Source: Chrysemys picta bellii
Taxonomy: Eukaryota
NCBI RefSeq assembly: GCF_011386835.1
Contig: NC_088794.1
Location: 4,712,001-4,776,000, forward strand
DNA length: 64,000 bases
Direction: 5' to 3'
In this document: positions 1 to 64,000 of the stretch, one piece after another
How the letters are laid out: every line of letters begins with the position of its first letter
Position numbering within the stretch: the first letter of the stretch is position 1
Notes under the pieces: generated by a model
Seen by the model: only the letters and a program-made list of their open reading frames with translations
What the model was told of the DNA's origin: nothing
The model's database searches: none
Translations under genes and position numbers: made by a program

Positions 1-396
1 CGTACAGAGCACCACACCAGGGTTTTTGCAGAGCAGACATTGCTGCTCAGAAAGATCCCTGATTGGTCCACTTCCCAATTGGTCCCTCCCCCCTGCATCA
101 GCAGCTGATTGGCTCATTCCCCTGCAAGCCACAGCTACCAGATCCTGCCTACCCAGGCCCCGGTTCCAGCCATGGGCACAAGGGGATCCTGCAGCGAGGC
201 ACTAACTGATGGCCACTGCTACATCCTGGGCTTGTGCCAGCTGCCCTGCCAGAGAGACACTGTCCCCCACCTCCAATAAGTACCTCCCACCACAGGTGCC
301 CCCTCCAGCACCCCCAATTGTACCCCCAGCTCTCCCCCTCCCCCCTCTGGCAGTGTCCTCTTTTTGAGAACCTGGAACGTTCATAAAAGAAAATAC

Positions 397-468
397 CTTT
401 AAGAAGTTCTTCCCCCACCATCTCTGGGTCTTGGTGAGTCTCTGATTCCTGGTCTGGATTTGAACCAC
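397..468 (-). CDS. Linker exon (72 nt, phase 1-1) of PYD-URGCP/VLIG paralog C
   Basis: Minus strand ctttctag|GTGGTTCAAATCC...CTTCTTAAAG|gtattt, encoding GSNPDQESETHQDPEMVGEELLK. Same length, phase and similar sequence as the gene A linker exon at 19319-19390. Confidence 0.8.
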
Positions 469-652
469 CTAGAAAGACATTGTGGGTGCTTAAAGATCCT
501 CTTGATTAACTTCTCAGATGCATCTTTGTTCATAGCCACACAAATAAGCCAACTCTAGGAGTGGGAGTCAGTCTCTAATTTCTGCAAAATAGTCTTGACA
601 CATGCAGTGAATTTCTCTTGAATTCTTGGTTCTTAAAGTACATCCCGCATAG

Positions 653-1150
653 AGAACAGGAGTATTTCTGGCACCTTAGAGACTAACAAATTTATTTCAG
701 GTTTCAGAGTAGCAGCCGTGTTAGTCTGTATCCGCAAAAAGAAGAACAGGAGTACTTGTGGCACCTTAGAGACTAACAAATTTATTAGAGCATAAGCTTT
801 TGTGGGCTACAGCTCACTTCTTCAGATGCATAGCGTGGAACACACAGACTGAAGATATTTATACATACAGAGAACATGAAAAGGTGGAAGTACGCATACC
901 AACTGTAAGAGGCCAATCAATTGAGATGAGCTATCAGTAGCAGCAGAAGAAAAAACTTTGAAGTGATAATCGAGATGACCCATAGAAGGTGTGAGGAGAA
1001 CTTAACATGGGGGGAAAAAAAATTCAATTAGTGTAATGACCCAGCCATTCCCAGTCTCTGTTTAGACCTAATTGTGTCTAATTTGCATATTAATTCGAGT
1101 TCAGCAGTCTCTCTTTGGAGTCTGTTTTTGAAGTTTTTTTGTTGCAGTGT
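653..1150. mobile_element. Penelope-like retroelement terminal fragment with partial tandem duplication
   Basis: ggtttcagagtagcagccgtgttagtctg...gcaccttagagactaacaaatttat motif, also at 5386, 35220 and 57725. The hammerhead core on the minus strand is mutated (GAAA->AAAA). Confidence 0.7.
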
Positions 1151-1754
1151 GAATCTGGATGTTTTTACAAGCTGTGCAGCGATGACAAAGGACATTCCCC
1201 ATTAATATGTGTGTATTTATGTGGGTGAGACACCTCTGATTTCTCACTCTGATTTCAAATCATAGTTTAGATCTTATTCATTCCATACTTTCATAGTTTA
1301 GCCCTAGCAATATAGTCTCCCGTTTCTTTGTTTATGCAGACTCTCAGGATTGCTGGGTCAATGTAGCTACATAAATATATTTTTTGGTTTGTACCAAATG
1401 TGGCAAGAACAAAAGCTCACTATGCAGAGGACATATCTCTTGAGGGAAACAAACAGGCGAAAAATCCAAATGTTTTTTTTTGCTTTTGTTGAAAACTGGG
1501 AGAAGGAAAAAGTAAAACGTGGATCTGAAGAGGGAGCAAAGATTACCCAAAAAGTATACAAATACACCTAAAATCTAAGAACTTTCTGGAACCTTCTTGC
1601 AAACTCCTGACATGCCTAAAGTATATGGAGAATTAAGTCCATATTTTATCTAGGCTCGTGCATACACATATGACAAAGCAAATGCTACGCAGGGAAGTTG
1701 CAGAGGAGTGACCATAAGAGAAGGGGTTTTATCCCTCCAGGTCTTGTTTCTTAC

Positions 1755-2028
1755 CCCCTCCTGTTGTTTTTGTCAATCTCTCTGCCAGGTCTTGCTGGTT
1801 TATAGCCCTCAGCACCTTCCTAGTCACCTCCACCCCATCGTCATCCTTGCAGCCACGGAGCAGCTCCTCAGTTAGGTCTCTGGGGTCTGCCACCTGCAGC
1901 GTGCTCCAGGGGATGTTTCCAGAGCCTTCTTGCAACTGAATTTCACTCCGTTTGGATGTAAATGTCTCAAACTCTTCTCCCAGGTCTTCCAGGGTTCCCA
2001 GCAGATGATCTCTCACCGTCTCCTCCAT
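1755..2028 (-). CDS. Pyrin domain (PYD) first coding exon of paralog C (divergent PYD)
   Basis: MEETVRDHLLGTLEDLGEEFETF...DLAERLTK. Acceptor tttgcag| with exon start at 2077 and donor G|gtaaga at 1755. 274 coding nt, phase 1. Confidence 0.85.
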
Positions 2029-2122
2029 GTTGCTTCCTCAGAAGACGGACCACAGCCTCAGGAAACTGCTTCTGTGCCTGCAAACAGGAAGCTCAGCAAT
2101 GATTTAATCCCAGAGACAAGCC

Positions 2123-2134
2123 AAAAATGAAACT
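2123..2134 (-). promoter_or_regulatory. ISRE/IRF-like motif upstream of PYD exon C
   Basis: TAGTTTCATTTTT in gene orientation, positionally conserved with A and B. Confidence 0.5.
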
Positions 2135-2235
2135 AAAAGCTCTCCAGTGCACGCTGCGGGGAGCAGCCCCCCTCCCTCCCCTCCGCCAGAGCTGCTCCGC
2201 ACAATGTGCACTGGACCAGGGCTGTGCATTTCACT

Positions 2236-3051
2236 TAGGGTTACCATATCTAATAAATAAAAAAAGAGGACCCTCCACGGGCCCTGGCCCCGCCCATTTC
2301 CCCACCCCTAGCCCCGCCCAACTCTGCCCCTTCCCCGCCCTAACTCCGCCCCTCCCACTCCCACTCCCAGCCAGGGGGAAAGGGCTGCCCGAGCGCTACC
2401 GGCTTCACGGTTTGCCGGGCAGCCCCCAGACCCTGCGCCCCCGGCCGGCGCTTCCCCAGCGCAGCTGGAGCCCGGGAGGGGAAGCGCCCAGCCAGGGGCG
2501 CAGGGTCTGGAGGCTGCCCGGCAAACCGTGAAGCCGGTAGCGCTCGGGCTTTGGGCAGCCCCCTTGCCTCCGGACCCTGCGCCCCCAGCCGGGCACTTCC
2601 CCTCCCGGGCTCCGGCGGCGCAGGGTCCGGAGGCATGGGGGCTGCCCAAAGCCCATAGCGCTCGGCTCTTAAACAGAGCCGAAGAGTCAGGGGAGGAGCA
2701 GAGCCCCCGCAGCCGGACGCTCTGCTCCTCCCCGACTCTTCGGCTCTGTTTAAGAGCCGAGCTGCCCGAGCGCTACCGGCTTCGGGCAGCCCCCATGCCT
2801 CCGGACCCTGCGCCGCCGGAGCCCAGGAGGGGAAGTGCCCGGCCGGCGGCTGGGGTCCAGAGGCAAGGGAGCTGCCTGAAGCCCATAGCGCTCGGGCAGC
2901 TCGGCTCTTAAACAGAGCCGAAGAGTCAGGGGAGGAGCAGAGCCGCCATTTTCCCGGACATGTTCGGCTTTTTGGCAATTCCCCCCAGACGGGGGTTTGA
3001 CTGCCGAAAAGCCGGACATGTCTGGGAAAAAGAGGACGTATGGTAACCCTA
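2236..3051. mobile_element. Young GC-rich non-autonomous hAT element with internal tandem repeats
   Basis: TIRs tagggttaccata / tatggtaacccta, about 8-bp TSD (a)tttcact(t), retained CpGs, repeated cggctcttaaacagagccg units. Confidence 0.85.
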
Positions 3052-3303
3052 TTTCACTTCACCCCCCAAATTCAGAGCTCCAAACACTGAACTGACACTT
3101 CTGATCTATCTTCCTACCAACAATAACTCCTTAGCAGGTTAGTAAGCCTCATTTCACCAAATTCATTCAGCGGCTGGTCTAGTCTAGTACCCTCCAGATG
3201 GAATCTTTCCGGTCTGCGGCTTCAGAGAATGTATCCTGTCTAAACGAATGCCAGGAATAATGGAGCAGAAGTCACACCTTGTGGCACCCCAGACTGTTGC
3301 TTA

Positions 3304-3930
3304 GGCCCGGTCTACACTTAAAATATAGGTTGACTTAACTCTGTTGCTCAGAGATGTGAAAAATCCCCTCCCTCTGTCGCTATGCCAACCTAACTTCAAG
3401 AGTGGATGCATCTAGGTCAGCGGTTCTCAAATTGTGGTTCGGGATCCCAAAGTGGATCACGGCCCTATTTTAATGTGGCCACCAGGTCTGACATTAGGCT
3501 TGCTGGGGGCCGGGGCCTAAGACAAAATCAGAGTCCCGCCACTTGGGGCCGAAGCCTGAGGGCTTCAGCCCTGGGCAGTAGGGCTCAGGTTACAGACCCC
3601 TGGGTCTGAAGCCCTTGGGCTTCAGTTTTCCCCCCTGCTCCCTGCAGGGCGGTGGGGGCTCAAGCAGGCTCAGGCTTCAGTCCTCCCTCCTGGGGTCATT
3701 TTTATTGTCAGAAGGGGGTCACAGTGCAGTGAAGTTGGAGAACCCCTGATCTCGGTGAATGGAAGAATGCTTCCATTGCCGTAGCTACTGTTGTTCAGGG
3801 AGGTGGTGTTCCTATGCCAACAGAAACACCCCTTCCATCACTGCAGGCTGCATCTACCCAGTGGGATTATGTTGGTATAGCTACAGCAAAGTAGACATGC
3901 CGGTGTAAACCACCATAGTGTAGACATACA
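3304..3930. mobile_element. Harbinger-like MITE (ggtctacact termini) with nested Charlie-type hAT MITE (~3416-3750)
   Basis: ggcccggtctacact ... agtgtagacat ends; internal gcggttctcaaa ... ggagaacccctg. Confidence 0.6.
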
Positions 3931-4339
3931 CTGAGACCTGGTCTATGCTTAAAAGTTAGGTTGTAGCTTTGTACAGTGCGAATTCATACCTCCGAGCACT
4001 GTAGCAATGCCAGCCTGACCACTGGTGTAGTGGTGGCTAGATCCATGGAAGAATTCTTCCATCGACCTCACTGCCGCCACTTGGGGAGGTGGATTACCTA
4101 CAGTGATTTGAAGACCCCTTTCATCGCTGTAGGAAGTATCTACCCTATGGCACTATAGGGGCACAGCTGCACCACCATAGCGGTGCTGCTGTAGCACCTG
4201 TAGTGTAGTCGTGGCCTTAGTCAACGTTTCTAGCGCCCATGCTCATTCTCTCTCACTCTCACATACAGAATGAGAGAATCAAGAAACGAACAGTTTCTAG
4301 ATTGCTTAGTAACCTGGGTGTGAGCAAACAATATACATT

Positions 4340-5085
4340 TTAATACAGCTAAATATAAAGGTATACATCTAGGCACAAAGAACGCAGGCCATCCTTACAC
4401 AATTTGGGCCTCTATCCTGGGAAGCAATGACTCTGGGAAAGATTTTGGGGGTCATGGTGGAGAACCAGTTGAACATGAGTTCCCGGTGTGACGCTGTGGC
4501 TAAAAGAGCTCCTGTGATCCAGGTGAATCTCAAATAGGAGCAGAGAGTTTATTTTACCTCTATATTTGGCACTAGTTCGACTGCTGGTGGAATACAGTGT
4601 CCATTTCTGGCACCCAAAATTCAAGAAGGATGTTAATAAACTGGAGAGGGGTCGAGAAGAGCCAGGAGAATGATTAAAGTATTGGACAACTTGCCTTAGA
4701 GTGACAGACTCCAGGAGCTCAATCTATTTAGTTTAACAAAGAGAAATTGAGGGGTGACTTGATCCCAGTCTCTAAGTACCTACACGGGGAACAAATATTT
4801 AATAACAGGCTCTTCAATTTAGCAGAGAAAGGTCTAACATGATCTGATGGCTGGAAATTTAAGCTAGATGAATTCAGACTGGAAATAAGGTGTGACATTT
4901 TTAACAGTGAGTAATTAACCACTGGAACAACTTACCAAGAATTGGGGTGAATTCTCCATCACTGACCATTTTTAATTGAAGTTAAGATGTTTGTTTAACA
5001 GATCTGCTCTGGAAATTATTTTGGGGCCGTTCTAGGACCTATGGTATCCAGGTCAGACTAGATAACCACAACGTTCCCTGCTGGT
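4340..5085 (+). mobile_element. CR1 LINE 3' fragment (degraded)
   Basis: ORF2 C-terminal-like sequence (aaactggagaggg...gagaagagcc, tttagtttaacaaagagaa) and CR1 3'UTR features. Confidence 0.8.
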
Positions 5086-5440
5086 CCTGGAAGCTCTGAA
5101 GATTTTGTTCTACTGACCTTTCAGAAGAAGCCAAGGAAGGGAAGAGAAGAGAGCAGGAAATGTTGCCGGGGGGGCGGCAAAGGCACCATGCACATATATT
5201 GGATTCTGCTGTGCCATTGTCAATCCTGTCAGTGAATCTCTGGGTCCAGATTTTGAATTGTTTACATGGCTTGAACCTGCTTATCTCAAGGCCATTTGAT
5301 TAGACGGATGAGCTGAAATAGCTGTATTCAGCTGAGAAAACTGATCTAATCTCTGCATATTAAAAAGGTCTCTTTTAGGGCCCAAGTTTCAGAGGCGTCG
5401 CCGTGTTAGTCTGTTTCAGCAAAAACAACAAGGAGCCCAC

Positions 5441-5480
5441 GCATCTGACGAAGTGGGTTCCAGCCCACGAAAGCTTCTGT
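5441..5480 (+). ncRNA. Minimal type I hammerhead ribozyme motif in a Penelope end
   Basis: gcat-CTGACGA-A-GTGGG ttccag CCCAC-GAAA-GCTT-C-tgt: catalytic core, stem II and palindromic AAGCTT stem III. Confidence 0.6.
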
Positions 5481-6005
5481 CCAAATCAATTTGTTAGTCT
5501 CTAAGGTGCCGCAGGACTCCTTGATGTTTTTATTAGAGCACGGTGGCAGCTCTGTTGTTGTTGAGTCTGAGGGTCACTCAAGCTCAGATCCACAAAGAAT
5601 CTATATCATTGCAGAGGTTTAAGGGTGACTGCTTTACGTGCTCTAAAATCCCCATGCTGATTCAGCTTGTTTGGAAATTTGCTGTATCTCATGAGGGTGT
5701 GGGGTAAAGGTTGTGGTCATTTGAGCATGAGGCTCTTGTGAAACTGCCCTTCCCCCACCCCTCCAGTCGTGTGTTTACAATCGATTCTGGTTCTGATCAT
5801 GGCTTTTTGTCCACACATAGGGTTCAAACGATGGCGCAGATCCTCCCCAGACTGATATCATGGGCTCTCAGAATTGATCTCAGCTTGCGTATGGGAACCC
5901 ACGGTCCCTCTGGGGAAGCAGTATTGAGAGCGTTATTGAGGGTAAAGTTTTCTCGGCAGATAGGTTGGAGCCTAACACCTAAACTGTCCAAAAATGTATT
6001 GGCTC

Positions 6006-6984
6006 TGTCAAGGCTGTATCCCCACTCTGAACTTTAGGGTACAAATGTAGGGGCCTGCATGAAGACTTCTAAGCTTAACTACCAGCTTAGCTCTGGTCCG
6101 CTGCCACCATCTCAAAGCTAATCCCCTTCCCTGGGAAGCCTTGAGAGACCTTCACCAATTCCCTGGTGAATACAGATCCAAACCCCTTGGATCTTAAAAC
6201 AAGGAGAAATTAACCATCCCCCCTCCTTCCTCCCAACAACTCCTGGTGAATCAAGATCCAACCCCCTTGGATCTTAAAACAAGGAAAAATCAATCAGGTT
6301 CTTAAAAAGAAGGCTTTTAATTAAAGAAAAAGGTAAAAATCATCTCTGTAAAATCAGTATGGAAAATAACTTTACAGGGTAATCAAACTTAAAGAGCTCA
6401 GAGGACTCCCCTCTAGTCTTAGGTTCAAAGTACAGCAAACAAAGATAAACACTCTAGTAAAAGGTACATTTACAAGATGAGAAAACAAAGGAAAACTAAG
6501 ACGCCTTGCCTGGCTATTTACTTACAAGTTTGAAATAGGAGAGACTTGTTTAGAAAGATGTGGAGAACCTGGATTGATGTCTGGTCCCTCTCAGTCCCAA
6601 GAGCGAACCAACTCCCAAACAAAGAGCACAAACAAAAGCCTTCCCCCCGGGTTTGCGCATTGGCCTGCTAAACCCAGGGTTGTGAGTTCAATCCTTGAGG
6701 GGGCAATTTGGGAATTTAGTTGGGGATTACTCCTTCTTTGAGCAGGGGCTTGGACTAGATGATCTCCTGAGGTCCCTTCCAACCCTGGTATTCTATGATT
6801 CACTGTCTCTCCCCCAAGATTTGAAAGTATCTTGTCCCCTTATTGGTCCTTTGGGTCAGGTGCCAGCCAGGTTACCTGAGCTTCCTAACCCTTTACAGGG
6901 AAAAGGATTTTGGAGTCTCTGGCCAGGAGGGATTATAGTACTGTACACAGGACAGCTGTTACCCTTCCCTTTATAGTTATGACA
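6006..6984 (-). mobile_element. Solo LTR (Gypsy-like) with 5-bp TSD
   Basis: TGTCA...TGACA termini flanked by GGCTC on both sides (6001-6005, 6985-6989). A related LTR end lies at 53280-53707. Confidence 0.85.
6649..6801 (+). mobile_element. 5'-truncated tRNA-derived tortoise-type PolIII SINE nested in the LTR
   Basis: cattggcctgctaaacccagggttgtgagttcaatcc head remnant, plus CR1-type tail ending attctatgattc. Confidence 0.85.
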
Positions 6985-9900
6985 GGCTCGATCGGGGCTA
7001 GCACTGTGTGATGAAGCAGAGAAACTACCAGCCAGCACAGCAAGGGTTAAAGACAGCTTGCCTGCCCCATTATATCTGTGGCCAACACCAGGCCTGGAGC
7101 GAGGAGAAAAGAGAAGCTGGCTCAGTTGAGGGCTGACTGACGGGCAAAGAGGCAGGAGCGAGGGCTGCCGCCTGGAAGCAAGCACTGGCTCCCCAGCCAA
7201 GGGAGACTGAAGGAACACCCCCAGCACTGGAGGTAGCTGACTGAGGGAACCCCAGACACATTGTGGGGCTCGCCCGCTCCAGCTTGCGGCTGCCCCACCT
7301 AAAGGGACCCAGGACCAAAGAAAGGTGCTGCCCTGGACCCAAGAGGGAACCTGATGGGCAGCAAGCCACCGGTAGATTGGACTAGAGAGGCTATGCCTCA
7401 AACTGAACACGCTCATAGGAAGTAGTCTGAGATGGCTCAGCCCAGGAGGGGGCTGAGAGCCTGATGATCTAACCCCTAGGCTGCATGGCCACACAAGACC
7501 CTTGTCACCCACAGGTTTATCTCCTTGAGCTGGGAGTCGCAGCTCCAGCTCCAAGTGTGGACATACCCTAGGGCTCTGTTGGAGCCGGGTGGCTTGCAGG
7601 CAGTGTGCTGTACTGGAAGCTGGGGGGCTCAAAGTGCCCTGCTGCAGCCAGGGAATCTGAGTTACACATGTTTGCCGTGAGTTTTGAGCCCTGTCCATGG
7701 CAGCTTTCAGAGAACTCATTGGCTTTGGACGTTTGGCCCTGAGCCTAAAATTTCGGGTTGGAGGCGATAGTTTGAAGTGCTCTAAGATCCACGCCCAGGC
7801 TCTAGTTTAAATTGTAGAATTATTCTCAAGGAAGTGAGTGTTGATTAAACAGAGGGAAGATGAAAGAACGCTAGGAGGCAGCTGGCTTAATGGTACCATC
7901 CTCCCCAAGCGTTTCCGGAACAACGGCACGGAGTGTGACCAAAGGAAAGCAAGTGGCCGGTCCTTTAGTCAAAGGGTTCAGCTCTTCTGCTTATCATGTA
8001 TGCAGGGACATAACTCTTATATGGTGCAGTATGAGGGAATATGTGGTGGGGGTGGGAAGGGTGGAAAGTGGGGGCCTCCAACCTGCACCCCTTAGGGCTG
8101 TGCTCTGGTGAAGATACTGAGGGGCCAGCGCACCCCTAGACAACAACTCTTATTAGGGTCAGGGATCACTCAAAGACTGTGTCTTTGAAAAGCCAGTTCG
8201 GTGACTATAGCATTGATGAAGAACTGGGTTTCCAAAAAAGTAACTTTTCTATGATTTCCCCCCAATGAATAAGGGATCATCCTCAAAGGGACTGTAACAG
8301 TGTGGCTTTCCCCTTAAAAAGGCCAGAGGCCTGGAGATGGCCAGCCCCATCCAATTAACCCTGCCTGCCGCACCTGGGGTTTAACTGGGTGTGGAGGTGA
8401 AGGGCAGAGGGGGATGCTTGGTGGAGGAGGAGAGAGCATGAGCACACGGCATGGAGTTTGATGAGTGTGAGTTGGCTTCAAGAGGGAACCTTGAGTCTTC
8501 AGGGCAAAGGGCTCCAGGCAGGGAAGCCCGGGGAGAACCCCGGTGGGAAAGAGACTGGGAGTATGGACATGATGGGGTTTCTGAGAACTTGACTTTAAGG
8601 ATGATTTTGTTATGTGAGTAAATGGAGCCCCGAGGAGGACTGTGGCTGCACTAGAGAAGGTCGATTTGTTAGTGTGTTTTAAAGGGCCCTGGACTGAAGA
8701 AGAGGGAAACTGAGGGAGGGTGACTGCAGAGCAACATTGGGCCACCAAGTGGCACTTGGGAGGCAGCCAGCCTATGTGCAAGGACCTCTGCTCTCTGGGC
8801 GGGCTCAGAAATGCGCACAGAGCAAAATCGTAAGGGTGGAAAATTGGGCACATTTCCAACTGAGGTGGGGAAGGAAGTGCAGCCATATGTGCTCACCCCC
8901 CAAAACACCCTTCACCCTCCACAATCTCTCTCCCTGTTGCTCCACCAGGCCAAGGTGAGGAGGCTGTGCTTCCATCCACTGCTCCCCGATTAGGGGAAGA
9001 AACCTAGAACTCCGTCTTCCCCCAACTGCTCCCAGCCATGGGAAAGGGGCTCCAGGCTCACCCTCCCACTGATGTGGCTGCTTCTGGGGGCAAAGAAAGA
9101 TCAGAGCTGGGCAGGGAGAGCCGGTGGGGTCAGTGTCGTGCAGTGGGAGATACCCATGTCCCTCTCCCCACTTCAGGAATGTCCCCATTGACTCTGCACT
9201 AGTCTCTGCACTGTTCCTGCATCCTTGCCCCAGCTCCTCACAAGGTGGGTCCCGTGTCGATATGACCCTCCCTGATGATGCGGCATTGGGTGTGCTGGAC
9301 AGGCAGAGGTGAGAGCCACGGCGATGATGAAAGGACTTATGGCTGATGGTCCAAACCTGAGCTAAACCAGCCCCTTTGCTCACACGTTTCCTAGGGCTTC
9401 ATGGCCTCCCAGGGGTTTCTGGTGAGCCTGCTTCCTGCAGTGTCCCACTCCCAGCCAGCTCTGCTCCCTTTCTGGAATGCCGGCCCTAGGGTTACCTCCC
9501 CGGGCAACTGGCCCCTTCTCCCAGGAGCCACCAGAGGAATTAACACCACTCTGAGGCTGCCCCTGCCCTCTGACAGGTCTTTTTGGGTATGTCTGTGCTG
9601 CAAAGAAAAACCCGCAGTCCTGAGTCTCAGCGTCCGGGTCAATTGACTCGGGGTCACGGGGCTCAGACTGCTGGACTACAAATAAACCATGTAGACGTTC
9701 CCTCTTGGGCTGGAGCCCGTGTTATGAAACTTGGGGAGGGGTCTCAGAGTCTGGGCTCCCGCCCGAGCAGGAATGTCTACATGACTATTTTTAGCCTGGG
9801 AGCCAGAGCCAGTTGACCTGGGTTGTGTGAGACCTGGTGCCTCAGGGTTTTCATGGCAATGTAGACATGCCTTATAGCCCTAGATGTAGCCCTTTAAGTA

Positions 9901-11499
9901 GCTCAGCTTGGCCCACCTGCTCTAACACGGGGGAACTCAGCCTGCACGATTTTCTGAAACGTTTAGTTTGCTTTCAGGCTGCTTATGCAAAATGGGCCCA
10001 CCCTGTGAACAGACCGATAGCGTTCTTTAGGATCACTCAGCCAAAGATCAGACTTAGCCCTTCCGTGTACTGTAAGAGGGTTGTGTTTATTTGGTGTATG
10101 TTTCTAGATTTTACAGCAATTCCAGTGTGACTCAAATTATAACATACTTCTTATAATAAAGAACTCTCTATAAAGTTGAAGGACTGCTGATAAGAAGGGG
10201 AGTCATCAGCCTCACCACCGTGGCATGAGAGAAATGAGGACTCAGGAACTGGAATGGATCAAGACATAAACACTATAGGCCCATTACTAGTGCCTCAGCT
10301 TCAGGAGTCATGTGATTACAGCAAAACCTCAGCTTTCATTTTAAGCAAAGGTTTTAGCGCTGAAGAAAAGTTGGCTGCTGTTGAGAACTGATCAAAGAAG
10401 CAAACAAAATATGAGCATTTATAAAAGATGTCTGGTTCTTTTAAAAGGATTTTGTAATGTAGTCGATGGGGCATTTTAAAAATTAATCCTATTTAAACAC
10501 ATGCAAGTTTCTCCTCAAGTTTCCCAATCATTGGCCTTCTCCATGTTCCGACCCAATAGGATCTAAAGTTTGCTTCCCCTTCTTCCCTTTTCAGCACATC
10601 CTTCAGGTAGCGAGGGAAGATGATTTTATCATCGTTCAAGAGTCATCATATATAAAGGTTAGGAATAAAGAATTCTGAGGGGAAGAGAGCCAAGGTAAAT
10701 TTGAAAACAAATGTTACAGAAATCGTATTGCAATTGTTCATTAAACATGACATGATTTTACTTAGCTGGAAAAAAAATCTCAATTTTAAACATTTTACCG
10801 CCTTGGATCACACATTGCCTAGTAAGGAAGAAGACTGAGCTGCTCCCTCCAGATAAGAAGTGGATAATTTGTGGCAATGGAGCAGAGGCGGTGCGTGACT
10901 CCTGCGTTTCGGGAGGCTGGGCGGCATAAGTGCTGGAAGCTCCCTAGAAATTGGGGGAGCCACCGGCACATGGACCGTGGCCCCACCCCCTGCTCTGCTC
11001 TGAGGCCGACACCCACTTGGCCTCCTTCCCCTGAGGTCCCGCCCGTGTTCACCCAACTCCACCCCAGCCCTGGCCTCCCATCCGCAAAGCTCCGCCCACA
11101 CACCTGCCACTCTTCGCCCCCTCCCCTGTGGCCCTACCCGACCCACTGTTCGTGTCTCTCCACCCTGAGCGGTGAGCGGGGAGGGTCCTCAAGGTGGAGC
11201 ATGGCGAGGCTACAGCCCAGATGCCCTTTTGACGGTGGCGCTCACTAGAGTTTTGTTGGCATGAGTATGTCACTAGGGGTTGTGGTTTTATCAGGCCCCT
11301 GACTGGCGTAGCTATGCCGGCATAAGTTTTAAGTGTAGACCAGGCCGAAGCAGATCAAAGGTGATGCTTAAAAATGCTAATTACAGAGCTGCATTTTTGC
11401 ATATTCCTCACTTCAATTCTGTTATAAATCACCATGATGCAAAATGTGAGGGGGAAAAAATCTTTCCCTGTTGAACTCTCTTTAGAAACTCTGAATTTT

Positions 11500-11950
11500 G
11501 TTACAGAATCTGCTGCCGTGTTTCGGATCCTTCAGTGGCCTCTGTGATCACAACAGCAAGCTTGCTACGAAGCTGTGGACCTACAGAACCACAGTTATGG
11601 CAACTCCGTTGTACGGCGGTGAAACATGGGCACTAAGGGACACCGGACTGAAGTTTTCAGTTCTCGTCCTCAGCTGCTCCGTATCCCGTGGCAGGACTTG
11701 ATCGGCAATGAGGACATGTGAAGCTGAACCCAGCAATTGCCGGCATCAGCATGGCTGCAGGTTCGGTGGCTTTGTTGGCATGAATGTAGTATTAAGATGG
11801 AAGACCAACAAATTCTAAAAGGTATTTACCAGGGAATGTTGCTACGTGGCCGGTGATCTTGTGGGCACCACAATATCGCTAGTGATGGACGTAAACTGAA
11901 TAACCACCTGAACATCACCTGAAGGATGTAGCCAGAGATCAGTCCAGGTG
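11500..11950 (+). mobile_element. Old RTE-clade LINE 3' remnant
   Basis: Translates to TKLWTYRTTVMATPLYGGETWAL and IPWQDLIGNED, matching the RTE ORF C-terminal pattern. Confidence 0.65.
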
Positions 11951-12115
11951 GTGCTCGGTCTGCAAGTAAGCCACATCTCTTTAGGATTTCCCATAATCAC
12001 GATTTTCATGAGCTAAAGAAATATGTGCATAAGAAGCGATATTTTTGCATGCAATTAACAAAACAAAACAAAAAAACCCAAACACACCCTGGTTTTTTGC
12101 CTATGTCCATCCCAC

Positions 12116-15100
12116 TTAAAAAGACTCTGAGCTGTTTTTTTGTTTTATGTTAAATGCTTCCTCTAGGCTCTCTAGCGCCTGCTCCTTGGTTATTTTTTTC
12201 CAACCCTGCGGCAGATTTGCTGGCTTAGCCTTGTACTTCTTAGCAAACTTATAGTTGAACCTGTTAAAAACGAACTTCCAGTAGTCAGAAGTGTCGATGC
12301 TGGGATCGGGCTGGATGCGCCATTCTGGGTAATATCGTCGATAATCTTTATAGGGATGAAATTTCTCTTCCGTTTCTGAATTCCTAAATACAGCGTTGGA
12401 AACCACATCGGAAGAACACAAAGAGTACTCAAGCATTCCTGTCCGTTTGTTTTTGCACTGCCCTAATCCCTGAGGCCGATGGACTGTAGCAAAGTGTTCC
12501 GTATGATCCATGCCTCCTGCTTCACAGGGGACTTTACAGAACGGGCACTGCTTCCCGCAGCCCAACACGCAGTTGAAGATTTCATCCTGGGGCTTCATGG
12601 ACAGGTTGGAGAGTTTGGATTCAAATTTCAACTCTTCAAATTCAGCTAAGGTTTCTTTTTCCAGCTCGGGAAGGATGGCCTGAACGTGAGCCGAAAACTG
12701 TGCAGCATTTGCCGTGTTTTTAAACCGCACCACTGCTAGATGGTCCTTGGAAATCACCAAGTCTTTCTGTAACTCTCCACAAAAGGTGTCTAAAAAGTCA
12801 CAGACCGTGCTGGTGCTTTTGTCACGGAGAGACTCCAAAGCAGTCCTGACTTGTTTTATTACTGAGGACAGAATCTCTTTCTCCAGGTGTCGCAACCGCG
12901 CTGTCTGGCTGTAGCGATCTAGCAGGTGTCCTTCTACCCAGATTTTGACAAAACGTTCATAGTTATTAATGTATAGGATATAGGTGTCAAAGTTTTCATA
13001 TTTCAGCAGCTTCTTCAAGACAGTGAACTGGAAAAGGCTTCGGTTTGTATATTCATCATACTGTCCACTGTTGAGAATGTCATCGACTATTTTTAACCCA
13101 AGTCTATTGTTCACATAGTCCACCAGGGCAGGTTTGAGACACCAATGACAGAAATCCCTGGCTCTTGTTTGGCAGGAATCCTTCCCCAAATAAAGATCTT
13201 TAAATGTGGAGAGATACTGCGGTTTTAGTTTCTCCAGAAATAGTTCAGGATCGTTTTCTTTGATGAAGCTTGCTTGCATCTTCTCTAATAAAGGAACCAC
13301 TTCCCCCAAAATGTGAAGCTTCAGGTCAACTTTAAAGCAAGCGCTCGTGTGAAGTTCCTGAACGTCTGCCTCTTGAAGCCTCTCATTGATCATCCTCAAC
13401 AGATTTCTGCTGTAAATTTCATCATAATCTACTTCGCCGTCTGCTATATTTCTAATATAATCTTTGCACTGTTCCATTAATGATTTAACAAGTTCTTCTG
13501 TTTTATGCCAGCATTCCTGTGTGAACCATTCATTCAGGGTCTTAATCCATGGTAAATCTAAGTATTCCTTTTTCATAATGAAAGATTTTGTTCCATAATT
13601 CAATAAATTGCTGTATTCCTGTAGCTTTAGACTGGATGGATTCCCCTGCTTTGCCAGGTCCTCTCTCAGCAGCAACTCAATGTCTTGATAAATTTGCCTT
13701 TCATCCATACAGCCGAGCCGTATTTTTGACACTGTCTCACTCCACATTTCCTCAAACTCCATTTCCAGTTCCTTGTTGTCTGCTTTGTTCTCTCTCATTT
13801 TACAGTCTTCCAAAAGCATGTCCATTTCACCTTCAATTGTTTTTATGCACATAGCCTGAATCGTGTTTTTCTTTCGCCATCCTTTGCTGGCAGTCACCAG
13901 ATTGGAACAAATGGCACGTGAATAACTTGAACTGTGATGTGCAAACGGACGTGAATGCCTAACAAAATCTCCCATGTTCTTGTCTCTAACCGACTGCTTT
14001 ACTGCTGCACTTTGAATCCGCTCCCAAATCCTGTGCGATTCACAGCTCACTTTCTGCTGAGTCTCACTTGTTAAGTTGGTCAGGACACAAGCATCTAATT
14101 TAGCTGGAGGTTGATTCTGGAAGAAAGTTTGTTTTTCAGTTACCCACAGATTCATTTCCTTGCGGAACTCCCATTCCCATCCTACAGACTTTGCAGCTAT
14201 CTTGGTGTAGGCTTCAGTTGTGAAGGGGTTTCTAAAGCTGAAGAGGAAGTCATCATGTTTTAGAGCATTCCACAGACTCTTCACCCATTCGATAAATTGG
14301 GGAATGTCTTTGGGAATGGTGTTAAGTGAATGTTGTCTTACAAATTCAAACAAGCATTTCTTTAGCCCCCACACACTCTCACTGTACCCAGTGTTCACTG
14401 GTGCCATTGGAGGGTCCCCATGCCACTGGCTGGGGATGTACCAATTGTGTTTCTCAGGATCATGGTCCATAATGTCAGAAACCGTAATTTCTTTCTGTAG
14501 TTTTTCCATCTTTGCTGCAGCTACAGTCATTTCATTCAGCTGCTCCACAAGATATTTCTTGTCTCTCATGTTTTGTTCATATGCAGCTACATCATTGACG
14601 TTCTGATGCACAAATTGGCAGATGGGCATGTGCTCCGTTTCCTCCATTCTGAGAAAGGCATGGACCACAATTTGCAGAACATCCTGCATTTTGGTGGCGT
14701 TCTCCATGGCCAGGTTAACGATGGTTATGTCGCTCAGTCCAATCACCAGTGTGGCCAGCTCATTGTCATGTTGATAACTGTCCTCCAGTTTGGCCAGTTC
14801 AGGGGCTTTCAAGCCTTCTGTGTCTATTACAAGGATGAAATCACAGCCCAGTTCCTGCTGAAAGTTCTCTGCCACTTTAATGAGTGACATGAAGGCTCCT
14901 TGCGTACATCGGCCACCGCTCACTGCAAACTGCAGGCCGAACATGGTGTTGAGGAGGGTGGATTTCCCAGTGCTCTGCCCTCCCAGCACCGTTAAAACCA
15001 GCATTTTGGACTTTCCCCCCAGCTTGGCATGGAGCTCAGTCAGAACATCTGTCACCCACTGCAGTGGGATGTTGGATACATCTCCATCGATCAGCTCCAT

Positions 15101-16821
15101 GGGAAACCCTTCCAGCATCAGGTCAGCTGCTAACCTCGGGAAATGAATGAATTTCCTTTGAATTTTTCCCATTTTGCCTTCCTTCACCATTGAGTGTTCA
15201 GCCTCGTAGAACTGCCCCAACTCACGCAGGAAATGCTCCACTCCTAGGGAACTGGCAGAGATGGATTCATCCAGTTCTGGTAGCTTTTGTTCGTTAGGCT
15301 GCAAGTTAGGACGGTTCCCCTTAGCAATGCCATCTAAATTAAATTTCATGCATTTCAGGAAGTAGCGTATTTCCATTTGAGATAGTGTTCCTATTCCACT
15401 GATAAATTTAGTCAAACCATCAGTAAGGTCACATTTATTCTGCTGTGTACGGAACTCCAACAATTTCTCTTTCAGCCTAGATTTATATTCTTCTGTGGGG
15501 ACGTCCCCTTGTCCTTTCAATCTGCACATTTCTCTTTCCACGTTGCTTAAGCTCTTCCACAGGTCCCCTTGCAGTTGCAGTGTTTGCCTCTTGTAATTTC
15601 CAATATCTTTTATTTCTGCCGTGATTTCTTTAACGCGGTTCTTTGCTCTCTGACATTCCTCACAGTCCTCATCCAGATGGATTGAAAGTTCACGTGCGGT
15701 CACAGCCATGCCTTCCATATTCATGTCCTTGTGATGATCGTTCATTATACTTCCTATAGCAGAGCACAACTTTTCCATGAATTCCTCTTTCTTGGTCCCG
15801 ATTTCTTTCTCTAGGACATGCTGTTTACTCAGTTTCAGCACTGGTGCTAATTTATTAAGGAATTCCTGAGTTTCACTCTGTTTGCCAGACTCGTAATTGA
15901 GGATGAAGTAGTATTTAGTGGCTGATCCCTGCAGAGATGATAAGAGCGTGTATTGTCTCTCACTGATGCTCTCAGTAACTATGAACACTGCAGAGGAGAT
16001 CTCTGTTAAAAAGCTGAACTGTAGCCAGTGGGACTCAATATCTCCGCGCAGATTTGTAACCGCGACGGGCTCTGGGAAAAGATCTGAATCCTCATTTCCA
16101 GCAGGGAAATACCAGGAAATCTCGACCAGCCCATCTGCGATTTCCCGAGGGACGTTCCCAGACTCCATGTCCCGATGGATGAAGAAATCATGGTGCTGCT
16201 GGGAGGGGCTGAGAACCTCATTGAGGAGTTTGGACTTGGAGAAGTTGCAGCTCCCCATCCGCACAAAGGAAATGGTTGGCATTGCTGTGAGCACCAGGCT
16301 CTCCTCTCTGAACCCTCTGCTCTCTGCCAGGGAGTGCGGCCTCCACTTTCTCACAATGTCCCTCATGGCCCACAGCATTAGGGTGCACTTGGGGGTGTCG
16401 AGGGCAGGTAGCAGCAGAGGGAGGGCAAACTGGCACATGGACATTTTGGACAGGATCTCCTGCTGTAGGAAACTGTCTGAGCAAAGCAGAACGGCGCAGA
16501 GAACATCGAGGGGGTGCAGAGAAGCTCTAGCGTCCATGTTGCTATAATGAAGAACATTGCCACCATCGCCTTGTCCCCCATTGTCGTCACTGCTTGCTTT
16601 GTCAGCAGATGCTCCCTGCCCAAAGCTTGTGTTTCTGGCGGTCCCATTCAAAGCTATGACCTTCCTCAGAAAATGCCACGGTAAATCCCCTAATGCCCGA
16701 GGAGTCCAGTTCTGTAGACTTTCTGGGTTGATTTCCTGGAGTTCTCTCAACCCCAGCTTCGTGCTTCTGTGCTTCTCCATCTTCAGCTTGGACAGGAGGT
16801 CCTGGAGTGCTCTCCTTCTCT
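12116..16821 (-). CDS. URGCP/VLIG-type very large GTPase exon, gene A terminal exon
   Basis: Uninterrupted ORF over 1550 aa. URGCP-like N-region (KMSMCQFALPLLLP, REIADGLVEISWYFP), P-loop GGQSTGKS, GRCT, DTEG, FVHQN, and C-terminal CGKQCPFCKVPC motif. Acceptor ctttctgcag| at 16821, phase 1. Confidence 0.93.
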
Positions 16822-17231
16822 CTGCAGAAAGAGGTTAAAGCATGAGCAGGTTTCAGAATCCCTCTGGTATTAAATATACCTGTTTTGAACGTGTTTATTC
16901 TGACACGTATCAGTGAAGTGATGGGAATTATCTGTTTGCAACCCCTGCTAATGCAGTCTGGCTCTTTTTCCTGCACTAGAACCTGGAACACATATGGAAG
17001 TTTGAGTCTGCTATAGCCTCCAGGCTATGGAAACTGGGTTCTTTTGCCTAGCCAGGGGAGAGTCATGCTTTTAAATCAAAGGTCCCAGGTTCAAGCTCTG
17101 CTAACTATGACCCAACCTTGGGTGGTGTTCTGAGTGCACTTTCCGTATTGATTTCAAATCTCCCCTTTCTTTATTTTTTTGTGAAGGGTGGTTCAGAGCA
17201 AAAAGCTGCATTTTCTTGCCCGTGTTTCTTA

Positions 17232-17500
17232 GGCTATGTCTGCACTGCCGGCTAAATCGATACAGCGGTGTTGATTTAGTGGGTCTAGTGAAGGCACAGT
17301 AAGTCAATGGCAGAGCGCTCTCCCGTCAACATCTGTACTCCACCTCCCCGAGGGGCAGAAGCTATTTCAATGAGACAGTATCTCCCATCGACATAGGTCG
17401 ACTTACAGTGGTGTCTATACCATGCTAAGTTGCATCAACTTCAGTTACGTAACTGAAGTAGTGTAACTTAGATCAACTTTCAGCATTAGTGTAGACCAGC
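17232..17500. mobile_element. Harbinger-like MITE
   Basis: ggctatgtctgcact ... agtgtagaccagccc terminal inverted repeats. Confidence 0.7.
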
Positions 17501-19318
17501 CCTTAGTATGTAAACACAAGTTCCCCCTGGCATGAACACTCTAGGAAACTGGAAGTTGACATACCAAAGCCTTCCTTTTTACAATCTCATTCTAGTCAAA
17601 TTATTGACAGAAGTACTGTTAATCTAGTGCTTCAACAGGCATTACACTGACTCTTACCATGACACGATGTTTCCATTAAAATAAGAAAGATTCAAATGTA
17701 TTCAGTGTCCATGCTAGAAAATGGTTCCTCAACAATTAAACCCCATTCCAGCGGCCGATACGCTCAAAACATAGCTAAAAAAAGAAAAAAACTAATTTCT
17801 GCTGTAGGCCAAAGTTTGCTTCCCAAAATGCATTTACAACAGACAGCCACCACTGCTGCTAACCCAAACCAAAACTCACTGAGTTCCCCTTCTAGGCCTA
17901 GACCTTTTCCGTTCACATGCACACACCACTGGATGGAGAAAGGGAAGCCAGCTGCCTTAATGTGACATGCTCTGTTTAACTTCACATTCATGACACACAT
18001 AGATATGGTCATACAGTCAAAGCGAATGTGATGAGGGTCACATCTTCAATTAAGGAGTGATGCGTATTCATACCTCAAATACGGATAGAGAAATTTGGGA
18101 TGCTGTCTCTCACACTGACCCACTTCTGTGGTCTCATGCCCCCTTTTTTGCTTCCTTTTTACCAGTAGATAGCGCTCTCTGGGATGAACTGGGGGGACAT
18201 TTTTGTCATGAAAGCAAAAAAAAAAAAAGTATCAACTCAAACCAGTGGGGTCTCACCCTAATTTTTTCTGGCCCTGAGGTGCTTCCAACAAAACATGCAG
18301 TTGGAAATTTTGCTCTCTCTCCTCTCATTCCAACCATGAGGCTCCATGGGCCTTGAAGGCCGGTCCCCAGGTGGCCTTCGCATCCCAGCCCTCATCCAGC
18401 CACTTGTTAGTAAGCGATGGGCTGAGAATGACTAATGAAACCCTAGCCCCATCAGAAGCACCGCCTATGGGAGTCATGACTGGAGGAGCGGCTGAGCTTT
18501 TTAAGCCAGAAAGAGACACAGGAAGTTGTCTGTGCAACGAGGTGAACTCCTGGCTGGCTGCTATGTCGGTCTCTGCCTTCTCGCCGAGCCCTGAGCCCAG
18601 CTTCCCTGCCTTGCTCCTGGTTCCTGCCTTCCAACGTTGTTTGTGATACCTGCCCCGGGTCTATGACTCTCGTGCCGGTCTGACCCTTGGCTTGACTCCC
18701 GACTCCAGCTCTGACCACTAGGTCTGACTGTTCAAGTCCTGGTCATGATGCCAACCATGAAATCTCTTCCCAGTTTCTCTCCTAAGTTCCAGGACTATGG
18801 AAATGGCCATGTTTAGCCTGGAAGGGCTAGGCGCTTACCAGATTTCACAAGGGGGACTGAGTCACCTACAACCAACATTTTAGCACCACTGGCATTCACA
18901 AAACCTCTGCCCAGCTGCTGCCTTATGCTGTAGGTGCCCAAAATCCCCGAGGAGCCCAAGTTTCAACCAGTAAAGTCCCTGAGGCAGCTCAGTTTCGGCA
19001 GCTGGGCCTGCGCGCAGACACCTACATCTTGACGCTGCCCAGCAGCTTTGTGTCTAACTAACATACCAGCCCTGGTAGGACTCAAATTCAGCCTTCCCCT
19101 GCCTAGATCGCCCAGACTGGTCAGTGTGCTAAAGCATGTCTACTAGAGTAAACCTCTTGTTATATCTAGTGGGTTGCTCACTGTCTTAAGATATAAAAGA
19201 TCTGGGTTCAATCCCCACTCTGCCACATGCCTTACTGGCTAAAATTGCTGGGAATCAACTCATACTGAAAGTCATTCCATAAATGTGTTTATCTAGATAC
19301 AGAAGAGGAATTACCTAC

Positions 19319-19390
19319 CTTTAAAAAGATCTTTCTCCTCCAACTCTGGACCTTGCTGAGTGTCTGATTCCTGTTTGGAGTTTAAAGCAT
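19319..19390 (-). CDS. Linker exon (72 nt, phase 1-1) of gene A
   Basis: ttttctttgctag|ATGCTTTAAAC...CTTTTTAAAG|gtaggtaa, encoding DALNSKQESDTQQGPELEEKDLFK. Keeps the PYD and GTPase exons in frame. Confidence 0.8.
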
Positions 19391-20447
19391 CTAGCAAAGA
19401 AAATCAGAGAGACAAACACATATTGGTTCTATGTTTATATAATCGCTGTGCATTTTCTCTATCGACTTACGTGTGTCTGTGCATTTCCCCACCTTTGGTT
19501 TTATTAGGAACAATCTGAGCATGATGACGAACTGTTTAAAATTCCATGAAAATAATCTGACACAAGCAGGTCACACCAGGGAGGTGGAAACTGTTGGTAG
19601 AAGACCACACCTTAACTTTTGGTAAGCCAAAGTTGGACACAAGGCACACGATGACTCAATTGAAATGGAAACTATTTTTTAAAAAAAGCATTGACTAAAA
19701 ATGCAGAAAGTTTCAAATAATAGGTAAGAAAAGCAAAATGAAAATAAGAAAAATATGCACGTTACATTGAAAGGTCAGGATAATCGTCTCCCTTTTACAG
19801 ATGGGGAAACTGAGGCACAGATCTGGGAAGTGATGGCAGAGCTGGGAGTAGAACCCAGACAGTCATGATCCCAGAACCAGTGAAAGGAAAGAGCTGCAAC
19901 CACAGGTTCCGACTCCATGAGTGCTCCAGGGTGCAAGCACCCATGGGAGAAAAACATAGTGGGTGCTCAGCACCCATCAGTCACAGCTGTTCAGAGGCGC
20001 CACCGATCAGCTGTTAGAGGGGGCTGCCAATCAGCTGTTTGGTGGCTGGGGGAAGCACTTGGGGGAGGGCAGAGAGCAGCAGGTGGCGGGCAGGCGGGGG
20101 CCTCGTGGGAGGGGTTGGAGCAGGGGCAGGAAGAGGCAGAGTGAGGGCAGGGTCTCAGGGGAAGGGGTGGAGTGGAGTCAGGGCCTCATGGTGGAGTAGG
20201 GGCGCAGCGTCCCCAGGGAAAACGAAAAGTCAGCCCCTATGGCTGTAATGAAAATCAAGAGAGCATCTGAGGCATAAAGAGGTCAGAGGGGACATTTCTC
20301 CTGCTTGAAGAGCTTTGCACAAACTTATCAAGGGGAAACCATTAGAAAGGAAAGAAACTGCACCTGGGGAGTGAGAAAGGAAAGCAAATCCAGAAGTGAA
20401 GAATATTCAGGGTGGGGGGCTGATTTTTTCCTGGGGTTGCCACTTAC

Positions 20448-20724
20448 CATTTCCTGTTGCCTTGGCGAGTTTCTCTGCTAAATCCCTCTCGTTTATTGAT
20501 TTCAGCGCCTCCACGGTCACCTCCACCGCGTAATATCCTTCGTAGCAGCTGATCAGCTTGTCAGTGAGGTCAATGACATCCACTTTCTTCAGTGTCCCAC
20601 GGCCGATATGTTCATATCCCTCCTTCAGTGGCATTTCGTGCAGTTTGAACTTGAACTTCTTGAGCTCATCTTCCCCCAGGTCTTCCAGGGTCAGCAGCAG
20701 ATGATCTCTCAGGGTCTTCGCCAT
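20448..20724 (-). CDS. PYD first coding exon of gene A (ASC-like PYD)
   Basis: MAKTLRDHLLLTLEDLGEDELKKFKFKLHEMPLKEGYEHIGRGTL...DLTDKLISCY. Donor G|gtaagt, 277 nt, phase 1. Acceptor with exon start at 20787. Confidence 0.92.
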
Positions 20725-20885
20725 CCTGCCTCCTCAGAGGAAAGCTGTGCACACTGCCAGGCCAGGGCAGAGTGTGTCAGGAAACAGCTGCATGTACACA
20801 AAGGGCAAATTTCTTCCTGAGGCTCCGGAAAGCTGAGAGGTTGTTTGTTTAGAGACCAAAAGAAAAAAAAAAAAGCAGAGAGAGC

Positions 20886-20897
20886 AAAAACGAAACT
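20886..20897 (-). promoter_or_regulatory. ISRE/IRF-like motif upstream of PYD exon A
   Basis: TAGTTTCGTTTTT in gene orientation. Confidence 0.5.
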
Positions 20898-21183
20898 AGA
20901 GCTGTACGGAACTAGACTCGAAGCAAGCCCCTCCTTTCTCTCCTCCAGCTCCCCGACAAAACCAGCGCTGTGCCTCTGGTTACTATCCCCCATGCAAATT
21001 CCAAAACACACATCTGATCCCTTGTCTCCATTCTGCTGGCATCTCCTTGCACCGGCATTATGACTGCATTCCTATTATTACGCCCTCCCCTTTCCCTCTT
21101 GCTATCTATGGTAGATAAAGACACTGGCAATAAGAAGTCCACCTTGTCTCTCTCATACACACGTTTTTCACCATTGATTTTAG

Positions 21184-21207
21184 TGACGTCATTCCTGATT
21201 TACGTCA
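21184..21207. promoter_or_regulatory. Paired CRE/ATF-like sites
   Basis: TGACGTCA (21184-21191) and TTACGTCA (21200-21207), with CpGs retained. Confidence 0.4.
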
Positions 21208-22079
21208 GTGTGATGGAGGGGAGAATCCGGCTCAAGGAAGGTTTGGAAACTGGTGAATGTTTTGGATCAATGCTCTGGGCCAAAAATCCAACAGAAAGGA
21301 ATGGAAAAGTAAAAAAAGGATCGGATTGAGTCTAAGTCCAGGTTTTGAAGCTTACCCAAGATGCGAGTCTGTTCGTCTCAGTACTGTTTGATAAGAAGCA
21401 GGGGCGGTGACTGCTTCCCGTTTGGAACCTGCGGAAGGAAGGTGTTGGGAAATCAACAAGGGATGATCATCATTTAAGCTGTGCAGGGCTGTTAAGTGGG
21501 TCCTGTGTCAAGCTGCGCATGGTGCAGGGAAACAGATAAAGCCAATGACCCGGGCTTCCCTCGCTGTGCTGGGGTGATTAATGGGATGCGTATCTCCCTT
21601 TGTCTGTTCCCCCATAGACCCAACCTTGCCTGCGAGTGCACACACCAAAAGAGCTACTTAGTGATTGTTATGCAGGCCTAAGTGGACCACTGTGGACAAT
21701 TTATCAACATTAACATTGGCTGGTCACGATGCTCCGCTTTTTAGACCCAGAGGACATTTTGACAGGGCGAAAGCCTTTCTGAATAAGTCATAAATTCCCA
21801 GGCCAGAAAGGACCATTGTGATCATCTAGTCTGATCCCCTGTGTAACATAGGCCAGAGACCTGCCCCAAAATAATTCCTAGAGCAGATCTTCTAGAAAAA
21901 CATCCAGCCTTTAAAAATAGTCAGTGATGGAGAATCCACCACGCCACTTGGATCAGCTGTTCCAATGGTTAATTACTCTCACCTTTTTTAAAACGTGTGC
22001 CTTATTTCCAGTCTGAATTCGTTTAGCTTCCAGTCATTGCATATATACTGCAAATCCGTTCTTAAAGTCTGCACCTGTC

Positions 22080-23299
22080 AGACAGATGGATAAATATCTC
22101 TGGTCTGTTGACATATTGTTAAGTTGCACTCCTTATTCTTTATGGAAATATGCTTATGAATATGACATAACTGGAATACGCTTTATGCAAAATGAGTCAT
22201 GTAAAATAAGTTTCCCAAGGGTATCATCTACTGAATGTGTTCATTCTATTTGCACGCATATATCATTCCTATGTCCGAAGTTTGAAATATGAAGTGTAAA
22301 TCTATGTTACTAATGGAGTTATGCCAAGTGAGGGCCATTAACGATACTTCAGGATCTTGATGACGCTTAAGCAAGAAACAATTGGCTGCGAATGGATTTG
22401 TTTTTCTGTAAGTCCGTGGGACACCTGTGAGGAGGAGGGGCGATGGGGGTTCCTGTGAAGACGTGTCTGTGCCATCTGATGCTAGAATCCATCTTGGATT
22501 TTATATTTTTCCATGAGGCATGGAAAAATTTTAAACAAGAGAACAAAGGATTCCCACCTTCTGCAAAAGCTATATAAGGGTGGGAAGCCTAACATGAGAG
22601 GCCAGTCATGAGGATACCCACTGCTTACCACCGAAGATGTCTGCTGGAACTAACAGAGACTGAACAGGGGGAAGGATTGGGCCTGGACTAGAAATGAGTC
22701 TAGTCTGTGAAAGAAGCTTATTGGAACATCTTTGAGGCTGAGATATTACATGTCATCAGTTCCTTAATGTATTAAGCTTAGCTTTGCATGTTGGTTTTAT
22801 TTTGCTTAGTAACTTACTTTGTTCTGTCTGTTACCTCTTATGATCACTTGATTCCTACCTTTTATACTTAATAAAATCACTTTTGTTTATTAATAAACCC
22901 AGCGTAAGTCATTGTTACCTGGGGGGGGGGGGCAAACAGTCTGTGCATCTCTCTCTTTACTTTGAGAAAGAGGATGAATAACATAAACTTGTACTGTATA
23001 AAACTTTATACAGTGTAAGCTGAATTTATCTGGGGTTCAGGCTCCCAGAAGGGCTGTGCACTGGGGTGCTGAGGCAAGTCCCTTTAACTGAGTCTGCCCA
23101 GAGCTGAGCTGATCTCAGTATCTGTATTCTGCAGAGGGGCGCGGCCCTATCTCTGTGTCTGGGCTGGAGGAGGCCTGGAGGGTCTGGCTCACCAAGACAG
23201 AGGCAAGGGGTGCCCATTTTGGCAGAAGGGTTAGGCTCAGTGGTATTTCAGCACATCCAGTGACAGTCCCAAAGGGGTCCCGACGAGAGAACCCATCAC
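22080..23299 (+). mobile_element. LTR (Gypsy-like); left boundary approximate
   Basis: TATA-like gctatataag, aataaa, 3' end ...acccatcaca. TSD not resolved. Confidence 0.65.
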
Positions 23300-25039
23300 A
23301 CATGTAAATTGAATATTGTCTCATTCACAGTGGGTCCTTTATTACCAGTCTGAACTGAATGAAAATGAAGGATTGTGAGGACATCAGAGAAGAAAATTCT
23401 AACAGGAAGAGACAAGGAGTGGGGAAGGAAAAAAACCCTATCTGGAAGAATACGTCAAAGGTTTGCTCCACCATATCTATGAGACAAAGATGACAAGCTG
23501 TCATGCATAAAGAAAACGGACACTACTTTTGCTTGATTGAAAACACTGAGGAGACCTTTGGGTTAGAGAAACTTCTGTAGACAAGAGAGTAACTTACTAG
23601 TTAAGTTTAGTCTCTAGAAAATGTGTTGTGATTTTGTTTTATATGTAACCATTTATTTCCAACATTCTTACTCGTTATGACTTGAATTTCTGTAAGCAGG
23701 ATATTTTGCTAAAGAAGCAGCATCTTTAAACATAAAATTAGGGCTGCACGAGAGTGATATTTTTGGAAAGATACCTGCTGGGAAGCTAGTTCAAAATGAC
23801 TTGCAATGGTGGGAAAACATATATAAACAAAGTGACGTGCAAAGCATTCCTGTCATGATGATTCATTTATTGCATAGCTATATCACAGAGAGGAATATTA
23901 CAGAGAGGCAGGCTGGACGGCTTTGTGGCATGGGACTTGTGTGATCTTAAGCAAGTCGTTGAATCTCTTTTCCCATCTGTGTGGATAATATTTCTTCCTG
24001 TGTCTGTTGTGTCTATTTAGATCGTAAGCCCTTCAGGGCAAGTCTTGTCTCCTACTGTTTATGTGCAGCATCTGGCAAAAAGTGTCCCCAAGGCACTACT
24101 GTAATATAAATAATGATATCTAGCCTGATCTTCCCTGCTTCTGTTGGAGCAGCCAGAGAAGTGGATTTGAATAGGCCAAAGCCCTGAATTGGAAGGGTGA
24201 TATGGTGTTGGAATCTTTCCCAAAGAGTTTTTCTCCTAACTCTCTGTCAGGCATTTGAGTTAAATATGGATGCACAAAAAGCAATCAAAGAGCAGTTTAA
24301 AACAGCCTGACTTAAAAATCACTTCCCCCTTTACCTCCACTCCCATGGTTCTTGCGATGTCATCATTCTACTAATTTCCCAGTTGTCCATAGTATCTTCC
24401 AAGGTAAATAAGGCCTGCATTTTTAATGCAAAAAAACCCAACAAATAAAATCACACACGCATCACAAAGAAAACATGCTCGCCCCACCCACTGAATGCAC
24501 ACACTCTAAAAACACATGTACTTTTAGGCCGCCTTTGTTCATTAAAAAGGCCACAAATGCATTTCCTTTCTTTTGTGGGTCACCCTTCAGTTACTTGTCT
24601 TCCTGTCCCCGAGCTTGTGTTTCAAAGCTACCGGTACGTGCTTAATCTTCACATTCTACCGCAACACAGAACTTGCACCAGCAGATGGGTTAAATGTTTG
24701 TATCCCGGCTGCTTGGAGGGTTAGCACTGCTGCCCTCAGACAGATTCCTCAGGAAACGAATGAACGACAATCACTCCGCCTCTTTTCATTGTAACTAGAA
24801 TCTTTGCTGTTTCCTGTGAGATTAGGGGTCTGATTAGTGGAACTCCAGTTTGTGTGTGTGCATCTACTGACCCCTATTGGCTGGGATTGTATGTGTGCAT
24901 GCTAACAACTGATGGTTATGCATATAAAATACAAAACCCAAAGCAAAGTTCCTTACTGGAAATGAGATGTGCGAGGAATATTGTAAGGAAATTAATTAAC
25001 AGAGCCCTCTGAAAGTATTATGCTGAGGAGGGAAAAATC

Positions 25040-25932
25040 AAATGCACAACTACAAAATGGGGAATAACTGGCCAGGTGGTCATGCTGCTTAAACGGATCT
25101 GGGGGTGCTAGTGAATCACAAATTGAATTTGAGTCAAGAATGTGATGCAGTTGCGAAAACGGCTAATATCGTTCTGGGCTGTATTAACAGGAGTGTCGTA
25201 TGTAAGACAGGGGAAGTAATTGTCCCGCTTTACTCAGCACTGGTGAACCTCTGCTGTAATACTGTGTCCAGTTTTGGGTGCCACACTAAGAAAGATGTGG
25301 AGAAACTGGAGAAAGGCCGGAGGAGAGCAACAAAAATGAGAACAAGTTTAGAAAACCTGACCTATGAGGAAAGGTTAAAAAAATTGGGAATGTTCAGTGT
25401 AGAGACTGAGGGGAGATCTGATAAGTCTTCATCTATGTCAAGGGCTGGTATGAAGAGGACAGTGGCCAATTGTTCTGTATGTCTGCTGAAGGCAGGACAA
25501 GAAATAATTGGCTTAATCTGTAGCAAGGGAGGCTTAGGTTAGATACACCTCTACCCCGATATAATGCCAAAAAATCTTACCGCATTATAGGTGAAACCGC
25601 GTTATATTTAACTTGCTTTAATCCACTGGAGTGCGCAGCCCCGCCCTCCGGAGCACTGCTTTACCGCGTTATATCCAAATTCGTGTTATATCGGGTCGCG
25701 TTATAGCGGGGTAGAGGTGTATTAGGAAAAAGTTTCTAACTGTATGGATAATTAAGTGCTGGAACAGGCTTCCAAGGGAGGTTGTGAAGTCCCTATCACT
25801 GGAGGTTTCTAAGAACAGGTTGGACAAACATCTGTCAGGTGAATCTAGGTTTACGTGGTCCTGCCTCAGCTCAGGGGGCTGGACTTGGTGACTTCTCATG
25901 GTCTCTTCCATCCCTACATTTCTATGATTCTA
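25040..25932 (+). mobile_element. CR1 LINE 3' fragment
   Basis: ORF2 C-terminal translation (HKLNLSQECDAVAK...LEKGRRRATKM) and tail ttctatgattctat. Confidence 0.9.
25546..25719. mobile_element. Tc1/mariner-Tigger-like MITE inside CR1
   Basis: TIR cacctctaccccgatata with TA target duplication. Same family at 59194-59376. Confidence 0.8.
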
Positions 25933-27989
25933 TAAATGGGGCAGATGTTAGGGAACAAACAGAAAGAAACTGGCTAGAGCCGGGACGATGGGCCATCTAA
26001 GCATAGAAATAGGCTGAATTCAACAATGGGCACTGGTGTCTCTGGGACTCGTTCCTTTCCCATTCTCCCAGAGAAGCTGATGGTAAATTGCCCTTTGACT
26101 TCAGTGGAACTGGCCCTCTTGTCCGTAGTCTCTGGGTAGGGAGGAAGAGGGTAATAATATCTTGCATAGGTGCCGACTCCGGAGCACCCATGGAAAAAAG
26201 TTAGCGGGTGCTTAGCACCCACCGGCAGCCATGCTCCCCTTCCCCCCCACACTCCCTCTTGCCTGTGGCCCCCGACGATCAACTCCTCCCCTCCCTCCCA
26301 GTGCCTCCTGCCCGCCGCAGAAGAGGGCTCCGCTACTTCCCTCCACGGGCAGCGTCCTGTTGCCACTAGCACTGGAATCCCCTGATTCCCCTGAGGTGAG
26401 GCTCCTTGTCCAGCCCACGAGCAAGCCACCCTGATCCCAAACTACCAGCCCTTCCTGAACCCCCAGACCCTGAGCCCATCCCTTCCTAAATGGAGAGGGG
26501 AGAGTCCCTCTCCAATCCCCCAAGCCTGAACTCCCTTTCCTGTCCCCAGGGGGTCGGTTGTGTCAGTTTAATTGTCACTCCAGAGACATGCCCAGCTCCC
26601 CTCTCTCTTCGGGGCTGCCTGGGCCCTCGTTAGCCTCAGGTCACGTGGGCAGGGTGCTCGTTTGCATAAAGGGATGCTGGAGAAACCAATCAGGAACCAG
26701 AGAGAGGTCTTAGGGGAGCTCCCCAGAGGCCCTGTGGCTGGGAACATGTCTATGGCAGTCAAGCCTGTGATGCAAGGAGTCAGGGCAAGGAGCACGGGGG
26801 TCTGGTCCCAGCCCCACGGCAGGGAGGGGCAATGGGAAATGGAACAGGAAACATAATTGCATCCAAGAAAGCAGGGCTCAAATCGGGACAAATGAAAAAG
26901 GGGTGGTGCCCTCCCAACCTCTGCCCCCAAGCCAAGCTACGCCCACTGGAGACACAAAAAGGAGATACAGCGATTGCACATGGGTTCAAATGGGCACCAA
27001 TTTTTGGTGACTGGATACTGGTAAAAGGCTCTGATTCAGTCAAAGAGTCCTCCTTGGTGGGGGAGAAAGGGTTGGTTTTGTTGTTCAGTTTTGCATCATG
27101 AATGAAAGTCACTTTCTTGCTTTGGACGAAACAGACCGACATAGGATGGGGAGAAGAGCTTGGAAAGTAAAGGTGAGGGAGATACGGGTTTTGTTGGTGT
27201 TCTCGGGATACAGGGCAGCTGGTCAGTCACGGATGGAGGCTTTGGGGGGGGCAGGTTGGCCGTGGCCGCTGTTTCTCTGGAGACTCCAGTTCACCTCCCC
27301 CGTCAGGTACGTCTGGTCAGCTCCCTCTCCTTCATTGGTCCTTCACAGTCTGGACAGAGTGGGAGAGGCCATCTCATCTCACCGTGCTGGTGCCATGCAC
27401 TACAGATGATTACAGGGTCAGATGAAAAGCCCAGAGGGAGCGACTGGACAGGAGGAAGATGAGGGGGGCAGAAAGGGGCAGACAAGGGAAGGGAAGACAG
27501 AGCAGGATCTCCCATATATCAGGTTGAGGTTCTTGCTGATACAGCAACATCAAGCGTCCCCATTGGAGTACCAAGGTCTGGTGTCCGAACAATCCTTCTG
27601 CCACAGCAGTGGTGATGGTAAAAGAAAGGTGGTTTTGTTCTCCCTCTAAGTCTCTTTTTAAGAGCTCCAAACAGGTGGTGGGTGGAACAATCCATCGTCA
27701 TTATTTGATCCACCAATTAGGTCTAATTTCTGACCCATCAATTTTGGTTCATTAATTTCCAGTCCTCTGCTCCTCTTAGTTACCAGTCAGAATCTTAACA
27801 CAGCCCTGGAATGGTGTCAGCAGACCCTCTGATTACATGAATACAATCTTTCGGTCCCCCCCTCACAACCTTTCTTAAACAGTTTGATATCACAGATCAT
27901 TGCGGCAATGCAGGAACCTTTACACCCTTTTCACTATGTCGGCTAATTACTGAGGTAGGCCCTGCTAGGCCCCAATTATTACAACTGGG

Positions 27990-29280
27990 CCCCTGCAGAG
28001 GTTACTCCTAAGGGGATTCTGCGTGACTGTGTCCCCGCAGAAAATGCCCCCCACCCCCGGGTAGAATTCCTATGCTTCCCTGCTGAAAACAGCAGGGAAG
28101 CCGCACAGGAGAGGGGGGATGACCACGGATGCAGTTTTTTTGGGGGGGGGATTGCTCCCCCCAAACAGAGGTGAGGCATGAGGGGGCACACGGGGTTATG
28201 TGCTGCTGCCCCCCATCATTTCTGCAAGTGCAGGGCTGCCCGGCTGAAGGGGGTTGTCTTGGGTCTGCTGACTCTACAGATGAACGCCACCTTCTGGGTC
28301 CTAGTGCCAGTCGTGCTCCCCTTCTGTGTGCTGGGAGCCTTCCTGTTTTCTGTGGAACTGTGAGTGCCCGCCGTGGGGCTGGGTAAGAGGGGGTGGAGGA
28401 AAGGAGGGAAGAGAGGGTGAGGGGGTGGGGAAGGAAGGGGGTGGAATAGGGCAGGGGGAGGGGAATGTGGGAGTGGGGGGAGGGGTGGAGAAGAAAAGGG
28501 GATAGGGGAATCGCGGGAGAAATGGGAGCACAGTATGCAGCGTCCCCTCAGTAGCAGCTGAGGCTCTCCCGTTAAGCAGGCCCATGAAACCCTCACCCTG
28601 ACAAGCCCTACCCCCCTATACCTGGACCCCTCCGACAAGCCCCCTCACCCAGACCCCCACCCCACCGAGCCCCAACCAGCTGCACCTGGACCCGCACCCC
28701 ATCAAGCCCCTGGCTCCCAGACCCTCCACTGAGCCCCCTGCACCCAGACCCCCCCGCTGAGCCCCATCTCCCCACACCCAGCCCCTCCTGCTAAATCCCA
28801 ATCACCTTCACCTGGATCCCCTGCACAGTCTCATTGTCCCTGCACCTGGAAACCCCCAACAAGCCCCTGTGCATCCAGAGCCCCCCAATGAATCGCCTGC
28901 ACTCAGATTGCCCCACACAGAAACCACTCACCCCACACCTGGATCTCCCCACACTAAGCCCCTCCACATTTGGATCCTGCTGGGCTGAGCCTGCCTGCCC
29001 ACACCTGCTGCATCTGGTGCAGAGGGCAGGGCCCCGCGGTGTTTCTGGGGCAGGCCCAGCTCTTGCACTGTGACAGGGTATGGGGCAGCCTCACTGCCGA
29101 GTTCCTGTACCAGGGAAGGTGGAGGCTGCAGGGTGATCTCCCACCTCAATGCAGCCAGTGGCCTGTGCTCCCCACTGCCATGTTGGAGCCACATTTATTT
29201 ATTGACAAAGAAAATGTGCATAATTTAAAAATATTGTGCGCATACTTTTAATTTTTTTGGCGCAGAATTCCCTCAGGAGC
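27990..29280. mobile_element. GC-rich non-autonomous DNA element with C-rich minisatellite-like interior
   Basis: gcagaattcc-type ends and internal acccagaccccc/gagccccc repeats. Boundaries approximate. Confidence 0.5.
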
Positions 29281-29551
29281 AGAGGTGCATGAATGCAAAC
29301 TTGGGACCCACTTCTGACAAGAGACACCAGCAACAGGAGTTGAGGAGTTTCAGCAGGGACTGTTGGAGCCCTCTGTCTTCTCTTCTGCTACATTTCATCC
29401 TAATAGATGTAGAACACTTGGGCTTCTTAAGCTGCTCCCCCTGCTCTTCCTCCAGCTACGGCAGAGTAAGACAGGGATCATACAACCCAGGCAAGTACCT
29501 GTGCAATGGAGACTTCTCTGAGTCCACAAGGATCTGGGCGAGTGTTTAGGG

Positions 29552-30098
29552 CAGGGATCTCAAACTCAATTTACCTTAGGGCCAGGGCCAGTCCTCAAAT
29601 CCTCCCAGCGGGCCAATATTGTCACTGAAGATGGTGTTTAGAAAAGAAAACGTTTATATTGTATTTTTTATTTCAAATTTCTTAGAAATAATACAACTTT
29701 ATACAATTCTTCACCTGCCAGAGAGTTTTTAGTGTTTGCCAGACACCTGGCAACGCTTCAGTTCTGTCTGTTTGTTGATGTTTGGCCTCAGTGACGGAGC
29801 AGTTGAAACTTTCAGGATTGCAGCAAGGTGTGCGTCAGATAGTTGTGCTCGGTATTTTGACTTGTTTATATTCATTGTGGTAAAAAGTGATGCTGCCTCC
29901 ATGGCTGACTCTGCCCGGCAACTAGTGATGGTATTGTTGTCCCTCTCCCCCAGCCAATGGGAGCTGTGGGGGGTGGCACCTGCAGCAAACATTGCCCTCA
30001 CACCGGCAACGCTGCTTCATGTGTCTCTACTCAGTGGGCCGCAGTGGTGAGGTTCTCGGGCCGCAGATGGCCCGTGAGCCGGGACTTTGAGACCCCTG
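29552..30098 (-). mobile_element. Internally deleted Charlie/SPIN-like hAT transposon retaining transposase C-terminus
   Basis: TIRs cagggatctcaaact / actttgagacccctg, TSD gtttaggg/ctttaggg. The 29729-30001 translation MNINKSKYRAQLSDAHLAAILKVSTA..KRCQVSG matches the hAT-Charlie transposase end. Confidence 0.85.
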
Positions 30099-30200
30099 CT
30101 TTAGGGTCTTGCCTTTGGGACTGTGAACTGAACTGCCCAGGCCCGAAGCAAAGATGAAAATTTCACGGGCATGGCTGTAAGCCAAAGACGCTAGAGTTTT

Positions 30201-30212
30201 AGTTTCATTTCC
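30201..30212 (+). promoter_or_regulatory. ISRE motif upstream of PYD exon B
   Basis: AGTTTCATTTCC, the best match of the three to the ISRE consensus. Confidence 0.6.
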
Positions 30213-30315
30213 TGAACTTGTTCTCTCTTTGCAAAGATTTTTTTCCCCCCAGCCAAGTCTCTGGCTCTGGGGGCCAGTTTGTGGCTCCTTCCTGCCCTGC
30301 CCTAGGGCTTGTGGC

Positions 30316-30592
30316 ATGGAGAAGACTGTGACCGATCTCCTGCTGGAGACCCTGGAAGAGCTGGGGAAAGATGACCTCAAGCGATTCAAGTGGAAGCTGA
30401 AGGAAATCAAGGTGGAAAACCAGTATAACAACATCCCCTGGGGCAAGCTGGAGACAGCACGTCCTGTGGATGTCGCCAAGGAATTGCTCAACTACTACGG
30501 GGAGCACTACAGGGTGGAGGTGACCATTCAAGTGCTGAGATCCATCCACCGGAGAGACCTGACAGACAGACTCACCAAGGCAACACAAGCTG
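30316..30592 (+). CDS. PYD first coding exon of gene B
   Basis: MEKTVTDLLLETLEELGKDDLKRFKWKLKEI...IPWGKLETARPVDVA. Acceptor ccctag| with exon start at 30306, donor G|gtaagg. 277 nt, phase 1. Confidence 0.92.
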
Positions 30593-31719
30593 GTAAGGGA
30601 GTGACCAAGTTCCTTCCCCATACGTAGGCTCCCATGGGCTTTGGGATTCTGCTGCAGGATCTAAGCATCATTGTTGCAAAAATATCACAGATCTAGCCTT
30701 TATAATGGCTTAAAAATATGAACTGTGTGTGGCGATGTCTGCCCGAATCTGCAGACAACCTGGAACAAGAGCATTGAGATTCATCTCAAAGCTGCTGGTG
30801 AATCCTGATGTCTGAACCCTAATGACAGAATGCCAACATTGTTAACTCTTTAGGTGCTGATAATTTAAGGAGAAACATCCAGCGAATCCCACAATCCTTC
30901 ATTACCTCTTACCACCGTAGAAGCCCCCCGGGTCCCTTTCCCAGCTGCCGAAATCTGCAACAGCATCTGCAGTGCAGTTGTGTGATTTCAAGGCAAAGTT
31001 ATGCGGCATATTGAAAACTAAGACTTATAGGGCAGTGTGAGATGCACTGAACTGAATATCAGATAAAATCGCCCAGGAATTACAATATTGATTGTGTTAT
31101 TCATTTATGCATTTAAGTCAATGAAACGCCTCTGTTTTTAAGAAGCTATTGGATCGCTAGTTTGCAATACCAGAGAACCACAGAACTTGAGGGACCTTGC
31201 TGCAGAATTTAGGCCACAGAATATAAGGGACCCTGGCTTACAATTGGACACCCAGCTGCACCACCTCTGCAGTTTTACAAGCTATTGTCAGATCCTTCTT
31301 AACTACTGCACTAGCAGCTGAAAGCCAACTGGGCCAAGTAATCCACCATCTGTGCAGTCTCCTCCACACAGCCAATGACATTGTTGTATGCAGATTAGCT
31401 GTAGAGTAAGGGTGCTGATTGGCTGAGCTACCTCTGACATCACAACTGCCTAAAACTTCTGGCATGGCATAGCTACATGCCTTGCTTTTGTGCAGGTGTA
31501 ATTTGTAAAGTCAAAATGGCTGTGACTTAAAAATTGGACAGTACCAATCCGTGAAACCCAGCGGTGATTGGTAATAGTCTGAACAGAAAGTGCTCTGGCT
31601 TCAGAGTGACGCACAGACAGAGACAATCCTGGAATCTTCTCATATAGATAATCCTACCTTCCAAGGAAACTTGCAAAGGAATAAAATTGGGCATGTGCCC
31701 TTTTTTTGGTGCTTTACGA

Positions 31720-32600
31720 GCCTTGTTTTGAACACAAGTTCCCTTTTAGGAGGGATGTTGAAAAATTGGAGAGGTACAGAGAAGAGCCACAAAAATGAGT
31801 AAAGGGCTAGAAAATATGTCTTGCAGCGAGAGACTTATGGAGCATAATCTGATTATTTTATCAAAAAGAAGATCCTAAGGTGACTTGAGGACAGTGGGGA
31901 GGAAATATCAGGTACTAAATGGCTCTTTAACCTAGCAATGAAAGGCAGAACTAGACCTAATGGATTCGAAGTTAAAACCAGATATATTCTAATCAGAAAT
32001 AAGGCACCATTTTTGTTGGGGGGTGGGTGATTAACCATTGGAACTAATTCCCCTGAGAAGTGGTGGATTCTCCATCCTTTGATGGTGTCCAATCCTGCCT
32101 GGATGTCTTTCTAAAAAATGCTTTAGTCAAACACAAGTTACTGGGCTCAGTGCAGGGGTAACTGGGTGAAATTCTCAGGCCTGTGTTACACAGGAGGTCA
32201 GACTAGATCAGGGATCAGCAACCTTTGGCACGCAGCTAGCCAGAGTAAGCACCCTGGCGGGCCAGGCCGGTTTGTTTACCTGCCCCATCCGCAGGTTCTG
32301 CCGATCACGGCTCCCACTGGCAGCGGTTCGACGCTCCAGGCCAATGGGGGCTGCAGGAAGCGGCGTAGGCTGAGGGATTTGCTGGCTGGCGCTTCCCACT
32401 GCCCCCATTGGCCTGGAGCGGTGAACCGCGGCCAGTGGGAGCCACGATCGGCAGAACTTGCAGACGCAGAAGGTAAGCAAACCAGCCCAGCCCGCCAGGG
32501 TGCTTACCCTGGGGAGCCGCATGCCAAAAGTTGCCAATCCCTGGACTAGATCATTTGACGGTCTCTTCTGGCCTCAAACTCTGTGAATCTAAGAAAAAAA
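31720..32600 (+). mobile_element. Degraded CR1 3' fragment interrupted by a hAT MITE
   Basis: CR1 C-terminal and UTR motifs on both sides of 32209-32543. Confidence 0.7.
32209..32543. mobile_element. Charlie-type hAT MITE
   Basis: cagggatcagcaac ... gttgccaatccctg with a perfect 8-bp TSD GACTAGAT. Confidence 0.9.
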
Positions 32601-32744
32601 TCCTCTCCTCTAAAAAGGCACACAACGTGTTTGCTGGCTTATTGGCAAGCCACATATATACATGTTTTGGGCAGGTCAGCACCCAGCCTCATTACGATAC
32701 ATTTGGGAGCTGGAATGAGGAGCAGGAAATAAGACTGAAAATCA

Positions 32745-33260
32745 TTGACTCATAGAAATGTCAGGCTGGAAGGGACCTCGAGAGGTCATCTACTCCAGCC
32801 CCCTGCGCTGAGGCAGGACCAGGTAAACCTAGGCCAACCCTGAGAGGTGTTTGTCCAACCTGTTCTTAAAAATCTCCAGTGATGGGGATTCCACAACCTA
32901 CCTTGGAAGCCTGGTTCAGAGCTTAACCGCCCTTAGAGTTAGAAAGTTTTCCCTGATATCTAACCTAGCTCTACCATGCTGCAGATTAAGTCTGTTACAT
33001 CTTGTCCTACCCTCAGTGGACATGGAGAGCAACTGATCACTGTCCTCTTTATAACAGCCCTGAACATATCTCAAGACTGTTATCAGGTCCCGCCTCGGTC
33101 TTCTTTTCTCAAGACTAAACGTGCCCAGTGTTTTTAATCTTTCCTTATAGGTCAGGTTGCTCTCCACTTTCTCCAGTTTATCCACATCTTTCCTTAAGCA
33201 TGGCACCCAGAATTGGACACCGTGCCGAGTAGAGCAGGACCATTACTTCCCATGTCGGAC
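32745..33260 (-). mobile_element. CR1 3' fragment
   Basis: tcatagaaatgtcaggctggaagggacc tail; the 32916-33206 minus translation is the CR1 ORF2 end. Confidence 0.9.
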
Positions 33261-33276
33261 ATACAACACACCGACC

Positions 33277-34414
33277 TGTTCATACACCTGTGGCGCTTTG
33301 GGGCTTCACCCAGATCAGGATTGGATTCTGTCAATGTTGCCCTGGAACCCCGGGTGCCTCCTGCTGTGTAGCTTTAGCTCTGAGCCCTGATGCCAGCCAT
33401 GTGTCCACCGCACAAAAGTCTCACCCTGAGCTACTGCCAGCCCAGTTACTCCTTGCAGGTTGACCCCCAATGCCCCCCTCTGTCCTGAATCTCCCCCAAA
33501 CTGTCTCCCCTGTCATGTTCCTCTCACTGGACACTCAGAGTTAACACCACATTCGCTGCCTCCCGAGCCAGGGCACACCACAGCTTGTTAGCTCAGCGGG
33601 GGTGATACACTCCACCTTAATGCACTACCCTGAGACAATCTGATGTAAAACTAAGGCTAAGTTGATTAACAAAGAACATAGATTGATGTGATTTCAAGCC
33701 AGAGTAAAAGGGGCATGAAAGGGTTACAAAGCAAAACACGCTTTCGAATGTCAAAACTGAATTGTAGCAAGATATAGCTTCGACTATTATTATTGTTACG
33801 TCAATTTGTCAGCTTTCTTCAGGCCTGTTTTAGCAGGAGGACCCATTTTGCACGAATACAAAGCATGGCTTCTTCGTTCTCTCAGGTGATGGATTCCTCA
33901 AAGTTGTTCAGCAGTTCCTAATATCCCCAAATTTTATCTTTGTCTTAAAAGTTAGGAAGCACTCCCGGGGGCTCAGCTTTCTAGGTCCACCAGGGAGCGG
34001 ACACCAGGTAAATTTTCTCCTGTGATTTACAATGCAAATGATCCTCCTGAAATCTCCCATGCAAATGAATAACCCATGGACCCTTTCTCTGGTCACACCT
34101 AGTTTGATCTGCAATTGAGCGCAAGAGATGTTTGCCCTTCCCCTGCTTTGACTTATTTGTCCGTTTATAGACTCCAAATAGTAATATCAGAGAATGCCCA
34201 TCATTTCACAAACAGCACTGTTGCATAGATTTCACACTGATATTAATGATCAGCATGTTATTAGTTTTCAAATGATATACTACAAGACACCTTTTAAATG
34301 AATATCATGACAACAGTGTGTGAGGTTTATGAGCTGGTCAGGCCAGCTAAGACTTATGGTTACATACCAGGAGCACCTTGCCGTCTGGCATTGGGGTGCT
34401 CTTAGGGTCATAAC
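33277..34414 (-). mobile_element. LTR (Gypsy-like) inserted into CR1
   Basis: Ends ...gggtcataaca and splits the CR1 pieces at 32745-33260 and 34415-34725. Boundaries approximate. Confidence 0.55.
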
Positions 34415-34725
34415 ACCCCAGAATGATATTAGTCTTTTTTGCAACTGCATCATATTTGTTGACTCATATTCAATTTGTGATCCGCTCTAACCCCCAGATC
34501 CTTTTCTGCAGTACTGCTGCCTAGACAGTTATTCCTCATTTTGTAGTTGTGCATTTGATTTTTCCTTCCTAAGTGAAGTACTTTGCACTTGTCTTTATTG
34601 AATTTCACCTTGTTGATTTCAGACCAGTTCTCCAAGTTGTCAAGGTTGTTTTGAATTCTAATCCTGTCCTCCAAAGTGCTTGCAACCCCTCCCAGCTTGG
34701 TGTCATTTGCGAACGTTATAAGCAT
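34415..34725 (-). mobile_element. CR1 RT fragment
   Basis: FANDTKLGGVA...FNKDKCKVLHLG translation. Confidence 0.9.
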
Positions 34726-35219
34726 GATGCGTGCATCCTTCAGCAACATTGAAAGGCACAGTAAAAAATCTAGGGGCGGGCAAAGGGAATGTTCCGCTTC
34801 ATTCCCTGCACCTGATTCGCTGCCTCTATGACAATACTAAGTTTCTGACCTGGGTTTACTTCACTCCAGCAGCTGGGACTAGGGTGGAAATATTTCTGCC
34901 GTTCTGGCTGCTCAACACATATGGTGGGACTGGTCGGCAGCCCGCCAATGCAGCTCCAGAGACAGGCAAATGGGATGCACCATATGAGTGGGTGGAGGAA
35001 GCGGGAGCAGGCAGGCTCCTACCATGGATGAACGGGGGCAAGAGAAACAGGAAACCCCACATAAAAAATAGGGGGTTCAAAAAATGGCGGAGGCCAAGTG
35101 GAAGAATGTGTGCTGTGATTGGTGGAAACGCATCACAGAGAGGGACGGGGAAGTTCAGGAAGGGGAGAGAGAGAAGGAGAATAGGCCATTTGCACAATAA
35201 GAAGGAACAGGGATCCAGA

Positions 35220-35341
35220 GCTTTCTCTGTGTGTGTAAAAAGAAGAACAGGAGTACTTGTGGCACCTTAGAGACTAACAAATTTATTAGAGCATAAGCTT
35301 TCGTGGACTACAGCCCACTTCTGTGTGTGTGTGTGTGTGTG
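35220..35341. repeat. Penelope end fragment plus (TG)n microsatellite
   Basis: agaagaacaggagtacttgtggcaccttagagac... followed by tgtgtgtg. Confidence 0.75.
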
Positions 35342-35429
35342 AGGATTAGCTAAACAGGTGGGAGCCTCCATATCAAAGAGAGTTGTTGATTAGGTACCAA
35401 TAACACATTTTCTCTATATTTCTTGCTAG

Positions 35430-35546
35430 ATGTTTTAAATCTGGAGCTGGAATCAATGACGCCACAAAACCCAGAGCCAGGGGAGACAGATGGGTCCAAT
35501 CTGGAGCAAGAATCCAATATGCAGCGGATGCCAGCCTCTTTCAAAA
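35430..35546 (+). CDS. Linker exon (117 nt, phase 1-1) of gene B
   Basis: tttcttgctag|ATGTTTTAAAT...TTCAAAA|gtactg, encoding DVLNLELESMTPQNPEPGETDGSNLEQESNMQRMPASFK. Its start resembles the gene A linker acceptor. Confidence 0.7.
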
Positions 35547-37175
35547 GTACTGTCTCTTATAACCCTTCCTTCTGTACTTGCAGTTGACGCACTGTAGTAA
35601 TGAACATGTCACTGAGTTTTATTAATTTGCATTACAACACAAGGGGGACAATACGCTGTCTCTTACCTGCTTGGAATCTCCCTTCTCAAGCTTAGTGGTG
35701 TGGATAGACCTGGCAGCTATTAATCTTGTGCCGGAGACATCACCAGACTAAAACTTGTCTATGGGCTTGAAGGCAGCATTGCTTCATATTGAATGGCAGG
35801 AGAATCTAGTCATTGGGCCAGGCTAGGTCTGCTAACTCCATACAAGGAGAAAGAGAGAGACCATTGAGCCACGAGAAAGAGGCTTGGGCCCAAATTGTCA
35901 AAGCGGATGTCCAAACTAGCTGTGAGTGCTCAGAACACGGTGGAAAATTAAGTCCCAGGTATCTCCGAGTGACAGCTAGACCTAGGTGTGTCAAGTAGAA
36001 AGACACCAAAAACTAGTGGGCAAGTTTGAAAATGTTGGCGTGAGTCTCTAGAGATGAAGACGATGCTACACTGATCTTTGCGCTCAAGCTGAGAGAATAA
36101 TTGATTGTTTTGGTTCGGCCCTTAAAATCATTTAATTTTGGGTTGAAAACACCTGAAAATAAAACACCAAAAGCTCTACTCTGTGCAGCTATTATATAAG
36201 CCAGTTCATAGCCAAGGCACAGAGGGAGCAAACAGGAATAATAAAGATGGAAAGGGGGAAAAACAATTAAATTTGTTGACATTGAGGAATGGCATAGACT
36301 GAATGAAAACCAAGCGGTTATTTAAAAGACCAGGGAATGGAAATTTTCAAAGATACAAATGGGAGCTAGGCGTTCAATTCCGTGGACTATGAATGGGGAT
36401 TGGGTGCCCCGCTGCAATTTATACTTTTGCAATAATCTATGCTGAAAAGTGACTCTGTAAAAAAATTGTGTCGTATGGCTGCATGTTTAATGTGGGTGAA
36501 TTCTTTTGAAATCAAGCATTTACACACTTCCAAGAAAAAGGACGATTTCTCTGACTTCTCTCCTTGTGGGCTCAGAAAATTTGAGGCCAGAAGAGATCAT
36601 TTTGATCCTCTAGTCTGGTCTCTGACAGAACCCAGGCCAGAGAATTTGATCCGGTGATTCTTGCATCCAGCTCATACCTTATGGTTGAGTTACAGCAGGT
36701 CTGACCTGGGGAAGCTGGGTTCTTACTTTCTCCATCATTAGTTTTAAAGATTCTGCACGCCAAATTCTGCCCCCAGTGTCCCTCTCACCGACTCTGCTAT
36801 CACCCATCCTGCCCTTGGTGACCCCCTCATGGTCCTCTCTGCCTTCCCACCCTGCCCTCTGTAATTGATTGGCACCTATAAGCCGTACTAATGTTGCATA
36901 AAAAGGACTCTAACCCAGCTCCCCAATTCATAGCTACGCTGGTTCTGCTGGGCCGGAAAGAAAGATTTTACTTTTGTCCCTAAAGTCAGAAGATCTGTTG
37001 AGTAAAAACAGGCTGTGTAGACAAAGTCACCTCTCGGAGTGAAGCATATTCCGTTGCCAGCCTGTGACGTTAACTGCTGTTCATTTTGTTCCCATCGCTG
37101 CCCCAACCTCCAAAGGATCAATTCCATTTAAAACCATTTCTTCACCACTGCAATATCCTCTTTGTCTTTCCACAG

Positions 37176-40100
37176 AGCGGAGGAGAACATTCCAGGGCAC
37201 CCTGTTCAAGCTGAAACTGAAGAAGTACAGAAGCAGGAAGCTCACATTACGTGACCTCCAGAAAATCGGCCCGGAAAGTCTAAAGGAGTGGACGGCTCAG
37301 ACCTTAGGGGACTTACCGTGGTATTTCCTGAGGAAGGTGATGGCTCTGAATGGGACGACCAGAAACACAAGCCTTGGCCAGGGGGAGCTTGAAGATGAAG
37401 CAGTCAGTGAGGATGAGGAGGAACTGGATATTGAGGATGATTTTTTTTCTCTTAATGACACTTGCACTAGTGATTCCCTGCACCCCCTCGATCTTCTCTG
37501 TGCTGTGCTGCTTTGCTCGGACAGTTTCCTACAGCAGGAGATCCTGTCCAGAATGTCCATGTGCCAGTTTGCCCTCCCTCTGCTGCTACCCGCCCTCGAC
37601 ACCCCCAAGTGCACCCTAATGCTGTGGGCCATGAGGGACATTGTGAGGAAGTGGAGGCCGCACTCCCTGGCAGAGAGCAGAGGGTTCAGAGAGGAGAGCC
37701 TGGTGCTCACAGCAATGCCAACCATTTCCTTTGTGCGGATGGGGAGCTGCAGCTTCTCCAAGTCCCAACTCCTCAATGAGGTTCTCAGCCCCTCCCAGCA
37801 GTACCACGATTTCTTCATCCATCGGGACATGGAGTCTGGGAACATCCCTCGGGAAATCGCAGATGGGCTGGTCGAGATTTCCTGGTATTTTCCTAATGGG
37901 AGCAAGAATTCAGATCTTTTCCCAGAACCCATTGCGGTTACAAATCTGCACGGAGACATTGAGTCGCACCAGCTGCAGTTCAGCTTTTTAATGAAGGTAT
38001 CAACTCTTATGATCATATTTGTTGAAAGACTCAGTGAAAGGGAATATGTTCTTCTATTGTCTCTGAAGGAAGCAGGCACAAAAGTGTATTTTATGCTCAG
38101 TTCTGAGGCTGAGAAATCAAAGGACATGTTGGGCTTCCTTAAAAAGCTAGTTCTGGATCTGAAACTGAGTAAATCACACCTATTGTTCAAACAGAGCACA
38201 ACTAACCAGGCACAGCTTGTGAAAAAGCTGCGCTCTACCATTGGAAGAATCACAAAGTTTCCTCAGAGGCGCGTGACTATGGAAGACATGGCTGAGACGG
38301 CTCGGGAACTAGGAATCCAGGTAGATGAGGACTGCGAAGAATGTCAGCGCGCCAGCAAGTGCGTTAAAGAAATCACTGCGGAAATAAAAGACGTGGCAAA
38401 GTACAAGAGGGAAATGCTGAGACTGCAAGGGGATCTCGGGAAGACTGTGGCTAAAGTGGAAAAAGAGCTGTGTCGAATACGGAAACCAAGGACAGCCCAC
38501 TTAGAGAAATATGAATCTGAGTTGAAAGAAAAATTGGTGGCATTACACAAAGAAAAGAATCAGTGGGACCTTACTGATGGTTTGGTTCAATTTATCAGTG
38601 GGATAGCATGTCTCTCCCAAGTGGAAAGATGTTATTTCCTGAAATGGATGAAGCTTAGCCTGGATCACATTACAAGGGGGAATCTTACTAGCTTACAAGC
38701 AGAGTATAAAGAGAAATGTAAAACTTCAGAGAGCGACCCACAAGAGCTATCAGAACTCGGTAAAATAATCTCGGCCAGATCCTTAGGGTCTGAGCATTTC
38801 ATGCGTGAGTTGGGGCAATTCTACGAGGCTGAACATTCAAGGGTGAAACAAAGCAAAATAACAGAAAGCCAAAGACAATTCATCCATCTTCCAGGCATAG
38901 CAGCTGACCTGATGCTGGAAGGGTTTCCCATGGAGCTGATCGATGGAGATGTATCCAACATCCCACTGCAGTGGGTGACAGATGTTCTGACTCAGCTCCA
39001 TGCCAAGCTGGGGGGAAGGTCCAGAACGCTGGTTCTAACGGTACTGGGAGGGCAGAGCACTGGGAAATCCACCCTCCTCAACACCATGTTCGGCCTGCAG
39101 TTTGCAGTGAGCAGTGGCCGATGTACACGAGGAGTCTTCATGTCACTCATTAAAGTGGCAGAGAACTTTCAGCAGGAGCTGGGCTGTGATTTCATCCTGG
39201 TGATAGACACAGAAGGCCTGAAATCCCCTGAACTGGCCAGGCTGGAGGATAGTTATGAACACGACAATGAGCTGGCCACCCTGGTGGTTGGACTGAGTGA
39301 CATAACCATTGTTAACATGGCCATGGAGAACGCCACCGAAATGAAGTATGTTCTGCAAATTGTGGTCCATGCCTTTCTGAGAATGGAGGAAATCGGGCAC
39401 AAACCCAACTGCCAGTTTGTGCATCAGAACGTCAGTGATGTGTCTGCGCATGAACAAAACATGAGGGACAGGAAAAACCTCCTGGAGCAGCTGGATGAAA
39501 TGACCAAAGCTGCAGCAAAGATGGAGACGCAAATCAAGGAAATGGCAATTTCGGATATTATGGACTATGATCCAGAGAAACACAACTGGTACATCCCTGG
39601 GCTGTGGCATGGAGTCCCTCCCATTGCTCCAGTCAACATAGGATACAGTGAGAGGGTGTGTGAGTTAAAGAATTACCTGTTTGACTTTACAAAATCTTGC
39701 TCGGCTAACAGATCCCTTAAGGACATCCCCCAGTTTACTGAAAGGCTGAGAAGCCTGTGGAACACTATAAAACATGAACATTTCAGCTTTAGCTTCAAAA
39801 GCAGGTTTGTAGATGAAGTCTATAACCAGCTGTCTATGAATTATGCAGAGTGGGAATGGGGTTTCCGCAAAGAGATGCATCTGTGGGTATCTGAAAAAGA
39901 AACTTTCATCCTCAACCAGCCAGCAGCAGACCTAAATTTCTCTGTCTTTAAAAACATAGCACTGGAAAAACTGCAGTATGGTGAGCAAAAGATCATGGAC
40001 TGCTTACAACAATATTTTGCAAGGAAGGCCTCAGACCTGCACCTAATGGAAAAGTACAAAGAAGATTTTATAAGGAGCACTAAAACACTCAAGAATGACC

Positions 40101-41482
40101 TTAAAACCCACGTGTTCAGCAAATGCGAAGAAGCCATTCTTACTCAAATAGGCAGGCTGAAGTCACACGACATACACATTAACTACATGAAAATTATTGA
40201 AGGGGAAATCGATCAGTTATTGGCAAACTGCAGGAGGAGCACACAGCAACTAGATGACAAGAAACTGGAGTCCAAATTTGAAACAGTATGTCACGAAACA
40301 TCACTCTGTCCTCTGCAGAACTGCCAAGTTGAGGGAGATATGGAGGCCCAGTTGAGAAAGGACCTGATGAATCGAAGGAGTGCCATCACAGAGATGCTAC
40401 AAGGAGCAGGAAGCCTGAAGGATTACAGAATGAACTCATTCAAGATGAAATCTAAGTATTTGGAAAAATGGCTGATACAAAGAGCAGGGTTGCACAAAGA
40501 TAGTTACCTTCAAAAAGCAAAAGCTATTGCTAAATCACTGATGGATCAGTGCCAGGATTACATTCAAGAAAAGGTCATTTCCAAAACAGACTATGACAAA
40601 ACCTACTGCAGGGAATTGCTGCGCATGATCAATGAGAGGCTCCAAGAGGTGGATGTTCGGAAATGTTATACTAATGCATTCTTCGAAGTTGACCTGAAGC
40701 TTCACGTTCTGGGGGAAGCGGCTCATGAGTTTCAAAAGATGCATGAAGTATTTATCCAGGAACACAATCCCCAGAAACATCTGGAGAAGTTTAAACCTCA
40801 GTACTTCTCCCGATTCAAAGATCTTTATTTAGGGAAGGATTCCTGCCAAAAGAGGGCCAGGGATTTCTGTGAACATTGTCTCAAACCTGCCCTGGTGGAC
40901 TACGTTAAGAAAAGAATCACAATAGAAATAGTGGATGACTTCCTCAGCAGTGGGCAGGCCATTAAATATGGCTGCAAGATCTTTTTCCAGTTTACCGTGG
41001 AGAAGAAGCTCCTGGAAGATGGGAACTTCAACAACTATCTGAATTACATTAACAGCTATGAAGAGTTTGTCCAAAGCTGGATCCACAGACACCTGTTAGA
41101 TTACTATAACAAGACTGATGGCTTGGTAGTCCCGGAAAGAGAGATTCTAGCCACAATAGTAAACAAAGTGAGAGGAGTTTTGGAACACACCAAGGACATA
41201 AAGCCTAACTCGGTCTCTGCTTTCTTAGATGACTTTTGCAAAGCACTGGAGCAGGATCTGGTCATTTCCAAGGACAGCTTAGTGGGGATACTGTTCAAAA
41301 ACACAGCAATGGCCCAGCAATTTTCTGCAGACATTCAGACCTTGCTGCCTGACCTGGAACAGCAAATCTTATCTGAATTTAAGGAGCTGGAGCTGGAGTC
41401 AAAACTCTCCAACCTGCCATTGAAGCCTCAGGATGAGATGTTCAAGCAAGTTTCTGGATTTGCAGAAGCCTCCATTCCCTGA
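37176..41482 (+). CDS. URGCP/VLIG-type very large GTPase exon, gene B terminal exon (C-terminally shortened)
   Basis: Acceptor ctttccacag| at 37176, phase 1, homologous to gene A (ERRR..Q..L.KLK). Intact GGQSTGKS, GRCT and DTEG. The ORF ends about 150 aa earlier than A. Confidence 0.9.
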
Positions 41483-41823
41483 GGCTCCCAGAGAAGCAAG
41501 AGAGAGATAAATTCCTTGTAGTAGGATTTTGGTATAAATGGGAGTCCGAAATGGCAATATTGCCACAGGAAAGAAACTGGGCAGTAAAGAGCAGAAGCCA
41601 CTCTGACAATGATGCTATGGGTCAGTCTAAACAACTGTCTTAAATGCTTAAATGATCTACTCGCGGGTTGGCTAGGGTTAGACAGACTGAGCAGGGTCTA
41701 GGGATGGAGATAGAGTGACCTGCTTGACATGAACTCTGTTGGTGCCTGCTCAATCAAATAAACGGCTACAAAGAATGTCATACTCAGCCTGTCAGTTTGC
41801 TGGGTCCCCAAAATATCCTTTCA

Positions 41824-42000
41824 AATCATAGAATGTCAGGGTTGGAAGGGACCTCAGGTCATCTAGTCCAACCCGCTGCTTAAAGCAGGACCAATCCCCA
41901 GACAGTTTTTTGCCTCAGATCCCTAAATGGCCCCCTCTAGGATTGAACTCACAACCCTGGGTTTAGCAGGCCAATGCTCAAAACACTGAGCTATCCCTCC
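41824..42000 (-). mobile_element. Near full-length tortoise-type tRNA-derived PolIII SINE
   Basis: ggagggatagctcagtg...gagttcaatcc A/B boxes, plus CR1-derived tail (ctatgatt). Confidence 0.9.
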
Positions 42001-42272
42001 TCCCTGGCCCTGTGGGATGAATATAGGACAGAGGGTGTGCATGGGCGTGCATGGGTTGGTAGCTCCAGACAAAAGAGCCCACAATGAGCAGGCCCTCATG
42101 TAGCAAAGCATCTGAGAACCACCCTGAAGCCTGGGAGGGACAGAGCAGCCGAATGGGGATGTCCCAGGATGGGAGCCAGGACGAGCGCTGTGCCAGGGAG
42201 GAATCACCTGAGAAGGACAAACCAGAGTTGGATCCAAGATCACTGCTGCCCGCAGCTGTATGGGGCCGTGAG

Positions 42273-42527
42273 CAGGGCCGGCGCCAGCATTTCTGCCGCC
42301 CCAAGCGCAAAAAAAAAAAAAAAAAAAGCCGCGATCGTGATCTGATCGGCAGCGGCAATTGGGGGAAAAAAAAAAAAGCCGCGATCGGCGGTGGCAGTTC
42401 AGCGGCAGGTCCCTCACTCCTAGAGGGAGTGAGGGACCTGCCGCCACAGAATTGCCGCAGGTGCCGCCCCTCTCCCTTGGCCGCCCCAAGCACCTGCTTG
42501 TTAAGCTGGTGCCTGGAGCCGGCCCTG
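42273..42527. mobile_element. hAT MITE
   Basis: cagggccggc ... gccggccctg TIRs with perfect 8-bp TSD GCCGTGAG. Confidence 0.9.
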
Positions 42528-43889
42528 GCCGTGAGTACTGGGGCTTGCGGCCTTGCACTGGGAATAAGGCAGGAGGTTGTAGCTAGTTAAGTTGGGAGGT
42601 GGTTGCTCTGTGTGGGTTTGCAGAGCAGCAGCAGAAGAGGGCACAGGAGGGGTTTGTTTACTGATGTTGAAGACGGCTAGGAGCACTCAAGATTTGCTGC
42701 TGGACTTGAACGCTGCCCAGAATTCCTGAACTCTGAGTGTAGACGCATTGCTTGGTGTCTATCCTGGTAATTTTTGGGGCCTGGGGGTCCTCACATGGGA
42801 TCTAACCTATTTTACTGCTCCCCCATCTTTCCCCCCTGATTTCTCCATTCATTTCTCTGTAAAAAAATATTTCCTTGTCCTATATTCATTGTACTATTCA
42901 GGTGTGTGTGCATGTTTACTCCAAGGGGTTTGAAACAGGTGGTAGAAGGGAGTTTCCCTGCTGCATTCCTGTGCCTGCCTTTTCTGGGCCGGAGCCACAG
43001 GTCAGACTCCATGTTGGCCATGAGGGCGCTACAGGTACACGACTGACAGTAAATCATCAGAAAGCAAATCTGACCAACTCTGGCTAGAAGAGGAACGTCG
43101 CCTTAAAAGAGATTCCCCCCATGGGACACAAGAGGGCGCTATTGCTCCATCCAGCCACCTGCTCAGCCCTAACAGTGAGAGCTCAGAACTGCTGTGAAGT
43201 GAGTGCAACTCCTGAGATTTAACTAGACTTGCAGCCAGAGGTGGATAATGCTTTGGTGGGGCCCTGGGCCAGAGCAAGGGGAGGCCCCTCCCCACCTCTT
43301 CTACCTGCAGTCCCCCCTTAACCTCCCCTCCCGGCGTTCCTGCCAGGGAAATGGGGGTCGGGGCACAGGGGCTTGATCCGCCCCATCCTGATGGGCTGGG
43401 AGATGACCAAACAAGAGGAGCTGGCCAGTCTACCCCACACAGCGCTCTGATTGCATAACGAGGCAGAAAATCAAACTGCTGGAGAGGGCACATGTGGCTG
43501 CTGCTAGTATAGGGACTCTCAACAGGATGTTGAGAGCCTGAGTGCCGGGCCGGGGGTCAGACCCAGTGAGCAGCCTGTCCCATGTGAGCCTGCACCACAT
43601 GCAATAAGTGGCCGGAGCCCACAGGAAAGAAGGCCTCTGCCCGGTGACTGAGGGACGGATGCTGGAAGGGCACTGAGGTTATGGGTGGATGTAGCTGATG
43701 GCAGTGTTGGAGTGCTTTCTGGATGAAATTCCTGCCTGCCAAAGGCTGTAGGAGAGATCCCCACTCCACATCCAGGGATGGGAGTTTGAAACTACGTACC
43801 AGAAAGGGGATCCCCTATGCCAAGAAACATCATAGAGGATTGAACACCCAGGACAGTGTCTGAGGAGAATCCCCAACTAGCAGCCAGCC

Positions 43890-44670
43890 TCCCTTCATTG
43901 AATTTAACATACTATCGCAGTTCAGGGAAACCGCACCAGTATTCCCCCACTCCTGGGCAGAGACCCTCATCTCTCTCCCTCCTGAGCATGGGTTTTCCAG
44001 GCTGCACAGTTCCCTGCCTACACTGTGATATCCCCAGCAAGCCAGATGGCCAAAACAGGCTAGCATCTGGGCTTTGTTTTGTCTCTAAATGCTGTGCCCA
44101 GTGTATTGCCCGCAGTTATCGGTTACCACACCACTCTTTCTAAGCAAGCACATTTATTCGTAAGGTTAAAGCATTACACAGAAAACATTAAAAAAAGAAA
44201 AGAACCTACACGCAAGCTAATCAGCTTACTAGAGACCACCCCAATCACGTCAGCTGATGAACAGTCCTTCAGATTCCACTAAGGAATTGTTATGTGTTTA
44301 CTAGTTTATAACATCTTCAGCTCAGAACCAGCTCCTGCACAAAGTGGTCAGTCTTTCCCTTATTTGGCTTGGGCCTTTGATCTTCAGATTCCAGTAACAG
44401 GTGATCAGCAGACAATGGTCCCCATCTCAAGGCATACAAGGCTGGATTTTTGTATAAGTGGAGGTGGGAATTTGCATTCACCTCGCCCTAGGTATTCCAC
44501 CTAACTGTCTGACCCAAAAGTCCATTCCTGTCTGGCACATTGATAATACACTCCTTTGAAGTTCATAACACTTCCTAGGGGCCAGATCTCAACTCCCCCT
44601 TAGAGATCATATATAATCCTGGTCTACAATACAACATAACCTTTGCATTTAATACAATGGATGCCACAAA
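43890..44670 (-). mobile_element. LTR-like fragment (Gypsy family)
   Basis: Ends ...ggatgccaca and resembles the other LTRs in the window. Boundaries approximate. Confidence 0.45.
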
Positions 44671-45141
44671 TACTTAATCTTAAGTCAATAAGGACTTTCC
44701 CAAGGATACAGCAGGAAATTGCCATATCTGTCACACATACCACATCATTTCCTCCAGGTACTGGCAGGAAACCTCGTCACCTTTGCTCATTACATATCAG
44801 CCTCATTTACCAACAATTTTACGTTTTCTTCCAGACCACCGATAAAACTATTAAATAGGATTGTGTGAATAACAGACTCTGTGGAGTCCCAGTGGAAACA
44901 CCTTCATTTGATGGTGATTCCCCACTTACAATTCCTTTTTGATCTCCATTAGTTAGCCATTTAAAAAATCTATTTATTATGTGCTGCGTTGACTTTGCAT
45001 ATGCTATTTTTGAAAATCAGAATATCCTGTGTGTGGGGGACAAAGTCAATTGGCACTTAGTGCCTCTTGGACAGCCTGGCGCTCCAGGCTGTCTGAGCCA
45101 ATAGGGGGCTACAGTAAGACTGTCCCCTACAGAATCACCCA

Positions 45142-45647
45142 GGGTATGTCTACACTGCACACTAAGCCTGGGTCAGTGGGACCCAGCCTTGTGGACTTGG
45201 TGTTTCCATGCCCATGCTTGGGCTTCCACACCGCATTGCAAACCTGGGTTTACAGGTGCTGGATCCAGGTCTCACTGCCATGCTAATGCGTCCATATTGT
45301 GCTATGCAGACCTTCTGACTCAGGTCGGCAGTTTGACCTGCGTCCACACTGTAAAATTATAGAACTTGAACCTGAGTCACAATGAGACTTGGGCTCTGAC
45401 ACCCCCCTTCCCCACAGCAAGGTCTTAGGGCTCAGGTCAGGAGTGCTTGCTGACCTGAGTCTCATAGACTCATAGACTTTAAGGTCAGAAGGGACCATTA
45501 TGATCATCTAGTCTGACCTCCCGCATGATGCAGGCCACAAAGCCGTCCCAACCCTTTCCCTTGACTGATCTGTTTGTGCATGGAAAGGGGGCCTTGGGCT
45601 CAAACCTGAGTGAGAGCCCAGGCTTAGTGTGCAGTATAGACATACCC
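45142..45647. mobile_element. Harbinger-like MITE carrying a CR1 tail piece
   Basis: gggtatgtctacactgcacactaagcctggg ... cccaggcttagtgtgcagtatagacataccc long TIRs. Confidence 0.8.
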
Positions 45648-48179
45648 CCCACCCCAGAGACAGGCAGTGTGGGGTGTCTGTTCCATGCCCCTCCACATAC
45701 TTCCCTTTTCCCCCCAGTATCTCCAGCTCTGGGGGTCTCCCTGCTTGGGAGTGCATAGGGTTGCCAACACTATATTTCAAAAATAAGGGACTGTTTTCTT
45801 AGCACTCCTGCCCGACCCCTCCTCCTGACGTTATTAATTGCTATTGTTATTTATTATTTTATTGTATTTATTAAGCAGTATTCACCGATGTTTGTCAAAG
45901 GTATTTCTTGCTGCTTTTTGCAGCACTCAGCAACTCCTGAGATCGTTGTGCGGAGATGAAGAAATAAAGGACTGTTGTTGCCAGCCCTAGGGCAGCAGCA
46001 GCTGCCAAGGCTGGGGGCCTGGGAAAGGCCTGAGACACAGCCTGGAGCTGGGCCCTGCTGGAGCCCCAACGAACCCGGCTTGACCAGGGAAAGCCCCCCA
46101 CTCCATCTTAGGGGAGAGGGGAAAATGTCTGTCTCCCCTGCACTGGGGGGCTGGAAAAGTCCCTGCTGGTGAATGTAGCCTGTTTGCATCCTATGCTGGG
46201 GAGGGGGAGCTTGAATTATCCCTAAACCACCCCCCCCACCAACGCTGACCCCCTCACGAATTCTGAATCCTTCCCTCCCATGTCCACTTTGATTGACTCC
46301 CGTTCCCCCGGCCCCTCCATTTCCTCTCCTCAGCCACCCCCCAGTTCGTCTAGAATGTGCCATGAGGTGGCAGTTAAACCAGCAAACTATGGGGCTGGGG
46401 GGCACAGTGGGTGGGGGAGCTGCTGCTGTTCCCTTCTGTGCCCTATCCCCTCAGCCCAGCTGTGCCCCTCTGCCCCAAGCAGGGGCAGGACATTCAGGAC
46501 GGGGCTGTATGCTCTTCAGCCTCGGCCCCTCCTGGTTCCCAGCTCCCAGGGAGCTGCTGCCCCATCTCCCTCAGGCTGAGCTGTGAGGAAAGAGCCCTGA
46601 GCCGTCTGAGGGAGGGAGGCCGAGCCGAGGCCATAGATGGGAGCAGGGAGCAATGGTGGGGGAAGGGCATTCAGACACTTGACAAGAGGCTTGTTAATCA
46701 GCAGTGTAGCAAATGTGTCCAGATGGCACAAAGTGAAGGTGCAAAAGGTGCATGGCGACAGCACCCCTGTGAATCACCGTCCTTCAGGGTCTAGCAGAGG
46801 GACTTGACGGGGAAGAGCGCTTCAGGCCTGGGCTGAGGATAGTTTCTTAGTGGGAAAGGACCAGGAAGAGCTGGGTGTTTCCTTGGAGGGACTGGACAAG
46901 AACAAGGTGCATTTTGTAAAGCCTGCCTGTCTTTGAAGCTTGGTGCTTTGGGGTTTTTTTGGTCCTTCCAGCCACCCTGGCCAGCATGTCACACGCAGAT
47001 GGTCACTAGCACAGGGGGTGGCATACGTGGTTGTATTGAGCCCCTTAGATGTATTTTCTAGCCTTGGTCATTTAATTTAAATAGACCTGTAGGGTTTATT
47101 GCTCACATGGTGTCCCTCTGCACAGGGCTAGGACCTACTATCCTGTGTGAGGGGCAATTGGGCATCTGGCACACAACTGCCCCAACAGGAAGAATTGTGC
47201 AGGAATCAGTGGCCGGTTCCCCATGTGAGAACAAGGTCAGTAATGGGGTTCCTAGGGAGCAGTGCCACAGCTGGGGTTCTTTGTTGTATTTATTAACGAC
47301 CTGCAATAAAGGAGTGAAGAGTGAGATGGGAAAAGTTGCAGATGCCAGTGAATTATTTTGCTTGGTGGGGATTGTGAGGGACTCCAGAAAGGGCTACATA
47401 TGCAGGCAATTGGGCAGCATAATAAGAGGCGACATTCAGTCTAGGAAGGGCCAGGTGCTGCATGTGGGAAGGAACAATTGAAAGTGGGTGACATGGGGTA
47501 ATCCACTAAGCAGTTTGATTGTCAGCTCTTTGAGGCAGGGACATCTCTGTTCTGTGTTTGTACAGCACCTAGCACTGTGGGGGTCATGGTCTGTTCCTGG
47601 GGTTTGTAGGTGCTACCACAGTTACAGATAACAACAACAGTAATAATTGAGAGACAGGGTACAGCACTTGAGAAGAATGTAGAAATGATTTCCCCTTTCG
47701 GACACTAGAGGGAGTCTTTGTCCCATCCAGCCGCACTCTGTACCCTACAGGGAGAAGAGATTGGGGCAGGGAGCCGATAGGCTGTTGGGCTGTGAATGTC
47801 ATTACTGGTGATTTCTAACCCTGCACAGTTAGATCACTGTTTGCATTTTTCTTTTTTTTTAAATACAATCTAGTTCCCCTTGTAAGTGGGGGAAATCCCT
47901 TCCCTGGGGTTGGGGTCTAGCTGCTTCGTTGTGTGGCTGGCCCTGTGTATCCCACCCAATCAGTTATTGACTTGTAATGCATTGTGTCTGGGCCCAGGCA
48001 CTGCAGGGACAACCCAGACAGCTGTTGCCCGATCTTTAGTTTATGTATTAATTACATTGATAACTTGGAATTCTTAAGTAATCACTTTGAGGGTTGACAG
48101 GTTCTTGCCATAAGATCAGGCCCAGTATTATTCAAATTATTATATAGATGGGAACCATGATGTGCACAGTTGCAACACT

Positions 48180-48990
48180 CACACCATAGGAACTTTTTTA
48201 TATTTACAAATATAGTTTATTAATACATTTAGCACAGTCACAAAACACCCCAACACAGTAAGGTAGATAGAGATACTACAGAATGTACATCTCTACATCC
48301 ATATACTGACACCATCCCTTGCAGAACAACCTGAAGTGTTAACCAGCATCTTCCTCATCACCATCACTTTCCCCATCATCACCAGTGAACATAATTCTGC
48401 CACCTCCCAAGGACTACATCGCCTTCTCCTACTGCCCCCGGCTGGATGCCACTTTTATAATATGTTAGGTCGATGCATATTCAGTATGGGATTTTTCCTC
48501 TTTTCCTTATTTGTATTTCCTCGCCTTACTAATGTTGCAATGTTTTTTTTCCCCTATAGGTTAATATATACATTTTCCAAACTTATCATCATATATGTCA
48601 ATTCATTACCATGCCCCTTTTGTGGTTAGGTATCACATTGTTATTTCTGTCCTAACTAGTTATTTTGGTTCTTTTCCAAGTTCCAAGTTGTGGTGAACCT
48701 GTTAAGTTTAAAAGAGTATGAACTTAGGAAAACCCCTATGCCAACCTACGTCAACACATCCTCTATGTTAACGGTTGCAGCCATATATGGACCGTATGCT
48801 TTAGCTCATCACCATCTATCTAGTTGAAAGGTCTCAAACATATCTATACTAACTTTGCCTTAGCTCCACATACAGGATGTGGCCTGCAGATCCCTTGTGT
48901 TACGGCCCAAATATACTCTAATATAAACCTATTATAATAAAACAAATAATCAAACCCAAAAGAAACGTATAAGAAAAGATATAGAGGCAA
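48180..48990. mobile_element. LTR-like repeat related to 56590-57680
   Basis: Shared block aaaaccctatgcc...ctaactttgccttagct...catacaggat...ggcc with 57395-57660. Confidence 0.55.
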
Positions 48991-49339
48991 GCAAGCAAGC
49001 TAGTCTTGGGCCTGGTCTACACTACGAGTTTAGGTCGAATTTAGCAGCGTTAAATCGAATTAAGCCTGGACACGTCCACACCACGAAGCCTTTTTTTCGA
49101 CTTAAAGGGCCCTTTAAACCGGTTTCTTTACTCCACCTCCAACGAAGTGGTGGGGCCTTCGGCAGAAGGGGCAGGGATTGGGGGGTCAGAGCCAGCCCCA
49201 TTCTGCCCTGTACCAGTAAGTGCCCTCCCCCTCCCCCGCCGGGGTAACAGCGGCAGCCGGGGGCTCTGGCAGCCATTTAAAGGACCCAGGGCTTGGCCGC
49301 TACTATCGCCCCGGGCCCTTTAAATGGCTGCCGGAGCCT

Positions 49340-51074
49340 CCAGCCCCCAGACAGGGTAGGCCCATTACTCAATGAAGAGGGAAAAACAATAACAGAAACT
49401 GTGAAAATGGCAGAAGTGCTAAATGACTTCTTTGTTACGGTTTTCACCAAGAAGGTTGGTGGCGTTTGGATGCCTAACATAGTGAGTGCCAGTGAAAATG
49501 GAGTAGGTTCAGATGCTAAAATAGGGAAAGAACAAGTTAAAAGTTATTTGGACAAGTTAGATGTCTTCAACTCACCAGGGCTGATGAAATGCATGCTAGA
49601 ATACTCAAGGAATTGTCTGAGGAGATATCTGAGCCATTAGCTATTATCTTTGAAAAGTCCTGGAAGACAGGGGAGATTCCAGAAGACGGGAAAAGAGCAC
49701 ATATAGTGCCTATCTTTAAAAAGGGAAATAAAGGCAGCCCAGGCAATTACAGACCAGTCAGTTTAACTTCTGTACCAGGTAAGCTAATGGAGCAAATAAT
49801 TAGGGAATCAATTTGCAAACATCTAGAAGATAATAAGGTGGAAGTGATAGTCAGCATGGATTTTTTCCAGAAGAAATCATGTCAAACCAATGGGATAGCC
49901 TTTTTTGACAGGGTAACAAGCTTTAGTGGATAGGGGGAATGAGGTAGATGTGGTATATAGTAAGGCTTCTGATTCAGTCTCGCATGACCTTCTCGTTAAG
50001 AAACTAGGGAAATACAACCTAGATGGAGCTACTATAAAGTGGGTGCATAACTGGTTGGAAAACCACTCCCAGAGAGTAGTTATCAATGGTTCGCAGTCAT
50101 GGCGGAAGGGCATAACAAGTGGGGTTCCACAGGGATCAATTCTGGGACTGTTTTTTTTCAATGTCTTCATCAATGATTTAGATCATGGCATAGAGAGTAC
50201 ACTTATAAAGTTTGCGGACGATACCAAGCTGGGAGGGATTGCAAGTGCTTTGGAGGATAGGATGAAAATTCAAAATGATCCAGACAAACTGGAGAAATGG
50301 TCTGAAGTAAATAGGATGAAATTCAATAAGGACAAATGCAAAGTACTCCACTTAGGAAGGAACAATCAGTTGCACACATACAGAATGGGAAATGACTGCC
50401 TAGGAAGGAGTACTGTGGAAAGAGATCTAAGGGTCATAGTGGACCACAAGTTAAATATGAAGCAACAGGTAATGCTGTTGCAGAAAAAAAGCAAACATCA
50501 TTCTGGAATGTATTAGCAGGAGTGTTGAAAGCAAGACACCAGAAGTAATTCTTCTGCTCTACTCTGCACTGATTAGGCCTCAATTGGTGTATTGTGTCCA
50601 GTTCTGGAAAGATGTGGACAAATTGGAGAGAGTCCAGAGAAGAGCAACAAAAATGATTAAAGGTCTAAAAAACATGCTATGAGGGAAGATTGAAAGAATT
50701 GGGTTTGTTTAGTCTGGAAAAGAGAAGACTGAGAGGGAACGTGATAACAGTTTTCAAGTACCTAAAAGGTTGTTACAAGAAGGAGGGAGAAAAATTATTC
50801 TCCTTAACCTCTGAGGATAGGACAAGAAGCAATGGGTTTAAATTGCAGCAAGGAAGGTTTAGGTTGGACATTAGGAAAAACTTCCTAACAGGGTGGTTAA
50901 GCACTGGAATAAATTGCCTAGGGAGGTTGTGGAATCTCCATCACTGGAGATTTTTTAGAGCAGGTCAGACAAACACCTGTTAGGGATGTTCTAGGTGGTG
51001 CTGGTCCTGCCATGAGTGCAGGGGACTGGACTTGATAACCTCTCCAGGTCCCTTCCAGTCCTATGATTCTATGA
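49340..51074 (+). mobile_element. CR1 LINE, about 1.7 kb 3' part with frameshifted RT
   Basis: NYRPVSLTSVPGK, GVPQGSILG and FADDTKLGG motifs; tail ctatgattctatga. Confidence 0.95.
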
Positions 51075-52639
51075 AAATGTTGACTATTATATTATCATAA
51101 TCTGACATGAGATGTCCCATTCTGACATAACTTGACAATTATGCACCACTATTCTGAAAATAATAAAAGTATTGTAAAAATAAAAATAAAGCAGAAAAAA
51201 TTTCAAAACAAAAAGTTTAATTTTTTTTTCTGAAATTAAATTTTCTGATTTCTTTTTATGGGAATTTTCACGGAAGTAGATATGATTTCATGAAAAAAAA
51301 TCATTTAAGTTGATATGACATTGTCGGACAGAAAACTTTTAACAAAAATGTTCTGATCAGCTCCACTGTCAACCTTTTGAATGCACATAAGCATTTTATG
51401 TACTCTATGGCCTTGCAAAAATATACGAAATCATACAGCGCACTTATAGAACAATGGGCCAAATGCTTGATTCCTAGTCAAGTGCAGCTGTGTTCCAGCA
51501 TTGTCAGAACAAATCATTGCAAAAGATGGAATCTCCATATTTTATTTTTACAATCCAGCATAGCTTCAAAATCCTGGAGGTTGCAGGTTCCATTAAGAAT
51601 TTCCTTTGATTGTTGGTAACTTAGTAGTTTTTGAAGTAGGACTCGGATCTGATGATAACTTTTTTTTATAATCTTGTTCTTATCCCAGATAAACAGCAAC
51701 ACAGGGATGCCACGGTAACATCCAGAGATACTTAGCATGGGTCCAGTGGGCACAATTAAAACTTCTTTGGAAAAAAAAAGTTCTGTAATGACTCAAGTTG
51801 CAAACTGAATTATACTGTAACACACACTTAATTACTTAGCTATAAAGTGAGAATTTGCCATGCACAACAACAATTAGGGGAATCTCCAGATGCTGAAGTA
51901 AACTTGGAACAAAAGAATTACAGACACTGGTTTGCTTCACTCACGTTAGCCCAGCTCCTATGCCTGGTCTAATAGTTAAAACAAAGCAAAACAAAAAATT
52001 GATTGATGAATATATCTACAACCAAAGCAAGCACTTTGGGTCACTCTGATGCACTGAGTTCTGTTATTTGTTTTGTGTGGTTTCAGCCTTTGGGTGACCA
52101 CTGGTATGTTTATGAAAGTGTTTGCAAACCCCAACTTTTCACAGATATTATTGCAAATTCTTCTGAAAATTGGTCCCAAAAAGAGCACTTTTCCACCTTT
52201 CATTATTCTCCAAATGAAAAGGTTTTATGTTCATCCCTACAAGTGGGGAGTAGGAAGTATATCATATGGCTTAGGTGTCCTGTATCCCAAAAGAATAAAC
52301 AGCAAAGACTGAATAGTCAAGATGAGCAGTTTGTGAATAACCCATAAATGAACATCGTTTGACCAAAGTACTGTCCAAAAACTTATAAATACCAAATTCA
52401 TTCAAAGGAAATCAGGTTCATTTGACAAATGATTTGCTAAGCAAAAACTGAGGCTAGGTCTACACTACGGGGGGGTGGGGTGGTCGACCTAAGATAGGCA
52501 ACTTCAGCTACGTGAATAGCGTAGTTGAAATTGCGTATTTTAGGTCGACTTACTTGGCTGTGAGGACGGCGGCGAGTCGACCGCAGCTGCGCCGCGGTCG
52601 ACTCCGCTTCCGCCTCTTGCCGCTGTGGATTTCTGGTAC

Positions 52640-53270
52640 CTTTTAGGTACTTAAAAACTGTTACACATTTCCTCTCAGCCTTCTCTTTTCCAGACTAAAC
52701 AAACCCAATTCTTTCAATCTTCCCTTATAGCATGTTTTTTAGACCTTCAATCATTTTTGTTGCTCTTCTCTGGACTCTCTCCAATTTGTCCACATCTTTC
52801 CTGAAATATGGCACCCAGAACTGGACACAATACACCAATTGAGGCCTAATCAGTGCAGAATAGAGCAGAAGAATTACTTCTGGTGTCTTGCTTTCAACAC
52901 TCCTGCTAATACATTCCAGAATGATGTTTGCTTTTTTTGCAACAGCGTTACCCTGTTGATTCATATTTAACTTGTGGTCCACTATGTCCCCTAGATCTCT
53001 TTCCACAGTACTCCTTCCTAGGCAGTCATTTCCCATTCTGTATGTGTGCAACTGATTGTTCCTTCCTAAGTGGAGTACTTTGCATTTGTCCTTATTGAAT
53101 TTCATCCTATTTACTTCAGACCATTTCTCCAGTTTGTCCAGATCATTTTGAATTTTCATCCTATCCTCCAAAGCACTTGCAATCCCTCCCAGCTTGGTAT
53201 CGTCCGCAAACTTTATCACCTTATTATCTTCTAGATGTTTGCAAATTGATTCCCTAATTATTTGCTCCTC
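52640..53270 (-). mobile_element. CR1 fragment, inverted near-copy of 49790-50770 with an internal deletion
   Basis: Near-identical sequence, including apparently shared lesions. Confidence 0.9.
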
Positions 53271-53279
53271 CTCTGTGTT

Positions 53280-53707
53280 TTAAATCTTTTTATTTACCCT
53301 GTAAAGTTACCTTCCATCCTGATTTTGCAGGTGTGATTCTTTTACTTAAAAAAAAAAAATTATTCTTTTAAGAACCTGATTTATTTTCAGTGTCCTAAAA
53401 ACCCAGGGGTTTGGTCTGTGCTCACATTGTAACCAATTGGTTAGTATATTATTCTCAAGCCTCCTCAGGGAAGGGGGCGATGGGGTTTGGGGAAATGTTT
53501 TGGGGAAACAGGGACTCCAAGTGGCCCTTTTTCCTGTATTTTTGTCTAAATCACTTGGTGGTGGCAGCAATACCGTCCAAGGACAAGGAAAGGATGTGTG
53601 CCTTGGGGAAGTTTTAACCTAAGCTGGTAGAAATAAGCTTAGGGGGTCTTTCATGCACGTCCCCACATCTGGACCCCAGAGTTCAGAGTGGGGTGAGAAC
53701 CTTGACA
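53280..53707 (+). mobile_element. Gypsy-like LTR 3' fragment
   Basis: Ends cagagttcagagtggggtgagaaccttgaca, related to the reverse complement of the 6006 LTR start. Confidence 0.75.
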
Positions 53708-53856
53708 GTAAGCCTATTTGGTGGATGTGAGGGACTGATCTTTGTATTGCAGGATTTCTTTTTCCCCCGGCATTGAGACCTTGTTGTCTTTCTTCCTTGC
53801 TAATTGTGCCTCTCTCAAGCCTGCTGCCATCATACTTCCCCTTTGTGTGTCTGACC

Positions 53857-54293
53857 CAGAGGTGAAAGTAAGCCAATACGCCCCGGTACTACGTACCGGC
53901 AAGAGCCAGTGTGCCGTACCGGGGCAGCCCAGCTTCCCCAGGCAGCAATTTAAAGGGCCTGCGGCTCCCAGCAGTGGCTGGAGCCCCGGGCCCTTTAAAT
54001 TGCCAACAGAACCCCACTGCTGGAGCCCTGGGGTAGCGGCAGTGGGGCTCCGGGGGCTATTTAAAGGGCCATGGCTCTCCTGCCTCTACTGCCCATGGCC
54101 CTTTAAATAGCTGCCGGAACCCCGCCGCGAGCTACCCCAGGGGGAGGGCACTTGCCGGTACAGGGCAGGACGGGGCTGGCTCTGACCCCCCAATCCCTGC
54201 CCCTTCTACCCAAGGCCCTACCCCTTCCAGGGGCCAGAGCCGGCCCCAACCCAGCCCTGTACCGATAAGTCCCTATTTCTACTTTCACCCCTG
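53857..54293. mobile_element. hAT MITE
   Basis: cagaggtgaaagta ... tactttcacccctg with perfect TSD GTCTGACC. Confidence 0.9.
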
Positions 54294-56589
54294 GTCTGAC
54301 CTTCCCAAAATGGCTGCGGCCACACTTCCAAAAGAAGGGAGAGAGAGCAAACTGTCATGCCCAGTCACATGTCAGGGAGTGAGGAAGACCCCATTTCACC
54401 CACCCATCCTACTCCAATTTACCAACCATCCAGAGACGTGGGGAGAGGAAGGGGATTCAGCCATGACTTCCAAGAGATAGTTAGGGAAAGAGGGTTGTGA
54501 GGAAAGATGAAGGAAAAGGGGGAACAGTAGCTGTAACCTCTCTGCTATCTCCACAGCAATCGCCCCACCCCCCCAATGAAATTCTGTGTATAATTTCTTC
54601 CAAGTTACAGACTGGGTCTGGTGTGCTCCCTAAAAGTTCCCCTGAAGATTGTATTTTATCTCAACTTCCTCAAGAGCTATGTAAAGATTCATCTCCAAAG
54701 GGGACTTTAATAAATAGCTGAGATGGTGACATTACCACCTGTCCCATACATTCCATTACATTTCCTGAGGTTGCCTGGTTTCTGCTTGCCCGGGTGCTGG
54801 GGGTGAAGTCCAGTTAAATAGCTTTAAGATTGTTTTGGGTATCGTAAACCAGCATCATGGTGTGATGACATGTTATCTTCCTGTTGAATCAACAATGTTT
54901 TACCAAGCTGTTCTTGTGATATAATACCATCACATGCTGATGTGACCTCATAACGCAGTATCAGGACTTCTGGGACATGACTCTTTTCTACTGAGGGGCA
55001 AATTCCAAGAGGCAGGAACTCAAAGGTGGAGGAGGTGATAAGCTAGGAGGTCCTTTCCCACCCATCTCAAACCATCCCAAGTCAACATTAACCAAATACC
55101 ATTGCCTTCTACCAACTGTTTTGTTGGGTGAATGAAATATCTAGTCATCACAATACAACTCCTTGCTCCTTGACCTATTGGTGTTAGCCTTGTCCATGAG
55201 AGACAAGCACAAGGGTGAAAAAGTTAAGTCTTGCTCCTTCTCTGGAGATTGCTAACCATGGTATCCAAGTGGGGTAGCTCTCTTGGGTGGCCTGGATGAC
55301 TCATATTCTAAAAAGATGATCTTTCTGCATGTGTATAATATGGGAGCAGAGGGAGGGAACAGCTGCTAGAAAGGGGGTGGTCTCTTACTGGAAGATATAG
55401 ATTTGTTTTAGAGGACTCTCATATTCTCACAACTGGAGGTATGCTCTGCTTTGAGTGCTCTGAAGTTCTGGTGGTCACATTCAGAAAGTTTGCAGGAATC
55501 TATTGATTTTGAGGAGGAGTGTTAATGTCTCAAATTGAATGTAGCTTGTTTAGGAGGGTAAGTAGCATCACTGTAATTAATGGAAGCGAATCTGAACTGA
55601 ATGAGCATCCCATCACCAGGGCTGTTGTTCTTTTTGTTGGATCGTTGTGTTCACATAAGGGTGGAGTTGTTCATTGTGAGTCATGCACCAGATTTCAAAC
55701 GTCTTAACCATTGTCACTCACAAACCTTCTCTTTTCAGATGGGTTGAAAAAACCCTCTTCCATGACTCTGTCCAAAATAGCTCTAATTCCAGAGAGACCC
55801 ATATTGCACAACCATCTGTGGGCAGCTTAATTAAAATGTACTACACTGACATGACATAAATTGCATTGTACTTAAACGCAAAGCTAGATGGTTCAGAATT
55901 CTGCATACTACCCCTAAGATGCAATAAGATTTGTTTCTTCCTCACTCATAATGCTAATTGTTTGCAAAGGGACATAACAAAAAAAGGACACGTGAGACAC
56001 TCAAAAGGATTCACACAGTTTTATATATATATACATTTGCATTTAACAGATCCTCATAGTGAGCACATGCCTACATGTTCATGAGAACATAATGCAAAAT
56101 TATTACTATTAGTTGTATTGCAGCATTGCCTAGTGGCCTTAACTGAAACTGGGACTCCACGTGCTTGGTGCTGTACAAACATAGTAAAAGACACTCCCTG
56201 CCCTGAAGAGTTTACAGTCCAAAATGGCAAAACGTGGGAGGGAAGCAGAGGTCCAGAGAAAGGAAGTGACTGACCCAAATTCAGAATGTAACAGAACCAA
56301 GACTAGTACCCCGTCACTTCAGAACCACAGTCAGGGCTATCACTGGGTCATACTGTTCCTGTGCTACTGGGACTACAGTAATGATCATAAATAATCTAAC
56401 TGAAATTAGGAATAAAATTGAACAAAGAACTGGAAAAGTTTCCACTTTTCACTGAGCCGTAAATGTTGCAAGCATTCACATCAAAGTAGAATGGCAATAT
56501 GTAGCCTGATTTAGGGTGTACTAATAATATTAATTTAAGTCATCAATTTAATTCTATTTCGATTTGATTAATGTTATTATTAATAATTG

Positions 56590-57680
56590 ATTATTAATAT
56601 TAATCAGTATGGGTCTTAGGCTCGCCAATCTGTTTGATCAGAAGATAAAAGTTCTTGTCCCGAATCAGGCTCCACACAATTTACAAAGGACCCTCGGGGG
56701 TATGAAAGGAAGCACATAGATATAACTGTAAAGACTTTTATTAACATCAATGAACTAGTAAATAAATGGTAAAATAATCAGAGTTACAAAGTTACAATTG
56801 CATTACTGCTATTCAAAAGATAGTATTATAGGCTACGCAGCTTTGGTTAATATACTCACACCCTTCCTTGATAACCTGGTGGTAAGAGACACAGACCAGC
56901 CTTGCGGTTCGGGTTTCTCAATTCTCGAGTGAGAGATGCAGTGCTTAGAAGAAACTAATGCTCAGAGCTGTCAAAGCTAACTTAGTGTTTACTTGACTAA
57001 CTTAAACTGAAACATAAAACCTAATAAACAAACTAAGAATAAAAGTTTAAGGAAACCAGATTTAGCCTAGTTCCCTTGAAACTTAGAAAATTAAGAAGAA
57101 CAAGTAAAGCCTACTAATAGTAGTAGTCGTAGTAGAGAGATAGAATAGACGAGGAATAGGAATATAGAGAGACTAGAAATAGAATTGTATAGCGAGGTGG
57201 GTCACCTCTTTTATCCTCCCTCCTATGCCCAAATTTCATTCCTCACCCACAAAATGTTCGGGTACACTTCCTCCATAGGCTAGTATGTATGTGTGTATGG
57301 ATGATGTACCTACCCACATATATTATTTCTGTTCTTTAGTCATTTCAGTTCTTTCCTTGTGGTGTACCTGTTAAGTCTGTGGGTACAAATTGAAAAAACC
57401 CCTATGCCATTCTCCATTGTCTATTGGTCCAGATAAAAGGTCTTAGCTATTTAGGTAACAAGATGTAGATCAACTTTGCTTTCTGGCTAAAAGGTCTTAA
57501 TACGGATATGCTAACTTTGCCTTAGCTTAACATACAGGATATGGCCTGTAGGTCTCTTGTATTACAGCCGAATTTACTTTAATATAAATCTATAAACCTA
57601 GTACAATAAACCAAATACTTAAACTAAACTAAAAATAAAATATATATATAAGCAAGCAGGCTAATCCTATAGGCTACACA
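56590..57680. mobile_element. LTR-like repeat (ERV-type, approximate)
   Basis: Homologous to 48180-48990; ends ...ctacaca. Confidence 0.5.
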
Positions 57681-57724
57681 TAGCAGGATTCAGAGAAAAT
57701 CATTGGGAATTTTCACAGAAAAAC

Positions 57725-57960
57725 TGAACACCTGTGATATTAAAGGTTTCAGAGTAGCAGCCGTGTTAGTCTGTATCCGCAAAAAGAAGAACAGGAGTAC
57801 TTGTGGCACCTTAGAGACTAACAAATTTATTAGAGCATAAGCTTTCGTGGACTACAGCCCACTTGCATCCGAAGAAGTGGGCTGCAGTCCACGAAAGCTT
57901 ATGCTCTAATAAATTTGTTAGTCCCTAAGGTGCCACAAGTACTCCTGTTCTTCTTTTTGT
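57725..57960. mobile_element. Penelope end forming an ~85-bp-arm inverted repeat
   Basis: 57780-57864 is the near reverse complement of 57875-57960. Confidence 0.85.
57865..57904 (+). ncRNA. Minimal hammerhead ribozyme motif (Penelope)
   Basis: gcat-CCGAAGA-A-GTGGGC tgca GTCCAC-GAAA-GCTT-A-tgc. Confidence 0.6.
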
Positions 57961-58042
57961 GATATTAAAATCTCTTTTCTCTAAAATTTCTGCTGAATAG
58001 CGTTACTTGGCAGAAGTACCATCATTCCACACATCACATTTT

Positions 58043-58972
58043 TCATTTCACCCCTAAAGTCACTTTTCTGCTCCCTAATTTTCTCATGGCATTTTTCACC
58101 TCCTTATTGCGCAGGGTGTAGATCAAGGGATTCAGCACCGGAGTGATAATGGTGTAGAACACGGTGACCATCTTATCCTCTGAGAAGGTGATGGAAGGTC
58201 TTAAATACATGAAGATACATGGCCCGAAAAATATAATCACTACAGCAATATGGGAGGCACAGGTGGAAAGAGCTTTGCGACGACCTTCGGAGGAGCGAGT
58301 TCTCAAGGAGACTAAGATGATGACATAGGATACAACCAGCACAACAAAACAGGTCAGAGAAATCATCCCGGTATTGGCAATGACCATGACGCCAACAAGG
58401 TAAGTGTCAGTGCAGGTCAGTTTCAGCAAAGGGTGCACATCGCAGAAATAGTGGTCAATCTCGTTGGGCCCACAGAAGGGTAACTGGATGGTCAGGAGAG
58501 TCTGAACGATGGAATGCACAAAGCCACCCACCCATGAAGCCATCACAAGTGAGCCACAAACACACCCAGTCATTATGGTTGTGTAATGGAGGGGTTTGCA
58601 GATTGCAATGTAACGATCGTACGCCATCACTGTGAGGAGGAAGATTTCAGTGCACCCAAAGAAATGGAACACAAACAGCTGTGCTATGCAGCCATCAAAG
58701 GAGATGGTTTTCCTCTCCACAAAGAAGTCTGTAATCAGTTTTGGGGCTGTGACAGAGGAAAGGCACATGTCTACAAAGGACAGATAGCTGAGGAAGAAAT
58801 ACATGGGAGACTTCAGATACTGGCTGCTCTTAACAGTGACAATGATGAGAAGATTTCCCAGCACAGTCGCGATATAGAGGAGTACAAAGAACACAAAACA
58901 CACTGGCTGTAACATCTCATTGTGGCAAAGTCCCAAAAGGATGAATTCAGTCACATTCTGCGTGGCCTCCAT
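58043..58972 (-). CDS. Olfactory receptor, class II family-4-like, intact single exon, 309 aa
   Basis: N-glycosylation [49 protein letters not shown] motifs. Upstream acceptor near 59016. Confidence 0.97.
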
Positions 58973-59193
58973 GTACTCAGTTTAAATAATGGGTATATAG
59001 AATACCGCTAATCCACCTGCCGTGACACAAAACAAGGATAGGAATAATCAATAGATATTGACCGGTGACCAGGTGAATGTCAAGATGCATTGACTGAAGT
59101 GGTAGACTTTGTCCAAAAATAAAAATGAGCAATATGTAACTCAAGGAACTAGAGAAATTGGCTTGAGTTACATATTGCCATGAACAGTGTATA

Positions 59194-59376
59194 CACCTCT
59201 ACCTCAATATAACCCTGTCCTCGGGAGCCAAAAAATCTTACTGCGTTATAGGTGAAATCGCGTTATATCGAACTTGCTTTGATCCACTGGAGTTAACCCC
59301 CCCCCCGGAGTGCTGCTTTACCGCGTTATATCCGAATTTGTGTTATATTGGGTCGCATTATATCGGGGTAGAGATG
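59194..59376. mobile_element. Tc1/mariner-Tigger-like MITE
   Basis: cacctctacc TIR with TA TSD; same family as 25546-25719. Confidence 0.8.
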
Positions 59377-60389
59377 TACTCAAAATAATTAGAGTGGAAA
59401 CTCTGAAGACGTTTCATTATATTCTTCCCCCATAGTGAATCATCAAAGACTTTAACTGTAAGTGAAAAATTTAACCTTAACTACGCTTTGTAATCAGCCC
59501 TTCCATGATACGCATTCTATTTTATTCTTATTGCATTGTTAAACACCCTTCAGAAATCCCATTTTTCAGCCAAGGATAACCACATCGCTTCCCTTTGCAT
59601 TTGGGCACATAAATGCTCAAAAATATTGATTTGTGCATGCAAACATGAAACTGAGTTACCTTGTTAAGTAACCAATGATTGAAAACTGGTCTCTGATTAT
59701 TTTCATCACAAAATTATTTCACAAAATTTATATTTAGTTGAAAAGCCATTTTAACTGAAAAAAATGGTTTCAGTGGAGAATTTTGACCAGCTTTACACAA
59801 AACCCCAATTTAAACTAGAATTAAAACACTAATTTATCAGCAGGACTCATGGATACACTTTAGATTATCTATGCTGCTCCAAAAACGCAAAGTAGCCATA
59901 AACACTGTTCGATTGACCGGTTAACTCTGTCACCAGAGTGGTGGAAAACAGCTGAAGCCTATTAGTGAACCTGACCCTATATGTGTTATCATTTGATTTG
60001 AGGTGACTGAATTAAATTTTCTGTGTTCAAAAGGAAGTATTTATGAGTGGTCATAAACAGGAATGGATTAAATATGGTGTGGCGGGTGGTCATTGCTTAT
60101 GGACTAGCATCTAATAAACCTATTTTATAGATTTCAAAACTAAAATTAAAATAACAAATAAAAATAATATGAAGATTTTTCAAGAGGGAAGTTTGTAATG
60201 AAGATTTTAGAGTCATTCATCGCACTTTAGGTGAATTAGTTGGAGACCGATTGATGGAGGGGGAATTAAATTGGAGTGAGTCTGAATAAAGTGTTTTCTT
60301 TTTCTTTTACATTGGTAGAACTAAGCAGGAAAAGAACAGCATAAAATACTCAACCTTGCTGGAAAACTCACATGGGTTGTATTTGCAGA

Positions 60390-62600
60390 TCTCAAAACTT
60401 ACCTGGATGGTGATGGGTTTTATTTCCCCTGCTTCTAACCTGCTCCCGTAGCAAAGGTGTTTGGCTCTGAACAACAGTAAGCAGTTGATGAGGGTGATTT
60501 ACAAGATCATCAGTTACTCCCTACTATATAGATTTTCTGCTTTGTAAATTTCATCCTAACACCCATCTTTACAAGCCCTGTCTTAGGATATCCTTTGCTG
60601 TCTGTCAAATCTGCGAAGACCAAATTAGCGAACTAGAGAAGTGGTTTGGTCAAGGCAGCCCCCAGGAATCTTTTCACATCAACCACTCTCCTAACTCACA
60701 AAGCCTCAGGTCGAAGACCATCTCCATCCCTCACTCTGCAAAATCTAAGACCCAACAAGATCTTTGGGGAAAACTGTCTCCCTCTTTGCTGTGAAGTCAC
60801 AGCAGAAATTTTTAAAATAAATATGTAGTGGCAGTGCGTTATTCTCTGGTTAATGAGCTCCCAGAGGCATTTCACAGCTTCTCCACTGGAAATAGTTTTG
60901 AAGAAGCACTCCCCTATACAACTTTAAACATGTATGTGAAGCAAACTTCCAAAGCTCTGCTGAGAGTTAGTCCCTTTCATTGTTTTCAAACTCCATCTTT
61001 CAATGTGAACCATCCCGCACCTCCTCATATTTTCACCAAGTGGTGGCCTTAGAGATCTTGCTATTATCCAGTTCCTTCTACTCACACCCCCTACATAACA
61101 AGAGGGCACAGGAAATCCAGTGTCAATTTCCTCATTTCACTCCTATGCTTAGAAAGGGGACCTCGAGAACTTGGGCAAAAGGCAACAAGCTCTGTGGACC
61201 TGCTGTGTGTGGACAGCCATTGGATCAGGCCTTAACCGAAGAGAACTCATGCCCAACAAAATCAATGGAAAATCGCCGGGTTGACTTCAGTGACTTTTGC
61301 ATCACCCTTAATCACTGATAATGGGATTGAAAAATGTTTGGATTTCTCTTCTACGTGATAATGTGACTCAACGGTGACAGGACCAGGGCTTGTGACAAGA
61401 CTGGGGCAATGGGATTTCACTGCAGCGCCAGTTCTCAGAGACACCCTGGCTGCACAGGATGATGGGAGTTCGGAGGAAATGCCTGGTGATGTGGCCACTG
61501 CTGCTTACGTTCCAGGATGTTATCTTGTATTCCGCCCTATGCTTAGTCTGGGGTGCCACGGCTGTGGAAAGCGTGGGAAGGCTAGCAGCATCACTGGTGC
61601 TGGGACCTCCCACCTCATATAGGCACTTGATACTATTCACAGTGAAAGTGTAGCCCACTAGTGAATGTGCGTCTCCGACCTTCCTACGTGCCAAAGTGCT
61701 GACGCTGTTGCTCTTTAATTCAAGCTCTACCAACTCCTGCCTTTACTTCCGGAGATCCCCAGTTAAATCCTTGGTGTGTTGGGTGTCACAGATGGAGGCT
61801 GCTACAAAAACAGGAGTGGGACCATGTAATCAAGGATATAAAATATGTTTGTACTTCATATGGCTTTTCCAAATCCGTACACGGGGGTGGGAGGGGAGAG
61901 AATATGGCTTGATACCCTCTCTTCTACTTATGCAGCCATAGACAAACTGGTCCATCATAAGAGAAGAGTTAGTTATTCCCTGGGGTAACAAAATGTTGTG
62001 TCATGAAACCACAATTGCAATGATATGGCCAGATCGAGCAGATACAGCAGCTATTAGAGACAATCAAACTATGCCATTGACATAGTATTCATTGGGAATG
62101 TATCCCCTTTTTTCCTAAGCGAATCATTCATAAAAGCACTACTGATCTTCTTTGATCATATTCGTAACTCTTACGTCTACATGACAGTGTTCAGATGGGT
62201 AATTTTCACTTCTGAGTTGTTCACAAACTGTTCGCTCGGACTTTTCTCTCTTTGTATTGAATTTGACATGTTGGTGGCCTGCCAATCCCTTCCTAACTCT
62301 AAGTGGGGATTCCAGCTGTCTTCAGTAAACTCCCACTGTCCCAGTCGTGAATGGAAACAATGGAGGGGCTGCGGAAGCCTCTTGAAGCCCCTTTTAGGTC
62401 AGAGGACAGAAGAGCTAAGCAAGGAAATGATCCATGTACTTGTTTGGAGACACTGGCCGTCGGTCATGGTGCTTTGTCAGGTCCACTGCGGCCTGACTGA
62501 CTCACCCTGCCGAGCTGCCGTTTGTGGCTTCCAAGGTGTATGCTCTATAGCACAGGGAGGCCAATTCCTCACCCTGCTTTGCCCCTGGGTCCACTAATTG
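60390..62600 (+). pseudogene. Candidate endogenous viral element: decayed mononegaviral (borna-like) L polymerase fragment, copy 1
   Basis: Colinear degenerate motifs: F*PAPV, PLCCEVTAEIF, MLRK..RTWAKG..PLDQ, AAPVLRDTL, ITGAGTSHL, FVL..P.PYTG, VSYSLG. One frame covers 61374-62597 with about ten stops. Confidence 0.55.
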
Positions 62601-62989
62601 AGCTGCCTCTGCAGAGCAAAGAACAGCACAGAGCCCTCAGTCATCCTTGCCTAGCGGCTCCGCTGGCCCTCCTTCTCTTGCTGTGCCTTGGTTTCCCCTC
62701 TCTGAAAAGCAGGAGTGAATCCATTTCACTCTCCAACTCACCCATTGCTGACTCAGTTTCCCCCTTGTTGTCCCTCCCATCTAGTTAGCCCTGCCTCCTG
62801 GCACTGTATTTGCAGGGTTGAGGGGCGCGGCCTGCTCACAGCCTGGTCATAGGGCAGCGCAGGGGCTGAAGAAACACTGGAGACTGAGGTATCAATATGG
62901 CAGGAGCATGCCTAGCTTCAAAACTTCCATTGGGCAGCCCTGCATGAAATCCTATACTATATTCCCACAGGATGTGTCCAGTACTGTCA

Positions 62990-64000
62990 AAGATGAGGCT
63001 GGGGCCTTTCCAAAGGTGAAGGGGCCTGAGGTATGATACCCCAAACTGCTCCTAGGTCTGATGACCCATGCCTTGGTGGGGGTCTGTGTGTGCTAGCTCT
63101 GTGCCACTGGTGAGTGGCCCCATCAAATGGAAGAGGTGAGCACAGAATCCACATGTCCAAGATGGTGGGGAGGGTAAAGGAATCTGCTTCGCCTCCCGCT
63201 GAATAGACACAAGGCCCAGAGTGGTCCTTTGTGGCAGCCCTAAGTGAATAATCCACCCAAACCCCTATTTCTGCCGACTGAGCATGAGCTAAAAGCCAAC
63301 GAGCTGTGAAGTTACAGCAGAAATATTTAAAGTGAATCATAAAGAGTAGCATGTCATTGCCTTGAGTAATGAGTTCCCAGAGGCATTTCAAGGTGTCGCC
63401 ATTGGAAGCAACAGTGAAGAGGTAGCTAAGCCATATTGCTTTGGACACATCTTTCAGGCAAACGTTTGGTGCGTGTTGACAGTTAAGCCCAGATTTTTAG
63501 GCATTTCTCCACTCGGCATTACAAGGGCTAAGGGATTTAGGTACACTGCCTTTTCAGGTTCTAAGCAGCCTAAGTCAGACTGAGACTTAGGCATCTAAGT
63601 GTCTAAATCACTTTTGAAAATGGGATTCAGCAATCTAAGTCACTCCGGCCTTGTGATACGGAGTGGAACAGCATCTAAATACCTTTACAAATTCGGTCTT
63701 TAGTCCCTTTAGTGGTTCTGTGCCTCACACTTACAATTAGATGTTTTACCAACAGCTTGTGCTATAGGTTTGAGGCCTTTCTATCTGATACATGGTTCAT
63801 ATCTGGTTCATTCTATCGACACCTTCCTACATAACAAGACATTGCAGGAACTCCTGTGTCAAAATCTTCAGTTGTCTCCTAATGCTCCGGAAGGGGGATC
63901 TTGAGAAGAGTAGCAATGGAGAGTTAGCCCTCTAGGAAATGGTGGGCATGAACAGCCATCGCTCCTAACTAGAGCTGTGTAAATAGATTTTTCAGTTCAC
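62990..64000 (+). pseudogene. Second diverged copy of the L-like decayed coding sequence, interrupted by a small repeat (~63480-63720)
   Basis: Homologous blocks 63305-63420 vs 60790-60905 and 63800-63950 vs 61065-61225, with synonymous-biased differences. Confidence 0.5.

What the first reader, a model, noticed from the sequence alone, without database searches (positions are those of the whole stretch)
12116..20724. PYD fused to an intact very-large GTPase (URGCP/VLIG): candidate new inflammasome-type sensor
Seen: three exons (PYD 20448-20724, linker 19319-19390, GTPase 12116-16821) with canonical splice sites, all phase 1, joining into one open frame of 5055 nt (about 1684 aa). The PYD is strongly ASC-like (ELKKFK.KL...PL.EGY..I.RG.L...D..DLTDKL.S.Y). 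The GTPase keeps G1 GGQSTGKS, GRCT and G3 DTEG, plus a Cys/His-rich tail. Known: mammalian URGCP and GVIN1 have no PYD. CARD6 pairs a CARD with a URG4-like region, and a teleost GBP-CARD fusion engages ASC, so death-fold/GTPase fusions have precedent, but a PYD version is not a characterised family to my knowledge. Inference: an interferon-induced GTPase that oligomerises on a pathogen surface and nucleates ASC filaments directly through its PYD.
Basis: partly seen in the sequence, partly recalled or inferred. Interest (0 to 1): 0.92.

Follow-up and report, generated by a model that had tools for sequence, protein, structure and literature searches.

The report
ASC-type pyrin domain on giant GTPase
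This is a real, intact painted-turtle gene that joins an ASC-like pyrin (death-fold) domain to an interferon-type "very large" GTPase; it is already in RefSeq and conserved across turtles but unstudied, and it may link pathogen-coating GTPases directly to inflammasome signalling.

Summary
Three minus-strand exons (20448-20724, 19319-19390, 12116-16821) join with GT/AG sites, all phase 1, into a 1684-aa frame. That protein is letter for letter RefSeq XP_005279425.2 of Chrysemys picta bellii ("up-regulator of cell proliferation-like isoform X1").

- **Domains.** Exon 1 is a full Pfam PYRIN domain, closest to ASC and POP1. It is 60-63% identical to turtle ASC PYDs and keeps the residues whose mutation stops human ASC filaments. 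Exon 3 carries URGCP, URGCP_GTPase (P-loop and DTEG intact) and the Cys-rich tail.
- **Conservation.** The 277 + 72 + ~4.7 kb exon plan recurs in three further turtles tested at DNA level. Full-length PYD-bearing models exist in 15 turtle species. PYD dN/dS is 0.31-0.44, like the rest of the gene.
- **Family.** The window holds three such genes. Turtle PYD-VLIGs form one turtle-only clade among CARD-VLIGs, which are common in reptiles and amphibians.
- **Origin.** The exon plan copies that of the ASC gene, which suggests exon shuffling.

Not shown: junction-spanning RNA, interferon induction, ASC binding. No paper on the architecture was found in nine searches. It is a new variant of a known kind: annotated but uncharacterised. 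The inflammasome-sensor reading is plausible but untested.

The parts
20448..20724 (-). Gene A exon 1: start codon plus ASC-type pyrin domain (277 nt, phase 1, donor GTAAGT)
   Evidence: (PF02758, E 5.7e-25)
19319..19390 (-). Gene A exon 2: 72-nt linker, phase 1 to phase 1, predicted disordered
   Evidence: 72 nt in four turtles; dN/dS 0.20-0.34; pLDDT below 50 over residues 96-110
12116..16821 (-). Gene A exon 3: whole VLIG/URGCP body including the stop codon
15620..16519 (-). URGCP domain (PF25496), residues 218-517
   Evidence: coordinates checked
14381..15538 (-). URGCP-like GTPase domain (PF25683), residues 545-930
   Evidence: coordinates checked
14960..14983 (-). G1 P-loop GGQSTGKS (residues 730-737; catalytic Lys is K736)
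14813..14824 (-). G3 motif DTEG (residues 783-786)
12524..12559 (-). Conserved Cys motif CGKQCPFCKVPC of the GVIN1_C tail (residues 1538-1549)
   Evidence: (PF26772 precomputed)
30316..30592 (+). Gene B (head-to-head paralog) exon 1: PYD, 277 nt, phase 1
35430..35546 (+). Gene B exon 2: 117-nt linker
37176..41482 (+). Gene B exon 3: VLIG body. The spliced product is 1566 aa, as annotated. It lacks the Cys-rich GVIN1_C tail.
1755..2028 (-). Gene C exon 1: PYD, 274 nt, phase 1. Ortholog of Terrapene P0012 (93% identity).
397..468 (-). Gene C exon 2: 72-nt linker. The GTPase exon lies beyond the left edge of the window.

Best explanation
**Shown.** This is a functional three-exon gene of the painted turtle encoding an N-terminal ASC-type pyrin domain, a short disordered linker and a complete very-large-inducible-GTPase body (URGCP_N, URGCP, URGCP_GTPase, GVIN1, Cys-rich GVIN1_C). 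It belongs to a turtle-specific, tandemly duplicated PYD-VLIG subfamily that sits inside the wider CARD-VLIG radiation of tetrapods.

**Inferred from gene structure.** The fusion arose by exon shuffling. The first two exons of an ASC-like gene (a 277-nt phase-1 PYD exon and a short phase-1 linker exon) came to splice onto the single large VLIG coding exon, in the place of ASC's CARD exon.

**Inferred mechanism.** The GTPase body self-assembles in a nucleotide-dependent way, as human GVIN1 does when it coats bacteria. This clusters the PYDs, which then seed ASC PYD filaments and so caspase-1 activation. The protein would thus be both sensor or coat and inflammasome nucleator. Gene A keeps the full ASC interface. 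Paralogs B and C have changed it and may signal differently or not at all.
For: **Gene model**
- Open spliced frame with canonical splice sites.
- Identical to RefSeq P0129.
- Annotated on the chromosome as PYRIN + URGCP_N + URGCP + URGCP_GTPase + GVIN1 + GVIN1_C.

**Constraint**
- Full-length PYD-bearing models in 15 turtle species.
- The same 277/72/~4.7 kb exon plan in 3 further genomes.
- dN/dS for the PYD is 0.31-0.44, against 0.25-0.42 for the URGCP, GTPase and middle segments and 0.11-0.26 for the tail.

**Expression (indirect)**
- Fourteen small runs guessed to be RNA, from 5 studies, hold 0.5-0.89 of the PYD-exon words.
- The ten of them also listed for the intron-containing 4.3-kb stretch hold only 0.07-0.17 of its words.

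**ASC-likeness**
- PDB sequence search and fold search.
- 52-58 of 92 residues identical to turtle ASC PYDs.
- Mutating E13, E19, K21, K26, R41, D48, D51, L68 or L73 abolishes human ASC filaments (PMC7830601). All nine positions are kept in gene A, with L68 as V exactly as in turtle ASC. This holds in 12 of 15 turtles; Terrapene has M at L68, Carettochelys has E19D, R41W and D54E, and Pelodiscus keeps all nine and differs only at flanking charged sites (D6E, K22R, D54E).

**Exon shuffling**
- The Mauremys ASC gene has a 277-nt phase-1 PYD exon with donor GTAAGG, a 57-nt linker exon and a CARD exon.

**Single turtle clade**
- VLIG-core tree.

**Precedents**
- Human GVIN1 forms a coat on bacteria (bioRxiv 10.1101/2025.03.24.645074; PMC12133148).
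- Zebrafish Gbp4-CARD needs Asc and its own GTPase activity (PMC4932187).
Against:
- RefSeq also lists a PYD-less isoform (P0127, 1554 aa). The share of transcripts carrying the PYD is unknown.
- No ISRE or GAS excess near the gene.
- The only Chrysemys "ASC" entry retrieved is a tandem 2xPYD protein with no CARD. A canonical ASC partner in this species was therefore not shown here.
- PYD-PYD binding, GTPase activity and coat formation are all untested.
- An ASC-like PYD can also be inhibitory: POP1, an ASC regulator, is an equally good match.
Confidence: 0.45

Rival explanations
1. The PYD serves as a regulatory or recruitment tag rather than a nucleator. It docks the GTPase onto ASC or other PYD filaments that already exist, making the GTPase an effector brought to specks. 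Alternatively it caps or sequesters ASC, as the PYD-only protein POP1 does, and so damps inflammasome output.
For: POP1 (ASC2), a known ASC regulator, matches the domain as well as ASC does by sequence and by fold. PMC7830601 describes ASC2 as a negative regulator of ASC polymerisation. Reptile genomes hold many ASC-like PYD proteins: the 2xPYD Chrysemys protein and multi-PYD lizard proteins.
Against: Both opposite type-I surfaces are kept: the acidic one (D6, E13, D48, D51, D54) and the basic one (K21, K22, K26, R41). That fits incorporation and elongation better than one-sided capping. A 1600-aa oligomerising GTPase is an unusual body for a simple decoy.
Confidence: 0.2
2. The PYD acts only within the family. 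It mediates homotypic PYD-PYD polymerisation among VLIG molecules (A, B, C), strengthening coat or lattice formation on a target with no link to ASC or caspase-1.
For: Three PYD-VLIG paralogs sit side by side. B and C have lost ASC-critical residues (R41W in both; D48R and D54K in B; K21E and K22T in C) yet keep open PYD exons. This suggests the PYD has a use that does not need an ASC-type interface. GVIN1 works by coat formation.
Against: Gene A has kept the full ASC interface in nearly all of 15 turtle species. That is most simply explained by a conserved ASC-type partner. CARD-VLIGs and Gbp4-CARD point towards adaptor or caspase signalling.
Confidence: 0.2
3. The fusion is an annotation artefact. 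The PYD and linker exons belong to a separate PYD-only (POP-like) transcript, and the GTPase is made only as the PYD-less 1554-aa form from the internal ATG at 16780.
For: A PYD-less isoform is annotated (P0127). PYD-only fragments that read into introns exist in databases (P0157, P0164). No junction reads were obtained.
Against: - Phase-compatible GT-AG exons with the same lengths occur in four turtle genomes and in all three paralogs here.
- The linker exon is open and under purifying selection.
- The 41 codons of exon 3 upstream of the internal ATG (16781-16821) stay open.
- Independent annotations in 15 species give the same model.
Confidence: 0.07

Closest known systems
CARD-VLIG proteins of reptiles and amphibians (RefSeq "interferon-induced very large GTPase 1-like") and mammalian CARD6
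   Same: An N-terminal death-fold domain precedes URGCP_N/URGCP, with or without the GTPase. CARD-VLIGs made up 56 of the 120 best hits, from turtles, crocodilians, squamates, tuatara and amphibians. The CARD6 cluster is CARD + URGCP_N + URGCP. The turtle PYD-VLIG clade is nested among them.
   Different: Here the death fold is an ASC-type PYD, not a CARD. The expected partner is therefore ASC's PYD rather than a CARD protein. These relatives too appear to be uncharacterised functionally in the library searched.
Zebrafish Gbp4 (GBP with C-terminal CARD)
   Same: An interferon-type large GTPase fused to a death-fold domain. Its antibacterial function needs Asc and its own GTPase activity (PMC4932187). 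It is the best functional analogue.
   Different: It belongs to a different GTPase family (GBP, not VLIG). The death fold is C-terminal and a CARD. There is no homology outside the dynamin-like G-domain superfamily.
Human GVIN1 (and URGCP)
   Same: The same VLIG body: URGCP, URGCP_GTPase, GVIN1 and GVIN1_C domains, encoded in one large exon. GVIN1 forms an antimicrobial coat on Burkholderia thailandensis.
   Different: The literature read here mentions no death-fold domain on GVIN1 (no occurrence of CARD, PYD or pyrin). Its known function is reported as coat formation, not inflammasome signalling.
ASC (PYCARD) and POP1/ASC2
   Same: The PYD is of the ASC subtype: 60-63% identical to turtle ASC PYD, with RMSD 0.8-1.0 A to ASC and POP1 structures. 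Filament residues are kept. The gene plan is the same: a 277-nt phase-1 PYD exon followed by a short linker exon.
   Different: The third exon is a 4.7-kb VLIG GTPase instead of a CARD, so the protein cannot recruit caspase-1 by itself.
Pogona vitticeps XP_020662938.3 (P0238)
   Same: A PYD lies directly upstream of URGCP and the GTPase domain.
   Different: FIIND and UPA domains precede the PYD. Its VLIG core sits in a squamate clade and its PYD nests among squamate ASC PYDs. It is therefore an independent fusion, or a merged gene model.

Membership tests
Pyrin domain (PF02758), ASC subtype | Full-length match to the Pfam PYRIN profile above the gathering score | tested here: met
   87.7 bits against a cut-off of 22.9, profile positions 1-76 of 76
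Pyrin domain (PF02758), ASC subtype | Death-fold helical bundle that superposes on solved PYDs | tested here: met
   AF2 model with mean pLDDT 74 (about 76-87 over the PYD itself). Best PDB matches are cPOP1 and ASC PYD, TM 0.90-0.95, RMSD 0.8-1.0 A.
Pyrin domain (PF02758), ASC subtype | Closer to ASC than to NLRP, AIM2 or pyrin PYDs | tested here: met
   ASC and POP1 E about 1e-18, pyrin 2e-14, NLRP3 1e-7. 52-58 of 92 residues identical to turtle ASC. In the PYD tree its position relative to the sauropsid ASC clade is unresolved.
Pyrin domain (PF02758), ASC subtype | Residues required for ASC filament formation (E13, E19, K21, K26, R41, D48, D51, L68, L73) | tested here: met
   All are kept in gene A, with L68 as V as in turtle ASC. 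They are not all kept in paralogs B and C.
Pyrin domain (PF02758), ASC subtype | Physical PYD-PYD binding or co-polymerisation with ASC | not testable with these tools
   The one co-fold job gave no verdict. This counts neither for nor against.
VLIG / GVIN / URGCP giant GTPases | URGCP domain plus URGCP-like GTPase domain | tested here: met
   E 1.6e-125 and 2.2e-182, both covering the full profile
VLIG / GVIN / URGCP giant GTPases | Intact nucleotide-binding motifs (G1 GxxxxGKS, G3 DxxG) | tested here: met
   GGQSTGKS at 730-737 and DTEG at 783-786. Among the 120 relatives, 120 have a G1 motif and 108 have DTEG.
VLIG / GVIN / URGCP giant GTPases | C-terminal GVIN1 and GVIN1_C region with a Cys-rich motif | tested here: met
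   Precomputed PF25974 and PF26772. CGKQCPFCKVPC is conserved from amphibian to turtle relatives.
VLIG / GVIN / URGCP giant GTPases | Interferon inducibility | tested here: inconclusive
   ISRE-like and GAS patterns are at or below chance in the window. The only nearby ISRE-like site (19662-19672) lies in intron 1. No expression data under stimulation were available.
Inflammasome-forming sensor (functional class) | An ASC (PYD+CARD) adaptor in the same organism | tested here: inconclusive
   Canonical 196-aa ASC was found in Mauremys, Pangshura, Gopherus, Chelonoidis and Pelusios. The Chrysemys entry retrieved is 2xPYD with no CARD. PMC11258412 states that turtles retain components lost in birds.
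Inflammasome-forming sensor (functional class) | Stimulus-dependent oligomerisation that nucleates ASC and activates caspase-1 | not testable with these tools
   Requires cell or in-vitro reconstitution

The most novel reading that the evidence does not exclude
Turtle PYD-VLIGs are true inflammasome sensors: a pathogen-coating giant GTPase directly seeds ASC filaments through an ASC-derived PYD. Together with the widespread CARD-VLIGs, this would make giant GTPases a further, ancient class of death-fold signalling receptors alongside NLRs, ALRs, pyrin and CARD8. Mammalian GVIN1, URGCP and CARD6 would then be the separated remnants of that class.
Probability: 0.3. Interest if true: 0.85.

Novelty: new variant of a known kind. 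Interest (0 to 1): 0.6.

Why it matters
Giant VLIG/GVIN GTPases are the least understood interferon-inducible GTPases. A first cell-biological function, a GVIN1 coat on bacteria, was reported only in 2025.

A conserved, selectively constrained fusion of this body to an ASC-type PYD makes a concrete, testable proposal: in non-mammalian tetrapods these GTPases signal through death-fold polymerisation. CARD-bearing versions across reptiles and amphibians point the same way.

The locus also gives a clean example of exon shuffling that builds an innate-immune receptor, with ASC exons 1-2 joined to a single-exon GTPase. It provides natural variants for structure-function work: gene A keeps the full ASC interface, while genes B and C have altered ones.

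It is not a new gene. It is an annotated but uncharacterised architecture.

Tried and rejected
- **RNA junction test.** No junction evidence was possible.
- **Co-fold.** Gene A PYD (1-92) with Mauremys ASC PYD (1-92) gave no verdict, score 0.00, and the controls were not run. This counts neither for nor against binding.
- **Region-limited homolog search.** A search on the PYD of P0129 returned only three orthologs, so it gave no wider view of PYD-VLIGs.
- **Exhaustive PYD search.** The 150 best hits were mostly multi-PYD reptile proteins and ASC orthologs. Only one further PYD-VLIG turned up, Pogona P0238. Clustering at 50% identity probably hides others.
- **ISRE and GAS scans.** At or below chance level.
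- **Look-up of the PYD+linker fragment P0157.** Tried as a possible transcript contig; it is not on record.
- **Atlas feature search.** It gave CARD6 and URGCP clusters and no PYD-bearing cluster.
- **Literature.** Nine searches found no description of a PYD-VLIG or CARD-VLIG architecture. The GVIN1 paper does not mention CARD, PYD or pyrin.
- **Similarity of the linker and the start of exon 3 to ASC's linker and CARD start** (F-x-D/E-R-R/H-R). I judged it too short and low in complexity to count.
- **Other ORFs in the window.** None had a Pfam match apart from reverse-transcriptase fragments.


Full report
**1. The observation**

The stretch 20449-20724 (minus strand) translates to an open 92-residue peptide starting with Met. 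Joining 20448-20724, 19319-19390 and 12116-16821 gives 5055 nt, that is 1684 codons and a terminal stop, with no internal stop. The donors are GTAAGT and GTAGGT, both acceptors are AG, and every junction is in phase 1.

Pfam places a complete PYRIN domain on exon 1 (E 5.7e-25, profile positions 1-76 of 76). It places URGCP (E 1.6e-125) and URGCP_GTPase (E 2.2e-182) on exon 3. Four motifs were verified by translation at the coordinates listed under parts:
- the P-loop GGQSTGKS (residues 730-737);
- GRCT, with T756;
- DTEG (residues 783-786);
- the Cys motif CGKQCPFCKVPC (residues 1538-1549).

**2. Identity of the gene**

The window is from Chrysemys picta bellii chromosome CM062321.1, at about 4.72-4.73 Mb. 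A PYD-less 1554-aa form (P0127), starting at the internal ATG at 16780, is also on record.

On the assembly the product is precomputed as PYRIN + URGCP_N + URGCP + URGCP_GTPase + GVIN1 + GVIN1_C. So the gene model is not new. What is missing is any study of it.

**3. Is the fusion real?**

I could not obtain junction-spanning reads. The evidence is therefore comparative and indirect, but consistent.

- *Other species.* Full-length PYD-bearing models of 1671-1684 aa exist in 15 turtle species. These cover Emydidae, Geoemydidae, Cheloniidae, Dermochelyidae, Chelydridae, Carettochelyidae and Trionychidae.
- *Exon plan.* From the genomic DNA of Lepidochelys, Pelodiscus and Carettochelys I rebuilt the annotated proteins exactly. 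Each used a 277-nt PYD exon, a 72-nt linker exon and a terminal exon of about 4.7 kb, all with GT-AG sites.
- *Selection.* Pairwise dN/dS against Chrysemys is 0.31-0.44 for the PYD and 0.20-0.34 for the linker. The URGCP, GTPase and middle segments give 0.25-0.42 and the C-terminal tail 0.11-0.26. dS is similar along the gene. The PYD and linker exons are therefore constrained coding sequence that evolves together with the GTPase.
- *Expression.* Fourteen small runs, guessed to be RNA, from five studies and three species labels, hold 0.5-0.89 of the PYD-exon words. The ten of them that were also listed for the 4.3-kb stretch containing both introns hold only 0.07-0.17 of its words, and exons make up 0.156 of that stretch. 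This fits a spliced, expressed PYD exon. The run type is only a guess, and the junction itself is not shown.

**4. A gene family, not a singleton**

The window holds three PYD exons.
- *Gene A* is the finding.
- *Gene B* lies head-to-head with A: 30316-30592, 35430-35546 and 37176-41482 on the plus strand. It splices in phase 1 into 1566 aa. That equals the length of the annotated neighbour, which carries PYRIN but no GVIN1_C, and the Cys motif is indeed gone.
- *Gene C* has its PYD exon at 1755-2028 and a 72-nt linker at 397-468 on the minus strand. The rest runs off the left edge. It is the ortholog of Terrapene P0012 (93%).

In a FastTree of the VLIG core (122 rows), the nine turtle PYD-VLIG database proteins plus genes A and B (11 rows) fall in one turtle-only clade of 28 rows (SH-like support 93). 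That clade is nested among CARD-VLIGs, and gene A's orthologs form a group with 100% support.

CARD-VLIGs are 56 of the 120 best hits. They occur in turtles, crocodilians, squamates, tuatara and amphibians.

A lizard protein (Pogona P0238) has the order FIIND-UPA-PYD-URGCP-GTPase. Its core sits in a squamate clade, and its PYD nests inside squamate ASC PYDs with support 98/93. It is therefore an independent fusion or a merged gene model.

**5. The PYD is of the ASC type, and its exon plan is ASC's**

- *Sequence and fold.* The best solved relatives are ASC and POP1 (E about 1e-18), then pyrin (2e-14) and NLRP3 (1e-7). An AF2 model (pLDDT about 76-87 over the domain; linker residues 96-110 disordered) superposes on cPOP1 and ASC PYD at TM 0.90-0.95 and RMSD 0.8-1.0 A. 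Identity to turtle ASC PYDs is 52-58 of 92 residues.
- *Filament residues.* According to PMC7830601, the single mutations E13A, E19A, K21A, K26A, R41A, D48A, D51A, L68A and L73A abolish human ASC filament and speck formation. Gene A keeps all nine positions, with V at L68 as turtle ASC itself has, along with D6, K22 and D54. All nine are kept in 12 of the 15 turtle orthologs. Terrapene has M at L68. Carettochelys has E19D, R41W and D54E. Pelodiscus keeps all nine and differs only at the flanking charged positions (D6E, K22R, D54E).
- *Paralogs differ.* Gene B has R41W, D48R and D54K. Gene C has K21E, K22T and R41W.
- *Gene structure.* The Mauremys ASC gene consists of a 277-nt phase-1 PYD exon (donor GTAAGG), a 57-nt linker exon and a CARD exon. 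This is the same plan as the PYD-VLIG genes, with the VLIG exon in the CARD exon's place.

I infer exon shuffling from an ASC-like gene. ASC and PYD-VLIG genes lie on the same chromosome in Mauremys and Pangshura. The PYD tree leaves the exact donor unresolved.

**6. How it most likely works**

*Shown:* an intact PYD with an ASC-type interface, an intact G domain, and long-term constraint on both.

*Inferred from family knowledge:*
- Human GVIN1 assembles into a coat on cytosolic bacteria (10.1101/2025.03.24.645074 and PMC12133148).
- Zebrafish Gbp4, a GBP with a CARD, needs Asc and its own GTPase activity for its function (PMC4932187).
- PYD sensors nucleate ASC when clustered (PMC7830601).

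The most likely mechanism follows from these. Nucleotide-dependent self-assembly of the VLIG body clusters the PYDs, and the clustered PYDs seed ASC filaments. I put this at about 0.45.

Three rivals remain:
- a regulatory or recruitment role like that of POP1 (0.2);
- purely intra-family PYD polymerisation that strengthens a coat (0.2);
- an annotation artefact, with a separate PYD-only transcript (0.07).

*Weak points:*
- There is no motif evidence for interferon control.
- The co-fold gave no verdict.
- A canonical ASC was retrieved for five other turtles. For Chrysemys, however, the entry named ASC is a 2xPYD protein with no CARD, 2.3 Mb away. PMC11258412 used Chrysemys as its turtle and reports that turtles retain inflammasome components lost in birds, but I could not see its per-gene call for ASC.

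**7. Comparison with what is known, and novelty**

The protein is a member of the VLIG/GVIN/URGCP family, and all sequence criteria for that family are met. Its N-terminal domain is a member of the ASC-type PYD group.

Death-fold fusions to interferon-type GTPases are already known: Gbp4-CARD, CARD6, and the annotated CARD-VLIGs. The PYD version exists in public annotation. Nine literature searches found no description or functional study of a PYD-VLIG, nor of CARD-VLIGs as a class.

I therefore class it as a new variant of a known kind. It is still a good, testable lead, and I score it 0.6.

Noticed in passing
window 30316-41482 (+): Head-to-head paralog B also has a PYD exon (277 nt), a 117-nt linker and a VLIG exon, giving 1566 aa. 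It ends before the Cys-rich GVIN1_C tail, and its PYD carries R41W, D48R and D54K at ASC-filament positions.
   Followed up: partly
window 397-2028 (-): A third PYD-VLIG gene (C): PYD exon 1755-2028 and 72-nt linker 397-468. Its GTPase exon lies off the left edge. It is the ortholog of Terrapene P0012 and Chelonia P0013, and its PYD has K21E, K22T and R41W.
   Followed up: partly
L001 (Chrysemys CM062321.1, 6.999-7.025 Mb): The RefSeq protein named ASC in Chrysemys (XP_005279423) is two tandem PYDs with no CARD. An ASC-like CARD exon (about 55% identical to turtle ASC CARD) lies 8 kb upstream, inside a model annotated as PYD + C2H2 zinc fingers. The locus looks mis-modelled or rearranged.
   Followed up: partly
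L002 (Mauremys reevesii CM027979.1, 146.49-146.54 Mb): The ASC locus holds three PYD exons (10001, 13375, 44846), one linker exon and one CARD exon. The RefSeq protein P0355 looks like a chimera of the first two PYD exons.
   Followed up: no
proteins P0150-P0153, P0159: Lizard proteins carry 8-17 tandem ASC-like PYDs, for example Hemicordylus LOC128331728 with 11 PYD stretches in 1136 aa. This is either a large reptile expansion of ASC-type PYD exons or a set of merged gene models.
   Followed up: no
protein P0046 (Mauremys mutica, 2102 aa): This model joins PYD + RING + B-box (pyrin/TRIM-like) to a complete VLIG body. It is either another death-fold/TRIM-VLIG architecture or a read-through model.
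   Followed up: no
window 58043-58972 (-): An intact single-exon olfactory receptor gene (7tm_4, E 8e-53).
   Followed up: no
window 49926-50516 (+) and 52725-53219 (-): Reverse-transcriptase (RVT_1) ORF fragments, probably LINE remnants.
   Followed up: no
window 19662-19672 (+): The only ISRE-like site near gene A (GAAATGGAAAC) lies in intron 1. The count across the window is at chance level.
   Followed up: yes

What the first reader, a model, noticed from the sequence alone, without database searches (positions are those of the whole stretch)
30316..41482. Head-to-head paralog B: open GTPase but selectively decayed Cys-rich C-terminus
Seen: the same three-exon, phase-1 design (30316-30592, 35430-35546, 37176-41482; about 1566 aa), divergently oriented from gene A. 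The ORF stops at VSGFAEASIP*. In a shifted frame the next bases read PFPEAPREA versus PFCKVPCEA in A, so the tail is frameshifted and eroded with its cysteines lost, while about 1430 upstream codons stay fully open. Inference: B has been maintained for a long time as a tail-less variant rather than being a fresh pseudogene. It parallels the shorter mammalian URGCP and may be a regulator or a sensor with different specificity.
Basis: partly seen in the sequence, partly recalled or inferred. Interest (0 to 1): 0.7.

Follow-up and report, generated by a model that had tools for sequence, protein, structure and literature searches.

The report
Old tail-less turtle immune GTPase gene
A painted-turtle gene for a giant immune GTPase with a pyrin domain lost its highly conserved cysteine-rich end before the main hard-shelled turtle lineages split, and selection has kept the shortened gene intact in most of them, so it is a working short form and not a dying gene.

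Summary
Gene B has three coding exons (30316-30592, 35430-35546, 37176-41482), GT/AG splice sites and phase 1 throughout. It ends at ...VSGFAEASIP*, and a shifted frame then reads PFPEAPREA.

B is already annotated: it equals RefSeq XP_065450237.1 (1566 aa) of Chrysemys picta bellii. The missing part is the Pfam domain GVIN1_C (PF26772), about 147 aa with invariant Cys/His. 113 of 120 family hits carry the full domain.

- Protein models of 1563-1568 aa in ten other turtle species, from Emydidae, Geoemydidae, Testudinidae, Chelydridae and Cheloniidae, end at the same residues.
- In six of these species the DNA shows the same TGA, the same shifted remnant and the same AATAAA.
- dN/dS is 0.21-0.28 in pairs and 0.35 by ML. 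omega=1 is rejected (2dlnL 175), along the whole ORF.
- No GVIN1_C remnant or exon lies downstream.
- Contigs from two DNA data sets match exactly, and an RNA contig from another turtle reads through the stop into the 3'UTR.

New nuances:
- Only 31 nt of the tail are still recognisable.
- The post-stop stretch is a conserved 3'UTR.
- A and B share gene-conversion-like tracts.
- B is a real pseudogene in Caretta and Eretmochelys.

The function of the tail-less form is inferred only. The scan's other note on this stretch is this same finding.

The parts
30316..30592 (+). B exon 1: start codon and pyrin (PYD) domain, 92 codons plus 1 nt
   Evidence: Pfam PYRIN PF02758 E=1.2e-24. Donor GT at 30593. 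95-97% amino-acid identity in six other turtles, dN/dS 0.31.
35430..35546 (+). B exon 2: 117-nt linker exon, phase 1 to phase 1
   Evidence: AG/GT boundaries. The peptide is contained in XP_065450237.1.
37176..41482 (+). B exon 3: URGCP, URGCP_GTPase and GVIN1 helical region, 1434 codons plus TGA
   Evidence: Pfam PF25496 E=6e-125 and PF25683 E=5.7e-197, the latter matching the full profile 1-396/396. ORF open. dN/dS 0.18-0.38 in every 150-codon window.
39047..39073 (+). G1 P-loop GGQSTGKST. The G3-like DTEG lies at 39206-39217.
   Evidence: Read from the translation. Identical motifs are present in A.
41447..41482 (+). Derived C-terminus QVSGFAEASIP plus TGA, replacing the family's RVFGCGKQCPFC
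   Evidence: The same end occurs in 11 species; Macrochelys has AEAPIP.
41472..41510 (+). Shifted-frame remnant of the GVIN1_C start (PFPEAPREARER), ending at TAA 41508-41510
   Evidence: 21/31 nt identical to A 12545-12515 with a net 2-nt loss in B, p about 0.006-0.015. Conserved in all seven species, with one variable site.
41483..41775 (+). 3'UTR with AATAAA at 41757-41762
   Evidence: Aligned in seven turtles. Mean distance 0.058, against 0.091 for the intron and 0.133 for dS. The X15 RNA contig ends at 41755 and the X4 contig at 41772.
12119..12580 (-). Gene A's intact GVIN1_C tail, the part B lacks, given for comparison
   Evidence: Precomputed Pfam PF26772 GVIN1_C on A orthologs. Invariant C8 C12 C15 C19 H29 H34 C55. 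dN/dS 0.35.
20455..20724 (-). Gene A's PYD exon, 9.6 kb from B's ATG in divergent orientation
   Evidence: tblastn 46% identity to B's PYD. Pfam PYRIN E=5.3e-25.

Best explanation
B is a functional, expressed member of the very-large-inducible-GTPase (VLIG; URGCP/GVIN1) family. Its architecture is PYD, URGCP_N/URGCP, URGCP_GTPase and the GVIN1 helical domain. It lost the terminal GVIN1_C module (about 147 aa, with conserved Cys/His) through a small frameshifting deletion at the very start of that module. The rest of the module's coding sequence was then lost or decayed. This happened before Testudinoidea, Chelydridae and Cheloniidae split. That split is on the order of 100 million years old by published turtle timescales, which I did not test here. 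Since then the shortened gene, its stop codon and its new 3'UTR and polyA signal have been kept under purifying selection in most lineages. In Carettini sea turtles the gene was later lost by real pseudogenisation. These steps are shown: gene structure, domain content, loss of GVIN1_C, age and fixation of the truncation, selective constraint, and transcript evidence. How it works is inferred. It probably still binds and hydrolyses GTP and self-assembles through its G domain as other large immune GTPases do, and it probably signals through PYD-PYD contacts, for example with ASC. Without the tail module, whatever the tail does in its relatives (docking to a target or cofactor, or self-restraint) is absent. 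B would then act either as a sensor/effector with altered targeting, or as a partner that co-assembles with tail-bearing neighbours such as A and modifies their output.
For: Gene model and domains. Identity to RefSeq XP_065450237.1. Precomputed Pfam on B orthologs lists PYRIN, URGCP_N, URGCP, URGCP_GTPase, RHD3_GTPase and GVIN1 but never GVIN1_C, whereas A orthologs list GVIN1_C. 113 of 120 family hits have a full tail. The same C-terminal residues occur in 11 species. The same TGA, shifted remnant and AATAAA occur in seven genomes. Exon-3 ORFs of 1433-1434 codons differ by only one 1-codon indel. Pairwise dN/dS is 0.21-0.28; most upper bootstrap limits are 0.40 or below, and the one exception (0.52) is the barely diverged Chelonia-Natator pair. 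All sliding windows give 0.18-0.38, and the last 84 codons give 0.23. ML omega is 0.35, and omega=1 is worse by 87.4 lnL units. The B gene tree follows turtle phylogeny. A profile HMM built from 113 tails finds nothing in six frames of the 6 kb downstream in seven species, and tblastn finds nothing up to window position 64000. Reads: DNA contigs are identical across the stop. RNA contigs from another turtle cover exon 3 only, with zero depth in the intron at 36900-37076 and beyond 42033, and one contig runs unspliced from 40611 to 41755.
Against: No functional data exist for B or for GVIN1_C, and the tail's fold has no solved relative, so the consequence of losing it is unknown. The expression evidence consists of assembled contigs from another species, not raw reads of this species, so no level, tissue or induction is known. 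B was dispensable in Caretta and Eretmochelys. No B-clade protein appeared from Pelodiscus, Carettochelys, Emydura or Pelusios, so the gene may be restricted to one turtle subgroup. Conversion-like tracts covering about 770 nt could help keep parts of the ORF intact.
Confidence: 0.85

Rival explanations
1. B is a slowly decaying pseudogene. The tail was the first part to go, and the long ORF is open only by chance or because the lesion is recent.
For: The family evolves by birth and death. B is indeed broken in Caretta and Eretmochelys. Single-species tail truncations occur elsewhere in the family.
Against: The truncation is shared by five turtle families. There are 1434 open codons in seven genomes with a single in-frame indel. 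omega=1 is rejected with 2dlnL 174.7. The Carettini copies show what real decay looks like after far less time: frameshifts and three stops.
Confidence: 0.03
2. The premature stop is an assembly or annotation artefact, or a downstream exon, readthrough or programmed frameshift restores the GVIN1_C tail.
For: There is a 2-nt frame difference from A just before the stop.
Against: Contigs from two DNA data sets are identical. The same TGA is present in six other genomes. The shifted frame itself stops after 12 codons, at 41508-41510. No GVIN1_C-like coding sequence exists within 6 kb downstream in seven species or within 22 kb in the window. An RNA contig passes unspliced through the stop to the polyA signal. 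All listed RefSeq isoforms end in AEASIP.
Confidence: 0.02
3. The ORF is kept open mainly by repeated gene conversion from intact tail-bearing paralogs, not by selection on B's own function.
For: Two tracts, 37478-37897 and 38888-39232, are 94-96% identical to A at the nucleotide level with dS about 0.05, against 0.5-2 elsewhere. The same stretches have very high k-mer depth in genomic runs.
Against: The tracts cover under 20% of exon 3. The C-terminal 590 codons are far from every paralog (dS to A above 0.7, long private stem of 0.46) yet have dN/dS 0.18-0.32 among B orthologs. B orthologs form one clade that follows the species tree. Conversion has never restored the tail.
Confidence: 0.05
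4. On mechanism: B is not a sensor or effector of its own but a dominant modulator. It co-assembles through the G domain or PYD with tail-bearing PYD-VLIGs such as neighbour A and damps or redirects them, as PYD-only and CARD-only proteins do for inflammasomes.
For: B lies next to A in divergent orientation, 9.6 kb apart, so the two might be co-regulated. The G-domain core is kept nearly identical to A's. B has lost the most conserved module of the family.
Against: A pure modulator would not need about 1430 constrained codons, including an intact P-loop and a full-length GTPase profile match. The PYDs of A and B are only 46% identical. There are no interaction data.
Confidence: 0.3

Closest known systems
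GVIN1 / VLIG-1 (interferon-induced very large GTPase 1), including the human GVIN1 reported to form a coat around Burkholderia thailandensis (bioRxiv 10.1101/2025.03.24.645074)
   Same: B has the same family domains (URGCP_N, URGCP, URGCP_GTPase, GVIN1 helical region), an intact P-loop, and a large single coding exon.
   Different: B has one G-domain unit and an N-terminal PYD, and it lacks the terminal GVIN1_C module that 113 of 120 reptile and amphibian relatives carry. No coat formation or interferon induction has been shown for B.
Gene A of the same window and its orthologs (PYD-VLIG with intact tail; for example Trachemys XP model P0114, Lepidochelys P0115)
   Same: Same three-coding-exon, phase-1 design, a PYD, 59% identity over 1407 residues, and divergent neighbours.
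   Different: A keeps GVIN1_C under constraint (tail dN/dS 0.35). The A/B similarity is mosaic, and in the C-terminal third B is no closer to A (47-49%) than to CARD-type paralogs (56%).
Mammalian URGCP (up-regulator of cell proliferation)
   Same: Same family by Pfam (the URGCP and URGCP_GTPase models are named after it), and it is also shorter than GVIN1-type relatives.
   Different: From my own knowledge, not tested here, human URGCP is about 930 aa and ends soon after the G domain. It therefore lacks the whole GVIN1 helical region and has no PYD, whereas B lacks only the last roughly 147 aa.
PYD-only and CARD-only proteins (POPs/COPs) as truncated inflammasome regulators (reviewed in PMC7555848 and PMC3775265; only titles and abstracts were seen)
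   Same: A conserved truncated paralog of a death-fold signalling protein that could modulate full-length relatives.
   Different: POPs and COPs keep only the death-fold domain. B keeps everything except the last module. The resemblance is a functional analogy only.

Membership tests
VLIG / URGCP-GVIN1 large GTPase family | URGCP-like domain (PF25496) followed by a URGCP-like GTPase domain (PF25683) | tested here: met
   E=6e-125 (profile 1-299/299) and E=5.7e-197 (profile 1-396/396), both far above the curated cut-offs.
VLIG / URGCP-GVIN1 large GTPase family | Intact nucleotide-binding motifs (P-loop GxxxxGKS/T; DxxG) | tested here: met
   GGQSTGKST at 39047-39073 and DTEG at 39206-39217, both identical in A. 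GTP binding itself was not tested.
VLIG / URGCP-GVIN1 large GTPase family | GVIN1 helical domain (PF25974) after the G domain | tested here: met
   Precomputed Pfam on the B orthologs and on P0001. The local Pfam copy lacks this model.
VLIG / URGCP-GVIN1 large GTPase family | C-terminal GVIN1_C module (PF26772) with invariant Cys/His | tested here: not met
   No blastp match to A's tail in any B ortholog. PF26772 is absent from their precomputed domain lists. The HMM of 113 tails finds nothing downstream. The feature is usual but not universal in the family, so B remains a member that has lost a domain.
PYD-containing (inflammasome-type) signalling proteins | N-terminal PAAD/DAPIN/pyrin death-fold domain | tested here: met
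   PF02758 E=1.2e-24, profile 2-75/76. Conserved across turtles with dN/dS 0.31.
PYD-containing (inflammasome-type) signalling proteins | PYD-PYD recruitment of ASC or another adaptor | not testable with these tools
   Needs speck or co-immunoprecipitation assays.
Unitary pseudogene | Frameshifts or stops inside the former ORF and dN/dS near 1 | tested here: not met
   Not met in Chrysemys, Chelonia, Natator, Macrochelys, Gopherus, Mauremys and Pangshura. Met only in Caretta and Eretmochelys.
Interferon-inducible GTPases (functional class) | Induction by interferon or infection | not tested
   Only assembled RNA contigs were available. There was no condition-resolved expression.

The most novel reading that the evidence does not exclude
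GVIN1_C, the best-conserved module of the giant immune GTPases and one with no solved structural relative, is a self-restraining or cofactor-docking zinc module. On this reading B is a natural 'uncaged' PYD-VLIG kept for about 100 million years, either as a constitutively assembly-competent inflammasome seed or as a decoy for pathogen factors that attack the tail. It would then be a ready-made natural deletion mutant for working out what the tail does in GVIN1-type coat formation.
Probability: 0.15. Interest if true: 0.7.

Novelty: new variant of a known kind. Interest (0 to 1): 0.42.

Why it matters
Giant VLIG/GVIN1 GTPases have only just been given a cell-autonomous defence function, coat formation on bacteria (bioRxiv 10.1101/2025.03.24.645074). 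Nothing in the searched literature addresses their C-terminal Cys/His module. This gene shows that a family member can lose that module and still be kept by selection across five turtle families. Evolution has therefore provided a deletion mutant with an intact tail-bearing neighbour (A) as a built-in control. It also joins the growing set of PYD- or CARD-fused large GTPases in reptiles, which may link pathogen coating to inflammasome signalling. The gene itself is already in RefSeq, so what is new is the reading of its architecture and history, not its existence.

Tried and rejected
(1) An unrestricted local DNA alignment of B's post-junction 355 nt against A's tail gave a score no better than shuffles (829/1000 reached it). 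A global alignment with free ends was uninformative. Only the position-limited test gave p of about 0.01.

(2) I looked for a displaced or decayed tail in three ways. tblastn at E up to 100 found only noise. blastn with word size 7 found nothing beyond position 41445. A profile HMM on six frames of 6 kb in seven species had a best E of 0.08, on the wrong strand and in one species.

(3) The fold of GVIN1_C could not be identified. The model is confident (pLDDT 84), but Foldseek against the PDB gave no hit below E=3.8, and VIA wide gave no chain with Z of 2 or more. No function could be read from structure.

(4) The local Pfam copy has no model for the tail, so the name GVIN1_C comes from precomputed annotations.

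(5) Literature searches for VLIG/URGCP with PYD, turtles or tail domains found nothing relevant. The GVIN1 paper mentions a 'C-terminal domain' without a function.

(6) P0116 (Macrochelys A-type) had no gene on record.

(7) My first regular-expression scan for the Cys motif was too strict and was replaced by blastp.

(8) The whole-length tree put B as sister to the PYD-A clade. I do not rely on this, because the C-terminal-only tree leaves B unresolved and conversion tracts bias the whole-length tree.

(9) The run X17 (polyA RNA) did not cover the stop region and is uninformative there.

Exons were searched by reference one at a time, and the joined step was left out.


Full report
**What is there**

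The window carries two divergently oriented genes of the very-large-inducible-GTPase family.

- Exon 1, 30316-30592: ATG at 30316, donor GT at 30593.
- Exon 2, 35430-35546: AG before it, GT after it.
- Exon 3, 37176-41482: AG before it, TGA at 41480-41482.
- All junctions are in phase 1.

Exon 1 is a pyrin domain (PF02758, E=1.2e-24). Exon 3 holds a full URGCP domain (E=6e-125) and a full URGCP-like GTPase domain (E=5.7e-197, profile 1-396 of 396). The P-loop GGQSTGKST is intact at 39047-39073 and DTEG at 39206-39217. The exon-3 ORF is open for 1434 codons and ends ...KPQDEMFKQVSGFAEASIP*.

Exon 3 translates exactly to RefSeq XP_065450237.1, 'up-regulator of cell proliferation-like isoform X1' of Chrysemys picta bellii (1566 aa). 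That protein also contains the exon-1 and exon-2 peptides. So the window is painted turtle, and the gene model is already public.

**What is missing**

Gene A (12116-16780, minus strand) aligns to B at 59% identity over A residues 1-1407. A's last 147 residues have no counterpart anywhere else in the window. Precomputed Pfam annotation names this tail GVIN1_C (PF26772). It is listed for A orthologs and never for B orthologs.

Among the 120 best family hits from reptiles and amphibians, 113 have the full tail. An alignment of 42 tails shows 74% mean column identity, with invariant C8, C12, C15, C19, H29, H34 and C55. This makes the tail the best-conserved part of these proteins, and it looks metal-binding; that last point is an inference.

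AlphaFold2 folds the tail with confidence (pLDDT 84). Neither Foldseek nor VIA-align finds any solved relative.

**How the tail ends in B**

In-frame homology to A stops at 41445. B then reads QVSGFAEASIP where the family has RVFGCGKQCPFC.

From 41472, a frame shifted by a net 2-nt loss reads PFPEAPREARER and stops at TAA 41508-41510. Against A, 21 of 31 nt match. A position-limited test gives p of about 0.006-0.015, while an unrestricted alignment is not significant. The remnant is therefore probably real but short.

Beyond it nothing is left. A profile HMM built from 113 tails finds nothing in six frames of the 6 kb downstream of the stop in seven turtle genomes, and tblastn finds nothing up to position 64000.

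What follows the stop is a 3'UTR of about 290 nt with AATAAA at 41757-41762. This UTR is more conserved among turtles (mean distance 0.058) than the upstream intron (0.091) or synonymous sites (0.133). The phrase 'frameshifted and eroded' therefore describes the first 31 nt only. The rest was deleted, or had decayed beyond recognition, before the living lineages split. I cannot tell which.

**Is the stop real and fixed?**

Contigs from two DNA data sets (coded organisms A and B, different studies) cover 39595-41847 and 39595-41772 with no differences. One of them may be the sample the window was assembled from.

Stronger evidence comes from other species. Annotated proteins of 1563-1568 aa end in the same residues in these turtles:
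- Trachemys and Malaclemys
- two Gopherus species
- two Mauremys species
- Pangshura
- Macrochelys (AEAPIP)
- Chelonia and Natator

I fetched the DNA of six of them (L001-L006). All have the TGA at the same place, the same shifted remnant and the same polyA signal.

**Selection**

The seven exon-3 ORFs have 1433-1434 codons and differ in length by one codon.
- Nei-Gojobori dN/dS is 0.21-0.28 for all 21 pairs. Most upper bootstrap limits are 0.40 or below; the one exception (0.52) is the barely diverged Chelonia-Natator pair.
- Every 150-codon window lies between 0.18 and 0.38. The last 84 codons before the stop give 0.23.
- A Goldman-Yang codon model gives omega 0.35. Fixing omega at 1 costs 87.4 log-likelihood units, so 2dlnL is 174.7 with 1 degree of freedom.
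- The ML tree of B follows accepted turtle relationships, as expected for orthologs.
- The PYD exon has dN/dS 0.31.
- For comparison, A and its orthologs give 0.34-0.39 overall and 0.35 in the tail.

B is therefore at least as constrained as its intact neighbour.

**Expression**

All available runs were assembled contigs, so they give no expression levels.

In a gut metatranscriptome of another turtle (about 4% different from the window), contigs tile 37309-41755. Depth is zero in the intron stretch 36900-37076 and beyond 42033. One 1141-nt contig runs unspliced from 40611 through the stop to 41755, just before AATAAA.

In run X4, labelled 'DNA?', one contig starts exactly at the exon-3 acceptor 37176 and another ends at 41772. 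This suggests the run contains RNA. It is suggestive, not proof.

**Age and relatives**

The B clade is well supported, with a long stem: 0.31 in the whole-length tree and 0.46 in the C-terminal tree.

In the whole-length tree B is sister to the PYD-bearing A-type clades. With only the C-terminal 590 residues its position is unresolved. In that region B is closer to CARD-type paralogs (56%) than to A types (47-49%).

The reason is mosaicism. A and B are 96% identical at the nucleotide level over 37478-37897 and about 94% over 38888-39232, with dS about 0.05, against 0.5-2 elsewhere. The same stretches have 50-100 times the k-mer depth in genomic runs. They are shared by many paralogs, most simply through gene conversion. 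Conversion has not restored the tail.

No B-clade protein appeared from Pelodiscus, Carettochelys, Emydura or Pelusios, although their other paralogs did. The truncation therefore predates the split of Testudinoidea from Chelydridae plus Cheloniidae, which is roughly 100 million years old by published timescales that I did not test. Its upper bound is open.

**Not universal**

The Caretta and Eretmochelys gene models are fragments. Their DNA (L009, L010) shows the following lesions:
- Both share a 19-nt deletion at exon-3 codon 1356.
- Eretmochelys has a 1-nt deletion at codon 77.
- Caretta has a 1-nt deletion at codon 373.
- Caretta has stops at codons 432, 597 and 1097.

B is therefore a true pseudogene in that sea-turtle tribe. 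This shows that the gene can be dispensed with. By contrast, it also shows that the intact ORFs elsewhere are not open by inertia.

**Mechanism**

These steps are shown: architecture, loss of one module, age, constraint, and likely transcription.

The rest is inferred. B probably still cycles GTP and self-assembles, and it probably signals through its PYD. Without GVIN1_C it lacks whatever targeting, cofactor docking or self-restraint that module provides. My preferred reading is a sensor or effector with altered targeting or regulation. A modulator that co-assembles with tail-bearing neighbours is the main alternative, at about 0.3. Neither can be decided with these tools.

**Comparison and novelty**

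B is a member of the VLIG/URGCP-GVIN1 family that fails one usual, but not universal, family feature.

The parallel with mammalian URGCP is loose. From my own knowledge, URGCP ends soon after the G domain.

Single-species tail truncations also occur in gene models of Heteronotia (a PYD form), Gekko, Rhinatrema and Ambystoma. None of these is shown to be conserved.

I found no paper on the tail module or on PYD-VLIG fusions in reptiles. The earlier scan note on gene A (s1-329877) agrees that these PYD-VLIG genes are already in public gene lists.

**Verdict**

This is a real, already annotated gene whose tail-less state is ancient and selected. It is a new variant of a known kind. It is of moderate interest as a natural domain-deletion experiment in a family that is only now being understood.

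Noticed in passing
window 37478-37897 and 38888-39232 (B) versus the matching parts of A: A and B are 94-96% identical at the nucleotide level here, with dS about 0.05, against dS 0.5-2 elsewhere. The same stretches have 50-100 times the k-mer depth in genomic runs. This looks like gene conversion or family-wide homogenisation around the URGCP core and the P-loop.
   Followed up: partly
L009 (Eretmochelys) and L010 (Caretta), exon 3 of the B ortholog: Both share a 19-nt deletion at codon 1356. Eretmochelys also has a 1-nt deletion at codon 77, and Caretta has a 1-nt deletion at codon 373 plus stops at codons 432, 597 and 1097. B is a pseudogene in these sea turtles.
   Followed up: yes
L011 (Chrysemys CM062321.1, 5.32 Mb) versus window 20524-49321: A second Chrysemys copy of B (XP_065447301.1, 21 amino-acid differences in exon 3, same truncated end) lies in a block colinear with the window at about 98% identity over at least 29 kb. 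This is either a recent segmental duplication or a retained haplotig.
   Followed up: partly
window 1762-2028, minus strand: A third pyrin-domain exon, 47% identical to B's PYD. The rest of its gene would lie beyond the window's left end.
   Followed up: no
window 41824-42005: A SINE-like repeat (GGGTTGGAAGGGACCTCAGG...TCTAGTCCAACC) with depth in the hundred-thousands in all runs. At this site it is present only in Testudinoidea (Chrysemys, Gopherus, Mauremys, Pangshura) and absent in Chelonia, Natator and Macrochelys.
   Followed up: partly
window 12119-12580, minus strand (A's GVIN1_C tail): This is the most conserved module of the family, with invariant C8 C12 C15 C19 H29 H34 C55. It folds confidently (pLDDT 84) but has no solved structural relative by Foldseek or VIA-align.
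   Followed up: yes
proteins P0094 (Heteronotia, PYD form), P0062 (Gekko), P0096 (Rhinatrema), P0117 (Ambystoma): Other family members have models that break off inside or just before GVIN1_C at different points. These may be independent tail losses or annotation faults. Each is seen in one species only.
   Followed up: no
window 37176 and 41772, run X4: In a run labelled 'DNA?', one contig starts exactly at B's exon-3 acceptor and another ends 10 nt after AATAAA. The run probably contains RNA.
   Followed up: no
window 58043-58972, minus strand: A 309-aa ORF. In Gopherus the stretch downstream of B carries 309-aa 7tm_4 olfactory-receptor genes, so this is probably the same kind of gene. I did not scan it.
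   Followed up: no
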